In this document: in pieces, positions 1 to 64,000 of the stretch
How positions within the stretch are numbered: position 1 is the stretch's first letter
How the letters are laid out: each line of letters starts with the position of its first letter
Assembly: GCA_963765585.1 (NCBI GenBank)
Contig: CAVXXB010000002.1
Span: 55,841-119,840, forward strand
From: Calditrichia bacterium
GTDB lineage: Bacteria; Calditrichota; Calditrichia; JAJRVZ01
Direction of reading: 5' to 3'
Length of the DNA stretch: 64,000 nucleotides
The notes under the pieces: generated by a model
Told to the model about the DNA's origin: nothing
Seen by the model: only the letters and a program-made list of their open reading frames with translations
Database searches by the model: none
Made by a program: the position numbers and the translations under genes

Positions 1-94
1 ATATGTATACACCTGGTCAGGACAAGACATTTAAATATCTCTTTTATATCCTGTAAATCCTGTCAAAAAAAAATTGACATGACAGCGCATAATA

Positions 95-3000
95 CTATTT
101 TACAATGGTAAATTTTCCAGATTTTGTTTTATCACCACCCCGGGCGAAAAACAGGTAAATACCCGCAGCAATCTTTTCACCATTTTCGTTGGTTAAATCC
201 CATCGGATACCACCGTTTCCATCATTCTCTATCAGTGTTTTTATCATCCTTCCGCCAATATCAAAAATATCCACACGTGCGCCCGGTGCCACATTGGCAA
301 ATCCCAGCCACTCCTGACTTACCCTGGCTGGTTGCGGATAAACAAATATATCAGCAATATCCTGGACTTCACGAACCAGACTAATTTTATTACCGCTGGA
401 AAAGATGCGTCCCTGAATACTCTTCAGGTGCAGCATCTCAAGATAAGCCGATACACCACTGGCTCCGCTATACGAGTCTGAACTCATGTGAATTCGGAAA
501 GTCTGGTTTTTTGTATCCAGTATTTCTACCCCGGTAACCCGTCCCCGGGGTAAAAGATGATAATTATCAATATTAAGAATTGTGCTGGTATCCATAGGCA
601 TATTAAATAGCACATCGATTATCTTTAGTCCGGAATATTCCCATTTCTCCAGATAGGGTAAGTCGCCCTGATCCTGATAGTAAAATGACACCTGCCTTGA
701 ATCCTGATCTATATTTGTTAAATCCATGTCAGTTATCTTGTTCAGATCGAGCAGATATACAGTTTGATCTGTAAATTTTTGTGAAAATGTTACGATACAT
801 GCCCTATGATTCTCAGCGGAAATAACAGATCTGGCATATTGGCTTCCTGGTGTTAGATAAAAATTTTCCGGGAGAAAGGATGCCTCCATCATGTTCTCGT
901 TAAAAAATAATTGGATCTGATCATCATTGATGACTGCAATCGAATCTACAACCGGTGCCGCATTGGGACGGGCAAAGATCACCTTTGACAATGCGCTTTT
1001 TGGTACCTCAAAAGTATTATCAACCACCTGAACCGCATAATAATATATTGAATCCTTGACTACAGATGAATCGATGTAGCTGGTTCCGGCTGTCGAAGAA
1101 TCCAATACAGTCAACTCAAATCCTGACTTGCCTCTGTAGATCAAATGCCTATCAAAATTTGTCGATGTATACCAGTTTAACTCAATACCGCTGCTGTCCA
1201 ACGGTACCGCTGAAAAATTCGATGGCGGAGATGGACGGTTTCCTTCGCCGAATGCATATCCATTAAAATTTTCACCGTTGCTATAATAAAATTCATTAAT
1301 GCCATCTTTATCAAAATCGTGTACTATAATCGTATTGCTTTGCGCGTCTTCAGTGAACCATTGTGGTTCAAGCCGGTTATTAAGAAACTCAAAAATATAC
1401 AGATTTGGTGCCGGTGCCAGTATAAATGAATTTGGCGCAAGTGGTTTTAAGCTACCTGCCGAAAAACCTGAATCAAACAAACGCTGATCTACCACCCCAT
1501 AAATCGATAGATTTTGCTGCACCAGATATGAATTATCTGAAGTAGCCTGTAAAATCCTGAACTGCCAGTACCGCGCATCAAATTCATGTTCATAGTTTAT
1601 ATTGTTCAGGGTGTAACTGCCCGCAATCAGCAGCGGGTTTTCGTTATCATCATACTGTGCTGCGATCATATAGTTTGTAGCGTCCGTATTAGGCAGTCTT
1701 TCCGTATGACGCCAGGTGAATGAATTATTTCCGGTATTTTCATAAATAATCACATCGCCATCATAGTCACCAAAAATAAATTCTTTGTTATTATCACCAT
1801 CCAGATCAATAATTTGTACCGAAGGCGCACCCAGGGAGTTATTTCCGGCACTGGGATTTTCAAATACAAAGACTTCGGAGTATTGGTTATCTGCCGTATT
1901 TTCCAGCACGCGATATGTCTTACCGTATCTCATGATCAGTTCATTCTGGCCGTCTGAATCACAATCATCAATACTACTGGCCCAGTTTCCGGTATCTTCC
2001 AGAATTGTTTGCATGGTTAGTGGTTCCGTCCCGCTGACTTCCAGGAGCCGGCTGATACTGCCATAACCAACAAATAATTCCGGTTTACCATCCTTATCAG
2101 AATCACCATAGGCCCTTGGTATGGATGGGAACTCCGACTCATATATTTTCTCAAATTGTGTACCATCAAATTCATATATCTGAATGGGTCCATAATTTTT
2201 TTTATCATCATAAACAGAAATGACGATCTCTGCCCAGCCATCCTGATCAAAATCTGTCACCTCGGATAACGCATGCCCGGCTGGTATTGACCATGGGAGC
2301 TGCTTAACCGGCGCATCACTTACCAGCTTCCCATCGATCGATGTTTCAAAATATTTCTGATTATTATCGGCGATGGTCGTCAGGCCAGCATTATCTTTTA
2401 GCGAAATATAATATTCGATATCACCGGTGATCTCAAAAGCATCTAAAAGTATGCGGTGATTTGTCGTTGAATATGCCAAAGTCTTTATACCGAAATGGTT
2501 CGTCTGATGATTTTTTTCTGAAATACAATTCACCCCTGGTCACTTCATTTGTCATGAACTCGATCAATACTGAATTTCGGTTTTGATTCAGTAATTTTGT
2601 TACTTCAAGGTTTGATAAACCTGGCGGTGTGCGATCCGTTTTAAAAACAGATCGGTATTCATATGCTCCCCCCTGCAAATTAGTAATGGTAATCCGCAAA
2701 CTGACTGTTGTATCTCCCGCCATGGAAAGATCCAGGATGGTAAGCGTATCTGAGATAATTTGATAGCGGTATTCTGAGACCAGAATCTGCCATTCATCCG
2801 GATCCGGACCAAATCCCATCTCGAGTTTCACTGATCTGAGATCCTGGTCCTGTGCGGTAATAATGACCGGTATATTATTCCGGGTATCACTGCTGCCGCC
2901 AAGCGGTTCGTGAATTGTCAGACTATTTTTCCGCTCGTTTTGAGCTACCCTTTGAAGATCAATTCTTCCCGAGCCATATTTTTCATCCCAACCTGGCTCT

Positions 3001-4259
3001 CCTAAGTCGACAGTATTTGTCCTGAGCAGATTCCGGATCTGGTCCTGGTTTAAATAGGGGTTTTCGGCCAGTAGAATGGCCGCTGCGGCACTGACAATCG
3101 GTGCACTGAAGGAAGTGCCATTAACCGAACTATATGATGCGTTGATCGCTGTGGAGAGAATATCCACACCAGGTGCCACTAAATCAATTGTCGGGCCCCA
3201 GGACGAGAAGTTTGCCAGCAAATCCGCTTCATTTACCGCACCTACGGATATGGTTTCCGGAAAACCGGAGGGATAATGGGTTTCATTTGTTCCGCTGTTA
3301 CCGGCCGAGGTAACCAGTGTAACGCCGCGGGAATATGCGTATCTTATGGCATCTTGCAGAAAGGGCGATACAACTATATCGCCGAAACTCATATTTATGA
3401 TATGGGCTCCGTTTTCAACCGCATAAACGATCGCCCGTGCCACATCGTCTTCTTCCAGATATCCTTGCGAGGTACCGGCACGGAGATTCATGATCTGAAC
3501 CCCGGGAACCAGTCCACTGATGCCGGTCAGGTTGTCTGATTGGGCAGAAATAATTCCGGCAATTTGTGTACCATGGCCATTATAATACTCATCCATCGGG
3601 TCATTATCCGGATCGATATAGTCACCCAGATCACGGTACTGTGGCGCATCGGTAAAATCCCATCCCCACACATCGTCTATATAGCCATTGTCATCATCAT
3701 CAATACCATTTACATCCTGTTCATCAAGCAATCCATTACCATTAAGATCCTCTTTTGTATTCACCCACAGGGATCCCTGTAAGTCAGGATGCAGATAATC
3801 GATTCCTGTGTCAATAACCGCCAGTATTATTTTTTGTATCGGCTTATAGTATGTCCAGGCAGCTGCTCCGGACACCTTGGCATGATACCATTGTTGATTA
3901 TATAAAGAATCGTTGGGAGGTGAATTGAACACACGAAGCGCGTGATTTTCCTGATAGATCTGAATTTTGCCATCTGCTTGCAGGGTGGATAGTTCCTGAA
4001 GGCTGATCTGACCTGCCGGTATCACATACCATTCTTCCAGGGCGGAATCTGAGTTATTGACGACCGGCATAACTTTATTCGACGCTATAATACCAAGGTA
4101 CTGGCCAACACTTTGGGTTGCAGGTTTCTTATTCAGGGAATATTTCGCTAGTTTGACCAGATATTCAGGATCATCTGCAAAAGAGATCGAAGATGATAAT
4201 AGGAAGTATAAAATACTAAAAAATACACTTATTTTGATAGCCGGAGATTTAACAGGCAT
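95..4259 (-). CDS. Secreted S8 (subtilisin-like) serine peptidase with FG-GAP/VCBS-like repeats, FN3, Ig-like domains and C-terminal FlgD-Ig/T9SS-type sorting domain; split by one +1 frameshift near 2485 (ORFs 2433..4259 and 95..2533)
   Basis: Signal peptide; triad IDTG / HGTQIAG / GTSFSAP; D-x-D-x-D-G repeats; C-terminus VYPQP...IFDIGGRMIKTL...WDLTNENG...GIYLF. Removing one A from CGG TAT AAA G ACT TTG joins ...PFRYK to TLAYST...; total span 4165 = 3n+1. Confidence 0.85.
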
Positions 4260-4319
4260 GATACCTCAGAAATGGAATTCAGATTAATCGCTTTTCGTTA
4301 CGGATTATACCTCTCACGA

Positions 4320-5384
4320 CTATTTCTGTTCCAACACCACTATCTTTTTCAAAAAGTCCACTTTCTTTACAATATTTTTATTATCCGGGTTTTGTTCCTG
4401 TAAGGTTTCAAAAACACGTAAAGCCTCAACATACTTCTTTTGCGAAACCAATATTTCACCCAGGGTCTGCGTTACAATTTTGGGTTGTTTAAATTCACTG
4501 TCTCTTCCGGCATCCTTATCGGGTACTTTATCCTGAGCCGCCTTCTTTGGGGCAGGATCTTCGGCTTTTTTGCTATTATTCTTTTCAAGCAGAATTTCAG
4601 TTACATCAGTATCACTTGCGGCCACAGCCCATTCTTGATTCTCTTCCGCGCTATGATCAGAATCATCTTTATCAAACTGTAGTTCATCAAGATCCTCATA
4701 TTCATTATCCTGATCGGATTTTTCAGAATCCGTTTCTTTTCGTAAACGAATTTCTTCTTCATAAGTCGCCCGGTCATTGGTTTCCGTATCCGTCGCAAGG
4801 TCTTCGGCCGCTGTACCAAGCGAAAGATTGACATCTTCATCCTCATCCGGTTTGGCTTCTTTTTCCTGTTTTCCCTGAATAATAGTAGTAAAATCATCAT
4901 CGGTATTATCAAACTGGCTTAGATCTACTTTATCAACATTTAGCGGATCTTTGGGATCCTGAATCTTCATTTCCTGAATAGCATCTGCAATTTCACCAGG
5001 TGACTTTGCCATCTTTTGGACAGCTTCATCAAAAGGATTAAGAATTTGCAGTATCGCAATTTTTTCTTTGCTCTGCAGTTCCATCCCATTTAGCTGATAC
5101 AATTCGACCAGGCGTTGAATTGCTTTTAAGTGATTCGGATCGTACTTAATTGCCCGTTCATATTCCGTTCTGGCCTGATTAGTCATTTCTTTTTGTTCAT
5201 AGCATCTTGCAAGAACATAGTGGCCCTGGGCATACATAGGAAATTTTTTGATTCCGGTCTCACAAATACTGACGGCTTCTTCTGTGCTTCCTTTTTCTAA
5301 CAAGTTTGAAGCAACTCGTGCAAATAAAACTTCCATATCACGATCTTCTAACATTTTTTTTAGCTGATCGGTTTTTGTAGCCAC
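4320..5384 (-). CDS. TPR-repeat protein with long acidic linker and C-terminal TPR-like helix pair
   Basis: N-terminal TPRs (AQGHYVLARCYEQ, YERAIKYDPNH), D/E-rich middle, C-terminal IVTQTLGEILVSQ...ALRVFETL. Confidence 0.75.
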   Translation of the reverse strand: MATKTDQLKKMLEDRDMEVLFARVASNLLEKGSTEEAVSICETGIKKFPMYAQGHYVLARCYEQKEMTNQARTEYERAIKYDPNHLKAIQRLVELYQLNGMELQSKEKIAILQILNPFDEAVQKMAKSPGEIADAIQEMKIQDPKDPLNVDKVDLSQFDNTDDDFTTIIQGKQEKEAKPDEDEDVNLSLGTAAEDLATDTETNDRATYEEEIRLRKETDSEKSDQDNEYEDLDELQFDKDDSDHSAEENQEWAVAASDTDVTEILLEKNNSKKAEDPAPKKAAQDKVPDKDAGRDSEFKQPKIVTQTLGEILVSQKKYVEALRVFETLQEQNPDNKNIVKKVDFLKKIVVLEQK

Positions 5385-5398
5385 CTGAATCCTCCCTA

Positions 5399-6850
5399 TT
5401 AACTTTTCTGAAGATAGTGTTTAATTGACAAATAGCCGATAAAACCAAATCCAAATAAGAATAAAAACATAAATGGTATAATGCCCAATTCGAAGTGATA
5501 GAATGCAACTATAATTCCTATCGAACTGTAAAGCGCCATAAGTAATTCAAAAACCACTGTCTTGTCAGGTGCAATATAATATTTTTTACCGCTAAAAGAA
5601 CCTTTGCGACCCATCAGTTGGTACTTTGGTGTGCGGATAAATGGTGTTTTATATTTAAAAAGCCCCTCAATTACAGCACGTGAATTATTTATTGAGAATC
5701 CCATGCTCCCTGACATGAATAATGGAAATAGCATGAGTCTCTGTTTCCAGTCAGAATAGATATGCCTTAAAGAGATTGTATAAAAAATAAATGAACCCAC
5801 AAATGATATTAGAAAAAAGGCAAAGATCGCAAAATACATTCCGGATTCGGGCCTATGTGCTTTAATTAGCACAATCGGTAAATTAAGCAGGGCCAGAACT
5901 AAAATAAACGGGTATACAAAATTATTGGTTAAATGAAATGTAGAATGAACCTTCAGACGAAGTGGTAATTTACTTTTCCACAATTTTGGCAAAATTTTAC
6001 GGGCGGTTTCGACCGCACCCTTGGTCCACCGGTATTGCTGACTTTTAAGGGCATTAATTTCTGCAGGAAGTTCGGATGGCGTAACCACATCGTTCAGGAA
6101 CATGAATTTCCAGCCCTTCAGTTGTGCCCTGTAACTTAAATCCAGATCTTCAGTTAAGGTATCTGCCTGCCAGTTTCCCGCATCCAGTATACATTTCTTT
6201 CGCCAAACACCTGCGGTACCGTTAAAATTGATAAAGAAGCCGGCGGCATTACGCCCGTTCTGCTCAATTACAAAATGTCCGGAAAGTCCGAATGCCTGAG
6301 CCCTTGTCAAAAGCGAGAATTCTTCATTCAAATGATCCCAGCGTGTTTGGACCATACCTATCTGCTGATCAGAAAAATAGCTCACCGTCCGGCGCAGAAA
6401 ATCCGGATTTGGGATAAAATCTGCATCAAATATGGCAAGTAATTCACCCTTTGCAGCGTGTAGCCCGGCTTTTAGTGCGCCTGCTTTAAACCCGGAACGG
6501 TCGGTGCGATGTATATGAACAATATCATATCCCAGATTTTTATAGTGCGCTATTTCATTTTTACAAATTTCAAACGTTTCGTCTGTGGAATCATCGAGCA
6601 CCTGAATTTCCAGTTTTTCTAACGGGTATTCCAATGCGCATACCGCCGCAATAAGTCGTTTCGCCACGTACAATTCATTAAAAACCGGTAACTGTACCGT
6701 TACAACCGGTAAAACATTTTCGTCCTGATTGGCCTTTCGGCGCTTTCCATAGCGAATAAATTTATAGGTCAGATACATAGATTCCAGGCTGAATATTCCT
6801 ACAATTAACAATGCTACAAAATATATATTTAATACAATCGTATTCAGCAT
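5399..6850 (-). CDS. Processive GT2 glycosyltransferase, cellulose-synthase-like
   Basis: QLPVFNE, QVLDDS, FKAGAL, FDAD, TED and QQYRW (QxxRW) motifs, several TM helices. Confidence 0.9.
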   Translation of the reverse strand: MLNTIVLNIYFVALLIVGIFSLESMYLTYKFIRYGKRRKANQDENVLPVVTVQLPVFNELYVAKRLIAAVCALEYPLEKLEIQVLDDSTDETFEICKNEIAHYKNLGYDIVHIHRTDRSGFKAGALKAGLHAAKGELLAIFDADFIPNPDFLRRTVSYFSDQQIGMVQTRWDHLNEEFSLLTRAQAFGLSGHFVIEQNGRNAAGFFINFNGTAGVWRKKCILDAGNWQADTLTEDLDLSYRAQLKGWKFMFLNDVVTPSELPAEINALKSQQYRWTKGAVETARKILPKLWKSKLPLRLKVHSTFHLTNNFVYPFILVLALLNLPIVLIKAHRPESGMYFAIFAFFLISFVGSFIFYTISLRHIYSDWKQRLMLFPLFMSGSMGFSINNSRAVIEGLFKYKTPFIRTPKYQLMGRKGSFSGKKYYIAPDKTVVFELLMALYSSIGIIVAFYHFELGIIPFMFLFLFGFGFIGYLSIKHYLQKS

Positions 6851-6854
6851 GCGA

Positions 6855-7349
6855 TTACCAGTATCCCAGTGTATTATTAAGGATGTCCTGGGTAATCTTA
6901 TTTAACGCATCCTGAATGGCTTGATTTTGTTCGTCAGCCGATCCTGTTCCGGACATATCACCGAATTGGCTAAGTGTTTTTTCCCACAATACTTTATTAT
7001 TTTTTACATCCTCGCATTTTATGCGGGCATTTACAACCATTTGATATGATTCAACCGTTTCTGCCTGTTCGCCGCTACTCAGAATGGCCGGGCGTTGAAT
7101 GATTGACCCGATGGTCCCGCTGATTATAATATCCGCCTTGGATTCAGAAGTAACTTCAAGTGTATTGTCACTTACCAGCTGATCTACTAGTTTGTTGGTC
7201 AGATCCTGGTTTACGCCGCTAAAGGAGGTATTATTTTCAAACAAGGGCACGGCAACCCGGTTGACATGAGATGGCAATGAACCGGTAAAGGAATAGTTCA
7301 GACATCCCGTAAATAATAAAAGTATTGGTAATAAATATTTATAAGCCAT
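6855..7349 (-). CDS. lptE: LPS assembly lipoprotein LptE-like
   Basis: Likely start MAYKYLLPILLLFTGC (lipobox) at 7349 overlapping the upstream stop; YSFTG...VAVPLFENNT...ADIIISGTI...NTLGYW typical of FCB LptE. Confidence 0.75.
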   Translation of the reverse strand: MAYKYLLPILLLFTGCLNYSFTGSLPSHVNRVAVPLFENNTSFSGVNQDLTNKLVDQLVSDNTLEVTSESKADIIISGTIGSIIQRPAILSSGEQAETVESYQMVVNARIKCEDVKNNKVLWEKTLSQFGDMSGTGSADEQNQAIQDALNKITQDILNNTLGYW

Positions 7350-8502
7350 ATTCTTTGATCTTACGATAAAGGGTTCTTTCACTGATCTGCATTGCACGTG
7401 CGGCTTTCCGCCGGCTGCCGTCATATTTTTGTAAGGTTTCCTTAATTAACTCACGTTCCATCCCGCTTAAGGTGGATGGTTTTAATTCATTTTTAAAATC
7501 TGCATTAACTACCGGTGTTTCCTGAGGATTTAATTCAAATTCGCGACTATCATTATTCCCATTTGTTATATTCAGCAGGATTTTTTTTATTTCAGTCATC
7601 TCTAATTTCAGTGCCAGCAGCGTTCGATAAATTATTTCACGTTCTGCCTGTTCCGGTGAAATATTGAGTGGAACCGGCAGGTTTGATGAGCCGGTCTCGA
7701 TTGACTTTACCGGTAAATTCTTTGCAATGTATGCAGAATTAACCACTTCTCCCCTGTTTAAAATCAGAGAAGTTTCCACAAAATTTCGCAATTCCCTTAC
7801 ATTCCCGGGCCAGTCATATCGTTTCATCAATTCAATGCCATCGGGAGAAAAACCCTTAAATTCAATATTTTCTGATTCTGAAAAATCACGGATAAATTTT
7901 TTAACGAGTATAGGTATATCGCCTAACCTTTTGCGTAATGGTGGAAGACTAATCGTAATTGCTTTTAGCCTGAAATAAAGATCCTCTCTAAATTCACCAT
8001 TTTTTACTGCGAATTCCAGATTTTTATTAGTTGCTGTAATTATTCTTACATCTACCTTTTGTGTCCGCGTGTCTCCTACGCGCATAAATTCAGATTCTTC
8101 GATCACACGAAGTAATTTTACCTGGGTATTCAATGACATCTCACCAATCTCATCAAGAAAAATGGTACCCTTGTCAGCCACTTCAAAATAGCCTTTTTTC
8201 TGACTAACAGCACCGGTAAACGAACCTTTTTCGTGACCAAATAATTCGCTTTCCAGGATACCCTCAGGAATCGCCCCGGTATTTACGGTAATCAGTGTTT
8301 CATTTTTTCTGTTACTTGCTGTATGAATGGCACGCGCGACGACTTCCTTGCCTGTACCACTTTCACCAATAATAAGTACAGAAAGATCAGTCGGTGCCAC
8401 AGTAGAAATAGTACGTACAATTTCCTCAATTTCAGGGGAGGAACCATATAATCCCAAATTCAGCTTTAATTCGGAAATTTTGTCAGTAGTTTCGTTATTC
8501 AT
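7339..8502 (-). CDS. Sigma54-interacting AAA+ transcriptional activator (Fis-HTH), no receiver domain
   Basis: GESGTGKE, ESELFGHEKGSFTGA, FLDEIGE, FREDLYFRL, WPGNVREL, C-terminal HTH ISERTLYRKIKEYG. Confidence 0.92.
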   Translation of the reverse strand: MNNETTDKISELKLNLGLYGSSPEIEEIVRTISTVAPTDLSVLIIGESGTGKEVVARAIHTASNRKNETLITVNTGAIPEGILESELFGHEKGSFTGAVSQKKGYFEVADKGTIFLDEIGEMSLNTQVKLLRVIEESEFMRVGDTRTQKVDVRIITATNKNLEFAVKNGEFREDLYFRLKAITISLPPLRKRLGDIPILVKKFIRDFSESENIEFKGFSPDGIELMKRYDWPGNVRELRNFVETSLILNRGEVVNSAYIAKNLPVKSIETGSSNLPVPLNISPEQAEREIIYRTLLALKLEMTEIKKILLNITNGNNDSREFELNPQETPVVNADFKNELKPSTLSGMERELIKETLQKYDGSRRKAARAMQISERTLYRKIKEYGL

Positions 8503-8520
8503 GGGGTAGAAAACAAGTTA

Positions 8521-8533
8521 TAAGTTATTGATT
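8521..8533 (-). promoter_or_regulatory. Candidate IHF-binding site upstream of the sigma54 activator
   Basis: Minus strand AATCAATAACTTA is an exact match to WATCAANNNNTTR; AT-rich context makes chance possible. Confidence 0.35.
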
Positions 8534-8583
8534 TATCAATGATTAAATTAATCAATGATCGTTCTAAAGTCAAGGATGCAAAA

Positions 8584-9006
8584 TCAGACAGATTGGCTGA
8601 GTTGATCGTCGATTTGCAGGATGCGAGACCAAATTTTATCTTCAACCGGCATCACAGATAAGCGAGTAAATTTTACTAACATAAATTCAGCAAAGAAAGG
8701 ATCTTCTTTCAACATTTTTAAAGTTACCATACCGCTTAATTTTTTCTCTGGTGTTACATCAATCACGATAAATTTTTTGTTATCTTTTTTCGGATCGGGA
8801 TATGGGTCTGAACTAACTGTTCCAATACCAGCGATGCATTTATCTTTGCCGGTGTGATAGATGAATACAGTATCACCGGATCTGATATTATTCATGTTTT
8901 TTAGCGCCCAGTTATTTGTTACCCCATCCCAGATTGTTTTCTTCTCCCCAATGAGGTCATCATAAGAATATTCACCGGGCTCAGTTTTTAAAAGCCAGTA
9001 AGCCAT
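8584..9006 (-). CDS. EVE domain protein
   Basis: YWLLKTEP...WDGVTNNWA...GDTVFIYHT...SDPYPDP...RLSVMPV. Confidence 0.9.
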   Translation of the reverse strand: MAYWLLKTEPGEYSYDDLIGEKKTIWDGVTNNWALKNMNNIRSGDTVFIYHTGKDKCIAGIGTVSSDPYPDPKKDNKKFIVIDVTPEKKLSGMVTLKMLKEDPFFAEFMLVKFTRLSVMPVEDKIWSRILQIDDQLSQSV

Positions 9007-9009
9007 CTG

Positions 9010-10242
9010 CTATCCTAACTTGTTCACGATAATTTTTCCTTTTTTCATCGTCATTTTTACATGATTAATACCCAAATGATAGGGTAAATATTCCAGATTT
9101 GGAATATCAAGCAAAATTAGATCCGCCTGTTTGGCCTTTTCTATTGTTCCCAGTTTTTCACCGAGTTCAAGACTAATGGCTGGAATATAGGTTGTGGCCC
9201 ATAATAATTCACCTGGCAGGAGTCCCATTTTTAAAGCGGCGACGGACCATGCCAGCTGCATATTCTGGTTCATTGCGCTCCCGGGATTAAAATCCGTTGC
9301 CACTCCAACCTTACAACCGGCTTCAATCATCTTACGGGCTGGGGCATACCTGTCTTTGCGCAAAAAGAACGTAGTTACCGGTAGCAGCATAGGTATCACA
9401 TTATTTCCGGCCATCATTTCTATACCCTGTGCTGATATCTCCACGAGATGATCTGCTGTTACTGCGCCTATTTCTGCTGCCAGTTCTGCACCACCAAAGG
9501 GATGTAATTCGTCAGCATGAATACGTGCTTTCAGGCCATATCCGGCTGCAGCATCCAAAATCGACCTAGTTTCGTCAACAGAAAATACACCTTTTTCACA
9601 AAACACATCACAATATTTTGCCAGATTTTTATCTGCTACCAGAGGAATCATTTCATCAATAATCAATCGGATATATTTTTCCCGCTTATCGCGATATTCA
9701 TCCGGTACTTCATGGGCGCCCAAAAATGTAGGAACCATCTCCAGATCCTGTTCGCGATTGAGTTCTGATATTATTTCAAGTGCTTTTATTTCATCCCTGG
9801 TTGTCAATCCATAGCCACTTTTTGCTTCGATTGTCGTTGTTCCATATTCAGGGAAGACGGTAATTCTGTCACGGGTAAGTTCTTTAATTTCCTGTTTATC
9901 TGCATTTTGAAAACTTCGCGCACTATTCCGAATTCCCCCTCCGGCTTGTGCAATTTCTTCATAAGATTTGCCCTGCAAACGCATTGTGAACTCTTTTTCG
10001 CGGGTATGCCAGAAGACGGGATGTGTGTGTCCATCGATAAAACCGGGAAGCAGGCAGCATCCCCGGGCATCAATTATCTGATCGATTTCTTTTTTCCCGG
10101 GTAAATTTTCACCGGTAATTATTTCCTCGATGACCCCATCTTTTACCAGAATCTGTGGGCGGGCCAGTTCGGTAATATCGCCAAATTGCCCATGAACATC
10201 GGGTGTATATAAACTGGAAATATTCTTTATTAAAACGCGCAT
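9010..10242 (-). CDS. hutI: Imidazolonepropionase
   Basis: PGFIDGHTH, GGGI, GTTTIEAKSGYGL, DVFCEKGVF, IHADEL, ADHL, ATDFNPG; start placed at MRVLIKN (10242). Confidence 0.93.
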   Translation of the reverse strand: MRVLIKNISSLYTPDVHGQFGDITELARPQILVKDGVIEEIITGENLPGKKEIDQIIDARGCCLLPGFIDGHTHPVFWHTREKEFTMRLQGKSYEEIAQAGGGIRNSARSFQNADKQEIKELTRDRITVFPEYGTTTIEAKSGYGLTTRDEIKALEIISELNREQDLEMVPTFLGAHEVPDEYRDKREKYIRLIIDEMIPLVADKNLAKYCDVFCEKGVFSVDETRSILDAAAGYGLKARIHADELHPFGGAELAAEIGAVTADHLVEISAQGIEMMAGNNVIPMLLPVTTFFLRKDRYAPARKMIEAGCKVGVATDFNPGSAMNQNMQLAWSVAALKMGLLPGELLWATTYIPAISLELGEKLGTIEKAKQADLILLDIPNLEYLPYHLGINHVKMTMKKGKIIVNKLG

Positions 10243-10253
10243 CTGTTTCCTTA

Positions 10254-10742
10254 TTATAACTTTTTGAATTCCTGAGTTAATTTTTGCCATGATTTTTGCA
10301 GAGATTCCGAAATAATTTTAGTATCGCCGATCACCGGCATAAAATTAGTATCGCCATTCCAGCGCGGGACGATGTGATAGTGCAAATGTGCGTCGATACC
10401 AGCACCAGCTGCCCGGCCAAGATTAAGACCCACATTGAAGCCATGAGGATCCATGCTGTTTTTCAGAGCAATAATCGATTGCTGGATTAGCAATTGTAAA
10501 TCAGCTAATATCTCTTTTGTCAATTTTGTAAAATCAGATTCATGGACATATGGAATTACTAAAATATGCCCATTATTATAGGGAAATTTATTCAACATGA
10601 CAAAACACAGTTCTGAGCGGTGAATAATATAGTTTTCTTCATCGTTTTGTTGACCCGGCAGGTCGCAAAATATACATCCCCCGGTCGGTTCTTTTGCATC
10701 AGTAATATACTCCATACGCCACGGAGCCCATAATTTTTCCAT
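10254..10742 (-). CDS. HIT family nucleotide hydrolase (Ap4A phosphorylase/hydrolase-like)
   Basis: LWAPWRMEY, CIFC, LNKFPYNNGH, HLHYH histidine triad; start at MEKLW (10742). Confidence 0.9.
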   Translation of the reverse strand: MEKLWAPWRMEYITDAKEPTGGCIFCDLPGQQNDEENYIIHRSELCFVMLNKFPYNNGHILVIPYVHESDFTKLTKEILADLQLLIQQSIIALKNSMDPHGFNVGLNLGRAAGAGIDAHLHYHIVPRWNGDTNFMPVIGDTKIISESLQKSWQKLTQEFKKL

Positions 10743-10763
10743 ATTCCCACCGTTTTTAACCAT

Positions 10764-10796
10764 AAAAGCCCGATACAACAATGTTATACCGGGCTT
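10764..10796 (-). terminator. Terminator-like hairpin after fusA
   Basis: Minus strand AAGCCCGGTATAAC-ATT-GTTGTATCGGGCTT followed by short T-run. Confidence 0.55.
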
Positions 10797-10827
10797 AACT
10801 CTTATTAATTAAAATAATTTAATTAGA

Positions 10828-12915
10828 TTATTCTTCTTCTTCACGCTCTTTTTTCGCATTTTCAATTATTTTCTGTGCAATATCAGAGGGTACTTCTTCA
10901 TAATTGGCGAACACCCGGCTGTGAATACCTCTACCGGCAGTCATTGAACGTAATGTGGTCGAATATTTATATAGTTCCGATAGTGGTATTTTCGCTTTTA
11001 TGATCTGGAATTTTCCTTCAGAGTCCATACCCATAATTTTACCGCGACGACCGGAAATATCGCCCATCACATCACCCATATAATCTTCCGGGACCTTTAT
11101 AGTTACCTCATAGATTGGTTCAAGCAGCACCGGGTTGGCAGCCATAAATGCCTTTTGAAATCCCATAGATCCTGCTACTTTAAAAGCCATTTCAGAGGAA
11201 TCAACGTTGTGATAGCTACCATCAAAGCAGGTTACCTTCACATCAATAACCGGAAACCCGGCAATTACGCCTCTTTCCATCCGCTCTATAACACCTTTTT
11301 CCACAGCGGGAATAAATTTACCGGGAATTACTCCGCCGACGATGGCATCTACAAATTCAAAGCCGCCTCCCCGCGGTAATTTTTCCAGCCGCAAATGGCA
11401 GTCGCCATATTGCCCCCGGCCACCGGATTGTTTTTTATACTTACCCTGGGCTTCGGATTTGCTTTTTATTGCCTCACGATACGGGATGCGTGGCTCCTGC
11501 TCATCTACTTCAACATGATATTTCTGACTTAGCCGTTTTAGAATCGTGTTCAGATGAAGTTCACCTTGTCCCGAAATGATTGTCTGTCTCAGTTCAGGAT
11601 CGAATTTTGCCAAAAATGTGGGATCCTCTTCATGTAAAGAATGCAGACCTGCGGCAATTTTTTCTTCATCACCCTTGGCCTTAGGAACAATAGCTGTCCT
11701 GATCTTTGGCTCAGGAAAATGAATTCTTGGTAATATAATTTGATTTGTTTTTTCGCAAAGTGTATCTCCGGTGTGGGTACTTTTCAGTTTTACCACCGCA
11801 CCGATATCACCGGCCATCAAACGATCCATACTGATTTTATTTTTACCATTTAGTGCAAAAAGTTGTCCAACGCGCTCTGCCGATTCCTGAGAACTGTTAA
11901 ACATATCATCTCCGGTTTTCAACGCACCGGAAACGACTTTAATATAAGAGAGTTCACCGACATGTGCTTCGGAAACCGTTTTAAATACACGGGCACTGGA
12001 AGATTCTGTAGCGGTGCATTTTCTTTCTTTTTCAGTACCGGATGAATCTTTACCTTTTACCGGCGGCATATCTGCAGGTGAGGGCAGGAAATTAACAATT
12101 ACATCACTCAGGCGTTGAATTCCGATATTTGCTGTGGCTGCAGCACAGAATACCGGATAAACTTCATGTCGAAGAATTGCTTTACCCAGACCGACACGAA
12201 ATTCATCTTCACTGAGCTCTCCGGCCTCAAAATATTTTTCCATGAGCGTATCATCACTCTCAGCAACAGCCTCAATCATTTTGACATGCAAATCTTCTGC
12301 GCGATCGGCGTGATCTGCTGGAATATCCTCCTCTGTGTATTTGCCACTTCCATCCGTACTGAAGGTCATCATTTTCATGCGAATCAAATCAATTATCTGA
12401 TTGAATCCCGGACCGGCGTTTACCGGATATTGGGCCAGAGCAATTTTGTGGCCAAAACTTTCGTGCAATGAATCTATGACATCATCAAAATTAATATTCT
12501 CTTTATCCAGCTTATTTACGACAATAAAACGAGGTAGATTTTGTTTTTCAGCTTCTTCCCAGATCTGCTCAGTACCGACTTCAACCCCACCACTGGCAGA
12601 GATCACAACCATCACACTATCAACCGCGGTAAGGGCACCGACAACTTCGCCAAAAAAATCAGGATACCCAGGCGTATCAATGATATTAATTTTATGATCT
12701 TTCCACTCACCATGCACCAAGCTGGAACTGATAGATATTTGTCGTTCTATTTCATCTTCATTATAATCAGAAGCGGTCGTACCCTGTTCAATCAAACCGA
12801 TGCGGTTAGTCACCCCTAGGTTAAACAGGATTGCCTCTACAATACTTGTTTTCCCCGCGCCGCCATGCGCACCCGTGGCAATATTTCGTATTTGCTCGGA
12901 CTTGTAGTTTTTCAA
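10828..12915 (-). CDS. fusA: Elongation factor G, EF-G2-type paralogue (not in str operon)
   Basis: Full EF-G domains (DTPG, NKLD, GQGELHL, KKQSGGRGQYG, DGSYHNVDSSEMAF) with divergent G1 GAHGGAGKTS and G2 RQISI; TTG start with GGAGG RBS. Confidence 0.92.
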   Translation of the reverse strand: MKNYKSEQIRNIATGAHGGAGKTSIVEAILFNLGVTNRIGLIEQGTTASDYNEDEIERQISISSSLVHGEWKDHKINIIDTPGYPDFFGEVVGALTAVDSVMVVISASGGVEVGTEQIWEEAEKQNLPRFIVVNKLDKENINFDDVIDSLHESFGHKIALAQYPVNAGPGFNQIIDLIRMKMMTFSTDGSGKYTEEDIPADHADRAEDLHVKMIEAVAESDDTLMEKYFEAGELSEDEFRVGLGKAILRHEVYPVFCAAATANIGIQRLSDVIVNFLPSPADMPPVKGKDSSGTEKERKCTATESSSARVFKTVSEAHVGELSYIKVVSGALKTGDDMFNSSQESAERVGQLFALNGKNKISMDRLMAGDIGAVVKLKSTHTGDTLCEKTNQIILPRIHFPEPKIRTAIVPKAKGDEEKIAAGLHSLHEEDPTFLAKFDPELRQTIISGQGELHLNTILKRLSQKYHVEVDEQEPRIPYREAIKSKSEAQGKYKKQSGGRGQYGDCHLRLEKLPRGGGFEFVDAIVGGVIPGKFIPAVEKGVIERMERGVIAGFPVIDVKVTCFDGSYHNVDSSEMAFKVAGSMGFQKAFMAANPVLLEPIYEVTIKVPEDYMGDVMGDISGRRGKIMGMDSEGKFQIIKAKIPLSELYKYSTTLRSMTAGRGIHSRVFANYEEVPSDIAQKIIENAKKEREEEE

Positions 12916-13093
12916 TTTCCCTCCTTATGGAATTCTAAAATTATTTCAGATATCAGCTTATAATTGATAGATTTCAAGATAATCTCTTAATTAACAATTA
13001 TTTAGTACAATAATATTTTCAAAAAACTGATATTTTATAAAAGGAACATAAAGTAATAATATCGGATTGTCTTTGCAAGAAAAAAAGAGAGAC

Positions 13094-16000
13094 TTATTTA
13101 GAGGAATTGTTGTTAAAAAACTGACTAAGCGCATCGCTTAGTGTTTCAACATTGTATGGTTTGTTTAGTACTCCAATAAATCCATATTCACTATAATTGG
13201 CCATAATCGGATCATTTGAATAGCCGCTGGATACGATGGCCTTTACCTCCGGATCAATTTTCTTTAATTCCTTAATTGTGTCCTTGCCACCCATCCCGCC
13301 AGGAATGGTAAGATCCATAATTATGAGATCAATCAAATCGCCATTTGATTTTGCTGACTTATATTTTTCCAGTGTTGTTTCACCGTTTTCAGCTTCATCC
13401 ACTTCGTATCCCAAATAGTCCAGGATTTGAGACAATAATTCACGAACCATAATATCGTCGTCCATCACAAGAATCTTTCCCCGGCCGTTGTGGACCTGTG
13501 GTTTTATATTCTTTTCAATCCTGGCTTCTTTTTCAGTGGCAGGCAGAAAAAGTTCGACGGTAGTACCGCTCCCTACTTCCGAAATAACATTAATATGACC
13601 TTCGTGACGCTTAATAATTGAGTAAGTGGTTGTGAGTCCCAGACCGGTTCCTTTTGATTTGGTGGTAAAATATGGGTCAAAAATTTTATTCAAATCCCGT
13701 TCGGGAATACCAACACCCTGATCAATAATTGAAATTTTTGCATACTTTCCGGCACTAAGTCCGGGATACTCCTCATGAGCAAGTACCTGATTATCGATTT
13801 TAATAAGTATTTTTTTATTATCTTTTACTGCCTGTTGTGCATTCAATATAAGATTCTGAATCACCTGGCTTATCTGGCCAGCATCCACCACCACATTCCA
13901 TAAATCATCAGGGCTTTTAACTTCGCAAAATATATCCGAACCACGAAGTGTAAAATTGGCCGAGTCCTGGATAATGTCCACAATGGATGTGGTTTTCCTT
14001 AGTGGTGCGCCGCCCTTTGAGAATGTTAATAATTGATGTGTCAGTTCTTTCGCCTGGATAATGGCTTTCTCCGCCCGTGCCAGTATCGGATTAATTTTTT
14101 TATCACCACGGGATTGCATTCTGGCAAGCGAAACATTGCCCAGAATTGCCGTAAGAAAATTATTAAAATCATGTGCAATTCCACCAGCAAGCACACCGAT
14201 AGAGTCTAATTTTTGCACCTTGGCAATCTCTGCTTCCATGTGCTTTTTGGTAGTCACATCTCTGAGCGCAGCCACCATACCAAACAATTTACCTTCATGA
14301 TTTTTAATCGGCGCCGCACTGAGTTCAATCTGGTATTTTTCTCCGGAGCCCGATTCAAGAATAATATCTTTCACCAGCGAAACCGGTTTTTTACTCTTCA
14401 TTACATCTTCTAATAATGCGACAGGTCCCTTACTGTCCAGTATTTTCACCACATCTGGAAACCGGAACCCGACCCCTTCATCATTTTCAAAGTCAAGCAT
14501 CTGACGTGCGCGGTCATTTAACAAGACAATAAAACCTTTGACATCTGTGGTAATAACCGCATCTTCGATAGAACTAAGCGTTACATCAAGCCGCTCCTTC
14601 TCTTCCATTACGGCATTCTCTGCCTGCTTTCTTTCGGAGATGTCACGAATCACGATCTGTCCGGCAATCTCCCCTTCAAATGAAATTGGTGCGCCGATGA
14701 GTTCAACTTCAATCAGGGATCCATCCTGACAGATCATCTTTTGTTCAAGATTGCGGAAGGGTCTTTTTTCAACAAATATTTTCTTAATCTTTTCGCGGGC
14801 TTCGCTAAGATAATCTGGATGAATCATACCAAAAATTGATTTACCAACCAGTTCTTTCTGCCGCAAGGCACCCAGAAGTCTCAATCCGGCCCGGTTGATA
14901 TATTCTATTCTCTTTTCACTATGAACAATGATTGCATCCGGTGACAATTCGATCAACCGGCGATATCGTTCTTCACTCTCCTTCAGTGCATCTTCGGCAT
15001 GTTTCTTTTCGGTGATATCCCTTTGCAATCCCCAGGCCCGCAACAACTTATTATTTTCAACAATACCGACCAGGCTATTCAGAAAAACACGCAAGTTTCC
15101 AAAATGATCGATTTCATATGATTCTTCATCCATCAGGCGGTATCCAGATTGGATAAATTTTTGCAGATATTCTATATTTCGTGGATTGTCGCGGCTTAAT
15201 AATTTATCAAGCGGTAATCCAATCATTTGATCAACATCATCATACCCGTATAATTTTGCCATGGCCTGATTACATTCGGCAAGAAATCCGGAGTCATAAA
15301 ATCCTTCAATCTGCTTACGATTAGAAATCGAGGTACGAATTGGTTCCTTAAATTCAATAGACCATATTGCTTCAGTACTATATGTAATGAAGGTCTTATA
15401 TTTTTCCTCGCTCTCGAGAAGCGCGCGATAGGCTTCCTGAGTCTTCTCTTTTTCTACAACCAGTTCATGTGTACGCTCCTGAACCCGATCTTCCAGTTTT
15501 ACGTTGGTCTTTTCAATTCGCTTTACTCTTCGCTTATGTTCCGCAAATATCAGTGTTGCAATCAGCACAATCCCAAGCAGATAAAACCAGGCGGCTTGCC
15601 AAAATGGTGAGTCTATTTCGAAAGGATAAATGGCAGGGCTACTGCTCCAGATTCCATCATTATTTTTTGCCAGCACCTTAAATGTATAAACCCCCGGACT
15701 CAGATTGGTATAGCGGGCATAGTTATCCGGAGTCTCGGGTGACCATTCTTCTTCTAAACCTTCAAGTATAAATTTATAACGGATTTTCTCAGGGGCGACA
15801 AAACTCAACCCGATATATTTAAAAGTCAGATGATTATCACGGTAGGAAAAAACATGCGGATGTCGATTTTCGAACTCGTTATAGAATACACCAATATCCG
15901 TTATTACTATTGCGGGTTCCGCATTATTATAATGATCTTCAGATGGATTATACTTAATGACGCCATCTAAAGTACCAAACCACAGACAGCCGGTTTCGTC

Positions 16001-17836
16001 CATACAGACAGCATTTTGATTTGTCTCAACTGCATGGAATCCCTCGTACTGTCCATAGATCTTGGATTCTCTCGTTACATGATTAAATCTTTCAATACCC
16101 CTGCGTGTGCCCTGCCAGATATTGTTTTCTTTGTCACAGACTAAAGAATAGGCCGCATCGCCACTTAAACCATCTTGCTTGGTATAATTAATAAACTCAG
16201 ATCCATTATACCGAATCAAACCCTTGTCTTCCGAGCCGATCCAGATGTGACCATTGAGATCTTCGGTCAAACAAACAATCGCTTTGGCATCAAATCCATC
16301 ATTACTGGAAAATTTATAGAATGTCTCACCATCATATCTCGATAACCCGCTCTTTGATGTAGCAATCCAGAGCACTCCAGATGTATCCACCAGCAAGGAA
16401 AAAATAAAGTCGCCGATCAATCCGCTTTCAGGGCCATAATGCTGTAATTTTTTCTTCGCTCTGTCATATCGATACAGTCCACCGCCATTCGTACCAAACC
16501 ACAGATATCCATTATGATCTTCTACTATACAGAGAACATCATCCTTAATTTGTGATAAATGACGACCAAATTTATTCGTCTTTGGGTTAAAAACCTGAAC
16601 ACCACCCCGGGTTAAACCTACCCAGATCAGACCATTTTTATCCTCAAACAAAGAGCTAATTTCTCTTCTCGCCAGGCCATTTTTCAGGGAGATTACTTTA
16701 ATATCCAGATCATCGGCACGAGAATCCGGCCGGTAGCGTACCAGGCCCTTTTCTGATCCAAACCAAAATTGTCCCTGCTTGTCCTGAATAATAGCCCAGA
16801 TAGTTCTGTCGGGCAATCCTTCCGAAGTACTAAGGAACTCAAATCGCCTGTCCCTGAACTGGCATAGCCCGCCGCCGTTAGTGCCAATCCAGATTGATCC
16901 TTCGCGGTCTTCAAATATGCATTTAACATCCCGATAACTCAGTCCGTGCTTCTCTGTCAAGAATAAAAACTCGTCAGAACCAGGTTTAGAGAGCAGGTTT
17001 ACACCACCAGTTCGTGTACCAATCCATATTCGTTTTTTTGAATCCTGAAATATTACCTTTACTTCGTTGGAGCTCAGTCCATTCTGAGTGTTAAATATTT
17101 TAATGATATTATCATCTGCTGAAATAAAATAAAGTCCCGAATTCTCAGTGCCTATCCAGATATTTTTATCCTTGTCAACTAAAATATCTGTGATATCCAT
17201 ACCTTTCAGGATGCTCAAACTTTTTATATCCTGTTTTCCGGTTAATGACTGGTCTGTTACATAAAGGATGTTTACTCCGTCTGTCGTTCCTATCCATAAT
17301 TCATCATGGTTTAGAAATCCCAGACAGTTAACATTATTACTATTCAGTCCATCCTGCCTGGTAAAATTAATCCAGCGTGTGCTATCGAGACAAAAGACAC
17401 CTCCGCCGCCGGATGCAAACCAAAAACGGCCATAAACATCTTCAATGATATCATCGATTTGAACACCCCGTATCTCCGGTATGACATCAACGGGCGTAAT
17501 TTCTCCAGTATGTGTGTTTAGTTTTGATATGCCGTGGGTACGGTAGGCGAGCCATATATTTTGTTGGGAATCATAAAAACTGGCAAGGATATAATTAGAT
17601 TCAAGTCCATTTTGAGTGGTGTAGCTTTGGAACTGCCTGCCGTCAAACAGGGCCAAACCATCTCGTGTACCGATCCATAGGTATCCCTGTTTATCCTGGT
17701 GAATGGACTGCACCTGGGATTGGATCAAACCCTCGCGTACATTGTAATTACGAAAAGGAATTCTTTGTCCCTCAGAGAGCGAGCTCAGAAATCCGATTAT
17801 TAATATGAAATATGGCCAGATTTTCCAGGTAGTCAT
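13094..17836 (-). CDS. Hybrid sensor histidine kinase: beta-propeller (Reg_prop) + YYY, TM, 3 PAS, HisKA, HATPase, REC
   Basis: Repeated D..G.(L/I)WIGT motifs, YTNLSPGVYTFKV, AGGIAHDFNN, FDPYFTTK..GTGLGL, C-terminal REC MDLTIPG. Confidence 0.93.
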   Translation of the reverse strand: MTTWKIWPYFILIIGFLSSLSEGQRIPFRNYNVREGLIQSQVQSIHQDKQGYLWIGTRDGLALFDGRQFQSYTTQNGLESNYILASFYDSQQNIWLAYRTHGISKLNTHTGEITPVDVIPEIRGVQIDDIIEDVYGRFWFASGGGGVFCLDSTRWINFTRQDGLNSNNVNCLGFLNHDELWIGTTDGVNILYVTDQSLTGKQDIKSLSILKGMDITDILVDKDKNIWIGTENSGLYFISADDNIIKIFNTQNGLSSNEVKVIFQDSKKRIWIGTRTGGVNLLSKPGSDEFLFLTEKHGLSYRDVKCIFEDREGSIWIGTNGGGLCQFRDRRFEFLSTSEGLPDRTIWAIIQDKQGQFWFGSEKGLVRYRPDSRADDLDIKVISLKNGLARREISSLFEDKNGLIWVGLTRGGVQVFNPKTNKFGRHLSQIKDDVLCIVEDHNGYLWFGTNGGGLYRYDRAKKKLQHYGPESGLIGDFIFSLLVDTSGVLWIATSKSGLSRYDGETFYKFSSNDGFDAKAIVCLTEDLNGHIWIGSEDKGLIRYNGSEFINYTKQDGLSGDAAYSLVCDKENNIWQGTRRGIERFNHVTRESKIYGQYEGFHAVETNQNAVCMDETGCLWFGTLDGVIKYNPSEDHYNNAEPAIVITDIGVFYNEFENRHPHVFSYRDNHLTFKYIGLSFVAPEKIRYKFILEGLEEEWSPETPDNYARYTNLSPGVYTFKVLAKNNDGIWSSSPAIYPFEIDSPFWQAAWFYLLGIVLIATLIFAEHKRRVKRIEKTNVKLEDRVQERTHELVVEKEKTQEAYRALLESEEKYKTFITYSTEAIWSIEFKEPIRTSISNRKQIEGFYDSGFLAECNQAMAKLYGYDDVDQMIGLPLDKLLSRDNPRNIEYLQKFIQSGYRLMDEESYEIDHFGNLRVFLNSLVGIVENNKLLRAWGLQRDITEKKHAEDALKESEERYRRLIELSPDAIIVHSEKRIEYINRAGLRLLGALRQKELVGKSIFGMIHPDYLSEAREKIKKIFVEKRPFRNLEQKMICQDGSLIEVELIGAPISFEGEIAGQIVIRDISERKQAENAVMEEKERLDVTLSSIEDAVITTDVKGFIVLLNDRARQMLDFENDEGVGFRFPDVVKILDSKGPVALLEDVMKSKKPVSLVKDIILESGSGEKYQIELSAAPIKNHEGKLFGMVAALRDVTTKKHMEAEIAKVQKLDSIGVLAGGIAHDFNNFLTAILGNVSLARMQSRGDKKINPILARAEKAIIQAKELTHQLLTFSKGGAPLRKTTSIVDIIQDSANFTLRGSDIFCEVKSPDDLWNVVVDAGQISQVIQNLILNAQQAVKDNKKILIKIDNQVLAHEEYPGLSAGKYAKISIIDQGVGIPERDLNKIFDPYFTTKSKGTGLGLTTTYSIIKRHEGHINVISEVGSGTTVELFLPATEKEARIEKNIKPQVHNGRGKILVMDDDIMVRELLSQILDYLGYEVDEAENGETTLEKYKSAKSNGDLIDLIIMDLTIPGGMGGKDTIKELKKIDPEVKAIVSSGYSNDPIMANYSEYGFIGVLNKPYNVETLSDALSQFFNNNSSK

Positions 17837-17957
17837 GTTAATAATTTAACCAATTATTTGATTACCGGTGTAAAATTTATACAATTTTATTATACATTTT
17901 ATATTCGGGCAAAATTAATGAAAAATTAAGATTTAACCCATCTGGGTCCGGAATTGG

Positions 17958-20267
17958 TCATCTCTTTATCTTTAAAATCCGCAAGCCATTAAAGATAACA
18001 ATCAAACTGGCACCCATATCTGCAAATACTGCCATCCACAGAGTGGCATAACCTGGCAATGCGAGACCCAAAAAGACAAATTTTAGGAATAATGCAATAA
18101 AGATATTTTGTTTCACAATTCTCAGTGTTTTGTTACTCAACAACCTTAAAAAAGGAATTTTCTGTAAATCGTCATCCATTAACGCGATATCAGCCGTTTC
18201 CAGCGCAGTATCTGAACCTCTTACTCCCATGGCAATCCCGATATCCGCAGCAGCAAGTGCAGGTGCATCATTTATCCCGTCTCCAAGCATGGCTACCGTA
18301 CCGTTATTTTCGCGTATCTCTTTGATTATTCTTAATTTATCCTCGGGTAACAATTCCGAATGAACCTCGTCAATATCAGCAAACTTAGCAATTGTTTCGG
18401 CTGTTTGATGATTATCTCCGGTAAGCATTAATATCTTTTTGACACCCAATTCTTTCATCTCCTGAATAACCGAGGCAGATTCTGCCCTTAGTTCATCCCC
18501 GATGGCGATTATACCAATAATCTGATTGTTTTTACCAACCAGCACAGTAGTATGATTCTCATCTTCAATCGAAGTAATCAGTTCGTGAATATCATCATTG
18601 CAAATACCATTTTCCTCAAACATTCTATGACTACCAATAAGGATTTCATCACCGCCTGATTTTCCCATAATCCCGCTACCGGTTATCGTATTAACATCCT
18701 CGGTTCTTTTTGTGGTTATACCATGTTTCTCAGCATAGGTAACAATTGCACTGGCAAGTGGATGGTTCGAATGTATTTCCAGGGAAGCAGCAATTGATAA
18801 TATATCTTTTTTATCATGATTTTTTAGTGAAATCACTTTTTGTACTTCCGGCATCCCTTTTGTCAGGGTCCCGGTTTTATCAAATGCAATTGTGTCGATT
18901 TTGGAAAAATTTTCTAAAAAGAGTCCACCCTTTATCATAATTCCTTTTCGGATGGCATTGGTTAAACCACTGATAATTGAAACCGGTGTTGATATTACAA
19001 ACGCGCATGGACAGGCAATCACCAGTAAGACAAGTGCGCGGTAAATCCATTCATGCCATGATAAATGAAATAAAACTGGTGGAAGAACGGCAATCATTGC
19101 TGCTATTGTCATGATGATGGGAGTATAATAGCCGGCAAATTTTTCAACAAACTGTTGACGGGGGGCTTTTTGGGTTTGTGCATCAGTTACCAGCTGGGTG
19201 ATTTTGCTGTATGTACTGTCAGGAAATGTTTTTGTCACCTTAAATTTGAGATATCCATTTTTATTAAGGGTACCGGCGTGTACCAATGAATCCACCACCA
19301 CTCTGACCGGCATGCTTTCTCCGGTAATCATGGACTGATCTATATGAGATTCTCCCGAGACTACAATGCCATCGGTGGGAATACGTTCTCCTGCCTTTAC
19401 AGCAATGATATCACCTAAATTCACCATTTCCACCGCAATAATATGTGTTTCCTCGCCATTTACAATCCGTGCGGTGACCGGGCGTTCTTCCATCAGGTTG
19501 CCAATGGATTTCCTGGCTCTTCCCATGGACCATGACTCCAGATACTGCGCCAGAGCAAAAAGAAATACCACCATCGCTGCCTCAGTCCATTCTCCCAACA
19601 CCACCGCCCCGATAACAGCGACACCCATCAACAAATTCATTCCAGGTTTCGCAGAACGTAATTCAGTCCATCCTTTTATGGCGATTGGATAACCACCAGT
19701 TAGCACTGCCAGTAACAAACTGCTTTTGGCCGAAATTTCAAATCCGGCAAATTGCAGCAGAATCATGCCGGCGGTTAAAAAGATCAGGCAAAATATAATT
19801 CTGGGAAGTTCGAGGCGACTAGATTCTTTTGATTCTTTATGTGTGCCAATAAATGTAAAATCTATCTCTGTGTCTTCCAATTTTGACAGCAATTGAGGTA
19901 CCGGTATGGTATGGTTAACGATCACCCTGCTTTCTTTCCAATCATAGGAGACTTTAGTTATCCCTGAATCAGAATCGAAAGTTTTTATTGTTTCCCGGAT
20001 CTGATTTTGTGAATATGTCTTATCAATTTTAAAAATACTTGATATGTGACCGGGCTGTAATATTTTATAGCCGGCAGATTTTACTACCGACGCAACATTG
20101 CTATCGATTGACTTATCGGAGGAATGGGATAGTTCAAGTGTACCGCTAAAAAGATTAACTTTAACATCGCTTATACCGGGGATTTTTTTTACTGAATTTT
20201 CGACATGCAGTGCACAATCAGCGCAATCCATCCCGGTAACAGTATATGTGGATTTTATTTTAGACAT
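17958..20267 (-). CDS. cadA: P1B-type heavy-metal (Zn/Cd/Pb) exporting ATPase, CadA/ZntA-like
   Basis: GMDCADC HMA domain, TGES, CPC, DKTGT, HP, GDGIND, TM ADMG. Confidence 0.92.
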   Translation of the reverse strand: MSKIKSTYTVTGMDCADCALHVENSVKKIPGISDVKVNLFSGTLELSHSSDKSIDSNVASVVKSAGYKILQPGHISSIFKIDKTYSQNQIRETIKTFDSDSGITKVSYDWKESRVIVNHTIPVPQLLSKLEDTEIDFTFIGTHKESKESSRLELPRIIFCLIFLTAGMILLQFAGFEISAKSSLLLAVLTGGYPIAIKGWTELRSAKPGMNLLMGVAVIGAVVLGEWTEAAMVVFLFALAQYLESWSMGRARKSIGNLMEERPVTARIVNGEETHIIAVEMVNLGDIIAVKAGERIPTDGIVVSGESHIDQSMITGESMPVRVVVDSLVHAGTLNKNGYLKFKVTKTFPDSTYSKITQLVTDAQTQKAPRQQFVEKFAGYYTPIIMTIAAMIAVLPPVLFHLSWHEWIYRALVLLVIACPCAFVISTPVSIISGLTNAIRKGIMIKGGLFLENFSKIDTIAFDKTGTLTKGMPEVQKVISLKNHDKKDILSIAASLEIHSNHPLASAIVTYAEKHGITTKRTEDVNTITGSGIMGKSGGDEILIGSHRMFEENGICNDDIHELITSIEDENHTTVLVGKNNQIIGIIAIGDELRAESASVIQEMKELGVKKILMLTGDNHQTAETIAKFADIDEVHSELLPEDKLRIIKEIRENNGTVAMLGDGINDAPALAAADIGIAMGVRGSDTALETADIALMDDDLQKIPFLRLLSNKTLRIVKQNIFIALFLKFVFLGLALPGYATLWMAVFADMGASLIVIFNGLRILKIKR

Positions 20268-20275
20268 TTAAATAA

Positions 20276-20572
20276 TCATTCCTCGACATGGGTTTTTGCC
20301 ATGGCAATTAACTGTTCGACATGCGAGTCATCCAGTGAATAAAACGCACTTTTGCCCTGTTTGCGGTATTTTACCAGTTTCATTGATTTCAGAAGCCGGA
20401 GTTGATGAGATATGGCCGACAAAGACATACCCACCTGGATGGAGATATCTGTAACCGGCAGTTCGGATATCTGGAGAACAGATAAAATTCGTAAACGCGT
20501 GGGATCGGCCAGAATGCCAAATAAGTCGGCCAGGGCCTGAATGGTTTCTGATTTTGGTAGTTCTGTTCTCAT
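20276..20572 (-). CDS. ArsR/SmtB-family metal-sensing repressor (alpha5 site type)
   Basis: LADPTRLRIL, SAISHQLRLL, alpha5 metal site DSHVEQLIAMAKTHVEE (DxHx10HxxE); cotranscribed with ATPase. Confidence 0.92.
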   Translation of the reverse strand: MRTELPKSETIQALADLFGILADPTRLRILSVLQISELPVTDISIQVGMSLSAISHQLRLLKSMKLVKYRKQGKSAFYSLDDSHVEQLIAMAKTHVEE

Positions 20573-20632
20573 TTTCTATTATATGACCCTGATTATAAAT
20601 TTAACTGTTAAAAAAATCAGGAGGCAATACTA

Positions 20633-20662
20633 ATTATACTTGAACAATTGTTCAAATATAAT
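20633..20662. promoter_or_regulatory. SmtB/CadC-type operator palindrome
   Basis: ATTATAC-TTGAACAATTGTTCAA-ATATAAT: perfect 16-bp core, one mismatch over 30 bp, 60 bp upstream of the repressor start; TGAACA..TGTTCA is the SmtB/CzrA-type core. Confidence 0.85.
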
Positions 20663-20693
20663 ATTATGTATTTACAAAAGCAATGACTTTATA

Positions 20694-20739
20694 TCATCCT
20701 GAACTTGCCTGGCCTGAATTTATTTCAGGGTTTCAGGAT
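20694..20739. repeat. Nested palindromic REP-like element
   Basis: TCATCCTGAACTTG [CCTGGCCTGAATTTATTTCAGGG] TTTCAGGAT: a CCTGAA..TTCAGG hairpin inside another. Confidence 0.55.
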
Positions 20740-20916
20740 AAGTAATCAATTATTATAGGATTCCGAACCCACGAGCAAAGTTTGGGAGACCGATATACGA
20801 AGTATATTTAATTATTTATTATTCGTGCTCTTCGTGAACTTCGTGGTGAGTAAGATATGTGATATATTGAAAATTTAAGATGGTTTGTTGAAAAAGACGA
20901 ACACTGGGTTTTTTAA

Positions 20917-20954
20917 TAAAAAAAATCGTTCCCGAAAAAAAATTCAGGAACGAT
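20917..20954 (-). terminator. Rho-independent terminator downstream of ahcY
   Basis: Minus strand ATCGTTCCTGAA-T6-TTCGGGAACGAT followed by long T-run. Confidence 0.75.
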
Positions 20955-21006
20955 ATATTTGCTTGAACTATTCACTTCCGCCAGGGCGGAATTTACAAAG
21001 GTGCTT

Positions 21007-21118
21007 AATTGCAAATTGTAGAATGTGCAATTAGGAATGAGGAGTTAGAAATGATTGAATTATTTTATTAATTTTAAATTCCTAATTTTCTTTTCTGCGC
21101 CTCTGCGCCTCTGCGAGA
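21007..21118. repeat. Degenerate 7-mer tandem repeats with inverted partner, plus 8-mer CTGCGCCT repeats
   Basis: aattgca/aattgta/gaatgtg/caattag/gaatgag/gagttag then ttttaaa/ttcctaa; ctgcgcct ctgcgcct ctgcgaga. Confidence 0.55.
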
Positions 21119-21155
21119 GAATAATTATCCTGGTTGGATCTATGATGAATTTATT

Positions 21156-22412
21156 TCAGGTACCCATTTCCCAGGAAGCCAAATATTCTTTTTGCTCTTC
21201 TGTCAGTTCATCTATGTAAATCCCCATGGCCTCAAGTTTTGCAATTGAGATCCAGTCTTCAATTTCGTCAGGAACTTCATATACCTCTGCTGAAAGATCA
21301 CGCGTCATCGCGTATTCCGTAGTCAGAGCCTGGGTAGCAAAACTCATATCCATTACACTGGCCGGATGACCTTCTGCCGCAGCAAGATTAATCAATCTGC
21401 CTTCGGCCAAAAGAAAAAGCCTTCTGCCATCGGCCATGACATACTCATCCACAAATTCACGCACATTACTGTTCTTTTTCTTTGCTAAATTTTCCAGATC
21501 TTCAATATTGATTTCCACATTGAAGTGGCCGGAATTAGTAATAATTGCTCCATCTTTCATTTCCTTAAAATGCTCACCTCGCAGGACATGAATATCACCG
21601 GTAATCGTACAAAAAAGATCGCCTTGTTTTGCAGCTTCGATCATCGGCATAACAATAAATCCGTCCATAGCTGCTTCCAGTGCGCGAATAGGATTCACTT
21701 CAGTTACGATAACATTTGCGCCCATTCCCTTCATGCGTGTGGCAAATCCTCTGCCGCACCAGCCATATCCGGCAACGACTACTTTTTTACCGGCAATCAG
21801 AAAATCAGTTGCTCTGATAATTCCATCCACCGTTGACTGACCGGTGCCGTACCGGTTGTCAAACAGATATTTTGTCTGGGCATCATTTACGGCAAACACC
21901 GGAATCTTAAGTGCGCCATCATTTGCCATGGCCCGCAAACGGATAACGCCGGTGGTTGTCTCTTCCATTGAACATATTACCTGATCACATTTTTCCGGAT
22001 ACTCAGAATGGAGAATGGAAACCAGGTCGGCCCCATCATCCATAGTTACAACCGGATCATGCTCCAGTGCGGCTTTTATATGCTCATAATAGCTTTTAGT
22101 ATTTTCACCATTTATTGCGAAGACAGAGATACCGTAGTCTTTTACCAACGAAGCTGCCACATCATCCTGGGTACTCAGCGGATTTGAGGCAACCAATACC
22201 AGGTCTGCGCCTCCGGCCTTCAAAGTACGGGCCAGGTTGGCGGTTTCTGCCGTTACATGCAGACAGGCTGCCATTTTTTTACCGGCAAGAGGTTTTTCTT
22301 TCTCAAAACGCTCTTTGATTTTTCTGAGCACCGGCATATCGCCATCTGCCCATACAATTCTTTTTTTTCCCTCAGCTGCCAGGCCAAGGTCTTTTACATC
22401 GTGCTTTACCAT
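21156..22412 (-). CDS. ahcY: Adenosylhomocysteinase (short type without the ~40-aa insertion)
   Basis: [75 protein letters not shown]. Confidence 0.97.
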
Positions 22413-22494
22413 GAGAACTCCTTGTTTGATTGATATATTAAGTTTATTGTTGTTTTTAAGTTGGTTTAGTTTAAAAGGATAAAATATAGTTCAG

Positions 22495-22560
22495 GTCATC
22501 TCGCAGAGATCTCTCGGATTGCGTGTACTGAACACGTCGAGAAGATTCCTTCGGAATGAC
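22495..22560. repeat. REP-like palindromic element, copy A
   Basis: GTCATCTCGCAGAGATC...AGATTCCTTCGGAATGAC; near-identical ends in copy at 35913-35978. Confidence 0.75.
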
Positions 22561-22610
22561 ACAAGAATCATCCTGCATCTTGTATCCTGAATCCTGTATC
22601 TTGTCTCCCC

Positions 22611-23813
22611 TCACCCCCTCTTCTTCCATATCTGAAAAAAGGATGCCAGTTGTTTTTGTTCGGTAAAGGATCCTTCATCCAATAGATCAAGGCCAAATTT
22701 GCCAATTCTTCGTTTCAATGACTGTGGATCAAATCCCAACCACAGATCATGCATCTGATCGGCAAGATCGCGCCTGCGGTGCCTGACAAAATCAACCAGC
22801 ACTAAGTTACCGTTTGTTTTCAAAATTCCGGCACACGCTTCAATTACCGAAAACGGATCCGGAATATGATGCAGGACCAATACCAGGAAGATGTTGTCCA
22901 CACGTGCCGCCCGTAGAGGAATTTGTCTTAGATCTCCTATGACCGGAACCAGGTTTTTCAGGCTGAATTCATCCCGTGTTTGTGTAATCTGGTCAATCAT
23001 CCCTTGGTCTGCATCCAATGCAAACACCTTCTGGCCTAAAATAGCCAGGGGTAAACTGACAAAACCGGTACCACACCCCAGATCAGCCGTAGTCTGCCCC
23101 TTTTTCAAATTCAGGCGGCTAATCATATATTCCAGATCAGAATCATTCAGGAAATTTGCCCGGATACGATCCCATTTTTCCGTTATCGAGGCAAAATAGG
23201 ATATTCTTTTTTTATCTATACCTTCGATAATATCAAGAGGAGGATTAAAGGGATTTATAAAACGAAATATATCGCTTATATTGATATACCCTGCCACATC
23301 TGAAAACCAATCCGGGAGCAATAGCATAATGTAGTTCTTCTGGAAGTTTTCCCGGGCTCTGGACAACAAAGCCGTTACAGATGACACTGTTATTTCCAGA
23401 TGTTGCCCGATTTCTTCATATGAGAATCCATCAATTTCGCGTAATAGCAACACCGTCTTTTGTCTTTCCGGTAATTTTATCAGAACCCGCTGAATCAGTT
23501 CCGGTTCATCGCTCTGCTTTAACCTGGTCTGCAAATGTTCCTCTTTTATCTCGGAAAATTCGCGCCTCTTTGAGGAACGGTAATAATTTATCACCCGGTT
23601 ACGCGTGACGGTAAAAAGCCAATTTTTCAAAGAACGTTGTGAATCTAACTGCGGCATATTCTTTATTGCAGAAAGATAAATATCCTGAAATAAGTCCCTG
23701 GCGACATCTGCATCAACTACAGCATTTTTTACAAAGCTGAATACTTCTGTCTCGTATGAATATAATTCTTTCCAGATTTTGTCTTGCTCAGCCACAATTA
23801 CCCTTATATACAA
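22611..23813 (-). CDS. ECF sigma-70 factor fused to a C-terminal class I SAM-dependent methyltransferase-fold domain (SahR-like sensor domain)
   Basis: Region 2 ARDLFQDIYL...LKNWLFTVTRNRVINYYR; region 4 LPERQKTVLLLREIDGFSYEEIG...LLSRAR; then YFASITEKWDRIR, DLGCGTG, ALD, GDL, VLHHIPDP, LVLVDF..H...HDLWLGF; single uninterrupted ORF; likely start GTG at 23795. Confidence 0.88.
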   Translation of the reverse strand: MYIRVIVAEQDKIWKELYSYETEVFSFVKNAVVDADVARDLFQDIYLSAIKNMPQLDSQRSLKNWLFTVTRNRVINYYRSSKRREFSEIKEEHLQTRLKQSDEPELIQRVLIKLPERQKTVLLLREIDGFSYEEIGQHLEITVSSVTALLSRARENFQKNYIMLLLPDWFSDVAGYINISDIFRFINPFNPPLDIIEGIDKKRISYFASITEKWDRIRANFLNDSDLEYMISRLNLKKGQTTADLGCGTGFVSLPLAILGQKVFALDADQGMIDQITQTRDEFSLKNLVPVIGDLRQIPLRAARVDNIFLVLVLHHIPDPFSVIEACAGILKTNGNLVLVDFVRHRRRDLADQMHDLWLGFDPQSLKRRIGKFGLDLLDEGSFTEQKQLASFFQIWKKRG

Positions 23814-23851
23814 ATGACTTGCACAAATCTTTCGCTAAGTGCAATATTTTT

Positions 23852-24491
23852 TTAATTTAGTATGGCAACGGCTCTGACCGGCGAACCGTCCGCATCAACT
23901 ATTTTTAAGGGGAAACACGAAAATATGAATTGACTATCAGGCAGTTGGTGTAAATTTGTCAAATTTTCTACAATCAATAAATCCGCAGCAAATAAAATAT
24001 GATGCACGGGCAGATCATCGGAGCCTACCGGATCCACTGAACATGCATCCAATCCTATGCCTTTTATATTTTGAGCACTCAGCCATTGTGCCGCAGCGGT
24101 TGACAAAACCGGGTACTCCTTAAAATAACTTTCCTGACCCCAATCTTGCTCATATCCGGTATTAAATATTACAAAATCGTTAATCATAAAAATTTCTTTA
24201 TTTTTCTGCAAATATTTCAAGTCTATCTGACCGTGCTTAAAATCCCGGACATCGATCAATTGTGCAGAACCATAAAATGATGTCCATCGGCATTTGATCC
24301 AGTCGTTTTCCCTCTTCCAGCATATGTGCAGGTGCATCAATATGCGTACCAATATGAGAAGTGATAACAATTTTTTTTTCATTATACCCCTGCGCTGCAA
24401 CCGTCGCATTCTGAATTATTTCAATCGGCTCTGTACCAGGATACAAAGGCATTTTTTGCTCTATCGTGTGTGATAAATCGATAATCTTCAA
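23852..24491 (-). CDS. Cyclase family / kynurenine formamidase-like metal hydrolase; one +1 frameshift near 24280
   Basis: IIDLSH, HIGTHIDAPAH, GIGLDACSVD, HHILF, IVENLTNL, DGSPVRAVA; span 640 = 3n+1. Confidence 0.85.
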
Positions 24492-24611
24492 CGCTGCTTT
24501 CCTTTGTTAAATAAAACGAGTGTTCATCTTTCAACATACTACCGGTTATCGGGATCCTGTTATATATTCATAGTGGGCAAGTTCAATACGATGACTAAGA
24601 TAACTGGTACC

Positions 24612-26207
24612 CTACAAAGATTTACTATACTTTATTGCTGATCTAAATATCTTCATGATGCCAAAGGGCATGCCCATCATCATTCCGGTACTCATGACAC
24701 CACTCATCATGGCCCCCACGATGCCATGCATACCTGTATCACCACCTGTCAGGTAGAGATTTTTAACCGGAGACTTGATTGTTAACCAGTCTGCGGAAAA
24801 TTTTTCCGGAATCGCGGGCAGACCATATATCACGCCTGCGCGGTGACCGGTAAAATGCTCGGTACTTAACGGTGTCGAGAGCTCTTTGTAATCGATTAAA
24901 TCTCTGAGTCCCGGCAAATGGGGCTCTACAAAAGAGAGCATATTTTCTGCGATTGTATCTTTTAACTGCTCATAATCGGCCCCACGATTCTTCCACGGCA
25001 AATCGGCCCATTTCTTAAAAACCGATTGATCTAAAAATGAGATCAGTTCCAGTGTATGGCTTGTGGCGGCAGGATTTTTTGCCGATGGACATGATACATA
25101 ACAAGCTCCCGTTTTGGCATTAATCAGATCATTACGATCGCGAAAGATCTGATCATGATCATATGACCCATAAATCCATAAATTTTCGCCGTCATACCCT
25201 GAATGTCTGGGATCGTCTTTTAGCCCCAGATAAAGTGTTACATTGGCTATACCGGCTGGAAATGATTCGATTTCATTTATGAATGATGGTGCAAATACAG
25301 AAGGTATCAGATCAAGATAAGTGGTCATCGCACCGGCGGCTGAGATAATAGAATCCGCAATATATTCTTTTTGCTCTGCCGATTCCTTTTTCCGGTGATG
25401 AACCACTTTGACTCCGACAGCCCTTCCTTTTTCAATAATTATTTCTGAAACTTCATGATTTACCAGAACCTCACCACCTGAAGCCTCAATGGCAGGAATA
25501 ATGTGATCGGCAATTTGTTTGGCACCACCAATGGGATACCAGGCTCCGTTCATATAGTGATCAGCTATCATGGCATGAGCTAAAAAAGCACTCTTCTCCG
25601 GGGGTAATCCATAATCGCCCCATTGCGAAGCGAGAACGGCCTGCAATTGCGGATCGGAGATATGCTAATCCAGGTAGGCTTTGGTGGTCTGCAGTGCGGA
25701 TCTGCGGCCCTTGACGGCAAGCATTTTACCAAAATATTTGACCATCCCGGGCAGGTTTCTTGCGATGCTCTGACGACCAAACCAACCTGGTGTCTTACGA
25801 TAGTCATCAACATACTGACGAATGGCAGTTGCTTCATCGGGAAACGCTTTAATCACTTCTGCAATGAACTTATCTTTTCCGGAACTCAATTCAATCTTAT
25901 GATCGGGATAGATAAATACATCATAGGGATCATTCATTTTGTTCCATTTAACTCCACCCCGGGATATAAAATCAAATATGGCGCGTGTGGGTTCATTCTT
26001 ACCCATACCACCAACATAATGCAGACCCACATCCCATTCATAACTGTTTCCTGCATTGCGCTTAAATACATGCGTAAAGCCACCGGGCTTAAAATGGCGC
26101 TCAAGTACGAGCACTTTTTTATTCCATAGCTGTGCGAGCAAACTGGCACAAGTCAGGGCACTAAGTCCCGAGCCAATAATGATGACATCATATTTTTCGC
26201 TATTCAT
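24612..26207 (-). CDS. FAD-dependent oxidoreductase, phytoene desaturase / retinol saturase-like; interrupted by in-frame TAG at 25665-25667
   Basis: YDVIIIGSGLSAL, LERHFKPGG, WDVGLHYVG, SQWGDYG, YPIGG, STPLS, NLYLTG.D; both ORF halves are in the same frame. Confidence 0.85.
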
Positions 26208-26250
26208 AAGCAATTTCTGTATTTAATGATACATCCGATGTTTCTTTTGG

Positions 26251-26426
26251 ACAGGATGCTGGATTCTGGATGCAAGAGTACAAGGTACAAGGTACAAGGA
26301 CCAAGGACCAAGGCTGAAGGAACCGGTCATTTGACAGGTCATTCTGTAAGGATCTTATAGCCGGGGCAGTTATGACAGATACAGGATGCAAGATAAAGCA
26401 GTCTGGATACTGGATGCTGGATATCT
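26251..26426. repeat. Cluster of 7-mer tandem repeats with a truncated REP-like end
   Basis: tacaagg x3, accaagg x2, ctgaagg; ggatgct/ggattct/ggatgca; ggatact/ggatgct; GTCATTCTGTAAGGATCTT..ATGAC at 26338-26376. Confidence 0.6.
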
Positions 26427-26592
26427 TTAATGATATCTGATATTATATTTTTAATATCTTACGATTTAACATATCAAATTAATAAATTGAGTCTGTATAA
26501 TTTTACATTACTTTTTTCTCAGGGACTTAGGTGCTTAGGGACTCTGGGACTTTTTACTCTTATCTCCGCAGATTCCCTATCCACTCCCCATC

Positions 26593-29500
26593 TCAATCAA
26601 ACTCAAACACATATTTATCACTATCGTGGTATCCCTTCTCCACAATCTCATTATTTTTAAAAATTGCCCAGGATGGCATCCTATAACGGTCACGTGTCAT
26701 ATGATAAAGTTGCATGGCACTATTGGCATTTAACAGATAAACAGCCCGTTCAGGATTATATGGATTTGGAAAAGCGGCGAACAATCCCTGGTCGGATCTG
26801 TTATATTTTTCATCCTGCCAGACAAACATATTTTTACCAGTGTCCAGATGTAATTCCTGAGTCAAATCCTGCATAAATGAATTATCAACCGGGTTACCCA
26901 ACACAATCAGATCGTAATTCTTCATATCCGCTTCCGTCACTTCACTATCCTTTATGACCGGTTTTAACTCTTCGGTGTACCTGTCAGCCAATGTGGTATT
27001 AAAGCGAAGTGCCAATGTGTGGTTGGCTTCGATTTGCCGTTTGGTACCATAGATGATTTTTGCATTATCAAAATCATCAAAATAATTTGACCAGGTATAA
27101 TAATTTTCATATTCCAGCGGGATATCACGAAGACTATTAAAGATGATTTTTTCCGGCTTTTCAGAAAAGGTAAAAATAAACCCGTTCTCTCTTTTATCCA
27201 CATTCAGCAATTTATAGGATATCTTATTTCCGGACTCAATTTCTAATGTGGTCAGGAATTGGTAGAACTCTTCTGCTTGACTGACATTAATCTGTAATGT
27301 CCATTCCTTGTCAGCGGGAATCAATTCTGCATTTATTTTAAGCGATGGCAAATCAGATCTTGAAAGCCATTGCATGATGAAAGATTTCAAATCTTTGCCA
27401 CTCACTTTATTGGCTACTTTTATAAAATCAGCTGTCGACATGTCTGATTCTCTGTATGTTGAATGTACCTGATTCATCAGACTGGAAAACATATCATTTC
27501 CCAGCAACAATCTCAATTGATGTAACAGGTAAGTGCCTTTTATGCGCGGAATCTGATAATACTTATATTGGTCATAGTTTCTTTTTGCATCAAGCGGTTT
27601 AATTGTACCTTCCTTATGAGTTGTATACAGGTATCTCACTGTCAGTTCGGACAACCTGTTTTTCAAATAACCAGGTATCTCTTCATCATCCTCAGGCAGG
27701 TTTTTGAGTATACGCCAATAGGCGGCGGATCCACTGATAAACCAGTTGTCTGCTTCCGATTCGGGATAAACCGTATTAAACCATAATTTTCTGCTGTCAA
27801 ATGCATAGTTTTCTGTAAGCGAGTCAAAATTAACTGAAATCTCCGTATCCGTCTGTCTCAGATTCATCTTTTTTTCTTGCTGCCTTTAATTTTTCTGTGA
27901 TAAATACAGGACTGGCCACCGAATATCCCAGCGACAATCGGGGAGTCGCGCCGGGCAGATCGGGGATGCGGCGATTCTCGCCGATAAATTTCTCACGCAG
28001 GGTCACCTTTCCGGAATGCGCCAGAAAGACCAGGTTTTCCGCCATTTCGGATGTGGTTATTTTACCGTCACAGGCATGGGGCCGGTTTATCGGTGCCGAT
28101 GCCCAGACATTGACACCGGCAATGGCATCAATATTACCTTTATTGTTCATGATAAAATTTATTGAAGGCAATATCTCTGTTCCAGGGTGTAAAGATAAGA
28201 TCATAGGGCGCATTATCTGCGTTGGGAATATATTCTTTCCTTACTTCCGGGTCTTTGTTATTATTGTTACACCAGTAAAAATCTTTGGTGTCGCCATAAA
28301 ATTCATTATTTTTACTGCGCCACAATTTATGTTTATAGGTTCCAAGCAACAGAACGGCAATCTCATCTGTTTTTGTATCGCCAATCAACCAGTCATTGGC
28401 ATACATGCCATTATTATTTTTCGTCAGAATATTTCACCACATCATCGATATCATCTGGCATATTGTGCGGCTTTTCTGATGCGGTTTGATTGCGGTGAGC
28501 CATTCGGATTAAACGGTGTCTGGGAGACCGTCGTTTCACCGATCATTATGCCTTTTTCATTTATATAAAAATCAGCACCGGAATGGATCCCGCCCGGGAA
28601 TGTCTGATAAACCAGACGATGTCCACTCGTTGGTTGGACATCACATATTACATTCCAATGCGGACCGGTGTAACCACCCCACATAAAAATCTGTCCAAAA
28701 ACAATTCTGCCATCGGTAGTTGAAGATTTATTAGCCAGAAATGAAGAACATTTATGTAATTTTTCGGGAATATTGAGTTCATCTTCAGCTTTTCATAAAA
28801 TTCAGCCCGGAAAGTGGATTCGCCGTTCGCGGCATGGCATATCGGGCCCACTCAATATCAATGGCAGAATTCATCGTAACCACATCAATCAGATCCAATT
28901 CGCGCTTAAACAATTTTATACCTGCTTTATTGGCGCCATCTGCAATACCGCGCATTTCTGTGAGATATTCTTTCTCATACTTACGCAACATAAAGGCATC
29001 GGCAATAAATCTAAAATCACGCCAACCTTGTTCGGGATCATTCTCATTTACTTCGATAGATAGTTTATTCATATATTCGACCATCTCTTCTGCAACCAGA
29101 TTACCATACTGATAACCACGGGTATATGGCTCACCCTCAATGTGAACAAATATCCAGCCGCGATCATCATAACGATATCCTTCATCAAACCAGCGTAAGG
29201 TTTCTTCGGGAATATATTGAGATATATCTTCTACTTTTTCCAGTGTGATATCGTCAAACCATGCTGTGCCAGTGGCATCGCCATTGTATCCCAGGTGAAG
29301 TCTGATCCGGTCCGATTTTGTGGTAGCAATAAAATTTACTTCGATTTTTTGCCAGTCTTTGGTCGCACCAGCTGAAGGTGAATGATTGGTAAACGGAAAT
29401 GAGGACATGGTAATGCAGGCTGCAACAGATGTAGGATACCGGTCTGTGGGATTACTAAATGCGTCTTGTGTTTTTACCCATGCACTCAATTGATACAGGT

Positions 29501-29777
29501 GCCCGATTTTCAATTCTACGGGTTCTGAAATGACGATTGTATTTTGCTGATAGGGATGATGGATCTGCAAACTGGAATTACCGGATCTGAAATTTTGAAG
29601 ATCAATTTTTACTGATTCGGGATTATCCGTTGACCAGCCTGACGGCAGTTTTTCTGAATTTGATGATTCAAAACCTCTGTTTTTTAAATCGATAATGGCG
29701 TTTTGAGCTGTAACATTAAATTGAAATAATAATACACACATAGTCAGCTGCAATAAAAAAAATAATTTTTTCATCAT
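26593..29777 (-). CDS. Secreted multidomain protein: CBM4/9-like domain + Ntn-hydrolase (C45 / phospholipase B-like) + degenerate M1-aminopeptidase C-terminal region; about five +1 frameshifts
   Basis: Signal peptide; NRGFE..LPSGW..AWFDDI; GWIFVHIEGEPYTRGYQYG; HKCSSFLA nucleophile; SGADFYIN..GETT; NNNGMYANDWLIGD; PHACDGK; KGTYLLHQLR..LG..F; ORF pieces 28785..29777, 28451..28684, 28140..28406, 27830..28213, 26593..27867. Confidence 0.75.
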
Positions 29778-29922
29778 ATCCGTTCCTGTTTATCTATTTT
29801 ATCGTTATCCTGAATCACACCTATGGGCAGATCCTCTTTGTTTCTTGGGAATTGGTTACTGGGATTTTGACATTTGCCATTAATGAAAACAGATTTCCCT
29901 GTTAACCACCTAAAAGTCATTG

Positions 29923-31005
29923 CTAGAATGCTTCTCCAACCAGAAATGTAAGCGAAGAATTATTATATGTTCCGATACCAAAATCAATCCGCAAATTGAA
30001 TTTTGCATCTGGCAGCACCATATATCGTAATCCAAATCCAGCACCAAATTTCATTGCATTCATTTTAAAATGACTAATTTTGTCTGAAACATCGCCCATG
30101 CCGGCAAAAAGAACAAATCCAAAATGACCCCAGATCATCTGGCGATATTCCATTTGTAGTGTCAGCAAATTCTTATCCCAATATCTGGCAGAAAATCCAC
30201 GCAACCGGTCATCACCGAGCACAGGATAGACCAGTATCGGTGCACCATTTGTAACCTGAGTCCATGTTCCTTGAAAACCGAGTATCCCATTGGAGAACAG
30301 TGGAAGAAAATGTCGTAAATCGATTTCATAGCGTATAAAGTTATAATCGCTGGCTATCGTTTTTGTATAATATAGCCATGTTGCCCTAAAAAAACTTCCA
30401 CTAAGTGGAAAGTTTACATGATCCCGTGTATCAAAATCCAGTGAGAGGCCTGCCCCGGATATTATAAACGGTTTTTCAGTCCCGGTATACAATCCGGTAG
30501 TGAGCTGTCCATCCGGTTCAGTTGATACCAGTGCATGAGATTGCACATTATATGCCAGGCCTATAAACAGATTTGGCATAACTTGTTGTTGATAATTCAG
30601 GTTAAGTTGCGCACCTTCATCAGTATATTCTTCGGCATCTTCTACTTCTGTATTATTCCCTATTCCATAAAATGTATTCGGGAACTTCATGTAATTTACA
30701 GTTCCGAGCATTCGGTTTTGCTGCCAGTACAATTGGGCGCCAAATTCAAGTATGATTTGTTTTCGCAGGGTGTAAATGGCCACAGTATTAATATTTGAAG
30801 TGTGTTGGGCCTGATCATTTTTAAAATAATGCATGCCATACACGCCAAAAGCCAGATTTGTCTGGTCTGTATAATATGTAACCGGATAAACTCCCCATCC
30901 TGAAGAAGCGGAATCTGCCTCACTTTGACCAAACAATATACTGCTGTTTATAAATAAGAATGCCAGCCAAAGAAAAATGTGAATTACATCCCGGTTATTT
31001 TTCAC
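29923..31005 (-). CDS. Omp85/BamA-TamA-like outer membrane beta-barrel without POTRA domains
   Basis: Signal peptide; FYGIGN, DTRD..NFP..G, LRGF, EYR, GFGLRY, NLRIDFG, terminal GEAF; GTG start overlaps DUF2141 stop (GTGA). Confidence 0.8.
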   Translation of the reverse strand: MKNNRDVIHIFLWLAFLFINSSILFGQSEADSASSGWGVYPVTYYTDQTNLAFGVYGMHYFKNDQAQHTSNINTVAIYTLRKQIILEFGAQLYWQQNRMLGTVNYMKFPNTFYGIGNNTEVEDAEEYTDEGAQLNLNYQQQVMPNLFIGLAYNVQSHALVSTEPDGQLTTGLYTGTEKPFIISGAGLSLDFDTRDHVNFPLSGSFFRATWLYYTKTIASDYNFIRYEIDLRHFLPLFSNGILGFQGTWTQVTNGAPILVYPVLGDDRLRGFSARYWDKNLLTLQMEYRQMIWGHFGFVLFAGMGDVSDKISHFKMNAMKFGAGFGLRYMVLPDAKFNLRIDFGIGTYNNSSLTFLVGEAF

Positions 31006-31442
31006 TCGACCCGAATCGACAAGGTATCTCTTTGTGATAAGAAGGTAAATTTTGCGTCCTCCCATGCAGCCGGACCAAATGATCCCGTTGCATTATTTGA
31101 AAAACCATACGCTTCGCTCGGTATCCCTAAAAAATTTGTATCTAAGTTTCCATCTTCATTTTCATCATGAAACACCTTAATTGCATAGGTTCCAAATGGA
31201 ATATTTTCAAACTCAACCATAGATGTGCCATCGACGATTTTAGCACTATCGCCTAAGAATGTATTATTCTCTATTTCATAATTTTCCTTCGAATTTGTGA
31301 GCGCAACCAGGACCACCCCATCATCGTTGGGCAGATCTGTCAAAAAAACCACAAGCGTTCCCTGTTGTGTATTAACAGAAGTAGAATCCTGAGCCATCAA
31401 TAATGACAATGGAATCGCCAAAAAAATCATTACCATTTTCAT
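31002..31442 (-). CDS. DUF2141 family secreted protein
   Basis: GTYAIKVFHDENEDGNLDTNFLGIPSEAYGFSNNA...GPAAWEDAKF; start MKMVMIF at 31442. Confidence 0.88.
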   Translation of the reverse strand: MKMVMIFLAIPLSLLMAQDSTSVNTQQGTLVVFLTDLPNDDGVVLVALTNSKENYEIENNTFLGDSAKIVDGTSMVEFENIPFGTYAIKVFHDENEDGNLDTNFLGIPSEAYGFSNNATGSFGPAAWEDAKFTFLSQRDTLSIRVE

Positions 31443-31485
31443 ATTTTTTTCCCTTTTTTTGTTAAGGTAGTGTAAAAAATAACCA

Positions 31486-31525
31486 CCCCGTACAAGTCTG
31501 GCTTCGCCATATTTACGGGGCAGGC
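31486..31525. repeat. Short palindromic element CCCCGTA..TGGCTTCGCCA..TACGGGGCAGGC
   Basis: Outer stem CCCCGTA/TACGGGG, inner stem TGGC/GCCA. Confidence 0.55.
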
Positions 31526-31807
31526 AGAATACACGGAGTAAATTATTATTATTATTTATGTTAATGCTATTTCTAATCATCTCCCCTCTGTGATCTCTTA
31601 TAAGATAACTCTCTTTATTCCTTCTTTTAATTTGTCAACATTAAAATTGATCAACAATCCGACTTTTAGATTTTCTACTCTCAGGTAAGATATTCTTTTA
31701 GAGTTCTCAGAGTTTTCCTCTGAGTGCTCTGTGGTTTCATCTTTTAATCCTGTCTTTCATTTTTTCATAGAACTTTTGACACTACCTTTGTTAATGTGAT
31801 GATAGAC

Positions 31808-31910
31808 CTCGGCCTCGGCACGAGATACTCGTTTCTTAACATCCATACGATATATAATAATTAAAAACCAGGACCAAGAGCCGAGAGACGAGAACCGAGT
31901 GCCGAGATAC
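31808..31910. repeat. Degenerate 7-mer repeats
   Basis: aggacca agagccg agagacg agaaccg agtgccg agatac; partner cctcggcctcggc. Confidence 0.5.
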
Positions 31911-31912
31911 TT

Positions 31913-32929
31913 TCAGTTCTTCAACACAGTTATATCCTGCACTTTTCCCCCGCGTAGAATTGTAAAGGTCAGTGGTTGATCGGCTTTTACCGCATTAATT
32001 TTCATACGAACCTGTTCGAGTTTATCTAAGTGCAATGGTATCCCTTCTACCTTCAGGATGACATCTCCACCGATAAGTAATTCCACATTGCCAATCATTA
32101 TCGGAATTCTGCCAGCACGCAATCCCATGCGCGATGCTATGGAATTTTGTGCCACCTTCTGAACCAGGAGTCCTGAACTTTGAGGAATATTAAAAGCTGC
32201 GGCCAATTCGTCATGAAGATAGAAATGATCCAGCCCGGTCCAGAAAAAAGGTTGTTCCAATAGGATTTTTTTTGCCGTATTTGAAGAAACCGCAAAACCG
32301 ATCCCTTCAAAGCCACCGGATTGGGATAATATATGGCTTACAATACCAACAATCTCGCCCTGCATATTAAACATGGGACCACCTGAGTTCCCCTGGTTAA
32401 TGGATGCATCGGTTTGCAGCAATTCCATGCCCATCATATCGCTGGTAGCACGGTCTTCCTTTCTTTTTCCACTGATATACCCAACAGTAAGTGACTGACT
32501 GATGCCATAGGGTGCGCCGACAATGATAACCTGATCCCCGACATTGATATTGTTTGAATCTCCGAGTTTTGCAATCGTATAATTTTTAGGCATCCATTCC
32601 AATTTTATTAATGCCACATCCGCCATTTGGTTTGAGGATAAAATTTTGGCCGGAATTTTTTCACCATCATCAAATTCCACAACCAACCTGTCGGCGGTTT
32701 GCACCACATGGGCTGCTGTCATTATTTCACCCTGTTCAGATATTAAGACACCCGATCCCAACCCTGCCATCATGACATCCTGTCTGCCGGTAACCGGTGA
32801 AGACATTTGTTCCCCAACATTAATAACCACCACCGAATTCTTCATACTTTTAAATATTTCGCCAATATTTTGTGCAGATAATTGTACCGACAACATAAAT
32901 AGAATAACCATCATAAGCCTGTACATCAT
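31913..32929 (-). CDS. HtrA/DegP-like trypsin serine protease with one PDZ domain
   Basis: GLGSGV, TAAHV, DVALIK, QTDASINQGNSGGP, PDZ GLLV...GDVI. Confidence 0.92.
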   Translation of the reverse strand: MMYRLMMVILFMLSVQLSAQNIGEIFKSMKNSVVVINVGEQMSSPVTGRQDVMMAGLGSGVLISEQGEIMTAAHVVQTADRLVVEFDDGEKIPAKILSSNQMADVALIKLEWMPKNYTIAKLGDSNNINVGDQVIIVGAPYGISQSLTVGYISGKRKEDRATSDMMGMELLQTDASINQGNSGGPMFNMQGEIVGIVSHILSQSGGFEGIGFAVSSNTAKKILLEQPFFWTGLDHFYLHDELAAAFNIPQSSGLLVQKVAQNSIASRMGLRAGRIPIMIGNVELLIGGDVILKVEGIPLHLDKLEQVRMKINAVKADQPLTFTILRGGKVQDITVLKN

Positions 32930-32941
32930 TCTCTCCTTTTA

Positions 32942-35117
32942 CTAAAAAATAAATCCTGCCTTAAAATAATAATTATATTGTTTCGGACCCGGATTGAGCG
33001 GGCTATGATCTCCGCGCGAATAAATGAACTCAAATGGTCCGATAATTGAATAAAATTTTATACCTATAGCATATCCAATAATGATATTATTCCCGACCGG
33101 TGGTGACTGACCATCAATCTGATAGCCAAAAGCCGCATTACCCATTAGTTTTACGAAAATATCCTTTTTGAACTCATAGCGATAGTCCAGACGGGCGACC
33201 GTCATCTCATCAGCCACCAGTTGCATATAATCCAGACCAACAAATGAGTCGGGACCGCCGAGAAAAAATTTATTATAAACCGGGAGTGTTTTGCTGGTGC
33301 CAAAAAATCCCTGTAACATAAATGTATGGTATTTTGCAAATGTTAGAAACAGACGGGCATTTAGTTCAAGACGTATAAAATTCAACTCAGAGCCCAATTT
33401 CTTATTACTATAATCATATTTTCCATAAAAATAAAAACCATCACGCGGTAGAAGAAAATTATCAAGCCGGTCAATAGTGGATGAGAGAATTATGGTACGT
33501 AATTTGTCGTCAAATTCGGGAAACCTGCTTGCATCTCTAACGGCAACATCCGGTTTGACATTCATGTATTGAAAAGCATATTCTGCCTCAAGAATCGCTG
33601 ATCTGCTAATGAGCATGTTCAATCCAAATCCCAAAGAATGTCCTTTATCTTTGTATGAGGCAATTTGATCACCACCTGATTCATAAATGGGGGTGGGGAT
33701 ATCCCAAAAATAATATTTTAAGAATGGAAAGATGGTACGACCCAGGCTACGGGACGGAAGTGAGGGCTTAAAAAGGAACGATGTTAGACCGGCAAATTGT
33801 AATTCACTCTCGAGTTTCGAGCCTGGGATTAAAAGATCGGTGCCTACAAACGAAGCATTACCCACCAGATAATGCAAATCATCATATCGGAATCCTAATC
33901 GTAGTTCGCGCTGTGTTCCTTCCTCTACTCTGACCAGGATGTTAACTTTATTATCCCTAGCCGGTGTAATGATCATAATCAATCATCTTGAAATACCCTA
34001 ACGCATACAGCTGGGTAATTCTATTTTCCAGTTCATTCTCGTTAAACAGATCACCCGGGCTCAATCCAATTTGATTATATATAAAACTGAATGATAAATT
34101 TTCATTTCCGGTGATCTGCAGGCCATAAATTCTTCTGATGGGATCCACAGATGCAGTGCGGGATCGATTCTTTTTTTGAGTTTCAACTATGTGCAATCTA
34201 TTTTTAAGTGTGCGAAACTCCTGCAACTTTTTTGCCGCAGCGATTCTGCCCTGCTCCAACAAAAGGTCCACTTGTTTAGGATCAAAATCTGCAGGGGAGA
34301 AACTTTTTATATCGGGCGAGACCAGAATATCAGCAAGTTTTATATTTTGCTCAATTCTTTCAAGACCCAACAAGTTATAGGTTTGCTGAAAAACATCAAC
34401 CAGGCTCTTTATGTCCTTTCTTTCCAGCAAAGGAGCGCCTACATCCACCGCAATAATTATATCCACACCCATGTCTTTTAAAACGTCTGTCGGTAAATTA
34501 TTGACAAGACCGCCATCCACCAATAAAGAATCTCCCCAGGAAACCGGTTTAAACACGGTAGGAATTGACATCGTAGTACGCATTGCTTTTGCAAGTGAGC
34601 CGGAATTGATAATCACTTCTTTACCTTTTACCAGATCCGTTGCGACACATTGATAAGGAATTGGCAGTTGATCAAAATTATCAACTGATTGATACCCCAT
34701 TGTTAATCGAGAGAATAGCAGCATCACATTCTGTCCTTCAATTAGGGCTTCCGGAATAACCGGAGTAAATCCCTCCAAACCCAGGACAATTTGGTGCCGT
34801 CCATCATATTTTTTACGAAGAAATGGTACATTATCTCGTACCGGCTTATCTGTAAATAACTCTACCCAATCGATATACTTTACCAAATACTCAAGATCAT
34901 CTCCGGAATATCCAATCGAATACAACGCTCCAACGATGCCGCCCATACTGGTGCCCACAATATAGTCAATTGGAATTTCCAGAGAATCGATCATTTGAAG
35001 CGTACCAACATGTGCGATACCTTTCGCACCACCGCCTGAAAGAGCGAGGCCGATGGTTGGCCGTTTGGGATTTGCCATTATCCTGGTTGAAAAAAGAAAT
35101 CCCAGAATAAAAAGCAA
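32942..35117 (-). CDS. Patatin-like phospholipase + POTRA + Omp85 barrel (PlpD / type Vd-like); one frameshift near 33975
   Basis: GGGAKG, GTSMG, DGG; POTRA ITGN...LYALGYF; barrel FFLGG, terminal GFIF; ORFs 33957..35117 and 32942..33982. Confidence 0.85.
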
Positions 35118-35196
35118 TATGATATACGGGGTTTTTGAGATTGAATTAGAAATAATTAATCCTATCCAACTGAGAGATTATTTACGAATAAATAAA

Positions 35197-35772
35197 TTAC
35201 AGACGACGATTCAACTTTTCCACTCCTGGCAATAGTATTAGTGTTAATGCGATTTTAATGGCGGCCCCTGGGATAAAAGGATAAAAACCCAGTTGCAAGA
35301 CATTACTCACACCAACATAATGCTTAAGCCAACCTAATCCACTAATAAAAATTATTGCGGTTCCCGCAGCCAAAGCAATGGTATAAATTATCATCCTGGG
35401 CGTTATGTTGTTTTCTGCTATTAGCGCTGTAAAATACACGGCAGGTAAAAATCCGATCAGATATCCACCGGTTGGGCCAATGAGATGTCCAGGCCCAAAT
35501 CCTGCATTTGCAAATACAGGCAGACCGAACGCACCCTCCAGCAAGTAAGTCATAACTGCCAGCAGGCCCCGATTTTTACCTAGAAGTAAACCAATGAGCA
35601 AAACGGCAAATGTCTGTCCGGTAATCGGGACCGGACTAAACGGCACTCTAATTGCAATTTGAGCAAATAAAGCAATAACCACGGATGCCCCGGCAATGAT
35701 CACAAAATCAAATATAAAGGCATCATATTTTTCTTCAGGTCGATATGCATCGATAAAATAATTCTGTTGCAT
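35197..35772 (-). CDS. bioY: Biotin transporter BioY
   Basis: PVPITGQTFAVLL, YLLEGAFGLPVFA, GPTGGYLIGF, PFIPG; start MQQNY at 35772. Confidence 0.93.
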   Translation of the reverse strand: MQQNYFIDAYRPEEKYDAFIFDFVIIAGASVVIALFAQIAIRVPFSPVPITGQTFAVLLIGLLLGKNRGLLAVMTYLLEGAFGLPVFANAGFGPGHLIGPTGGYLIGFLPAVYFTALIAENNITPRMIIYTIALAAGTAIIFISGLGWLKHYVGVSNVLQLGFYPFIPGAAIKIALTLILLPGVEKLNRRL

Positions 35773-35912
35773 TGATTTCTCGTATGTGATGATTAGACAG
35801 ATTTTTAATTTCACATATTTTTTATAACAAATCTACTTTTTTTTTGACTTTGGCTTTCGGCTCTTAGCAATCGGCTGCCGGCAAAGAGTAGAACCATCAC
35901 ACTTCATTTCCT

Positions 35913-35978
35913 GTCATCTTGCAGAGATCCTCCCGGATTGCCGGTGCCCAACCGACCGGAAGATTCCTTTGGAATGAC
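35913..35978. repeat. REP-like palindromic element, copy B
   Basis: GTCATCTTGCAGAGATC...AGATTCCTTTGGAATGAC, homologous to 22495-22560. Confidence 0.75.
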
Positions 35979-36184
35979 AAGCTGGTGCTTGTAACTAATC
36001 CCAGTATCCTGCATCTTTCAGCGAAAAAATCTTAATTATTCTGAAATTATTTAAGAATTTGCGTTAATTTACCGAATAAAAGATATACAATACCTATAGC
36101 GGGTAAAATCAATAAAGCCGGATTTGTTCTATTCCCAGCTGGTGATAACCGGAGAAACATCATTTACTTAAAAGTTGTATATAG

Positions 36185-38056
36185 ATGAACAAAACTAAAC
36201 GACTCTCTGTCTTACTGATTGATGATGATGAATACATCAGAGGTTATGTTAAGTCACTTATTAAAGAACGTAAATATGAAGTAATTGAAGCTGGCGATGG
36301 ATTCACCGGAATAAAGTTGTTTAAAGTGAAGCAACCGGATTTGGTTCTTGTCGACCTTCGTATGCCGGAGATAGATGGCTTGGATGTTCTTTTAAAACTC
36401 AAATCCATCTCTCCAGAGACTCCATTAATTGTAATTTCCGGGACTGGTGATATTAAAGACGCAGTTGAAGCAGTCCGAAGAGGCGCCTGGGAATATGTCA
36501 TCAAACCAATTTCCGATCCAAATCATTTATATTCTGCCATAGACCGGGCGCTGGAACGCTTCCGGCTCATTTCTGAAAACCGGGCATATCAAAATAATCT
36601 TGAAGAACAGGTTCAGCAAAGGACAGAGGAATTAATTAAGTTAAACAGGCAACTCACCACCAGTGAGGCCCGATATCGCAGTGTCGTAGAAGATCAAACC
36701 GAAACCATATCGCGTTTTCTTGCCGATGGAAGCCGCACATTTGTAAACCAAAGTTATTGCCGATTGTTTGGAAAGTCGCAAAAAGATTTATTAGGTAGCG
36801 ATTTTTTCGCCCAAATATATGAGGAAGACATAGACAAAGTTAAAAAGAAGATCTATTCGCTTTCCGTACAAAATCCTGTGAAGGTTGATGAGCGGCGGGT
36901 AAAACTCCCGAACGGTAAGATCAGCTGGCAACAGGTTACTGACCGTATCATTCTGGATAAAAAAAAGAAAATAGTTGAATACCAGGCTGTAGGCGTTGAT
37001 ATCACTGAACGGAAGAATGGCGAAAAGGCCTTACGTGAGGCTTTGGAAGAGGTTGAGAGGTTAAAAAACAAACTCCAGGATGAAGTTGTTTATTTGCGCG
37101 AAGAAATAAAATTGGAACATAATTTCGAAGAAATTATTGGCAAGAGCGATGCCATCAAGCAGGTTTTTAATCAGGTTGAGATGGTAACTCCAAATGATAC
37201 AACGGTGCTTATCCTGGGTGAAACAGGAACCGGAAAAGAATTGATAGCCCGGGCAGTTCATAATCTGAGTTCCCGAAGGAAAAGACCTCTGGTAAAAATA
37301 AATTGTGCTGCACTGCCGGTGAATCTCATTGAAAGCGAACTGTTTGGTCACGAGAAAGGTGCGTTTACCGGAGCAGTAACTACCAGGATCGGGCGATTTG
37401 AACTTGCGGATGGTACATCCATTTTTCTTGATGAAATTGGTGAACTCCCGCTTGAACTGCAAACAAAATTATTACGTGTCTTGCAGGAAGGGGAATTTGA
37501 GAGAGTCGGTGGTGACGAAACAATAAAAGTGGATGTGCGTGTGATTGCCGCAACCAACCGGGATCTCCCAAATTCAGTTAAAACCGGAGAATTCAGAGAG
37601 GACCTATTTTACAGATTGAATGTTTTTCCCATTGACATGCCTCCCTTGCGTGAGCGGAAAGCAGATATCCCGCTCTTAGCAAGCTATTTTGCCCAAAAAT
37701 ATGGTCGAAAACAAGGAAAAATATTTGAAAAAATTTCTCAAAGCACAATTAAGTATCTGCAACAATTGGAATGGGAAGGTAATATCCGCGAACTGGAAAA
37801 TATAATTGAACGGGCGGTAATTTTCAGCAAACCACCTGAATTAAAACTAAATCAACAATTTTCATTTTCATCCGAAATAAAATCGCCATCGGCAGAATCC
37901 AGATCACTACAAGCAATAGAACGAGAGCACATTACAAAAATTCTCGATGAAAAAAACTGGGTTATCCAAGGCGAAGGCGGTGCCGCAAAAGTACTGGGGC
38001 TACACCCCAACACACTACGCTCCAGAATGCAGAAACTCAGCATATCTAAATCCTGA
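36185..38056 (+). CDS. Sigma54-dependent activator REC-PAS-AAA+-HTH (NtrC/FhlA-like)
   Basis: REC (IDDD, DLRMP, KP), PAS, GETGTGKE, ESELFGHEKGAFTGA, FREDLFYRL, GAAKVLGLHPNTLRSRM. Confidence 0.94.
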   Translation: MNKTKRLSVLLIDDDEYIRGYVKSLIKERKYEVIEAGDGFTGIKLFKVKQPDLVLVDLRMPEIDGLDVLLKLKSISPETPLIVISGTGDIKDAVEAVRRGAWEYVIKPISDPNHLYSAIDRALERFRLISENRAYQNNLEEQVQQRTEELIKLNRQLTTSEARYRSVVEDQTETISRFLADGSRTFVNQSYCRLFGKSQKDLLGSDFFAQIYEEDIDKVKKKIYSLSVQNPVKVDERRVKLPNGKISWQQVTDRIILDKKKKIVEYQAVGVDITERKNGEKALREALEEVERLKNKLQDEVVYLREEIKLEHNFEEIIGKSDAIKQVFNQVEMVTPNDTTVLILGETGTGKELIARAVHNLSSRRKRPLVKINCAALPVNLIESELFGHEKGAFTGAVTTRIGRFELADGTSIFLDEIGELPLELQTKLLRVLQEGEFERVGGDETIKVDVRVIAATNRDLPNSVKTGEFREDLFYRLNVFPIDMPPLRERKADIPLLASYFAQKYGRKQGKIFEKISQSTIKYLQQLEWEGNIRELENIIERAVIFSKPPELKLNQQFSFSSEIKSPSAESRSLQAIEREHITKILDEKNWVIQGEGGAAKVLGLHPNTLRSRMQKLSISKS

Positions 38057-38080
38057 TAATAATTTTCTGTTAGTAAACTT

Positions 38081-38110
38081 CGATATTTCGTATCGTCACG
38101 ATATATCGTG
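38081..38110. promoter_or_regulatory. Tandem upstream activating sequences for a sigma54 activator
   Basis: CGATATTTCG (38081-38090) and perfect palindrome CACGATATATCGTG (38097-38110), ~100-130 bp upstream of the -24/-12 element. Confidence 0.65.
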
Positions 38111-38211
38111 GTGAATATGTAACTTCATTCTCTTACCTGCCAAACTCTTATTTTCCCTAAATAATTATTAATTCTATAGTTACAATGCTACTAAATGACC
38201 TATTTATTTTT

Positions 38212-38226
38212 TGGCATGGTTATTGT
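38212..38226 (+). promoter_or_regulatory. Sigma54 (-24/-12) promoter
   Basis: TGGCATGGTTATTGT vs consensus TGGCACGNNNNTTGC with correct spacing, 80 bp before the porin start. Confidence 0.7.
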
Positions 38227-38307
38227 CTAATATCCCACCGAATTCGAATTAAAGGATGTAATATTTTAACACAGTTAAAATAGTAAGTATGGAGAGGAGA
38301 ACAGACA

Positions 38308-39627
38308 ATGAATTATGGAAGCAAAACTATCCTGGTATTGCTCATGTTAGCGGCGACTATATTTGCACAGGTTGACGGTATTCAAATTCATGGGTTTATT
38401 TCACAGGGCTATTTGAAGAGTAGTGACAACAACTTTCTTGGCCGCACTGCCGAGGGAACATTTGAGTTCAATGAAGTTGGTCTTAATTTTTCAACAGAAT
38501 TAACTGATAACCTGCGTGTCGGTATGCAGTTTTTTGCCCGGGATTTAGGTTATCTCGGTAATGATAATATCGTGGTAGACTGGGCATATGGTGACTATCG
38601 GTATTTTGACTGGTTTGGTGTCCGCGGTGGAAAAATGAAAATGCCGCTGGGCTTATATAATGAAATTAGAGATATCGATATGCTGCGGACCAGCATCCTG
38701 ATGCCTCAGGGAGTATATAACGAAAGTTGGCGTGATACGTTCAATGCCATCAAGGGTATCGGTATTTATGGTACCACCAGAATTGGTGTACTCGGATCAA
38801 TCAGTTATCAGGGCCAGATAGGTGTACTCAATGTAGGTCCGGAAACAGGTATGAACAAATACATTGAAGACCAATTATTTGCCCACATGGACGAGTACAA
38901 ACTTTCGACTTCATATGTTGCAAATCTGGCATGGGAGACACCTTTACAGGGCTTTAAACTTGCAACCAGCGTTTTTTCATCTGATATGACAATCAGCGGT
39001 ATAACAGAAGATTCTGATTTTTGGCGTAACCAGACAATCAATGCAGTCGGCGATGTTCTGGAAACATACGGACTGGATCGTCCTCAATCGTATGAGGAGG
39101 CATTGGCCATAGCGGAAACTTTTGGTGTTGATGCCGATTTGGTTGGGATTCCCATCATTCAGGAGCTAAATGATAATTTCGGATTATGGTTCTCCGGAGA
39201 ATTCACATATGAAAATTTAATTCTGGCCGCAGAGTATTTTACCCTGTCAACCCAGGTAGCCACGTCCAATCCGGATCTGGGCGAATTACGTTCATTTGAA
39301 AATGAATTGGGTGGATTTTATGGAAGTATCGGCTATCGGTTCAACAATTGGTTCGAAGCCGCATCTTATTATTCCGAATACTATACGGATCTGAGTGATA
39401 AAGACGGAAAGGGATATGCAGGTGTTTATGGTCTTCCCGCGTCTAACTCATATCTGAAAGACACGGCCTTATCGCTGAGATTTGATGTAAACTCACATTG
39501 GATTATCAAAGTGGAAGGACATAGCATGAACGGTACCGCAGTAATGTTCCGCCAGGATCAGGACGATCCAAAAGACGTAAAGAAAGACTGGATGCTTTTT
39601 GCAGGTAAACTAACTTATAACTTCTAG
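38308..39627 (+). CDS. Outer membrane beta-barrel (porin-like) protein
   Basis: Signal peptide, IHGFISQG, VDWAYGDY, RGGKMKMPLGLYNE, alternating amphipathic strands, terminal YNF. Confidence 0.75.
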   Translation: MNYGSKTILVLLMLAATIFAQVDGIQIHGFISQGYLKSSDNNFLGRTAEGTFEFNEVGLNFSTELTDNLRVGMQFFARDLGYLGNDNIVVDWAYGDYRYFDWFGVRGGKMKMPLGLYNEIRDIDMLRTSILMPQGVYNESWRDTFNAIKGIGIYGTTRIGVLGSISYQGQIGVLNVGPETGMNKYIEDQLFAHMDEYKLSTSYVANLAWETPLQGFKLATSVFSSDMTISGITEDSDFWRNQTINAVGDVLETYGLDRPQSYEEALAIAETFGVDADLVGIPIIQELNDNFGLWFSGEFTYENLILAAEYFTLSTQVATSNPDLGELRSFENELGGFYGSIGYRFNNWFEAASYYSEYYTDLSDKDGKGYAGVYGLPASNSYLKDTALSLRFDVNSHWIIKVEGHSMNGTAVMFRQDQDDPKDVKKDWMLFAGKLTYNF

Positions 39628-39648
39628 GTATGCGGGAGGAAAATTAAT

Positions 39649-40086
39649 ATGCGAAATTTGAACATAAATATAGTGATTTTCATGATACTTCTGGCATACG
39701 GTTTTGGATATAGCCAATCATCAAATTCATACAAGGTAATTGTGAATAAGACCAACAGCATAGAAGAAATTGATCAATCAGATCTATCCGATATGTTTTT
39801 AAAAAACCTTACAAAATGGCCGGATAAGAAAAAAATCACACCGGTTGATTTAAACAGTGAGTCAAAAACCAGAGCATCTTTTTCAAAATCTGTGCACAAT
39901 AAATCTTTCAACGCCATAAAAGCGTACTGGCAGAAAAAAATCTTTACCGGAAAGGGAGTGCCACCCGTTGAGAAAAACAGTGACGCCGAGGTGATTGCTT
40001 TTGTAAAGGAGAATGAAGGTGCCATCGGATATATTTCTTCAGATGCCAGTTCCAGTGGTGTCAAAGTTATTAAAGTGAAGGAATAA
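39649..40086 (+). CDS. Small periplasmic PBP2/PstS-like protein (half-size substrate-binding fold)
   Basis: Signal peptide; VIVNKTN...LSDMFL..KWPD...YWQKKIFTGKG.PP...VIAFVKENEGAIGYI. Confidence 0.75.
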   Translation: MRNLNINIVIFMILLAYGFGYSQSSNSYKVIVNKTNSIEEIDQSDLSDMFLKNLTKWPDKKKITPVDLNSESKTRASFSKSVHNKSFNAIKAYWQKKIFTGKGVPPVEKNSDAEVIAFVKENEGAIGYISSDASSSGVKVIKVKE

Positions 40087-40118
40087 GTTCGCATGATGAG
40101 TACAGGTAAAAATTACCA

Positions 40119-40149
40119 GTCGCTGCCAGTCTGTTATATTGGCAGCGAC
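40119..40149 (+). other. Intra-operon stem-loop without U-tract
   Basis: GTCGCTGCCA / TGGCAGCGAC 10-bp perfect stem between PBP and kinase genes. Confidence 0.55.
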
Positions 40150-40214
40150 GAATTCACAATTAAGAAGAAAGTCTTCTAATTCATAAAAATTCAATGCTAT
40201 AGGGAATTATTATC

Positions 40215-43200
40215 ATGTTCAAAAATATAAAAATCAGAACTAAAATAGTCTTAATGCCGGCACTGGCAGGTGCCGCATTCTTAACGATCCTGATTATTAA
40301 TACAATGCTGGGATCGCAAAACAATCAACTATTGGTTTCAATAGAGAATGGGTATTTCCCTGCGCTGGAGATGAGCCGTGAATTGGAAGGCATTCTGGCT
40401 CAGGTGCAGCGGAATATGCAGTATGCCGCTTCTGCCATGGATGAGGAAGTTCTGACTGAAACAGATTTGCTTCGCGATAACTTTCTCGCCATAGTAGAAA
40501 ACAGCAATGATAATCCGGTTTTAAATCAGGCAGAAATATTATTTCTGGAACAGGCATTCAGTGACTACTATCCGTTGGCGCGTAAGACCACCTTACAAAT
40601 GATAAATGAGGGTCTGGTCGAGGAAGTTATACAGAATCTCGATGCGATGCAGGAGAAATACAATCTCATTCAAAACAAACTCAATGTCATGATTAGTGAC
40701 AAAAAACTGGATATGGCAAAGGCAATTGGGGATGCACAAAGTAATCAGGGATCCATTGTACTTTCAATAATTATAATTACCCTACTGAGTCTTTTACTTT
40801 TGCTCTTTATATCTTTTGTTTTTATTCGCTCCATCACCCGACCGCTTCAGCAAATTGTTGGGGCGGCAAATCAACTGGCAAACGGGAATGTAGACATCGA
40901 ATTAGCCATCGAACAAAATGACGAGATAGGTGAACTAGCGAAGACTACATCAAGTTTGGTTGAAACATCCAGACAACTTTCACTCGCTGCCGATGCAATC
41001 GGTCAGGGTGACTATCATGTGGATATCAATGTTCGAAGTGAAACAGATATTCTTGGAAAATCCCTGCAGCGCATGAAAAAAAATTTATTGACCATGAGTA
41101 CCGAAAACGAACATGATAACTGGTTAAAAACAGGTCAGGCGGAATTAAGTGATAAAATGCGCGGTGATCAGAATATTGTTGAGGTGGCTCAGAATGTACT
41201 GAATTATCTCGCCAAGTATATAAATGCCCAGGTTGGAGCCGTCTATTTGAGTGACGGAACCGATAAACTAAAACTGACCGGCAGTTATGCCTACAAAAAG
41301 AGAAAAAATCTTTCCAGTGAATTCACACTGGGAGAGGGATTGGTTGGACAGTGCGCACTGGAGAAAAAATCCATCGTGATCACAGACGTTCCCAACGACT
41401 ATATCAGGATCAATTCAGGAGTTGGGGAACATGCACCATTAAATTTAATGGTAACACCGCTCTTATACGATGGCCAATTGCATGGCGTCATTGAATTAGG
41501 TGGATTTCATGAGTTTACTGATCTGGAAATGAATTTTCTGGAACAGGCAACTGAAAATATCGCCATCGCTCTCCAGAGTGCCGTTTCCAGATTTAAAGTG
41601 AAGGAACTCTTAGAAGAAACACAAAACCAGGCTGCAGAGTTGCAGGCCCAACAGGAAGAACTCAGAGTTACCAATGAAGAACTGGAAGAACAGACTCAGA
41701 ATCTAAGAAATTCCGAAGAAGATTTGAAATCACAGCAAGAGGAACTGAAAAAATCTAATACGGAATTGGAGAGACAGACTGATGCACTTAAAGAACGACA
41801 AACTGAAATTGAGAATAAAAACCTGGAACTGGAACAGGCAAGAAAAGAAATTGAGAAAAAGGCTGATGAGCTGGAACTCAGCAGTAAATATAAATCTGAG
41901 TTTCTGGCTAATATGTCTCACGAATTACGAACACCATTAAATAGTATTCAGATACTTTCAAAACTATTAAGTGAAAATAAAGATAAAAATCTGACTGAAA
42001 AGCAGATGAATTTTGCAAAAACAATAAATTCATCCGGATCTGATCTGCTTGGTCTGATCAACGAAATTCTTGATTTGTCCAAAATAGAAGCCGGTAAAAT
42101 GAATTTAAATCTGGAAGATATGACCCTGGGTTACCTACCCAGCTACATTCAGCAGAACTTTGAACATCTAACATCGGAAAAAGGCTTATATCTTAAAGTT
42201 GAAATGGATAAAGATTTGCCAAAAAATATTCGGTCCGACCGACAGCGCGTGGAACAAATATTGAAGAACTTATTATCCAATGCGATAAAGTTTACTGAAA
42301 ATGGCGGCGTCTCGGTAAAAATCAACAGACCTTCTGCGGAACTGAATTTAAAACAATCCGGTTTATCACCCGACTCTTCAATATGTATTTCGGTTATTGA
42401 CAGCGGTATAGGTATACCGGATGAAAAGAAACAACTGATATTCCACGCCTTTCAGCAGGCCGACGGTACAACCAGCCGTAAATTTGGCGGAACTGGTTTG
42501 GGATTATCGATTTCATTGCAACTTGCCAAATTAATGGGTGGTGAAATACAGGTTGCCAGTGAAATTAATGAAGGAAGTACATTCCGTCTCCTTCTGCCCG
42601 ATATCTGCCTGCAGGGAGCAGAGACCTCGACACCGTCTCACGAAGAAATGGCTGATACAGAGATAGAAAAACCGGTAAAAGATGAAATCGAAAATGTTTC
42701 CCTCTCAATAATGCCTCAAAAGAAAGAGGCTAACCCGAATCAGGTTAACGAAATAAGGGATGACCGGCTGGAGATCCTGGATGATGATCGATCTATTCTG
42801 ATTATTGAAGATGACGCAAACTTTGCCAAGATACTCTTCGATTTTACAAGGGAAAAGGGATTTAAATGTCTGTTAGCTGAGGATGGTGAAGCCGGGTTGC
42901 AGTTGGCCAATCAATATAAACCCAGTGCCATTTTACTGGATATCGGTCTGCCACGTATTGATGGCTGGACTGTGATGGAACGGCTTAAAGAAAATACAGA
43001 AACCAGGCACATCCCGGTCTATTTTATCTCAGGTCAGGATAAACAGATGGCGGCTATGAATATGGGTGCTATTGGATATCTACTAAAACCGGTTAGTCAG
43101 GAAGGATTGAATGATGCCTTTGCAAAAATTGACAAGATAATATCGAAAGATATAAAAAAATTGCTGGTTGTGGAAGATGATCAGGTCATGCGTGAGAGCA

Positions 43201-43961
43201 TTATAGAACTGATTGGTAATAGTGACGTCTCAATTACGGCCGCCGATAAGGGTGAAGAAGCATTCAAATTACTCCGTTCGGAAGATTTTGATTGCATGGT
43301 ACTGGATCTGGGCCTAAGTGATATATCAGGATTTGATCTGATAGAAAAGATTAAAAGCGAAGATCAAATTCCCAGAACCCCAATCATAATATATACAGGC
43401 AAGGAATTGAACAAGAAAGAAGAGACCAGGCTGCGCAAACATGCAGAAAGTATCATCGTCAAGGGCGCAAAATCGCCGGAACGACTACTTGATGAAGTAA
43501 GCCTCTTTCTGCATCGGGTTGAAAATAATTTACCAAAAAATGAGCATAGACCTGGCAAACTGCCGCAGGACAAAGGAGAAAATGTTTTTAAGGGTAAGAA
43601 AATCCTGCTTGCCGATGATGATGTTCGTAACATTTTTGCTCTGTCCAGTGTTCTGGAAGAAAAAGAAATGGAGGTTGTTGTCGCCGAGAACGGCCAGGAG
43701 GCAATTAATTTACTCGGTGAGAATGGCGATGTGAACCTGATCCTGATGGATATTATGATGCCGGAAATGGATGGATTTGAGGCAATGCGCAAGATAAGGG
43801 AAAACAAAAAATATTCCAAGTTGCCTATTATTGCATTAACGGCCAAAGCCATGAAAGGCGACCGGCAAAAATGTATCACCGCCGGTGCGAATGATTATTT
43901 ATCCAAACCAGTGGATGTAGAGAAACTTCTGTCACTGTTACAGGTTTGGCTTTACAAATAG
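40215..43961 (+). CDS. Hybrid sensor kinase: TM-periplasmic domain-TM-HAMP-GAF-coiled coil-HisKA-HATPase-3xREC
   Basis: DEIGEL HAMP, GEGLVGQCALE GAF, QQEELRVTNEELEEQ coil, ANMSHELRTPLN, NLLSNAIKF, GGTGLGL, three REC domains. Confidence 0.93.
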   Translation: MFKNIKIRTKIVLMPALAGAAFLTILIINTMLGSQNNQLLVSIENGYFPALEMSRELEGILAQVQRNMQYAASAMDEEVLTETDLLRDNFLAIVENSNDNPVLNQAEILFLEQAFSDYYPLARKTTLQMINEGLVEEVIQNLDAMQEKYNLIQNKLNVMISDKKLDMAKAIGDAQSNQGSIVLSIIIITLLSLLLLLFISFVFIRSITRPLQQIVGAANQLANGNVDIELAIEQNDEIGELAKTTSSLVETSRQLSLAADAIGQGDYHVDINVRSETDILGKSLQRMKKNLLTMSTENEHDNWLKTGQAELSDKMRGDQNIVEVAQNVLNYLAKYINAQVGAVYLSDGTDKLKLTGSYAYKKRKNLSSEFTLGEGLVGQCALEKKSIVITDVPNDYIRINSGVGEHAPLNLMVTPLLYDGQLHGVIELGGFHEFTDLEMNFLEQATENIAIALQSAVSRFKVKELLEETQNQAAELQAQQEELRVTNEELEEQTQNLRNSEEDLKSQQEELKKSNTELERQTDALKERQTEIENKNLELEQARKEIEKKADELELSSKYKSEFLANMSHELRTPLNSIQILSKLLSENKDKNLTEKQMNFAKTINSSGSDLLGLINEILDLSKIEAGKMNLNLEDMTLGYLPSYIQQNFEHLTSEKGLYLKVEMDKDLPKNIRSDRQRVEQILKNLLSNAIKFTENGGVSVKINRPSAELNLKQSGLSPDSSICISVIDSGIGIPDEKKQLIFHAFQQADGTTSRKFGGTGLGLSISLQLAKLMGGEIQVASEINEGSTFRLLLPDICLQGAETSTPSHEEMADTEIEKPVKDEIENVSLSIMPQKKEANPNQVNEIRDDRLEILDDDRSILIIEDDANFAKILFDFTREKGFKCLLAEDGEAGLQLANQYKPSAILLDIGLPRIDGWTVMERLKENTETRHIPVYFISGQDKQMAAMNMGAIGYLLKPVSQEGLNDAFAKIDKIISKDIKKLLVVEDDQVMRESIIELIGNSDVSITAADKGEEAFKLLRSEDFDCMVLDLGLSDISGFDLIEKIKSEDQIPRTPIIIYTGKELNKKEETRLRKHAESIIVKGAKSPERLLDEVSLFLHRVENNLPKNEHRPGKLPQDKGENVFKGKKILLADDDVRNIFALSSVLEEKEMEVVVAENGQEAINLLGENGDVNLILMDIMMPEMDGFEAMRKIRENKKYSKLPIIALTAKAMKGDRQKCITAGANDYLSKPVDVEKLLSLLQVWLYK

Positions 43962-43986
43962 AGAACTGATCTACTTTTAAGAGGAG

Positions 43987-44829
43987 ATGATGACGAGTAT
44001 TAATCAAATTGAACTGAATCTGTTATTAGAAGCCATTTATCAAAAATATGGATATGATTTCAGAGATTATTCCAGAGCCTCATTAAAAAGAAGAATCTCT
44101 ATGCGACAATCGGCCTCAAGAATTCAGAGTATGGCAGAAATGCAACACAGGTTGTTACACGATAGCGGCTTTTTTAACACCCTGCTGGCCGACATGTCCA
44201 TCAATGTAACGGAAATGTTTCGTGATCCAAATTTTTATAAAGCAATAAGAGAATCGGTGGTACCCATTTTAAAAACATACCCATTTATAAAAATGTGGCA
44301 TGCTGGATGTTCGACTGGCGAAGAAGTGTATGCAATGGCCATTTTACTAAAAGAGGAAGGACTGCTGGACAGATCAACGATTTATGCCACCGATTTTAAT
44401 GAGATTGTCCTGGGAAAAGCACGTGAAGGTATATATTCTATGGATCACTTGAAAGAATATTCATCAAATTATCAAATCGCCGGCGGTAAAGCGGCACTGA
44501 CTGATTACTATAAGACAAAAGATAACACAGCAGCTATGGATCATACCTTAAAAAAACGAATCGTGTTTGCTCCGCATAACCTCGCGACAGATCATGTATT
44601 TGGCGAGATGCATTTGATAATGTGCCGGAATGTGTTGATTTATTTCAATAAAGATCTGCAGGATCGATCCATAGGTTTATTCTATGATAGTCTTGTCCGT
44701 AAAGGTATTCTCTGTCTGGGCAGTAAAGAAAGTATTAGATTTTCCGGTCATTCTGAAAATTTTGAAGAATTAATTGCCCATGAAAAAATTTATCAGAAGA
44801 TGTCTATCCGGGAGACAAAGCATGTATGA
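43987..44829 (+). CDS. cheR: CheR-type protein-glutamate O-methyltransferase
   Basis: YGYDFRDYS, NVTEMFRDP, WHAGCSTGEE, ATD, CRNVLIYF. Confidence 0.93.
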   Translation: MMTSINQIELNLLLEAIYQKYGYDFRDYSRASLKRRISMRQSASRIQSMAEMQHRLLHDSGFFNTLLADMSINVTEMFRDPNFYKAIRESVVPILKTYPFIKMWHAGCSTGEEVYAMAILLKEEGLLDRSTIYATDFNEIVLGKAREGIYSMDHLKEYSSNYQIAGGKAALTDYYKTKDNTAAMDHTLKKRIVFAPHNLATDHVFGEMHLIMCRNVLIYFNKDLQDRSIGLFYDSLVRKGILCLGSKESIRFSGHSENFEELIAHEKIYQKMSIRETKHV

Positions 44830-45382
44830 CGCTATTGTTATCGGTGTTTCATTAGGCGGTATGAACGCCTTAAGAGAATTACTGGCTAATCTCAAAGATG
44901 AAGTTTCAATCCCAATTCTGATCGTGCAGCATCTTCATGCCCGATGTGATAATTATCTTGCAAATTATCTTGATAAATTCTCAAATCGGAATATAAAAGA
45001 AGCGGAAGAAAAAGAAGTGATAACAGCAAATAATGTATATCTGGCGCCAGCAAATTATCATTTAATCGTGGAAGAGGATAGAACAATTTCCTTGACGACA
45101 GATGATCCGGTAAACTATTGCCGCCCGTCGATAGATATACTTTTTGATTCCGCCGCCGAGACGTATGCATCAAAACTGATTGGTATAATCCTGACAGGTG
45201 CAAATAACGACGGGACCAATGGAATGAAAAACATCAAAAAAAATGGCGGTTTGCTTGTTGTACAGGATCCTACAACCGCAGAAGCCAGTACCATGCCAAG
45301 TTCGGTTATTACGCAAACAAAAGTTGATTATATACTATCACTGAAAGAGATATCTGATCTTTTAAATGTGATAGCGAAGTAA
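44822..45382 (+). CDS. cheB: CheB-type methylesterase without REC domain
   Basis: GVSLGG (Ser), VQHL (His), RPSID, LTGANNDG (Asp), VQDP...MP; ATG overlaps cheR stop. Confidence 0.92.
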   Translation: MYDAIVIGVSLGGMNALRELLANLKDEVSIPILIVQHLHARCDNYLANYLDKFSNRNIKEAEEKEVITANNVYLAPANYHLIVEEDRTISLTTDDPVNYCRPSIDILFDSAAETYASKLIGIILTGANNDGTNGMKNIKKNGGLLVVQDPTTAEASTMPSSVITQTKVDYILSLKEISDLLNVIAK

Positions 45383-45413
45383 AATTAAATAATGGATTGG
45401 GAGGGAAAATCCA

Positions 45414-47237
45414 GTGATTGTAAAGAATAAAGAACCAAATATGCAAAAGATTTTACTGGTCGATGACCGGCCTGAGAATCTAATGTCGTTAGAAAGCATT
45501 TTAGAAAATGATAATCTGATATTTCTTAAAGCCCTTTCGGGTGAAGAAGCGTTAAAAGTATTATTGAAAGAGGATGTCTCTCTGATACTACTTGATGTTC
45601 AGATGCCCGGAATCGATGGATTTGAGACTGCCGGATTGATCAGAGGTACACAAAAAACCCGTCATATTCCTATCATCTTTGTTACTGCGATTAGCAAAGA
45701 ACAAAAACATATTTTTAAAGGATACGAATCCGGTGCGGTAGATTATCTGTTCAAGCCAGTCGAGCCGGAAATAGTGCGCAGCAAAGTAAAAATACTTTTA
45801 GATCTTGACCAGCAAAGAAGACTTGTAGAGCATCAGAATCAAAAATTAGTCATGGCTAAAAGAAATACGGATAACATCTTAACCAATGTTGAAGAAGGAA
45901 TCTTCCTTCTGGGAGTTGATTTTAAAATTAAACCACAATATTCAAAAGCACTTGTCAAAATGTTTAAGCAAACAGAACTATCCCAATTAGATATTCGCAC
46001 GTTTCTGAAGGAAAATCTGGACGATGATTTATATGAGAGTGCGATTGACTATCTGGATCTGATGTTCTGTGAGGATCTCAATGAACTCAATTTTGTGGAT
46101 CTAAATCCTTTTATTGACTGTCCTTTTTTCACCGGGAAATCGGGCGAGGAACAAAAAAGATTCCTCACATTTAGATTTAAACGAATCTATAACGAAAACA
46201 AAATTGAGGAGTTAATGGTAACTGTCAGAGATAATACCACCCAGGTTATCCTGGAGAAAGAACTGCATAAAAGTAAAGCGGATTCGCTGCGCCAAATCGC
46301 ATTATTGCATATTCTCAAGGTTGAGCCGCAATTATTAAAGGAATTTATCAAACAGACCGAAAGCGAATTAAGTTTAATCACATCAAGACTTGAAAAGTTT
46401 GCTAAAAATAAAAGTGCGGATGAAGATATAAATTTAGTCTACAGCACGATGCACTCGGTAAAGGGAAATTCCAGCCTGCTGGATTTTCGTTTCATCGCCG
46501 AAAAGGCACATCAATTTGAAGAAATTTTAAAAGAACTGTACCCGGCCTCAATGGATATGCAAGAGAAAATTATGCAGTTGACTAAGATTATAAATGAAAT
46601 TGATCATACCCTGATCGACATTAAATCTCTGGTGGATCAAATCAGATCATTTTATGAACACTACAATAATGGACAGGTAGCTGCCGGAAATTTGATTATT
46701 AAAGCTGTCACCAATGTGATTGAGAAATTGGAGAAGGAATTTGATACAGATATTTCATTTGATCATTCGAATTTTGAAGAAAGCATCGTTTCAAATAAAG
46801 ACTTTTTACAAGTTAAAGATATCCTGATTCAGTTAACCAGAAATTCACTTTATCACGGTTTGGCTGATGGTCCTGCAAAAGAAAAGAAATCAAAAAAAGA
46901 AAAACTGGAGATCTCTTTAACGGGTAAGGCAAACGGGAAACACAGGATAATAAAATTTGAAGATAACGGTAATGGTATTCAGCACGAAAAACTGCGATCA
47001 AAGGCAATTGCTTCCAAAAAATTTACTGAGGGTGAAATCAGCAGTTGGAGTGATAAGCAAATTGCAGATCTCATATTTGAACCGGGAATTTCTACAGGTG
47101 AAAGTACGAGTAAAGTCGCCGGTCGCGGCATAGGAATGACATTGGTGAGAGATAAACTACAGGAAATGCAGGGACAAATTGAAGTTCATTCTGAACCGGG
47201 AAAATTCTGTAAATTTGAAATATTTTTACCAAACTAG
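45414..47237 (+). CDS. REC + PAS-like + HPt + CheA-type HATPase (no CheW/P5 domain)
   Basis: REC VDD..DVQMP..KP; HPt MHSVKG; CheA-like P4 RNSLYHG, DNGNGI, IFEPGIST..VAGRGIGM; ends at FEIFLPN. Confidence 0.82.
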   Translation: MIVKNKEPNMQKILLVDDRPENLMSLESILENDNLIFLKALSGEEALKVLLKEDVSLILLDVQMPGIDGFETAGLIRGTQKTRHIPIIFVTAISKEQKHIFKGYESGAVDYLFKPVEPEIVRSKVKILLDLDQQRRLVEHQNQKLVMAKRNTDNILTNVEEGIFLLGVDFKIKPQYSKALVKMFKQTELSQLDIRTFLKENLDDDLYESAIDYLDLMFCEDLNELNFVDLNPFIDCPFFTGKSGEEQKRFLTFRFKRIYNENKIEELMVTVRDNTTQVILEKELHKSKADSLRQIALLHILKVEPQLLKEFIKQTESELSLITSRLEKFAKNKSADEDINLVYSTMHSVKGNSSLLDFRFIAEKAHQFEEILKELYPASMDMQEKIMQLTKIINEIDHTLIDIKSLVDQIRSFYEHYNNGQVAAGNLIIKAVTNVIEKLEKEFDTDISFDHSNFEESIVSNKDFLQVKDILIQLTRNSLYHGLADGPAKEKKSKKEKLEISLTGKANGKHRIIKFEDNGNGIQHEKLRSKAIASKKFTEGEISSWSDKQIADLIFEPGISTGESTSKVAGRGIGMTLVRDKLQEMQGQIEVHSEPGKFCKFEIFLPN

Positions 47238-47296
47238 TGAATGGACGATAGCGTAAGTTCTTTTGTGATAAAGATTAATATATATTCCGACCGGCC

Positions 47297-49298
47297 CTAA
47301 GTTTTATCTAAGACCTCTCTTACCAGTGAGGAAATTGAGTAAAAACTATAGGGCTTTTTTAGGAAATGAATCCCTTCGTCAAGAAATTCCTTGGAAACGA
47401 TTTGATTGTCAGAATAACCGGAAGTATAAATAATTTTTATTCCTGGCAACAATTTTTCCGCTTTTTGCGCCAACTCTTTTCCACCCATTTCCGGCATGAC
47501 AATATCTGTGATAAGCAATTGCGGGTGAATTTTTTTATGCTTTATTATTTCCAGTGCTTCTTTTCCATTTACGGCCTGATACATCTTGTAACCCATAGAA
47601 TTGAGTGCTTCAAAAATAAAAGAACGTACGCCATCATCATCTTCTGTGATCAGGATACATTCATTCCCGCCTTTAACTTCTGGTTCCACCTTCGTGGTCA
47701 CAGATTTAGACTTTGTTTCGGCAACCGGCCAGAGTATACTGAAAGTGGCACCCTCACCTTCCACAGAATCTACTTCAATGGATGCATTATTTTGTTTTAC
47801 AATCCCATAAACTGTCGACAAGCCTAATCCCGTTCCTTTACTTTCTTCCTTGGTTGTAAAAAATGGTTCAAATATTTTAGTGATCGTATCTTTATCCATT
47901 CCAACACCCGTATCGCTAACAGAAAATTCGATACAGGTCCTCTCTCCACCTCCGGTTTGGGAACTCAAAGAGCGCTCATTAAAGTAAGAAGATTTAGTTT
48001 CTATTCTGATCAGTTTTTCAGTTCGAGGGCCAGACTGAGAATGAATGGCGTCACGGGCATTCACTATCAAATTTATTAATATTTGCTCCATCTGATGTGG
48101 GTCAGAAAGAATTGCCGGTAAGTTCTCACCAAGATTTAGTTCTATCTGTATATCCTCACCAATCAGACGTTTCAGCATTTTAATTGAATCATTTATTATC
48201 GTATTTATATCGACAATCAAAGGCTGTACAATTTGTTTTCTGCTAAAAGCAAGAAGTTGACGCGTGAGTGCTTCTGCCCTAAAAGACGCTTTTAGGATTT
48301 CTTCCAGCTTTCCCCTGAATTCGTCCGGAAAATTCTCATTTGAGGCCAAAAGATTACTGTATCCCGAGATGACTGTCAATAAATTATTAAAATCGTGTGC
48401 TACGCCACCTGCTAACTGGCCGATCGCTTCCATCTTTTGGGACTGAATTAATTGTTTTTCGAGGAGTTGACTTTCAGTGACATCCCGGTAATTAATTACA
48501 ATTCCAGCGACACTTTGAAGTTCAAGCATATTCGTCATGGATCCCTCAAGGTACCGCAAGGAGCCATCCTGGTGCTGATGGCGTAGTTTGAGAGTTTCGG
48601 TCTTACCAGGATATTTTTTTATCTCAGCCACTTGCTTATTAAAACTATCTTTATCTTCCAGATGGAGATGATCTAAAACACTTTCATTTATTTCATAACC
48701 AGAGGAATAACCGGATACACTAGTATGAGATGGACTGGCATATTTTATTTTTTTTGCATCATCCATGATCAGTACAACATCTTTTGCCATTTCAATAATA
48801 CTGCGGAAATATTCTTCACTATTCTTGAGCGCCACATTCTTTTGTTGCAATTCCCTGGTTTGTTCCAGAACTTTTTGTTCCAGATTATTTTGATAATCCC
48901 TGTTATCTTTTATGAGCTGGGCGCGCTCAAGTGCAGATTCCACAGCATGAAGAAGAACTGACATATCCTGTATTGGCTTAAGGATATAATTCCAGGCTCC
49001 CAGACGGATTGCCTCTATAGCATCTCCAATTATCCCGGTTCCGGAAATTACAATTATTGGAGTATCCGGAGAGTTTTTGCACACATCTTTTAAGACATCC
49101 AGTCCATCTACCTCCGGCATACGTAAATCGACTAATATCAAATCCGGATTAAATTTCCTGAACTTTTCCAATCCGATTTTACCATTCTCAGCAGTAATGA
49201 CTTTATACTCATAATCTTCAAAAAAGCCTTTGGATGCTTAACCGAATCGCAGGTTCATCATCTATATGCAGTATAAGCGGAGACGTTTTTGTGGACAA
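47297..49298 (-). CDS. Hybrid kinase REC-PAS-HisKA-HATPase-REC; +1 frameshift near 49232 hides the N-terminus
   Basis: TTG start at 49298 (STKTSPLILHIDDE), ORF 47297..49171 continues DLRMP, AGGVAHDFNN, FFTTK..GTGLGL, C-terminal REC. Confidence 0.87.
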
Positions 49299-49302
49299 TT
49301 TC

Positions 49303-49695
49303 CTATCCCTTCTTGAACAAATTATTAATTTTCTCATTGAATATATTCAGATCACGCACAGGCTTCTTTATAATCTGACTTTGTTTCAATCCCAGATTTG
49401 CCAGATTGTCTGGCAAAACAAACGCAACGGATCCGGTATGTATCAAATATTTTATATCAGGACATATTTCATGTGTCTTTTCAATTAGTTTTGTGCCGTC
49501 TATACCAGGCAGACGGATATCAACAATCATAAGATCCGGTTGCTCTTTATTAATTTGAATCAGTGCATCCTCTGCCGAAAATACCGAACTGACCTGAAAT
49601 TCCTGGTCGATCAAATGTTCTGATAAACTTACACAAACCGACTCTTCATCATCTACGATTAGAATTCTGATATTTTTATTCATAACAACCTGCAC
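49303..49695 (-). CDS. Single-domain response regulator
   Basis: IVDDE, VDIRLPG, IHTG, KKP. Confidence 0.88.
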   Translation of the reverse strand: MQVVMNKNIRILIVDDEESVCVSLSEHLIDQEFQVSSVFSAEDALIQINKEQPDLMIVDIRLPGIDGTKLIEKTHEICPDIKYLIHTGSVAFVLPDNLANLGLKQSQIIKKPVRDLNIFNEKINNLFKKG

Positions 49696-49972
49696 TTTAT
49701 TCCCGTGATTTTGTGACAGAATCTATCTCAAAACTCATTTCTGACTCAAATTCAATCGATTTGGCCGATTCTCTTCTTACATTAATAGCAGGAAAGATCC
49801 CCGTCCGGAAACTAGTTCCCAGAGAAGATTTATACTATCTAAAGTATTTGTACCTTTTACGATTATTTTCGGTAATAAACCACAAAAGTTCAATTTTTCT
49901 TAGGTTTAAATAACCCTTGTGTCGTTGGCATTGCCGCTTATACAACGACAATGTATAAACATATATTTTTCA

Positions 49973-52900
49973 TCAGATTCGCGGAATATCCATACTGTGA
50001 TCAGCTGGTTTAAGATAAATTTTTACTTTTGTTCCCATACCCTTTGTCGATTCCAGTGACATTTTACCATTATGCTGTTCTGTTATTATGAAATATGATA
50101 CCGATAATCCCAGCCCTGTACCGACATCAACATCCTTAGTAGTGTAAAACGGTTCAAAAGCACGTTTACGTGTCTCCTCATCCATACCAGGACCATTATC
50201 CTCCAGTTCTAACTTTATCAATTCCCCCGTAAAATTTATTCGAAAAGTGAAACATGGTGCTTTTCCTTTTTGCTTCAGTTTTTTATTTTTAAACTTTTCC
50301 TCGGTCATTGCCTGAGCACCATTCTTAAGGATATTAAGAATAACCTGCTGCAAATTACTACGTTCACAGTACACTGGCGGAATATCTTTTTCGTAATGCC
50401 TGATTATCTTTATCTGACGAAAATCATATTTCTTTTTCAGATCGTAATCATTGGCAGCCAGTTCAACCGTATCATCCAAAATTTTAACAATATCGTGAGA
50501 TGATAATTTTGATTCACTCTTTCGGCTGAAACTTAGCATATTCTCGACAATCTTTGAGGCCCGGTTACCGGTTATATTTACAGCTTTTAGCATCTCAATT
50601 ATTTTTCGTTTTTCCATAAAGGCTTTAATTGCCTCAAAATTCGTTCCACATTCCTCAGCTGCAATTTCATTGGCTTTCATTTTGTTTGTCAGACGATTCA
50701 ATACAACCTGAGTGTTTTGTAATATACCGGCCAGGGGGTTATTAATCTCATGTGCCATACCTGCAGCCAATCCACCCACCGACATCATCTTTTCCGACTG
50801 GATCATCATCTCTTCCAGTTTTACCCGCTCGGTAACATCATCTATTCGAATTACCGCTCCCTCCACACCATTGCTGATCAGCGGATAGACTGTTAAATCT
50901 ACATACCCTAACTCATTTTTTATTACATTTTTTAATTGACTGTTCTTTATTACTTCACGAGATTCAATTGATTTTTTTATATTATCCAGTTGCCTGGTTA
51001 TATTGGGGAATACCTTTTCTAAAGGCTGTCCTGCGGCTTCGTTTTTATTAATACCAATGGTCTTTTCCGCTTCTTCATTCCAGTGCGTTATCTGGCATTC
51101 CTTGTTAACACCAATAACTATTGACGGCATAGAATTGATTATATTATTTATGTAGTTTCTGGCTTTTTCCAATTCCATTTCGGCTCGTTTTCTGTCATCT
51201 ATATTACGTACAACGGCAAGTACCCGATTTTTGCCCATTATTTCCGTACTTTTCAAGGCGACTTCAACCCAGAATAATTCGCCATTTTTTCTTTTTGCCT
51301 GCCATTCAAAAATTCGCGGACCATCACTAATTGTTTTACTGATCAGATTTTTTGCCTCTGATTCAGAGTACGAAGATTTACCGCTGCTTAAGTCACCAAT
51401 ATTCAGTTCCAGCCACTTCATTATAAGTATATCCATACATTTCAAGAGTTGTTTGATTTACATCCAGAATGGCGCCCGTGAATATATCATGGATAAAAAT
51501 TGCTTCACTGGTTGTATTGAAAATTTCACGATAATTGCGTTCACTTTGACGCAAGGCTGCTTCTGCAATCATCTTTTCATCAATTTCTTTCTGAAGTTCA
51601 GAGTTATGACGGCGGATATTAGTGGTACGATATTTATAAAATACAACCAATACACCAACAATGAAAGTAAGCATCAAACTCCGGAACCACCACATCTGCC
51701 AGAGGGGTGGATGAATAATGATATTTATCGAGTGCCCTTTCTCGTTCCAGATTCCATCCCGATTGGCGGCTCTTACTCTAAAAGTGTATTGTCCGGTCGG
51801 TAAATTGGTATAGGTAGCAAATCTTCGGTGACCCACATAATTCCATTCATTTTCAAATCCATCCATTATATATGCATATAGATTTTTTTCCGGGAAAATA
51901 TAGTGCAGACCGGCAAATTCAAATGAAATGACATTATCCTGGTATGAGAGATTTAATTCCTTGGTTGTTGTAATGGATTCTTTCAATCCAGGTCTGTCTT
52001 CATTTGTATCGACCAATCCGAACAGATTTGTTGAATATTTTAAAATCAGATAATACAACCTTGGGAACGATCAGATTCTCCCGAATACTATCGGGATGAA
52101 ACATATTAAATCCATCTATTCCTCCGAACAGAAAATATCCATCCTGTTTTTTCAGGTATGCGCCGGCGTTAAACTCATTATTCTGAAGACCATCGTTTAT
52201 GTCAAAATTTTTAAATTGTCTCTGTTCTGGGATTGAATTTGCTTATCCCCTTATTTGTGCTGAGCCAAAAATTACCCCGGTCATCCTCTAAAATACCATA
52301 GACTACATTATTTGGCAGACCATCATTTTCAAGGTAAGACTTAAACGTCTCATTTACCGGATCAAATTTTTTCAGTCCCCCCTGAAACGTACCTAACCAA
52401 ATTATACCCGATTTATCCTCATGAATGGAGAGAATAATATTATTAGTAATACTTTTATTATTACCTTTCATTTTATAATGTTTAAACTGTGGTTTCTTCT
52501 TATCCTGGTCTTTAAAAATCAGCCGGTTTAACCCTCCCCCCCAGGTACCGATCCACACAATACCTTTTTTATCGGTATATATAGATCGGACATCATTACT
52601 ACTCAAACTATTGAGATTATCAGGATCATGCCGGAAATTGATAAACTTGAACTTTTCATTTTCTTTTATATCCGGATCCAGATAAGTCAGGCCGTTATCG
52701 TAGGTTCCGATCCAGAGTTTTCCGGAATTATCTTTCTCAATCGTCATTACCAGATTGCCACTGAGGCTGTATTTATCCTTCGGATTATTCTTAAATCGCC
52801 TGAATTCATTGTTTTTTTTATCAAATCGGCTCAGACCTCCGCCATAGGTTGCCAGCCATATAAACCCAGAATTATCTTCACAAATTTTGTACACATAGTC

Positions 52901-54222
52901 ATTACCCAGACTGTTCATATCCTTTGGATTATTCCGGAAAATGTTTGGTTTACTGCCGGATCTTCACTTTTTTCCCGGAATCCACAAGTTCAAGCCGCCC
53001 CCGTCCGTGCCAATCCAGATAGTTCCCGCTTTAGTCTTCATAAAATGCCCGGATATTGTTATTACTGAGATTAGACAATGCGTTACGGCCGGAACGATAT
53101 TCCAAAAATTGTTTCTTTTCCTGGATATACTTATTCAATCCACTACTCCAGGTACCAATCCAGATCACACCTGAATGATCCTGGCAAATGTGCGGTGATG
53201 CGATTATCATTTCAAACTGTTGGGATTATTATCATTCATTTATCCGGTTAAATTTTTGGCGGCCGTGTGAGTTTTGATCGTATTTTAATATATTTAAACC
53301 GGCGTCCCATGTACCTATCCATAATGTTCCTTTGTTGTCTTCCGATATGTAAAATATATTATTACTACTAAGACTTTCCGGCCTATCCGGCTCGTGGGTA
53401 AAATAAGTAAATTTATTTTTATCCTGATCAAACAGATTCAGACCGCCGCCCCATGTACCTAACCAGAGCCGCCCATTTTTATCCTCGTAGATAGACTTGA
53501 TATAATTATGGCTTACTGATTTATTAGTCTGATCCGGATGGTATGTGTAAATTATTTCATTGCCGGATTTATCGGTTGTCAGTTTGGACAGCCCCTCGTT
53601 TGTGCCGATCCATAATATATTATTCTTATCTCTCAAGATGGATCTTACACGCTTACCATTGATCTGATTCGGATTTCCTGGTTCAACCGGGTATGTAATA
53701 AAGATTTCATTTCCGTTTTCATCATACTTTAATTTAGCCAGACCATTATCTGTACCAAACCATAATATTCCGTGATAATCCTGGTATATTGTCCATATGA
53801 TATCACTACCTATACTGTCATTATTTGCAGGGTAAATATGGTATGAAAAAAAGTTTTCGCTGACTGGATCATATTTGCTCAAACCATCACCCGATGTACC
53901 AATCCATATTTTCCCGGATTTGTCTTCACATAATGATAAAATGTAATTACTGCTTATTGAATATGGATTATTTGGCTCAGGTTTATAGACCTTAAACTGA
54001 TAGCCATCATACCGGTTGAGACCATCCTGAGTACCGATCCATAGAAATCCATGAGAATCCTGTAGAATACAGGTGACAGTGCTTTGCGAAAGGCCATGCT
54101 CAACCGACAAATGCTCAAACTTAGCATTCGTTAATGCCGGCATTAGTAATGCTATAGAAACTGCAAATTAACAGGAGTAAAACATTTACATTTATTTTAT
54201 ACTTTGGATTACGACTTTTCAC
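49973..54222 (-). CDS. Sensor kinase beta-propeller + YYY-TM-PAS-PAS-HisKA-HATPase, broken by several frameshifts
   Basis: Pieces 53232..54143, 52211..52918, 51393..52058, 49973..51445: GLSQSTV, repeated WIGT, YTNLPTGQYTFRV, AGMAHEINNP, GTGLGL; start approximate. Confidence 0.8.
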
Positions 54223-54272
54223 AAACTACTTTCCATTTCTTTGTTTTCGCATAAAATTGATTCTTTGCTTTA

Positions 54273-57200
54273 TCAATGAGAACTTACCGGCAGTTTTATT
54301 ACCACTTTTGTACCCTTTCCCAGGGTAGATTCTATAGACATATTGCCCATATGTTGTTCCACAATTATAAAATATGAAACAGATAATCCCAAACCGGTCC
54401 CTACCCCAACTTTTTTTGTCGTAAAGAATGGTTCAAATACCCGATTCTTTGTTTCCTCATTCATTCCCGGACCATTATCTTCAATTTCCAATTGGACCAT
54501 GTCATCTGCATGATTGATTTTTAAAATCAAACATAATTCTTTATCTTTTGTTTTTGATTTTTTTTCTTCTGTCATTGCCTGGGCGCTGTTCTTCAGAATA
54601 TTCAGAAATACTTGTTGAAGATTGCTTCGCTCACAATTGATTAGTGGAATATCATGGTCATATTCCCTTTTTATTTTTATTTTACGAAAGTCATATTTCT
54701 TTTTAAGGTCATAGTCATTTGCCGCTAATTCAATTGTATCATCCATTATTTTGGTAATGTCATTGGGATACAATTTTGACTCACTTTTTCGACTAAAACT
54801 CAGCATATTATCCACGATCTTCGCGGCGCGTTGTCCTGCCGTTTCAATTGATTCAAGCATGCCTCCTATTTTACGTTTTTCCACATATGAAAGAATTGCC
54901 TCAATTGTGGTGCCGCTTTCTGTTGCCGCTTTTTCATTTGCAGGAATTTTAGTCGACAACCTGTTCATCAATACCTGCGCATTCTGCAACATGCCTGCCA
55001 ATGGATTATTAATTTCATGCGCCATTCCGGCCGCCAGACCACCAACAGTCAGCATCTTTTCAGATTGAATTATCATCTCTTCTATACGAACACTTTCCGT
55101 TACATCATCAATTCTGATTACCGCACCTTTACCGCCATTACTGATGTAATGGAGAAATGGTGAAATTATAGAAATTACCTTTCCTTTCTGCAATATCAGC
55201 AATTTTGCTTTCCTTTATTATCTGACCCAAATGAATTGATTTTTTTATTTTCTCCAGTTCTTTGCGCATACTGGGGAAGACTGTCTCCAACGGTTGTCCT
55301 GTTGCCTTCTCCTTGGTAACACCTGTCATATGCTCTGCCTCTTCGTTCCAATGAGTGACATTTCCAGTATCGTCGATACTGATTAGCACCGAGGGCATGG
55401 AATTAATGATGTTCGTGATGTAATTTCTCGGGCATTATTTAATTTTTGTTCTGCTTCAAGGCGGATTGCAATTTCCTTCTGGGCCTGTTCATAGTGTTTT
55501 GCTCTGGTCATAGCACTGGAGATTTGATTTACGAAAACGGAAATAACTGCAATTTCTGATTCCTGTAACTGATCAGATTGAACAGAAATGATTCCCTCAA
55601 TTCTATTATCCATTAACAATGGTGTTAAAATGAGAGATGGTATACTTAGAATGTCTGATATTTTACTTGCTACATCTCGGACAGTACCCGGTAAAATTTT
55701 TTTGAGTAACTCCCCGCACATCCTCGATAAAAACTGCTTCCTGCTTATCAATTGCCCTTCTCAATTCTTTCGCTGACTGTACCGGCACGACCAGTTCCTC
55801 TAATTTCATCCCGGCTATCTTTTCTGCACTGTGAATCAGTTTTTTGGTATAGCTTAATGAAATCAGGATTCAGGCAATCTATTATCTTTGATATATTTAA
55901 AATAGGTAAAGTGAAAGCCATATCGCTTAAGGGTAGCAAGCCACTTTTTTAAGAATCTCATTCGGTTGTCAAGGCATTCTGCATTGACATGCCCGCTTCA
56001 TTCAATATATTGAGTAAATATTCAGCGCGCTTACGTACACTAATATCACGTACCGTTGCCTGGATATGCATTCCGGTTTTAAGCTGCAGCGTATTCAGAC
56101 TGACCTCAGCATCAAACAGAGTGCCATTTTTCGTGATATGCTTCCACTCAAAGAACGAGTGCTTTACCATCGAACGCAAGTTTTAGCTATTCGATTATTT
56201 TCTCACGTGAATTTTGACCATCGGGTTGCTGGGGTGGCGAAAAGTTGTATGGTGTCCGTCCAATTAGTTCCTTCCGGGTGCAGCCAAACATTTTCAAGGC
56301 TCTATGGTTACATTGGACAAATTTATTATTTTTAATGAGCAGAAAGGCATCGCTGGCAGAATTAAAAAGCACTTTATACCGATTTTCACTTTCAAGCAGC
56401 GCCGTTTCAGCCATCTTTCGTCCGGTAATATCCAGTAAATGAGCGATTGTAATTATTGAGCCTTTTGAATCTTTTGGTGACTGTTGTACTGATTTCCACA
56501 TTTCTTCTTTCACCATTTTTCCGTATGATATATAGATTCATATCTATGGGGAACCTTTCCTCCGGCTCTCTCACGGCGATAACGATCCGTTAATATTTTT
56601 TTACCATCGTCATCGAGAAATTTTCTAAAATCCTCCTGAATAATTTCATTTAAAGAGTAACCGAGGATGTTGCTAAGCTCATTGTTGGCATAATCAACTT
56701 TTAAATTATCGCCAATGATAAGAACGCCGTCATGAGTGTTCTCAACATATAGACGGAATTTTTCCTCACTCTCACGTAATGCCTGTTCCCCCTCTTTATA
56801 TTTTATGGAAATGGCAATCTGATCTGATACGAATTCTAATAATGCCCGGTCTTCTTCATTATAAGCATTTTCATTTTCATAACTCTGAACAAAAATAAGA
56901 CCAATCACTTTACCATCCACCTGCAGAGGTACGCCTAACCAGACTTTGCTGGGCGTACCAAAGATTTCAATTTCCCCTTTGGCAACCAGCGCACTTACAT
57001 CAGATGCTCTCAGGAGAAGGGCCTGCTTGTTTTTTATGACATAGGCACTGCATGATTTACCTGATGGAATCTCTTTATAATTATCATTAGTGTCCGCTGT
57101 GTATGGTAAAACAATTACATCTCTGGTTTCATCATACAGTCCGACCTGAAAGTTTTTTGCTTCTATTAGTTTATTGAGTTCCATATGGATTCGTTTATAG

Positions 57201-58845
57201 AAGGCGTACATGTTTTCAGTTGTGGACACTGCATTTGTAATATTATAGATAATTTGCTGGCTGATTTCGGCACGTTTACGCTTTGTAATATCAACCATTG
57301 TTCCGGCTGCCCTCGTTGGATTCCCGGCTTCGTCATACTCAATTATCTTTCCCCAATCAGAGACCCAAATCCATTCACCGGATTTATGTCTTAAGCGATA
57401 CTCCGCCTGGTATGTGTATTCCTCGCCCGTTAAATGCGAATTGAGGTTTTTGAGGACATCAGGTTTATCATCTTCATGGATTAAACTGTTCCAGACCTGA
57501 GAATCAATTTTTGTCTCACTATTTGGTAATCCAAGAATTTCAAACCAGCGCGAATTATGACGGTAAATATTGTTTACTATATCCCAGTCCCATGTTCCAA
57601 GGTCCGCGCCTTTTACTACCAAGGCAAGTTGCTCTTCACTTTTATGAAGTTCTCGTTCAGCTTTATCTTTCTCAGATTTAAATAGACTGATACGATCAGA
57701 AACTGCTTGTGAAAAAAACCAAATGAGGAAAATACTCGCGATTAAATATCCATTATTACCCAGTTCACTCGCCGGAATAAGACCAAACTCCGTAGCAAAA
57801 TGATAAATACCTGCAGGATTTATTAATATGATACCAAAAAAGAAATATTTTGCCGGCTCATACCCACTGCGTAGTGAAATAAATGATATTGGCAGAATAA
57901 TGATCAAGGCCAATTGCAATACTAATATTGATTGCTTGTGAAATGATATAGAAGTCCGCTATTGGTATCAATAATCCTAATACGGATAATACAGAACAGA
58001 TCAGTTTCAACACTCTGTCCCACCTGGGTAATTGTTTTTTTAACTCCAGGAATTCACTGATAAACAATATAAACAGGATGGCAACAAGCGCATCAAAGAT
58101 AGGAACAGATATCTTATTCCAATAGGTGGCGTCCGGCCATAAATAGATATAGGCAAATTGAGAAGTTGCTAAAAAATTCAGTAGTAGAAAAATTCCCGTG
58201 AATACCAGGTAAATAAAGCTCAGGTCTTTAATACGAAAATATAGAATTGAATAGTATCCGATGGCCAGTAGCAATATACCGATAAAGATACCGTTCAGAA
58301 GTGTAGATCTTTGATATACCCGCAGATACTGATCCATTGAATGCAGAGAGAAGTCCAGCATAATAGGGGTTTCACTTGTCATCCTTAGATACAAAGTATG
58401 TATACTGTCATGAGGGATGGAAATCAGAAATACAATATTTTCATCGGGTCTTGAACGGGTAGCTACCGGCATCATAGTACCGGTCTGACCGGAATTTATC
58501 AATTCCCCTGAATCGGAAACCTGATAATAATCAACAGAATCTATTTCCGGATAGTCTGCACGTAAAACAAAGAGTGGATGCCTTACTTTTTTCTTTTCAT
58601 TCTTTAACCGGAGCTTTACCCAAAAAGCAGATTTGCTGAATCCTAAATTCTGATAACTACCGAGTGAGCGAAAATTTTGTTCCGGAAAACTGATAATATC
58701 CTGGATAGATAAATCCCGTGTCTCGTCTTCAAAGTATTCAAGAGACTCATTAAGTTGAGTCTGATTCAAACCCATCCATGATAACCACAGGATCCTGGGC
58801 AAATAGTGAGAATGATGTAATAAAAAGAAATATAATTTTTTTCAT
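54273..58845 (-). CDS. Sensor kinase 7TMR-DISM-PAS-GAF-PAS-PAS...-HisKA-HATPase, broken by many frameshifts
   Basis: Signal peptide MKKIIFLF at 58845; NLGFSKSAFW.. DISMED2, 7TM region, GTWDWD PAS, WLGVPL GAF, AGMAHEINNP; pieces 57858..58802, 56510..57919, 56187..56516, 55958..56179, 55383..55751, 55138..55398, 54273..55202. Confidence 0.78.
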
Positions 58846-59050
58846 TAGGGAGTTCTATTCTGATTTTTTTCTATGTTGATCTTATTTCCGCTATTGTCTA
58901 TAACAAAAAGATTTATTATTAGTTTTCGGAATAAAATCAAAATAATTAAATATCTATGCTGAAAATAAATGATTTTACGGGCGCATGATTGGCAATTGGC
59001 TATCGGCTATCAGTACTGTGTGTGAAACAGTCTCACTCCCTTTTTACCTA

Positions 59051-59245
59051 CCCCAGGGTTAAGAGATTGTGTTAAAACAAAAAAGCAGCCACTGATTTAC
59101 ACAGATCTTCACAGATTGTTTAATAATTTATGTATAAATGTGTTCAATTGTTTTTATTTGTTCTTCATTTTAGTCTTTTATCTGTGTTTAATCCGTGTGT
59201 ATCTGTGGCCAAGGATCATTATCACACAGCCTCTTAATCCTGGAG
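59051..59245. mobile_element. MITE-like non-coding element with terminal inverted repeats and nested inverted 9-mer repeats
   Basis: CCCCAGGGTTAAGAGATTGTGTTAAAA (59051-59077) vs reverse complement of 59219-59245 CTCCAGGATTAAGAGGCTGTGTGATAA; inner IR 59088-59116 / 59180-59209. Confidence 0.55.
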
Positions 59246-59471
59246 TAATTCAAAAAACGGGATTTTTCTAGTGGTGAGTGCCATGCATCCTGCATCCTGT
59301 ATCCCGCTTCATCTCCCTTTTCAAAAATTATCAGTCTTTTTATATGGTTTACAATTGAACTGAGTATTAAATTATCCTTCAGCATGATTTTTTTAGCATG
59401 ATAATTTCACGGAAGAAATTACTATAACAAATCAATGATTAATTTTATCAGGATTGGAAAGGATTATCACC

Positions 59472-60761
59472 ATGAAGGCAGATTCATTTAATCCGTTTGA
59501 AATGGCACAAGCCCAGTTTGACAAAGTTGCTGATATTATCAATCTGGAACCCGGGGTTCGTAAACTACTCGTAATCCGCTGCGTGAATATCAGTTTCAGA
59601 TACCTGTCCGTATGGATGACGGATCGGTAGAAGTATTTCAAGGTTTTCGTGTACAACACAATGATGCCAGGGGGCCAAGCAAAGGCGGTATCCGTTTTCA
59701 CCCCCAGGAAACTATTGACACCGTTCGCGCGCTGGCAACCTGGATGACATGGAAATGTGCAGTAGTCGACATTCCTCTCGGCGGTGGCAAAGGTGGTGTT
59801 ATTTGTGATCCTCATAATCTCAGCAGTCGCGAGCAGGAACAAATATGTCGAGGCTGGATCAGACAAATGGCAAAAAATGTAGGTCCATTGCGTGATGTTC
59901 CGGCGCCTGATGTTATGACCAATGCACAGCATATGCTCTGGATGCTCGATGAATACGAAACGATTCAGGGGGGAAAGTATCCCGGTCTGATTACCGGAAA
60001 ACCTGTAGGTATGGGTGGATCACTTGGTCGAACTGAGGCTACCGGGTATGGTGTAATATATACCTTACGTGAAGCACTAAAAGCATTGGGTATAAACGCG
60101 GAGAAGACAACGGCCAGTGTCCAGGGATTTGGAAATGTGGCCCAATATGCAATTGAATTGTATCATCAAATGGGTGGCAAAGTCGATATGTGTATCATGT
60201 TGGGATCAGAATGATCAAACCTCTTATTCCTTCCACCGAAGTCAGCTGGTATTGATCTTAAAGAATTACTTAAAATTACAGATCGTTTTGGTGGCATCAA
60301 CAAAGAAAAGGCCAAAGAACTTGGGATATGATGTCTGGATGGTGATGCCTGGCTGGAACAGGATGTGGAAATTCTGATGCCATGTGCACTGGAAAATCAA
60401 ATTACAGGTGAAAATGTTTCAAAGATAAGAAACAAAGTAAAAATAATTGCCGAAGGTGCAAACGGCCCCACTACACCGGAGGCAGATAAATATTTAGAAG
60501 AAAAGGGAGTGTATGTCATTCCGGATTTTCTGGCAAATGCCGGTGGCGTTACCTGTAGTTATTTTGAGCAAGTTCAGAGTAATATGAATTATTTTTGGGA
60601 AAAAGAAGAAGTCCTGGACAGAGTGGATAAAAAGATGACCGCTGCTTTTCATGCCGTAAATGATCTGGCAAATAAAAAGAAAATTATTCATGCGTGATGC
60701 AGCTTATGTGATTTCAATCAGCCGGGTTGCTCAGGCATGTAAAGACCGGGGCTGGATATAA
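59472..60761 (+). CDS. gdhA: Glu/Leu/Phe/Val-family glutamate dehydrogenase, several frameshifts
   Basis: [72 protein letters not shown]. Confidence 0.9.
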
Positions 60762-60797
60762 AATTTATTCTGATACAGGAGCCGGGGAGCATTTATT

Positions 60798-63700
60798 ATG
60801 GCCAAACGCAGTAAATCGACACATAAGTTAATCGAGAGTCTGGAAGAGCGCGCAAAAGAACTAAATTGTCTGTATGCCGTTGAAGAAATTCTGCATGATA
60901 CCTCAAAGGGTATTGATTCAATCCTGATGAATATTGTCAAGGTAATTCCATCTGGGATGCAATTTCCGGAAGTCTGTGAGGTAAAAATTGTATATCAGGA
61001 ATTTGATTATACCAGCAAAAAATACCGCGAAACACCGTGGTTTATCAGCGAAGACATTACCGTGCAGGACCGTGTAGTCGGTTGGATAAAGGTATGCTAT
61101 TTAAAAGAAAAGGCACAGGCAGACCACGGTCCCTTTTTAAAAGAGGAAAAACGGGTTCTCGACCTCCATCGCTCAGCGGATCGGGCATTTTGTCATGTAT
61201 CAAAAATTACGTCTTGTTTTTGACAAGATGGAATCAACCCGTCAGGTTCTTTTCGATAATAAAACCGGAGACTGGCAGGCCGTATTGAATCTGCTGGGAC
61301 GTTCTGATCCGGATGTTTTGAACCGCGTAACACGCAAAATGCTTAACCACCTTGTATGGAAAGGTTTTCCTGAGGCCGAACTGATCCTGGCAAAATTTAT
61401 CCCGCTATTAAGATATGGTCAGCATGATATACTTGCTGAATCTAACAGTCCTTTGAAAAAACGCGCTACCGAGAATACTGATAAATTGAATCAGGAGGTG
61501 TTTGAAATTGCATCCCAACATATGACTGACGAAGAAATACTGACCAACATACAGGAGTGGGTAAAGCAGGATAAAACCAGTTTTCTGATCCGTATTGTCT
61601 CCTCAATAAATTCTTCTCTCACCGATATCACCGATGCCATTCGCCGATATTACCGGATTGCACCCCATGGGTTGGAACTGGCCCCCTCTGCGCGTATTGG
61701 TGTCAGGGCCGCGCTGATACGACGATTTTTTACGGATCAGCTGGAATTTGTCAATATCGCAAAAAACTTTGTCCGGGTTGCTGATTTTCATGATCTGGTG
61801 CAATATATGATTTGTCCGCCCGGTAGTCATGGTAAATTGGGTGGTAAAAGCGCGGGACTCTATCTGGCCAAAAGAATTCTCGAGGAAAATGAAGAATTTG
61901 AAAAAATACTGCGCAATTTTAAAGTTCCAAAAACCTGGTATATGACATCGGATACCATGCTGCAATTTATGAATTATAACAATCTGGAAGAAATGCTTGA
62001 ACAAAAGTATAAACCGATTGATGAGATTCGAAAAGAGTATCCCCAATTGGTCATGTTGTTTAAGAACTCCACATTTCCTCCCGATATCATTCAGGGATTG
62101 TCTATGACCCTGGATGATTTTGGTGATAAACCGCTCATAGTTCGTAGTTCAAGTCTCCTGGAAGATCGTCTGGGTTCTGCGTTTTCCGGTAAATACAAAA
62201 GTCTGTTCCTCGCCAATCAGGGAGTGAAGAATGACCGGTTAGAGGACCTGCTTGACGCGATTGCCGAAGTATATGCATCCACATTAGGCCCTGATCCTAT
62301 GCAATATCGCGCGGAGCGGGGACTACTCGATTTTCATGAGGAAATGGGTATAATGATCCAGGAAGTGGTCGGTGAACGGGTTGGAGACTATTTTTTGCCT
62401 TCCTATGCGGGAGTAGCCTTTAGTAATAATGAATTTCGCTGGTCACCCCGAATTAAAAGGGAGGATGGCCTGATACGATTAGTTCCAGGTTTGGGTACGC
62501 GCGCTGTAGATCGTCTTAGCGATGATTACCCCATTTTGATCGCCCCGGGTCAGCCGGAACTTCGTGCCAATGTGAGTATTGAAGACCGGGTCAGATATGC
62601 ACCTCAGAAAATTGATGTCATCGATTTAAAAGCGAATATTTTCAAAACAATTGATATAAATGATTTATTGAGAGAATATGGTGATGAGTATCCGGGTATT
62701 ATGGATATGATCTCTCTTTATGAACACGATCATTTAAAACAGCCCATAGGCATGATGGTGGATTTTGCAAATGAAGATCCGATTATCACTTTTGATGGAT
62801 TGATCTCAAATACGGATTTTGTAAGGCGGATAAATATTATTCTCAAAACGCTGCAAAATGCTTTGGCCACCCCGGTCGATATTGAATTTGCGTCCAATGG
62901 TAAAGACTTTTATTTATTGCAATGCCGGCCACAAAGTTACTCCAAATATGATGCACCCTCTCCCATTCCCGATGATATTCCTGAAGCAGATATCGTTTTC
63001 ACGGCCAATAAATTTATATCAAATGGTACTGTCCCGGACATTCTATTTGTTGTCTATGTAGATCCGGAAAAATATTCACAAATAAGCGAAATTTCTGAAT
63101 TAAAATCTATCGGTCAGGTAGTCGGTAAATTAAATCAGACATTGCCACGGCGGCAGTTTGTTTTGATGGGTCCCGGAAGATGGGGTAGCCGTGGCGATAT
63201 TAAATTAGGTGTAAATGTGACTTATTCGGATATCAATAACACGGCAGTTCTGCTGGAAATAGCCAGAAAAAAAGGAAATTATTTGCCAGACCTCTCCTTT
63301 GGTACACATTTTTTTCAGGACCTGGTTGAAGCAAATATTCGCTATCTGCCACTATATCCCGATGATGAAGAAAACATTTTCAACGAAGAGTTATTGGGAC
63401 ATACACCTAATTCACTGATGGAACTATTTCCGGCTTATGCCCACCTTGGTGATATAATACGTGTGATCGATATCCCTGCTGCCACAGATGGGAGAGTTCT
63501 GCGCATTCTGATGAACGCTGATATCGATAAGGCTGTGGGTATTCTGGCAATGCCATCAGAGATCGGCGATCTCAGGAAAGATGTCGTTGGTCAAATCGGT
63601 CTTGTACGCGATGATCACTGGCGCTGGCGACTGGAAATGGCCCAGAAAATCACCAGACAACTTGACCCGGACCGCTTTGGCGTAAAATCTGTCTGTCTGG

Positions 63701-63984
63701 TTGGAAGTACACTCCTGGCAACAGCACAGGCAGGAAGCGATATTGATCTGCTGGTTTGCTTTGAGGGAAATAATAATCAGAAAAAAGAGATTCAGCACTG
63801 GTTTGAGGGCTGGAGCCTGTGCCTGGATGAGATGAATTTTATGCGTACAGGATACAAGGCAGGCGGATTACTGGATATTCACTTTGTTACCGATGAAGAG
63901 CTGGCAGAACCCGGCCTAATTGAAAACCGTTTGAACATAAAAATAGATGACATGAAGAAATTACCACTTGCAAGTTCAAACTGA
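60798..63984 (+). CDS. GAF-like + PEP/pyruvate-binding (PPDK_N-like) + C-terminal Pol-beta-type nucleotidyltransferase fusion; one +1 frameshift near 61160
   Basis: ERAKELNCLY...GPFLKEE; LGGKSAGL, VRSSSLLED..FSGKYKS, IQEVVG, AGVAFS, GLG, DIEFA, LLQCRP, GPGRWGS, SFGTHFF; LVGST...SDIDL; span 3187 = 3n+1. Confidence 0.82.
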
Positions 63985-64000
63985 CAACCCTCCCCTAAAT

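Follow-up and report, generated by a model that had tools for sequence, protein, structure and literature searches.

A gene on the reverse strand of the window (the whole stretch of 64,000 nucleotides that was analysed) encodes an ECF sigma factor joined to a methyltransferase-fold domain, and is followed by ahcY, the gene for S-adenosylhomocysteine (SAH) hydrolase. The features of the locus are summarized in Table 1. The first-pass annotation placed the fusion gene about 200 bp upstream of ahcY and in the same orientation, in agreement with the length of the spacer. The host of the fusion gene is a sediment bacterium.

Table 1. Features of the sigma-sensor-ahcY locus, with coordinates in the window.
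Feature	Coordinates	Strand	Details
Bipartite ECF-promoter-like motif	23806..23834	(-)	CGAAAG 23834-23829, 16-nt spacer, TGTATAT 23812-23806
Sigma-sensor fusion gene	22611..23813	(-)	TTG 23813 to stop 22611-22613
Sigma region 2	23562..23756	(-)	Residues 20-84; Pfam PF04542 Sigma70_r2, 44.1 bits, above cut-off
Sigma region 4.2	23349..23498	(-)	Residues 106-155; Pfam PF08281 Sigma70_r4_2, 57.1 bits, above cut-off
Family-specific conserved linker	23238..23324	(-)	Residues 164-192, LLPDWF...D.xRF..PF.P
Class I methyltransferase-fold domain, presumed SAH/SAM sensor	22614..23231	(-)	Residues 195-400
Spacer, fusion gene to ahcY	22413..22610	(-)	198 bp
ahcY (adenosylhomocysteinase)	21156..22412	(-)	TIGR00936, 618.3 bits vs cut-off 497.6; preceded by AAGGAG ribosome-binding site
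Intrinsic-terminator-like hairpin and T-run past ahcY	20925..20954	(-)	

Read from the TTG codon the fusion gene gives 400 aa, and the open reading frame listing of the window upholds the uninterrupted frame of that length that had been annotated. The true start is probably the GTG at 23795, giving 394 aa, because a 99%-identical protein cluster (P0001) has this length and the N-termini of the homologues begin there. The sequence AAGGG stands upstream of this codon, at 23805-23801. DNA and RNA contigs aligned to the gene are free of visible indels, and the uninterrupted sigma plus sensor architecture is common to 66 aligned homologues. There is therefore no sign of two separate genes, an alternative that the first-pass annotation had allowed for. 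Contigs from RNA libraries (two runs of one study) span 22927-23747 with at least 99% identity; they give no transcript start, strand or bridge to ahcY, and DNA carry-over is possible.

The sigma module has the layout of an ECF (group 4) factor, with regions 2 and 4 in a sigma part of about 160 aa and no Pfam match to regions 1.1 and 3 in the protein. The protein also matches the Pfam model Sigma70_ECF (24.8 bits, above cut-off) and the NCBIfam sigma70-ECF model TIGR02937 (83.3 bits, cut-off 42.9). The best matches to NCBIfam equivalogs are below cut-off (GFO_1088 family, 101.4 vs 130 bits; SigZ, 88.4 vs 212 bits). In alignments of 29 and 66 sequences D40 and Q43 of the DLxQD motif in region 2.2 and N76 in region 2.3/2.4 are invariant. 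W65 and R71 do not vary among the 29 sequences and keep at least 90% conservation among the 66, a level that N72 reaches in both sets. From the conserved residues of regions 2.2 and 2.3/2.4, the sigma module appears to be functional.

Region 4 is followed by a C-terminal extension of about 240 aa that is conserved in the 66 sequences. In its linker P167 is the same in every sequence, and so are D181 and R184 among the 29 sequences, with conservation of at least 90% among the 66. An AF2 model of the protein is confident for the domains (mean pLDDT 83.4), with low confidence in the linker (pLDDT 52-59), and its interdomain arrangement is not confident (pTM 0.52). It had been noted that no anti-sigma gene lies nearby. 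In agreement, a scan of four neighboring ORFs of the window, which belong to an ArsR gene, a cyclase and a split FAD oxidoreductase, gave no anti-sigma domain; the window also has a P-type ATPase ORF at 17958-20267.

The C-terminal domain matches Methyltransf_11 (PF08241) over residues 244-339 with 58 bits. The order described in the first-pass annotation, ECF regions 2 and 4 and then a class I methyltransferase fold, is thus borne out by Pfam matches that are all above cut-off. The domain comprises an N-terminal helix with YF..WD..R, motif I as DLGCGTG, LHH..P, and H345...ADxMHDLWLGF. It has both motif I of the form (D/E)xGxGxG and the acidic residue after strand 2 (D267) that characterize the class I fold, and the AF2 model has the canonical seven-strand order with pLDDT mostly >90. 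The predicted ligand pocket has D244, G246 and G250 in all sequences, with G248 conserved at 93%, D267 at 90% or more and D294 at 80%. Foldseek matched the domain to class I methyltransferases such as 3dh0 (TM(target) 0.80), with E-values to solved methyltransferases of 4e-12 and weaker. Neither Foldseek nor phmmer against the PDB returned a solved SahR-type regulator, the matches being generic methyltransferases only.

With all the SAM-pocket motifs intact and real enzymes (RebM, UbiG, 3dh0) as the top structural matches, the domain might be an active methyltransferase, acting on itself, on RNA polymerase, on nucleic acid or on a small molecule. AhcY would then remove the inhibitory SAH, and the sigma factor would not be gated by ligand. 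The family also contains stand-alone proteins of about 210 aa whose top NCBIfam models are of the UbiE/MenG type, below cut-off (84.8 vs 158 bits), and these are likewise consistent with an enzyme. To our knowledge, however, no catalytic residue is common to all class I methyltransferases, and activity is therefore unreadable from the sequence. We consider a bifunctional protein of this kind improbable, because of the relatives and the genetic context described below.

The C-terminal domain is, by sequence comparison, homologous to the effector domain of SahR-type regulators (ArsR plus methyltransferase), a label given to these relatives by architecture and context. After the fusions themselves, nearly all of the whole-protein matches listed (P0060-P0120) are ArsR-HTH plus methyltransferase proteins. 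Their identity is 27-38%, and the aligned part is the C-terminal 33-66% of the query, in most cases 40-46%. The nine nearest genome loci outside the Calditrichota all carry a gene with HTH_5 and Methyltransf_11, and in seven of them it lies directly upstream of ahcY. That the nearest multi-domain relatives are regulators situated before ahcY argues against the active enzyme. A SahR signature had been recognized initially, and the peptides quoted for it are all in the translation. Its residues recur in 118 ArsR plus methyltransferase proteins, where F207 is conserved at 95%, W214 at 94%, H315 at 97%, H345 at 100%, W358 at 90% and G360 at 100%. Yet the same signature is also found in the stand-alone proteins of about 210 aa and in doubled forms. 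It is therefore not specific to sensors, and the fold alone is no proof of a sensor. Stand-alone homologues in two Calditrichia genomes lie in unrelated contexts, beside neither a sigma gene nor ahcY. The expected clustering of the domain with SahR sensors was obtained with one method and not with the other. FastTree alone groups the sigma-fused with the ArsR-fused domains (support 98, in a clade of 203 members), whereas IQ-TREE places the sigma-fused clade neither inside nor beside them, with support of 78 or less on the deep branches.

The fusion is a conserved family of the Calditrichota. It comprises 58 protein clusters, full length or nearly so, with 38-99% identity. Among 78 genome loci returned, 20 are full-length or contig-truncated matches, of which 19 are titled Calditrich* or Caldithrix and one Caldisericaceae. 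At the level of the class it is found in 13 of 41 genomes, and being absent from the other 28 it is dispensable. One genome that carries the operon, G013, is complete as a single contig. We identified 22 distinct fusion loci, three of which run off their contigs and were not assessable for ahcY. In each of the 19 that could be assessed, ahcY is the next gene downstream on the same strand, 14-287 bp away. The linkage to genes of the SAM cycle that had been anticipated therefore holds for ahcY. Other flanking genes vary from locus to locus and no candidate acceptor gene is conserved nearby, which is a further point against an active methyltransferase.

The 5' part of the spacer between the fusion gene and ahcY contains short dispersed repeats (50 matches in the genome by blastn-short) that can form hairpins (MFE -39.7). 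We found no terminator-like site within it, and in a genome of the same genus the corresponding spacer is just 48 bp. The hairpin past ahcY likely marks the end of the operon. Rfam gave no match, to riboswitches or other families, in the whole window at the gathering threshold, and in permissive mode on 20200-24600 the matches were at chance level. A search of the genome for RF01057 gave no match, but the control genomes also gave none and the result is uninformative.

The ahcY genes of relatives that lack the fusion were also analysed. In 27 such loci, of which two are truncated (to 566 and 147 nt), there is no ORF of at least 70 aa that matches sigma, sensor or ArsR-sensor queries (E 1e-4), and a riboswitch search upstream of ahcY in 20 of the 27 gave no match. 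In three fusion-less genomes of the same family a cyclase gene is followed directly by ahcY. The genes upstream were considered as a split or replacement regulator and rejected, as they are unrelated (BioY, cyclase, GDPD, GldC-like, ABC ATPase and beta-propeller).

ECF-type promoters have a -35 element with an AAC-like core and a CGT-like -10 element, with a spacer of about 16-17 nt. The motif CGAAAG-N16-TGTATAT lies directly before the fusion gene in all 20 loci with upstream sequence. Its spacing is fixed at 16 nt in each of these while the sequence of the spacer varies; in the window the spacer has a T-rich stretch proximal to the -35. A scan of the 5.56-Mb genome with a PWM gave one strong site of 35.9 bits, the next best scoring 17.0. 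Four genomes have a single exact copy each, in every case at the fusion gene, and in genome G021 the exact copy is absent and a one-mismatch variant is present at the fusion gene. Two extra exact copies in genome G025, antisense inside a histidine-kinase gene and a stand-alone methyltransferase gene, were treated as chance. Thus in six genomes the motif has no other credible copy. Matches with up to two mismatches number 163 in the genome of the window compared with 192 for a reversed-pattern control, and there is therefore no enrichment of near-matches. The motif is absent upstream of ahcY in the 27 fusion-less relatives. The pairing of the fusion with one gene and one private motif resembles a dedicated regulator rather than a bifunctional enzyme. 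The first-pass annotation envisaged SAM-cycle genes at large as targets. The motif instead predicts the sigma-ahcY operon alone, and with no copy elsewhere in the genome there is no sign of control of metK, metH or metF.

The motif would be the promoter used by the fusion sigma factor, but its distance from the start codon is too short for the usual ECF geometry. In that geometry transcription starts about 12 nt from the first T of the -10-like element. Measured by eye, the start codon is 5 nt from the first T of TGTATAT in eight loci and 7 nt in six; in the other six it is 15-25 nt past it (17 nt in the window). With the motif abutting the start codon, transcription of this geometry would begin at or after that codon, and such a transcript would give poor translation of the sigma gene, or none. 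So short a distance, 7 nt or less in 14 of the 20 loci, is more what one would expect of an operator than of a promoter. The sigma-like module or its holoenzyme might therefore occupy the motif, as an operator or a roadblock at the start of its own translation, and repress an operon run from an upstream housekeeping promoter until SAH releases it. SahR is itself a repressor (PMC4239095, PMC8877191), and promoter blocking by an ECF holoenzyme has been published for HrpL (2022 review). Against such negative control, two unlike half-sites with a fixed spacer and a -35-proximal T-tract have the anatomy of ECF promoters; the motif resembles sigW-type promoters (tGAAACnTTTt...CGTA), the T-tract included (PMC5758882), and is unlike the 20-bp palindromes of SahR (PMC4239095). 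The residues of region 2 for core binding and melting are conserved over 66 sequences and would be needless for a mere DNA binder. Moreover, the information content upstream of the motif is low, and no conserved housekeeping promoter is evident there. On balance repression seems to us unlikely. If the motif is a promoter, its position on the start codon could give a sigma-dependent transcript that serves ahcY alone, so that the level of the sensor would be constant while the output rises.

The architecture and its conservation, the strict pairing with ahcY, the private motif, the retained pocket motifs, and the kinship and positional equivalence with genes of the SahR architecture are computed observations. 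The reading that we favor, with a probability of about 0.55, is that the protein is a one-component ECF sigma factor that responds to SAH and serves only the operon of its own gene and ahcY. Regions 2 and 4 would bring RNA polymerase to the one private promoter immediately before the fusion gene, from which the fusion gene and ahcY would be transcribed as a single operon. The methyltransferase-fold domain would bind SAH, or read the balance of SAH to SAM, and its ligand state would be passed on by way of the conserved linker to control the sigma module. Because the sensor domain would set sigma activity on binding SAH, a build-up of SAH should lead to more transcription of the SAH hydrolase. 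The identity of the ligand, the activating sign, the intramolecular gating and the use of the motif as promoter by this sigma factor are the parts of this scheme that we infer.

The domain could alternatively sense SAM rather than SAH, for example with the SAM-bound form being off, or could be a ligand-independent structural extension required for sigma activity. SAM and SAH share one pocket in the methyltransferase fold, solved complexes with each being among the Foldseek matches. The effector of the SahR-like regulator SamR is stated to be unknown (PMC4239095), and in other ECF groups the C-terminal extension works with no small ligand known for it (PMC7826278). The sole conserved output is, however, SAH hydrolase, for which SAH is the logical signal, and a SAM-I riboswitch is already present in the genome, on a methionine-synthesis gene. 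The strictly conserved pocket residues argue for ligand binding. We therefore think these alternatives rather unlikely, and retain SAH as the probable signal of the sigma factor.

The closest known systems are SahR and SamR, which regulate the SAM cycle (Novichkov et al. 2014, as cited in PMC4239095). SAM had been named initially as what SahR senses; the published effector is SAH, to which this ArsR-family regulator responds, with a core regulon that includes ahcY (PMC4239095; PMC8877191). The fusion shares with them a homologous effector domain with the same signature residues and the place directly upstream of ahcY in the same orientation (seven of nine ArsR-type loci and 19 of 19 assessable fusion loci). 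It differs in having ECF sigma regions 2 and 4 and no HTH_5 match, where SahR has an ArsR winged helix. Its cis element is an asymmetric -35/-10-like pair and not a 20-bp palindrome (PMC4239095), its predicted target set appears confined to its own operon, and positive control would be expected of it whereas SahR represses. A functional analogue would be the SAH riboswitch (RF01057) before ahcY, with SAH-dependent activation in cis, but this is RNA-based and has no Rfam match in the window.

ECF sigma factors are known as responders to envelope or other stress that are held by anti-sigma factors, or as proteins with extensions whose ligands are unknown or metals. The fusion belongs among the ECF factors with C-terminal regulatory extensions, and we found no description of its architecture in the ECF literature searched. 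Known extensions include SnoaL-like ones in ECF41, ECF56, ECF294, ECF295 and ECF205, TPR in ECF42, Cys-rich in ECF238, ECF287 and ECF288, and DUF1835 in ECF264 (PMC7826278). A methyltransferase fold is absent from the types in the main text of that reclassification, where the word 'methyltransferase' has no match, though its supplement may list a small or ungrouped set; nor did we find such a group in a 2022 ECF review. The surmise that no ECF group of this kind had been described agrees with these sources. In common with the extended ECF factors the protein has a sigma2-sigma4 core, a C-terminal domain of more than 50 aa, no anti-sigma gene among the neighbors scanned and a conserved motif upstream of its own gene. 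Its extension is, however, the predicted SAM/SAH-binding Rossmann fold of a family of metabolite-responsive repressors, and its output is a housekeeping metabolic enzyme, not a stress regulon. CorE2, with a metal-binding extension (PMC7826278), and OrbS, with an iron sensor (PMC9023288), likewise combine perception of a signal and recognition of a promoter in one polypeptide, but they sense metal ions through short Cys-rich segments whereas the fusion carries a whole domain for a presumed organic metabolite.

This could tentatively be the first sigma factor under the direct control of a central metabolite. A SAH sensor of the SahR type would have been moved from a repressor onto an ECF core at the same ahcY locus, and repression that SAH relieves would have become initiation that SAH activates, at a single private promoter. 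If so, sahR-ahcY and sigma-sensor-ahcY would be a clean natural case of a repressor-to-sigma module swap at one locus. One-component metabolite sensing, familiar from repressors and riboswitches, would then also reach the specificity subunit of RNA polymerase, in the form of a sigma factor that responds to SAH. The fusion also offers a defined candidate ligand for how a C-terminal extension controls an ECF sigma factor. ECF sigma factors are used as orthogonal parts (PMC5829568, PMC10880074), and since the system is compact, with one protein, one promoter and one output, it could become an SAH- or SAM-responsive expression switch. A second, divergent clade of sigma plus sensor proteins is present in Bacillaceae. 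A metagenome scan for the context of these genes gave matches to sigma factors only; the clade itself hints at a design that is older and wider than the Calditrichota.

The gene directly preceding ahcY encodes an ECF sigma factor joined within a single frame to a class I methyltransferase fold, as the first-pass annotation had described; every detail of that observation that could be checked (ORF, Pfam, NCBIfam, neighbour and Rfam scans) was correct. The protein passes the general ECF model TIGR02937 of NCBIfam (83.3 bits against a cut-off of 42.9) and reaches no named equivalog (101 vs 130 bits for the GFO_1088 family, 88 vs 212 for SigZ). The called frame starts with TTG; homologues start at the position of GTG 23795, as does a 99%-identical cluster of 394 aa, and AAGGG lies six bases 5' of this GTG. 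The four neighbouring ORFs scanned with Pfam (a 98-aa ArsR gene, a cyclase-family gene and a split FAD oxidoreductase) contain no anti-sigma domain. No Rfam family matched over the window, and no terminator-like site was found in the 198 bp between the fusion gene and ahcY.

Features of the fusion locus and its surroundings
Feature	Position	Strand	Remarks
Motif CGAAAG-N16-TGTATAT	23834-23806	-	alignment of DNA before the fusion gene
Fusion ORF	22611-23813	-	uninterrupted 400-codon frame, ORF calling
Sigma70_r2	fusion residues 20-84		Pfam, above curated cut-off
Sigma70_r4_2	fusion residues 106-155		Pfam, above curated cut-off
Methyltransf_11 and relatives (class I methyltransferase)	fusion residues ~237-353		Pfam, above curated cut-off
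Spacer with repeats	22413-22610
ahcY ORF	21156-22412	-	418 codons; adenosylhomocysteinase, TIGR00936 618 bits
Terminator-like site	20954-20925	-	after ahcY
Cyclase-family gene	23852-24491	-	upstream of fusion; two overlapping frames
Cyclase, N-terminal HxGTHxDxPxH part	24237-24491	-
Cyclase, remainder	23852-24409	-
FAD/NAD-binding amine-oxidase-like gene	24612-26213	-	adjacent ORFs, 182 aa + 344 aa
ArsR of metal-efflux pair	20276-20572
P-type ATPase of metal-efflux pair	17958-20267
Hybrid sensor kinase ORF	13094-17836	-	1580 aa; downstream of metal-efflux pair

Some neighbouring genes are irregular. Relatives keep the cyclase gene whole, as an ORF of 211-223 aa; its split here is due either to a frameshift or to a sequencing error. 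The broken amine-oxidase-like gene has a homologue in another of the genomes compared (G002) that is likewise found as two tblastn pieces. The large kinase, in which beta-propeller-like repeats, PAS domains, a histidine kinase and a receiver can be discerned by eye, has no connection with the fusion.

The fusion is neither a one-off nor the product of misassembly but a conserved family: 58 clusters with both sigma and methyltransferase Pfam domains (86-100% query cover, 37-99% identity) were retrieved from 5.8 billion proteins, and the contigs aligned to the gene contain no indel and so give no sign of two separate genes. In public records the annotation of these proteins goes no further than 'sigma-70 family RNA polymerase sigma factor' or 'methyltransferase domain-containing protein'. 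A full-length match (E 8e-83 or better) is present in 13 of 41 genomes of the same class; the remaining 28 have single-domain matches at best, at E 4e-26 or weaker. By family within the class, the fusion occurs in 4/10 genomes of f1 (the window's genome included), 1/5 of f3, 5/7 of f5, 2/2 of f7 and 1/1 of f8, and in none of f2 (0/5), f4 (0/2) and f6 (0/9). Among contigs representing one genome per species, 19 of 20 full-length or contig-truncated matches carry titles naming Calditrichota, Calditrichia, Calditrichaceae or Caldithrix; the twentieth bears the name Caldisericaceae, although its locus hardly differs from one of Caldithrix. DNA runs containing part of the window are labelled as sediment or estuary metagenomes.

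After removal of duplicates there were 22 distinct fusion loci. ahcY lies immediately downstream on the same strand in all 19 that have enough sequence, with gaps of 14-287 bp; in the remaining three the contig ends no more than 155 bp past the stop codon, or before it. The linkage to SAM-cycle genes that had been proposed is thus borne out as regards ahcY. Ten of the 19 gaps do not exceed 56 bp, leaving no room there for a separate promoter. The gap in the window has been enlarged by short dispersed repeats (50 blastn-short matches in the genome), and in a genome of the same genus it is 48 bp. Hairpins are predicted for these repeats, such as those around GTCATTCCGAAGGAATC, and hairpin-forming inserts of a similar kind fill the long spacers of three other loci (L019, L024 and L038).

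In 27 relatives lacking the fusion, no sigma, sensor or ArsR-sensor ORF was found in the ~2.5 kb upstream of ahcY (two loci being cut short), nor any Rfam match upstream of ahcY in the 20 such loci scanned. The fusion is therefore dispensable. In three fusion-less genomes of the same family, ahcY comes straight after the cyclase gene, which in the window stands ahead of the fusion; the fusion gene was therefore inserted or lost cleanly between these two genes.

The sigma module looks competent from its conserved residues. In the fusion alignments D40 and Q43 of the DLxQD motif in region 2.2 are invariant, as is N76 in region 2.3/2.4, where conservation is at least 90% at W65, R71 and N72. The linker between region 4 and the sensor (LLPDWF...D.xRF..PF.P) is conserved solely in the fusion family. 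Its P167 is invariant, and D181 and R184 are invariant in a 29-sequence alignment and at least 90% conserved in a 66-sequence one; this segment is the clearest candidate for a coupling element between sigma module and sensor. An AlphaFold2 model based on the 29 sequences has a mean pLDDT of 83.4, and residues 220-400 are mostly above 90 with the canonical class I strand order. Confidence is low over residues 165-210, and with a pTM of 0.52 the model supports no particular inter-domain arrangement. Within the C-terminal domain D244, G246 and G250 of motif I are invariant in 66 sequences (G248 93%), D267 after strand 2 is at least 90% conserved, and D294 is 80% conserved in the sigma-fused set. 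By these residues the SAM/SAH pocket is retained. Foldseek matches are ordinary small-molecule methyltransferases, 3l8d, RebM, UbiG and 3dh0 (target TM 0.80), and include no solved ArsR-methyltransferase regulator. The protein might on this basis be an active methyltransferase tethered to a sigma factor, which we consider quite improbable in view of the kinship of its domain.

In a whole-protein search nearly all listed matches after the fusions combine ArsR-HTH (PF01022) with a methyltransferase in 300-350 aa, at 27-38% identity over the C-terminal 33-66% (mostly 40-46%) of the query. With residues 190-400 as query, HMMER run without filters matched 600 of 1.84 billion representatives at E 1e-10 or better. 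We classified 273 proteins (the listed matches of both searches, the window protein and eight genome-locus ORFs) with purpose-built HMMs as 122 ArsR+sensor, 73 sigma+sensor, 69 sensor alone, 8 doubled and 1 unclassified. The nine nearest genome loci outside Calditrichota (Planctomycetota, Sumerlaeota, Fibrobacterota, Bdellovibrionota and one unclassified bacterium) each have a gene for an HTH_5+Methyltransf_11 protein (313-350 aa), which in seven cases stands immediately upstream of ahcY in the same orientation. We call these relatives SahR-type on the grounds of architecture and ahcY context; in those seven the ArsR-fused gene takes the same position before ahcY as the Calditrichota fusion. 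SahR is described as a SAH-responsive repressor with a core regulon of sahR, ahcY, metH, metF and metK (PMC4239095; PMC8877191; bioRxiv 10.1101/803072), and the effector of its relative SamR is given as unknown in PMC4239095.

The SahR signature noticed in the fusion is indeed common to 118 ArsR-fused domains (F207 95%, W214 94%, D215 80%, R218 80%, H315 97%, H316 84%, P320 98%, H345 100%, W358 90%, G360 100%, F361 98%), but it is equally conserved in stand-alone and doubled forms, and so marks the domain family rather than the sensor subset. A stand-alone protein of ~213 aa with the same residues as the regulators occurs in Calditrichia genomes with and without the fusion (L130:3195-3836, L133:3176-3820), in unrelated contexts (UPF0047/DUF2520; VIT1/cyclase/methyladenine glycosylase).

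A FastTree phylogeny of 258 sensor domains groups 69 of 72 sigma-fused domains, along with three fragments and two ArsR forms, in one clade (support 88), nested in a 203-member clade with the 118 ArsR-fused domains (support 98) that leaves out 46 of 62 stand-alone forms. With IQ-TREE (LG+C20, quick search, 80 rows, the others dropped by random sampling within class) the Calditrichota sigma-fused domains are monophyletic with support 94 (core 99), but the deep order of sigma-fused, ArsR-fused and stand-alone forms has support of at most 78. This supports the view that the Calditrichota fusion arose once. The expected clustering with SahR-type domains appears in the FastTree phylogeny only, and descent of the sigma-fused domain from a SahR is plausible.

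All 20 fusion loci with upstream sequence carry CGAAAG, exactly 16 nt and TGTATAT, with minor variants (CAAAAG once, TGTGTAT once). The spacer sequence varies between loci, and the fusion proteins are just 36-69% identical. A weight matrix trained on the 19 other sites, the window's site left out, finds one strong match in the 5.56-Mb genome, at the fusion gene (35.9 bits; next best 17.0). The exact core has one copy in this genome, and cores with up to two mismatches are not enriched there (163 vs 192 in the reversed control). It lies at the fusion gene in four of five other genomes; G021 has no exact core, with a one-mismatch variant at the fusion gene, and G025 has two extra exact copies, antisense inside coding regions. 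In relatives without the fusion, the DNA before ahcY lacks the motif. A pair of dissimilar blocks held 16 nt apart is the pattern expected from contacts by sigma regions 4 and 2. The simplest reading of the alignment is that the motif would be the sigma's own promoter, and the regulon its own operon. SAM-cycle genes had been expected as targets; the motif does precede the sigma-ahcY pair, but the genome-wide scan has its only strong site there. The blocks are similar to those of sigW-class promoters (tGAAACnTTTt...CGTA), the -35-proximal T-tract included (PMC5758882). In about half of the loci this tract reads CGAAAGaTTTTT.

Counted from the first T of TGTATAT, the start codon, picked by protein alignment with distances read by eye, begins 5 nt downstream in 8/20 loci, 7 nt in 6/20 and 15-25 nt in 6/20 (17 nt in the window). 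ECF promoters typically initiate ~12 nt after the position of this T, which predicts initiation on or after the start codon of the fusion. W14 is invariant in the 29-sequence alignment, so translation must begin upstream of it. The transcripts could possibly have almost no leader, the sigma-dependent transcript might serve ahcY alone with the sigma made from another promoter, or the element might work as an operator. An operator would suit a SahR-like repressive or roadblock mode, which the two-block form of the motif makes distinctly improbable. Contigs from RNA libraries (two runs, one study) cover 22927-23747 at 99% identity or more; over this interval they show no 5' end and no bridge to ahcY.

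We propose, with a probability of roughly 0.55, that the fusion is a SAH-gated sigma factor that switches on ahcY from CGAAAG-N16-TGTATAT. We do so because the sigma looks competent, the only conserved partner gene encodes SAH hydrolase, the only conserved DNA motif precedes the sigma-ahcY pair, and ArsR-fused members of the sensor's family answer to SAH and guard ahcY. SAH bound by the C-terminal domain would release or activate the sigma module via the linker; the holoenzyme would then initiate at the motif and ahcY would be transcribed, with or without the sigma gene itself, until a drop in SAH turned the system off. From the observed architecture, conservation, synteny, motif, pocket conservation and kinship we infer the identity of the ligand, the sign of the response, the intramolecular gating and the use of the promoter. 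The pocket would accommodate SAM also; a SAM-sensing or ligand-independent logic is unlikely, given the partner gene. The single SAM-I riboswitch match in the window's genome (G000:C8:34278-34391, minus strand, locus L182, 85.7 bits) precedes an O-acetylhomoserine sulfhydrylase gene, so the genome seems to assign methionine synthesis and SAH removal to different sensors.

The ECF reclassification names 19 groups with C-terminal extensions, among them SnoaL-like, TPR, Cys-rich, DUF1835, multi-helix membrane and short RCE/D types (PMC7826278), none of these types being the methyltransferase fold of the fusion. The terms 'methyltransferase', 'adenosyl' and 'Calditrich' are absent from its main text, and its supplements may list a small or ungrouped entry. 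In a 2022 review of non-canonical ECFs a methyltransferase appears only as a neighbour gene, the O6-methylguanine methyltransferase of ECF122. The earlier remark, that its author knew of no described ECF group with this architecture, agrees with the main text of the former and with the latter, and the literature searched for ECF or sigma with methyltransferase or adenosylhomocysteinase contained no description of such a fusion.

Three sigma+sensor proteins of 410-438 aa (clusters P0202, P0230 and P0237) fall outside the Calditrichota clade. Members of two of these clusters are named by their sources as Bacillus sp. Bva_UNVM-123 and Robertmurraya andreesenii. This clade has HDFW(S/P)GF in place of HDLWLGF, and a linker with WF. 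Bacillaceae usually recycle SAH without ahcY, so the target of these proteins may differ.

Follow-up and report, generated by a model that had tools for sequence, protein, structure and literature searches.

A six-gene Calditrichia operon joining a porin, a one-lobed PstS-like protein and a MAC2-like hybrid kinase

Six co-oriented genes from a Calditrichia bacterium probably encode, in one operon, a three-layer chemotaxis-like two-component pathway comprising an input trio, a MAC2-like transmitter and a second kinase. They lie within a 64-kb stretch of DNA, the whole of which is referred to here as the window:

38308..39627, plus strand: gene 1, porin, 439 aa (ORF list)
39649..40086, plus strand: gene 2, small one-lobed PBP (sPBP), 145 aa (ORF list)
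40215..43961, plus strand: gene 3, hybrid kinase (ORF list and Pfam)
43987..44829, plus strand: gene 4, CheR methyltransferase (Pfam CheR, CheR_N)
44822..45382, plus strand: gene 5, REC-less CheB methylesterase (start moved from 44774 in the ORF list)
45414..47237, plus strand: gene 6, second kinase, REC-Hpt-CheA-type ATPase (Pfam and NCBIfam)

All six were found in the ORF list, on one strand and at the limits that an earlier note on this DNA had given, and Pfam and NCBIfam uphold its gene content and domain calls. The genes follow one another at distances of 21, 128, 25, −8 and 31 nt. The overlapping stop and start of CheR and CheB described in that note are real, but the CheB start is likely the ATG at 44822, which overlaps the CheR stop in ATGTATGA and yields a 186-aa product, and not 44774. 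MCPsignal, CheW and canonical CheA are absent from the 48 ORFs scanned across the window (37 outside 36000-49200, each 90 aa or longer, and 11 in or around the region), and it is to these ORFs that the absence applies.

First, the input half begins with two proteins of recognizable ancestry. The window porin matches nothing in Pfam or NCBIfam; a family profile built from 50 homologues finds OmpM-like 8bys/8bym (E 6e-7) and OprP 2o4v (E 1.9e-5) in the PDB, and two family members touch Pfam Porin_O_P. With a hydrophobic, signal-peptide-like segment at residues 4-25 (hydropathy), hydrophobic periodicity of the beta type and a C-terminal Phe that is invariant in the 50 sequences, gene 1 is identified as an outer-membrane porin that has OprP and OmpM-type porins as distant relatives. 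Its neighbor sPBP is, judging from profile alignments, a secreted PstS-like protein with a single lobe, which corresponds to lobe 2 alone: it matches Pfam PBP_like_2 solely at profile positions 96-188 of 267, its profile covers residues 104-217 of 290 in 1twy and 96-195 of 321 in E. coli PstS, and hydropathy places a hydrophobic segment at its N-terminus. At E≤1e-3 the family counts 9060 representative clusters; relatives in the best 150 of these 9060 are mostly 140-160 aa long. In the PstS-like structure 1twy, the segment “R..SGT”, taken here to be the phosphate-binding motif, aligns with D67..S72-x-V/T74 of sPBP, and the invariant sPBP motif YWQ..F.G...PP.E is without a PstS counterpart. Considering that it retains lobe 2 only, has not kept R..SGT and has no ABC neighbor, sPBP is read here as something other than a transporter PstS; no ABC transporter gene adjoins it among the Pfam-scanned ORFs of the window, and no ABC permease or ATPase gene is a direct sPBP neighbor in the loci surveyed.

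The third member of the trio is the sensor domain of the kinase, termed Nsens, an all-helical periplasmic domain of ~150 aa between TM1 and TM2 (residues 11-29 and 181-199 by hydropathy) that belongs to no Pfam family; beside sPBP genes, 42 MCPs and 14 further kinases have N-termini homologous to it. The survey behind these counts covers 84 sPBP genes in 78 loci, found by the sPBP profile, plus the window; since the loci were picked through sPBP, it measures the probability of the neighbors given sPBP. Directly upstream of the 84 genes stands a porin-family gene in 61 cases, a TonB-dependent receptor in place of the porin in six (L026, L040, L045, L051, L062 and L072) and CheA or CheW in eight, the remainder being unrecognized (6) or lost to a contig end (3). 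Directly downstream, an Nsens receptor follows in 61 of 84 (42 MCPs, 15 kinases and 4 cut by contig ends); the others are CheA (5, with an Nsens-MCP further downstream in four), a further porin (4), nothing recognized (12) and contig-end losses (2). The suggestion in the earlier note that a porin and a small PBP recur beside signaling genes is thus borne out by 61 of 84 on either side, whereas its inclusion of diguanylate cyclases among the partners finds no support, none being present among 50 downstream proteins or among 40 database relatives of Nsens. Homology to Nsens spans the first ~200 residues of the downstream receptors, a stretch without a Pfam family in any of the 50 downstream proteins searched (36 MCPs, 13 kinases and one truncated). 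The absence of MCPs noted earlier stands for the scanned ORFs of the window, but in most other loci the sensor domain found in its kinase belongs to an MCP.

A search started from the other end, limited to one genus, gives the same association. Four Pseudoalteromonas replicons, three of them retrieved by the Nsens search and not by sPBP, carry genes for an MCP, a “porin” and a protein of 135 aa annotated as “phosphate ABC transporter substrate-binding protein”, arranged divergently or convergently; the L079 members score E 4e-20 (MCP against the Nsens profile) and E 1e-20 (porin against the family profile). No paper on the porin, sPBP and Nsens trio was found in the literature searched; the sequence comparisons describe a widespread but unstudied candidate input module, which most other surveyed bacteria pair with ordinary MCPs, in many cases within che operons. 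Is the trio truly an input device, or are porin and sPBP an OprP/PstS-derived uptake pair that is only co-expressed with a receptor, sPBP passing on no signal and Nsens sensing something else? The latter is in our estimate very unlikely. Porin-sPBP or TonB-dependent receptor-sPBP pairs without a recognized receptor nearby do occur (L012, L056, L073, L062, L072 and L080), so the pair can work without an Nsens receptor, and receptor-less pairs, alone or in tandem arrays (L010, L059, L056, L073, L080, L062 and L072), favor uptake; in L019 an MCP does come after the pair, but its sensor is the ordinary 4HB_MCP_1 instead of Nsens. The 128-nt gap between sPBP and kinase further holds a 12-bp G+C-rich hairpin without a U tract (40119..40149, plus strand), which has no Rfam match and may be a transcript-stabilizing or attenuating element; the 40080-40220 region folds with an MFE of −39.5 kcal/mol (z −5.3; 0 of 200 shuffles equally stable), and so strong a hairpin could uncouple expression of the two sides. 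Against uptake stand the lack of ABC permease and ATPase genes accompanying sPBP among the scanned ORFs of the window or directly beside it in the loci, the low probability that a PBP of one lobe, lacking the phosphate motif, would partner a transporter, the retention of Nsens in the partner receptor whatever its output, the placement of the pair between cheA/cheW and mcp within che operons, and an adjacency that outlasts the changes of gene orientation in Pseudoalteromonas. The Pho regulon pair OprP/OprO and PstS likewise has a porin and a PstS-related periplasmic protein encoded together; it differs in that the window partner is one-lobed, pstCAB genes are missing and the window porin has no Pfam match.

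In the preferred reading, porin, sPBP and Nsens would form the first layer, feeding a kinase here and in a few other lineages. A solute, which may be an oxyanion in view of the descent from OprP/PstS, would pass the outer membrane via the porin and then be bound by sPBP, which perhaps homodimerizes to rebuild a two-lobed cleft; no conserved metabolic neighbor in the surveyed loci hints at the ligand. Loaded sPBP would then dock on Nsens and switch the kinase, as in MBP-Tar and PstS-CtpL, which would give the relay from barrel to sPBP to sensor suggested in the earlier note. The receptors listed as stimulated by solute-binding proteins, in the portion of the source compared, are MBP-Tar, PstS-CtpL of P. 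aeruginosa, LuxP-LuxQ, TorT-TorS and BasB-BasT (PMC8050422). Within that description, the shared feature is a PBP-like gene that neighbors, or has a functional tie with, a membrane-spanning MCP or kinase whose periplasmic domain is helical; PstS-CtpL is further matched by the PstS ancestry of sPBP. The window departs from these systems in that sPBP is half a binding protein, of one lobe and ~120 mature residues, lacks R..SGT, lies outside an ABC transporter locus and brings its own outer-membrane channel gene, its binding to the receptor being proposed here.

A rather unlikely alternative is that sPBP is not chiefly a solute carrier, and acts as an adaptor on the periplasmic face of the outer-membrane channel, telling the receptor in the inner membrane whether the channel is occupied or which conformation it has, with a logic akin to FecA-FecR TonB-dependent signaling. 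The domain TonB_C contacts outer-membrane receptors, and it is fused to sPBP in at least seven representatives (P0073-75, P0192, P0210, P0215 and P0234); a 231-aa TonB_C cluster is also an Atlas structural neighbor of the sPBP homologue P0025. An adaptor would likewise suit the exchange of porin for TonB-dependent receptor with sPBP and Nsens retained, the BlaR1-type M56 membrane signal transducer P0117, two stretches of which match the sPBP family profile, the loss of the PstS-type anion site and the invariant motif that PstS lacks. However, porins have no plug or signaling domain known to move, the fusions may merely tether a solute-binding lobe close to the channel exit, and the tandem sPBP-sPBP proteins that occur among the relatives better suit a cleft-forming solute binder. 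Systems of the FecA-FecR-FecI type share the linkage of a gene for an outer-membrane barrel with a transducer exposed to the periplasm and a regulator in the cytoplasm, and the likeness extends to the TonB-dependent receptors present in part of the loci and to the TonB_C domain borne by part of the sPBPs; in contrast, the window has a porin in place of such a receptor, the operon contains neither an anti-sigma nor an ECF sigma factor, and MCPs or histidine kinases serve as the output.

Second, the transmitter has the architecture of a methyl-accepting coiled-coil system. Beyond Nsens the kinase comprises, by Pfam, HAMP (two stretches), GAF, HisKA, HATPase_c and three REC domains, and residues 470-553, between GAF and HisKA, form a coiled coil of 13 EEL heptads. 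The CheR gene (Pfam CheR 2e-37, CheR_N 7e-12) has its RBS and ATG 25 nt past the kinase stop, and CheB matches CheB_methylest (1.1e-57) over residues 21-196 of the longer ORF, with REC absent. Where downstream sequence suffices, CheR follows the kinase in 7 of 7 loci with a GAF-to-HisKA coil of ~92-120 aa (the window, L036, L032, L058, L060, L063 and L065) as against no CheR in the locus in any of five cases whose Nsens-kinase lacks the coil (L048, L059, L069, L070 and L077), a contrast that represents perhaps two or three independent lineages. Indels in the coil among relatives are exactly 14 residues, or two heptads, and keep the register. Comparison of the coil with the cytoplasmic domain of Nsens-MCPs yields no profile similarity (hhalign probability 0.17%), so that calling it chemoreceptor-like relies on the heptads and the CheR linkage. 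We consider that CheR would methylate, and REC-less CheB demethylate, glutamates of the EEL coil, providing adaptation.

The MAC2 (methyl-accepting coiled-coil) chemosensory class was reportedly introduced by Wuichet and Zhulin in 2010. It is known from genome analysis and, in the passages of the two sources compared, was experimentally uncharacterized as of 2022 (PMC6943060; bioRxiv 10.1101/2022.05.07.491037). The earlier likening of kinase, CheR and CheB without an MCP to MAC systems agrees with the MAC2 description in these passages, and by that class description the kinase fits as a MAC2-like hybrid kinase: one polypeptide serves as receptor and kinase, CheR and CheB are encoded separately beside it, MCP, CheW and canonical CheA are missing from the locus, and a long heptad coiled coil precedes the kinase core. 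The window adds the porin, sPBP and Nsens as well as the REC-Hpt-CheA-type second kinase, none of which is mentioned in the MAC2 descriptions compared, and its Myxococcota-type relatives differ from the class in carrying CheR without CheB. It is hardly likely at all that the targets of CheR and CheB are MCPs or further proteins whose genes lie beyond the window, the kinase being an ordinary hybrid kinase and its coil just a signaling helix. Such a reading could draw on the coil's lack of detectable similarity to MCP cytoplasmic domains, on the coverage of the analysis, which is the 64-kb window and not the rest of the genome, and on the absence of CheB from the Myxococcota-type loci; it sits poorly with the tracking of CheR by the coil, the register-keeping two-heptad indels, the translational coupling of CheR and CheB directly behind the kinase gene, the lack of MCP and CheW among the scanned ORFs and the kinase-CheR-CheB linkage that defines the MAC class in the descriptions compared.

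Third, a second kinase closes the operon. Gene 6 encodes a REC domain, ~170 aa of no recognized family, a P1-like Hpt with an HSVKG motif and a CheA-type ATPase, for which CheA models rank first in NCBIfam (CheA_Halo positions 362-536); Pfam and NCBIfam find no CheW-like or H-kinase_dim domain in it. It is alike to CheA in its Hpt and ATPase, and unlike it in lacking P5 (CheW-like) and any detectable P3 (H-kinase_dim) or P2 and in having the N-terminal REC and the ~170 unassigned residues. A second kinase with N-terminal REC is present in the window and nine other Nsens-kinase loci. The porin/PBP and MAC-like combination, which looked undescribed in the earlier note, is not peculiar to the window: the same operon recurs in the Calditrichaeota locus L036, with a second kinase of the same architecture and a CheB of 187 aa that is REC-less too, the CheB of che-operon loci being REC-CheB. 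Five Myxococcota-type loci are similar, with the order porin-sPBP-kinase-CheR-second kinase, no CheB within the locus and a REC-HisKA-HATPase gene in the second-kinase position. The second kinase would carry the signal onward.

Finally, the likely endpoint of this route would be the orphan sigma54 activator encoded next to the operon, and operon expression may be driven by it as well, via a conserved palindrome and a -24/-12-like element. Three features lie upstream:

36185..38056, plus strand: REC-PAS-sigma54 AAA+-HTH_8 enhancer-binding protein (Pfam)
38081..38108, no strand assigned: inverted repeat CGATATTTCGT-N6-ACGATATATCG, 11-nt arms, 91% complementary
38212..38226, plus strand: -24/-12-like element TGGCAT-N5-TTGT, TGGCATGGTTATTGT (sequence reading)

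The activator (Sigma54_activat 4.9e-74, Response_reg 5e-26, PAS and HTH_8) is an orphan response regulator and a candidate regulator of the operon, its output, or both; a sigma54 AAA gene also precedes the porin in the related locus L021, and none lies upstream of the operon in L036. The palindrome, which precedes the -24-like GG by ~118 nt and is present in L021 at 661-702 with arms of 18 nt, is a candidate binding site for the activator. The term sigma54 operon used earlier draws on this conserved palindrome, on the element, which reads TGGCAC-N5-TTGA at the aligned position of L021, and on the activator gene directly upstream. It is offset by the element itself, since TGGCATGGTTATTGT differs from the sigma54 consensus used for scoring at three positions, and its -12 dinucleotide is GT where GC is canonical. 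With three mismatches it is missing from a 2-mismatch consensus scan of the window, which found 31 sites against 26.7 expected, not above chance. Support for a sigma54 promoter is weak to moderate. The new result lies in the input half of the pathway, a trio that is wired to a kinase here and to MCPs in most other loci.

The six co-oriented genes described in the earlier note are borne out by the ORF list, as six forward-strand ORFs with identical limits (38308-47237). The operon and the features ahead of it are as follows.

36185-38056: gene preceding the operon, sigma54 activator, REC-PAS-sigma54 AAA+-HTH (Pfam)
38081-38108: palindrome, about 118 nt further upstream than the next element
38212-38226: -24/-12-like element TGGCAT-N5-TTGT, upstream of the porin gene
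38308-39627, + strand: ORF 1, porin, 439 aa, no Pfam or NCBIfam family
39649-40086, + strand: ORF 2, one-lobed PstS-like periplasmic protein (sPBP), 145 aa, PBP_like_2 match over profile positions 96-188 of 267 only
40215-43961, + strand: ORF 3, hybrid kinase, 1248 aa, HAMP (two stretches), GAF, HisKA, HATPase_c and three REC domains (Pfam/NCBIfam)
starting 25 nt past the kinase stop, + strand: ORF 4, CheR (Pfam/NCBIfam)
starting most likely at ATG 44822, which overlaps the CheR stop, + strand: ORF 5, CheB methylesterase domain without REC
45414-47237, + strand: ORF 6, 607 aa, REC, Hpt and an ATPase scoring against CheA models

The junction gaps measure 21, 128, 25 and 31 nt, with CheR and CheB overlapping. 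Hydropathy gives ORF 1 and ORF 2 a single N-terminal hydrophobic segment each, consistent with signal peptides, and the kinase two transmembrane segments (residues 11-29 and 181-199) flanking a periplasmic domain of about 150 residues. The 48 ORFs scanned in the 64-kb window include no MCPsignal, CheW or canonical CheA gene; 37 of them, each 90 aa or longer, lie outside 36000-49200, and the other 11 lie in the operon region or near it. We consider it reasonably probable that a conserved trio, consisting of the porin, the sPBP and Nsens (the N-terminal ~200 residues of the window's hybrid kinase), drives a CheR/CheB-adapted kinase resembling the methyl-accepting coiled-coil class MAC2 and then a second kinase, all from one operon and with the sigma54 activator as the likely endpoint.

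First, the trio is conserved and portable. The gene-neighbourhood survey that the earlier note had proposed, an sPBP-profile scan of species-representative genomes, yielded 297 relatives and 78 retained loci. The nearest are the Calditrichota loci L021 and L036, which makes a Calditrichota origin probable for the window as well. The resulting census covers 84 sPBP genes, window included, with neighbours assigned by profiles built within the loci and by Pfam checks; a porin lies upstream of 61 of the 84, and an Nsens receptor downstream of equally many (61 of 84).

Neighbours of the 84 sPBP genes, upstream and downstream (TBDR, TonB-dependent receptor)
Porin family: 61 upstream; 4 downstream (tandem arrays)
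TBDR: 6 upstream; none downstream
CheA or CheW: 8 upstream; 5 downstream (CheA)
Nsens-MCP: none upstream; 42 downstream
Nsens-kinase: none upstream; 15 downstream
Nsens cut by contig end: none upstream; 4 downstream
Nothing recognised: 6 upstream; 12 downstream
Contig end: 3 upstream; 2 downstream

Where CheA directly follows sPBP, an Nsens-MCP lies further downstream in four of the five loci. Pfam applied to 50 proteins downstream of sPBP identified 36 MCPs, 13 kinases and one truncated protein, and left the N-terminal 200 residues of every one without a family. The earlier statement that porin/small-PBP pairs recur beside MCPs, diguanylate cyclases and kinases held for MCPs and kinases and was not supported for diguanylate cyclases, which were absent from these 50 proteins and from 40 Nsens relatives. 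Three contexts can be distinguished: isolated porin-sPBP-MCP cassettes in Bacteroidota and Balneolota, whose neighbours (sulfatases, GH2, housekeeping genes) share no common theme and give no ligand hint; pairs built into the che operons of Acidobacteriota, Gemmatimonadota and Nitrospirota, ordered CheA-(CheW)-porin or TBDR-sPBP-MCP-CheW-CheR-CheB, often with a kinase and a REC-sigma54 activator ahead; and Nsens-kinase loci in Calditrichota, Myxococcota and KSB1, to which the window belongs. Among the che-operon loci, 12 (L017, L026, L027, L030, L040, L043, L054, L057, L068, L074, L075 and L076) have the kinase and activator preceding CheA-porin/TBDR-sPBP-MCP on the same strand, often with one or two single REC genes also ahead and in L075 with the activator alone, an arrangement reminiscent of the activator gene that precedes the operon in the window. 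Multiplication also occurs within loci, as three porin-sPBP pairs before one MCP (L010, 4602-12246), two such pairs before a kinase (L059, 6699-12167), three porins before one sPBP (L005, 374-4371; L070, 5966-12264) and a tandem duplication of the whole trio (L029, 8805-16025). On the Alteromonas mediterranea plasmid MRG65-300 (L080, 5917-7494), an sPBP-porin pair without a receptor adjoins a type IV CRISPR-Cas (csf) cluster.

As an independent check, a distant sPBP (P0054) was searched against annotated plasmid and chromid records. It led to a Pseudoalteromonas xiamenensis locus in which an MCP (E 4e-20 against the Nsens profile) is divergent from a 'porin' (E 1e-20 against the family profile) and a 135-aa 'phosphate ABC transporter substrate-binding protein'. 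The reverse test, started from the Nsens segment of this MCP and covering one genus only, retrieved six Pseudoalteromonas records, and porin and sPBP genes stand beside the MCP, in convergent orientation, in all three further records examined (H6 and H9 fall outside the comparison). Since the arrangement is divergent in P. xiamenensis and convergent in the other three, the adjacency of porin, sPBP and MCP survives changes of orientation. A tblastn search of plasmids with the window Nsens gave no match.

Nsens itself is assigned by sequence to neither of the four-helix-bundle sensor families TarH and 4HB_MCP_1. The window sequence has no Pfam match at E<=1; of 52 Nsens sequences only 5 hit TarH, and weakly (best E 0.004); comparison with a 4HB_MCP_1 domain showed no similarity (hhalign probability 1.2%). 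Its profile found only chance-level helical matches in the PDB and no credible relative there. The fold is likely all-helical, because the periodicity is alpha-helical in 86% of windows. In the Nsens tree, parsimony counts five changes between MCP and kinase labels, of which well-supported branches force only one. Among the Pfam entries precomputed in the database for the window kinase (P0080, 40215-43961) is PF28019.1, which its close relatives do not have and which the Pfam version used for our scans does not contain.

Second, the small periplasmic protein is half of a binding protein. Its profile aligns with one PstS lobe only (residues 104-217 of 290 in 1twy, 96-195 of 321 in E. coli PstS), and its 145 residues, signal peptide included, do not make up a two-lobed fold. 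The R..SGT stretch of 1twy (Arg plus Ser-Gly-Thr) is presumably the lobe-2 phosphate-binding motif of PstS proteins; in the profile alignment, 'TREASSGTR' of 1twy lies against 'VDlkaNSavR', and the motif is replaced by D67 .. S72-x-V/T74 (of 52 sPBPs, 46 have D at position 67, 44 have S at 72 and 43 have V or T at 74). R75, F78, W94, Q95, F99, G101, P106, G127 and Y128 are invariant. On account of the one-lobe alignment and the replaced motif, ORF 2 is classed, from its sequence, as a secreted single lobe of PstS descent in which R..SGT is no longer present. At E<=1e-3 its family takes in 9060 representative clusters, a number that falls to 5261 at <=1e-10 and to 673 at <=1e-30; the best 150 relatives are mostly 140-160 aa long.

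It is conceivable that the porin and sPBP are merely a co-regulated uptake pair; we regard this as improbable. Unlike PstS and PBP_like_2 proteins, sPBP lacks not only the second lobe and R..SGT but also pstCAB neighbours: the window ORFs scanned contain no pstCAB or other ABC transporter gene, and the direct neighbours in the 84 cases, where recognised, are porins, TBDRs, receptors and Che proteins, never an ABC transporter. The porin is a distant relative of solved porins: the profile of 50 ORF 1 homologues finds the OmpM-like 8bys/8bym (E 6e-7) and OprP 2o4v (E 1.9e-5) in the PDB, and its members show beta-type periodicity of hydrophobic residues and an invariant C-terminal Phe. The window porin has no match to Pfam Porin_O_P at E<=0.01; the L017 homologue scores 25.6 bits (cut-off 20.9) and that of L001 19.9 bits, below the cut-off.

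Several longer relatives bear on how sPBP might work. Fusions in the order signal peptide-sPBP-linker-TonB_C occur in P0073-75, P0192, P0210, P0215 and P0234, and in the ESM Atlas a TonB_C-bearing cluster is a structural neighbour of the sPBP homologue P0025. From these fusions and from the exchange of porin for TBDR, we infer that sPBP is tied to an outer-membrane channel. Tandem sPBP-sPBP proteins also exist, which suggests that two lobes can form one cleft. P0117 (744 aa) joins two C-terminal sPBP copies to a membrane peptidase domain of the BlaR1-type M56 family, so that sPBP also occurs in another type of transmembrane signal transducer. sPBP might be a true adaptor from outer to inner membrane, a reading that we think rather unlikely for this locus; equally tentative is its extension to the whole family, whereby sPBP would mark a widespread and so far undescribed form of trans-envelope signalling in which a one-lobed PstS-derived adaptor physically bridges an outer-membrane channel (porin or TBDR) to inner-membrane chemoreceptors and kinases via a dedicated helical domain. 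In the reading that we prefer, the trio would serve as input to the MAC2-like kinase, with a putative ligand at its start, and sPBP docking on Nsens would drive the kinase much as MBP does for Tar or PstS for CtpL, binding-protein-assisted receptors treated as such in a review (PMC8050422). Between sPBP and its receptor, the connection seen is gene linkage, and direct binding is a predicted one.

Third, the kinase carries a candidate segment for adaptation. Transmembrane segments, periplasmic domain, HAMP, GAF, HisKA and HATPase_c, that is, receptor part and kinase core, form one polypeptide. Residues 470-553, between GAF and HisKA, hold 13 heptads, each closing on L or I, in which QQEEL/TNEEL motifs recur; indels in this coil between relatives are exactly 14 residues, and profile comparison with MCP cytoplasmic domains revealed no similarity. 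Among Nsens-kinases with enough downstream sequence, which represent few independent lineages, CheR comes directly next in all seven loci whose kinase bears the coil (window, L036, L032, L058, L060, L063 and L065) and occurs nowhere in the locus in the five whose kinase does not bear it (L048, L059, L069, L070 and L077). CheB accompanies the coil only in the two Calditrichota loci, where it lacks REC, as against REC-CheB in the che-operon loci. That CheR and CheB act on other substrates is in our view very improbable. They would instead adapt the kinase through methylation of the coil. The earlier comparison of kinase, CheR and CheB without MCPs to MAC systems fits the wording for MAC2 in PMC6943060 and bioRxiv 10.1101/2022.05.07.491037, namely a single protein that unites receptor and kinase and with which CheR and CheB are associated, these being encoded here by separate genes. 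The window kinase is alike in both respects, by match to this published description rather than to the MAC2 profile HMM, which MiST 3.0 built itself (PMC6943060).

A second kinase with an N-terminal REC comes next in the window and in nine other Nsens-kinase loci, being REC-HisKA-HATPase (sometimes with PAS) in eight loci and REC-x-Hpt-CheA-type ATPase in the window and L036; its position is conserved, its type is not. ORF 6 has the counterparts of P1 and P4 (Hpt 306-396 and HATPase_c 466-606 by Pfam; NCBIfam CheA_Halo, positions 362-536, and CheA PRK10547) and no CheW (P5) or H-kinase_dim (P3) match in Pfam or NCBIfam, whereas the CheA genes of che-operon loci carry both. The signal would pass to this second kinase and, by a putative phosphorelay, end at the neighbouring sigma54 activator. 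As to the earlier term 'sigma54 operon', the TGGCAT-N5-TTGT-type element, the palindrome and the activator gene are all shared with L021, but the -12 GC is non-canonical, a sigma54 consensus scan of the window gave matches not above chance, and L036 has no activator gene upstream; sigma54 control remains plausible from the sequence. A G+C-rich hairpin of 12 bp without a U tract (40119-40149, z -5.3) lies between the sPBP and kinase genes and could set differing levels of envelope proteins and kinases; the 20-nt gap in L036 leaves no room for one. No Rfam family was matched anywhere in 35800-49400.

Elsewhere in the window, several genes invite comment, three of them broken within 11 kb.

22611-23813, - strand: 400-aa ORF, ECF-type sigma factor (Sigma70_r2, r4_2) with a class I methyltransferase domain
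29923-35117, - strand: envelope gene cluster, with Omp85-family barrels (29923-31065, 32942-33982), trypsin-PDZ protease (31913-32929), DUF2141 and patatin phospholipase with POTRA (33957-35117)
47297-49171 and 49303-49695, - strand: REC-PAS-HisKA-HATPase-REC kinase and single-domain REC, convergent, ending 60 nt past the operon
49973-54143, - strand: Reg_prop/Y_Y_Y/PAS/HisKA-HATPase kinase, apparently broken up over four or more successive ORFs (53232-54143, 52211-52918, 51393-52058, 49973-51445)
54273-58802, - strand: 7TMR-DISM sensor kinase, apparently fragmented (7TMR-DISMED2+7TM 57858-58802; 7TM-PAS-GAF-PAS 56510-57919; PAS 56187-56516; HisKA-HATPase 54273-55202)
59612-60697, + strand: glutamate/leucine dehydrogenase, the third broken gene, in two ORFs (59612-60214, 60365-60697)

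The split Reg_prop kinase, of which an intact 1580-aa paralogue lies at 13094-17836, may reflect frameshifts, a pseudogene or assembly errors.

Finally, the MAC2 half of the system is a class already known, from genome analysis only, and receptors assisted by substrate-binding proteins are known as well; no MAC system had been experimentally characterised as of 2022, according to bioRxiv 10.1101/2022.05.07.491037. For the trio of dedicated porin, one-lobed PstS derivative and non-Pfam sensor shared by MCPs and kinases, we found no description in the full-text literature, a scope outside which most subscription journals fall. In at least eight phyla the trio appears to form an input cassette that can be combined with either MCPs or kinases, with cultured carriers in Pseudoalteromonas, Labilibacter, Fodinibius, Gracilimonas and Carboxylicivirga. 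For the chemotaxis and two-component field, the locus provides a MAC system with a defined input and a testable candidate methyl-accepting segment, and Nsens is a new sensor domain family to define. If the adaptor reading were true, Che or MAC pathways would sense outer-membrane events directly, in a family of more than 5000 clusters at E<=1e-10. The trio might also account for the thousands of 140-aa proteins that bear the annotation 'phosphate ABC transporter substrate-binding protein' and have neither a second lobe nor the R..SGT motif.
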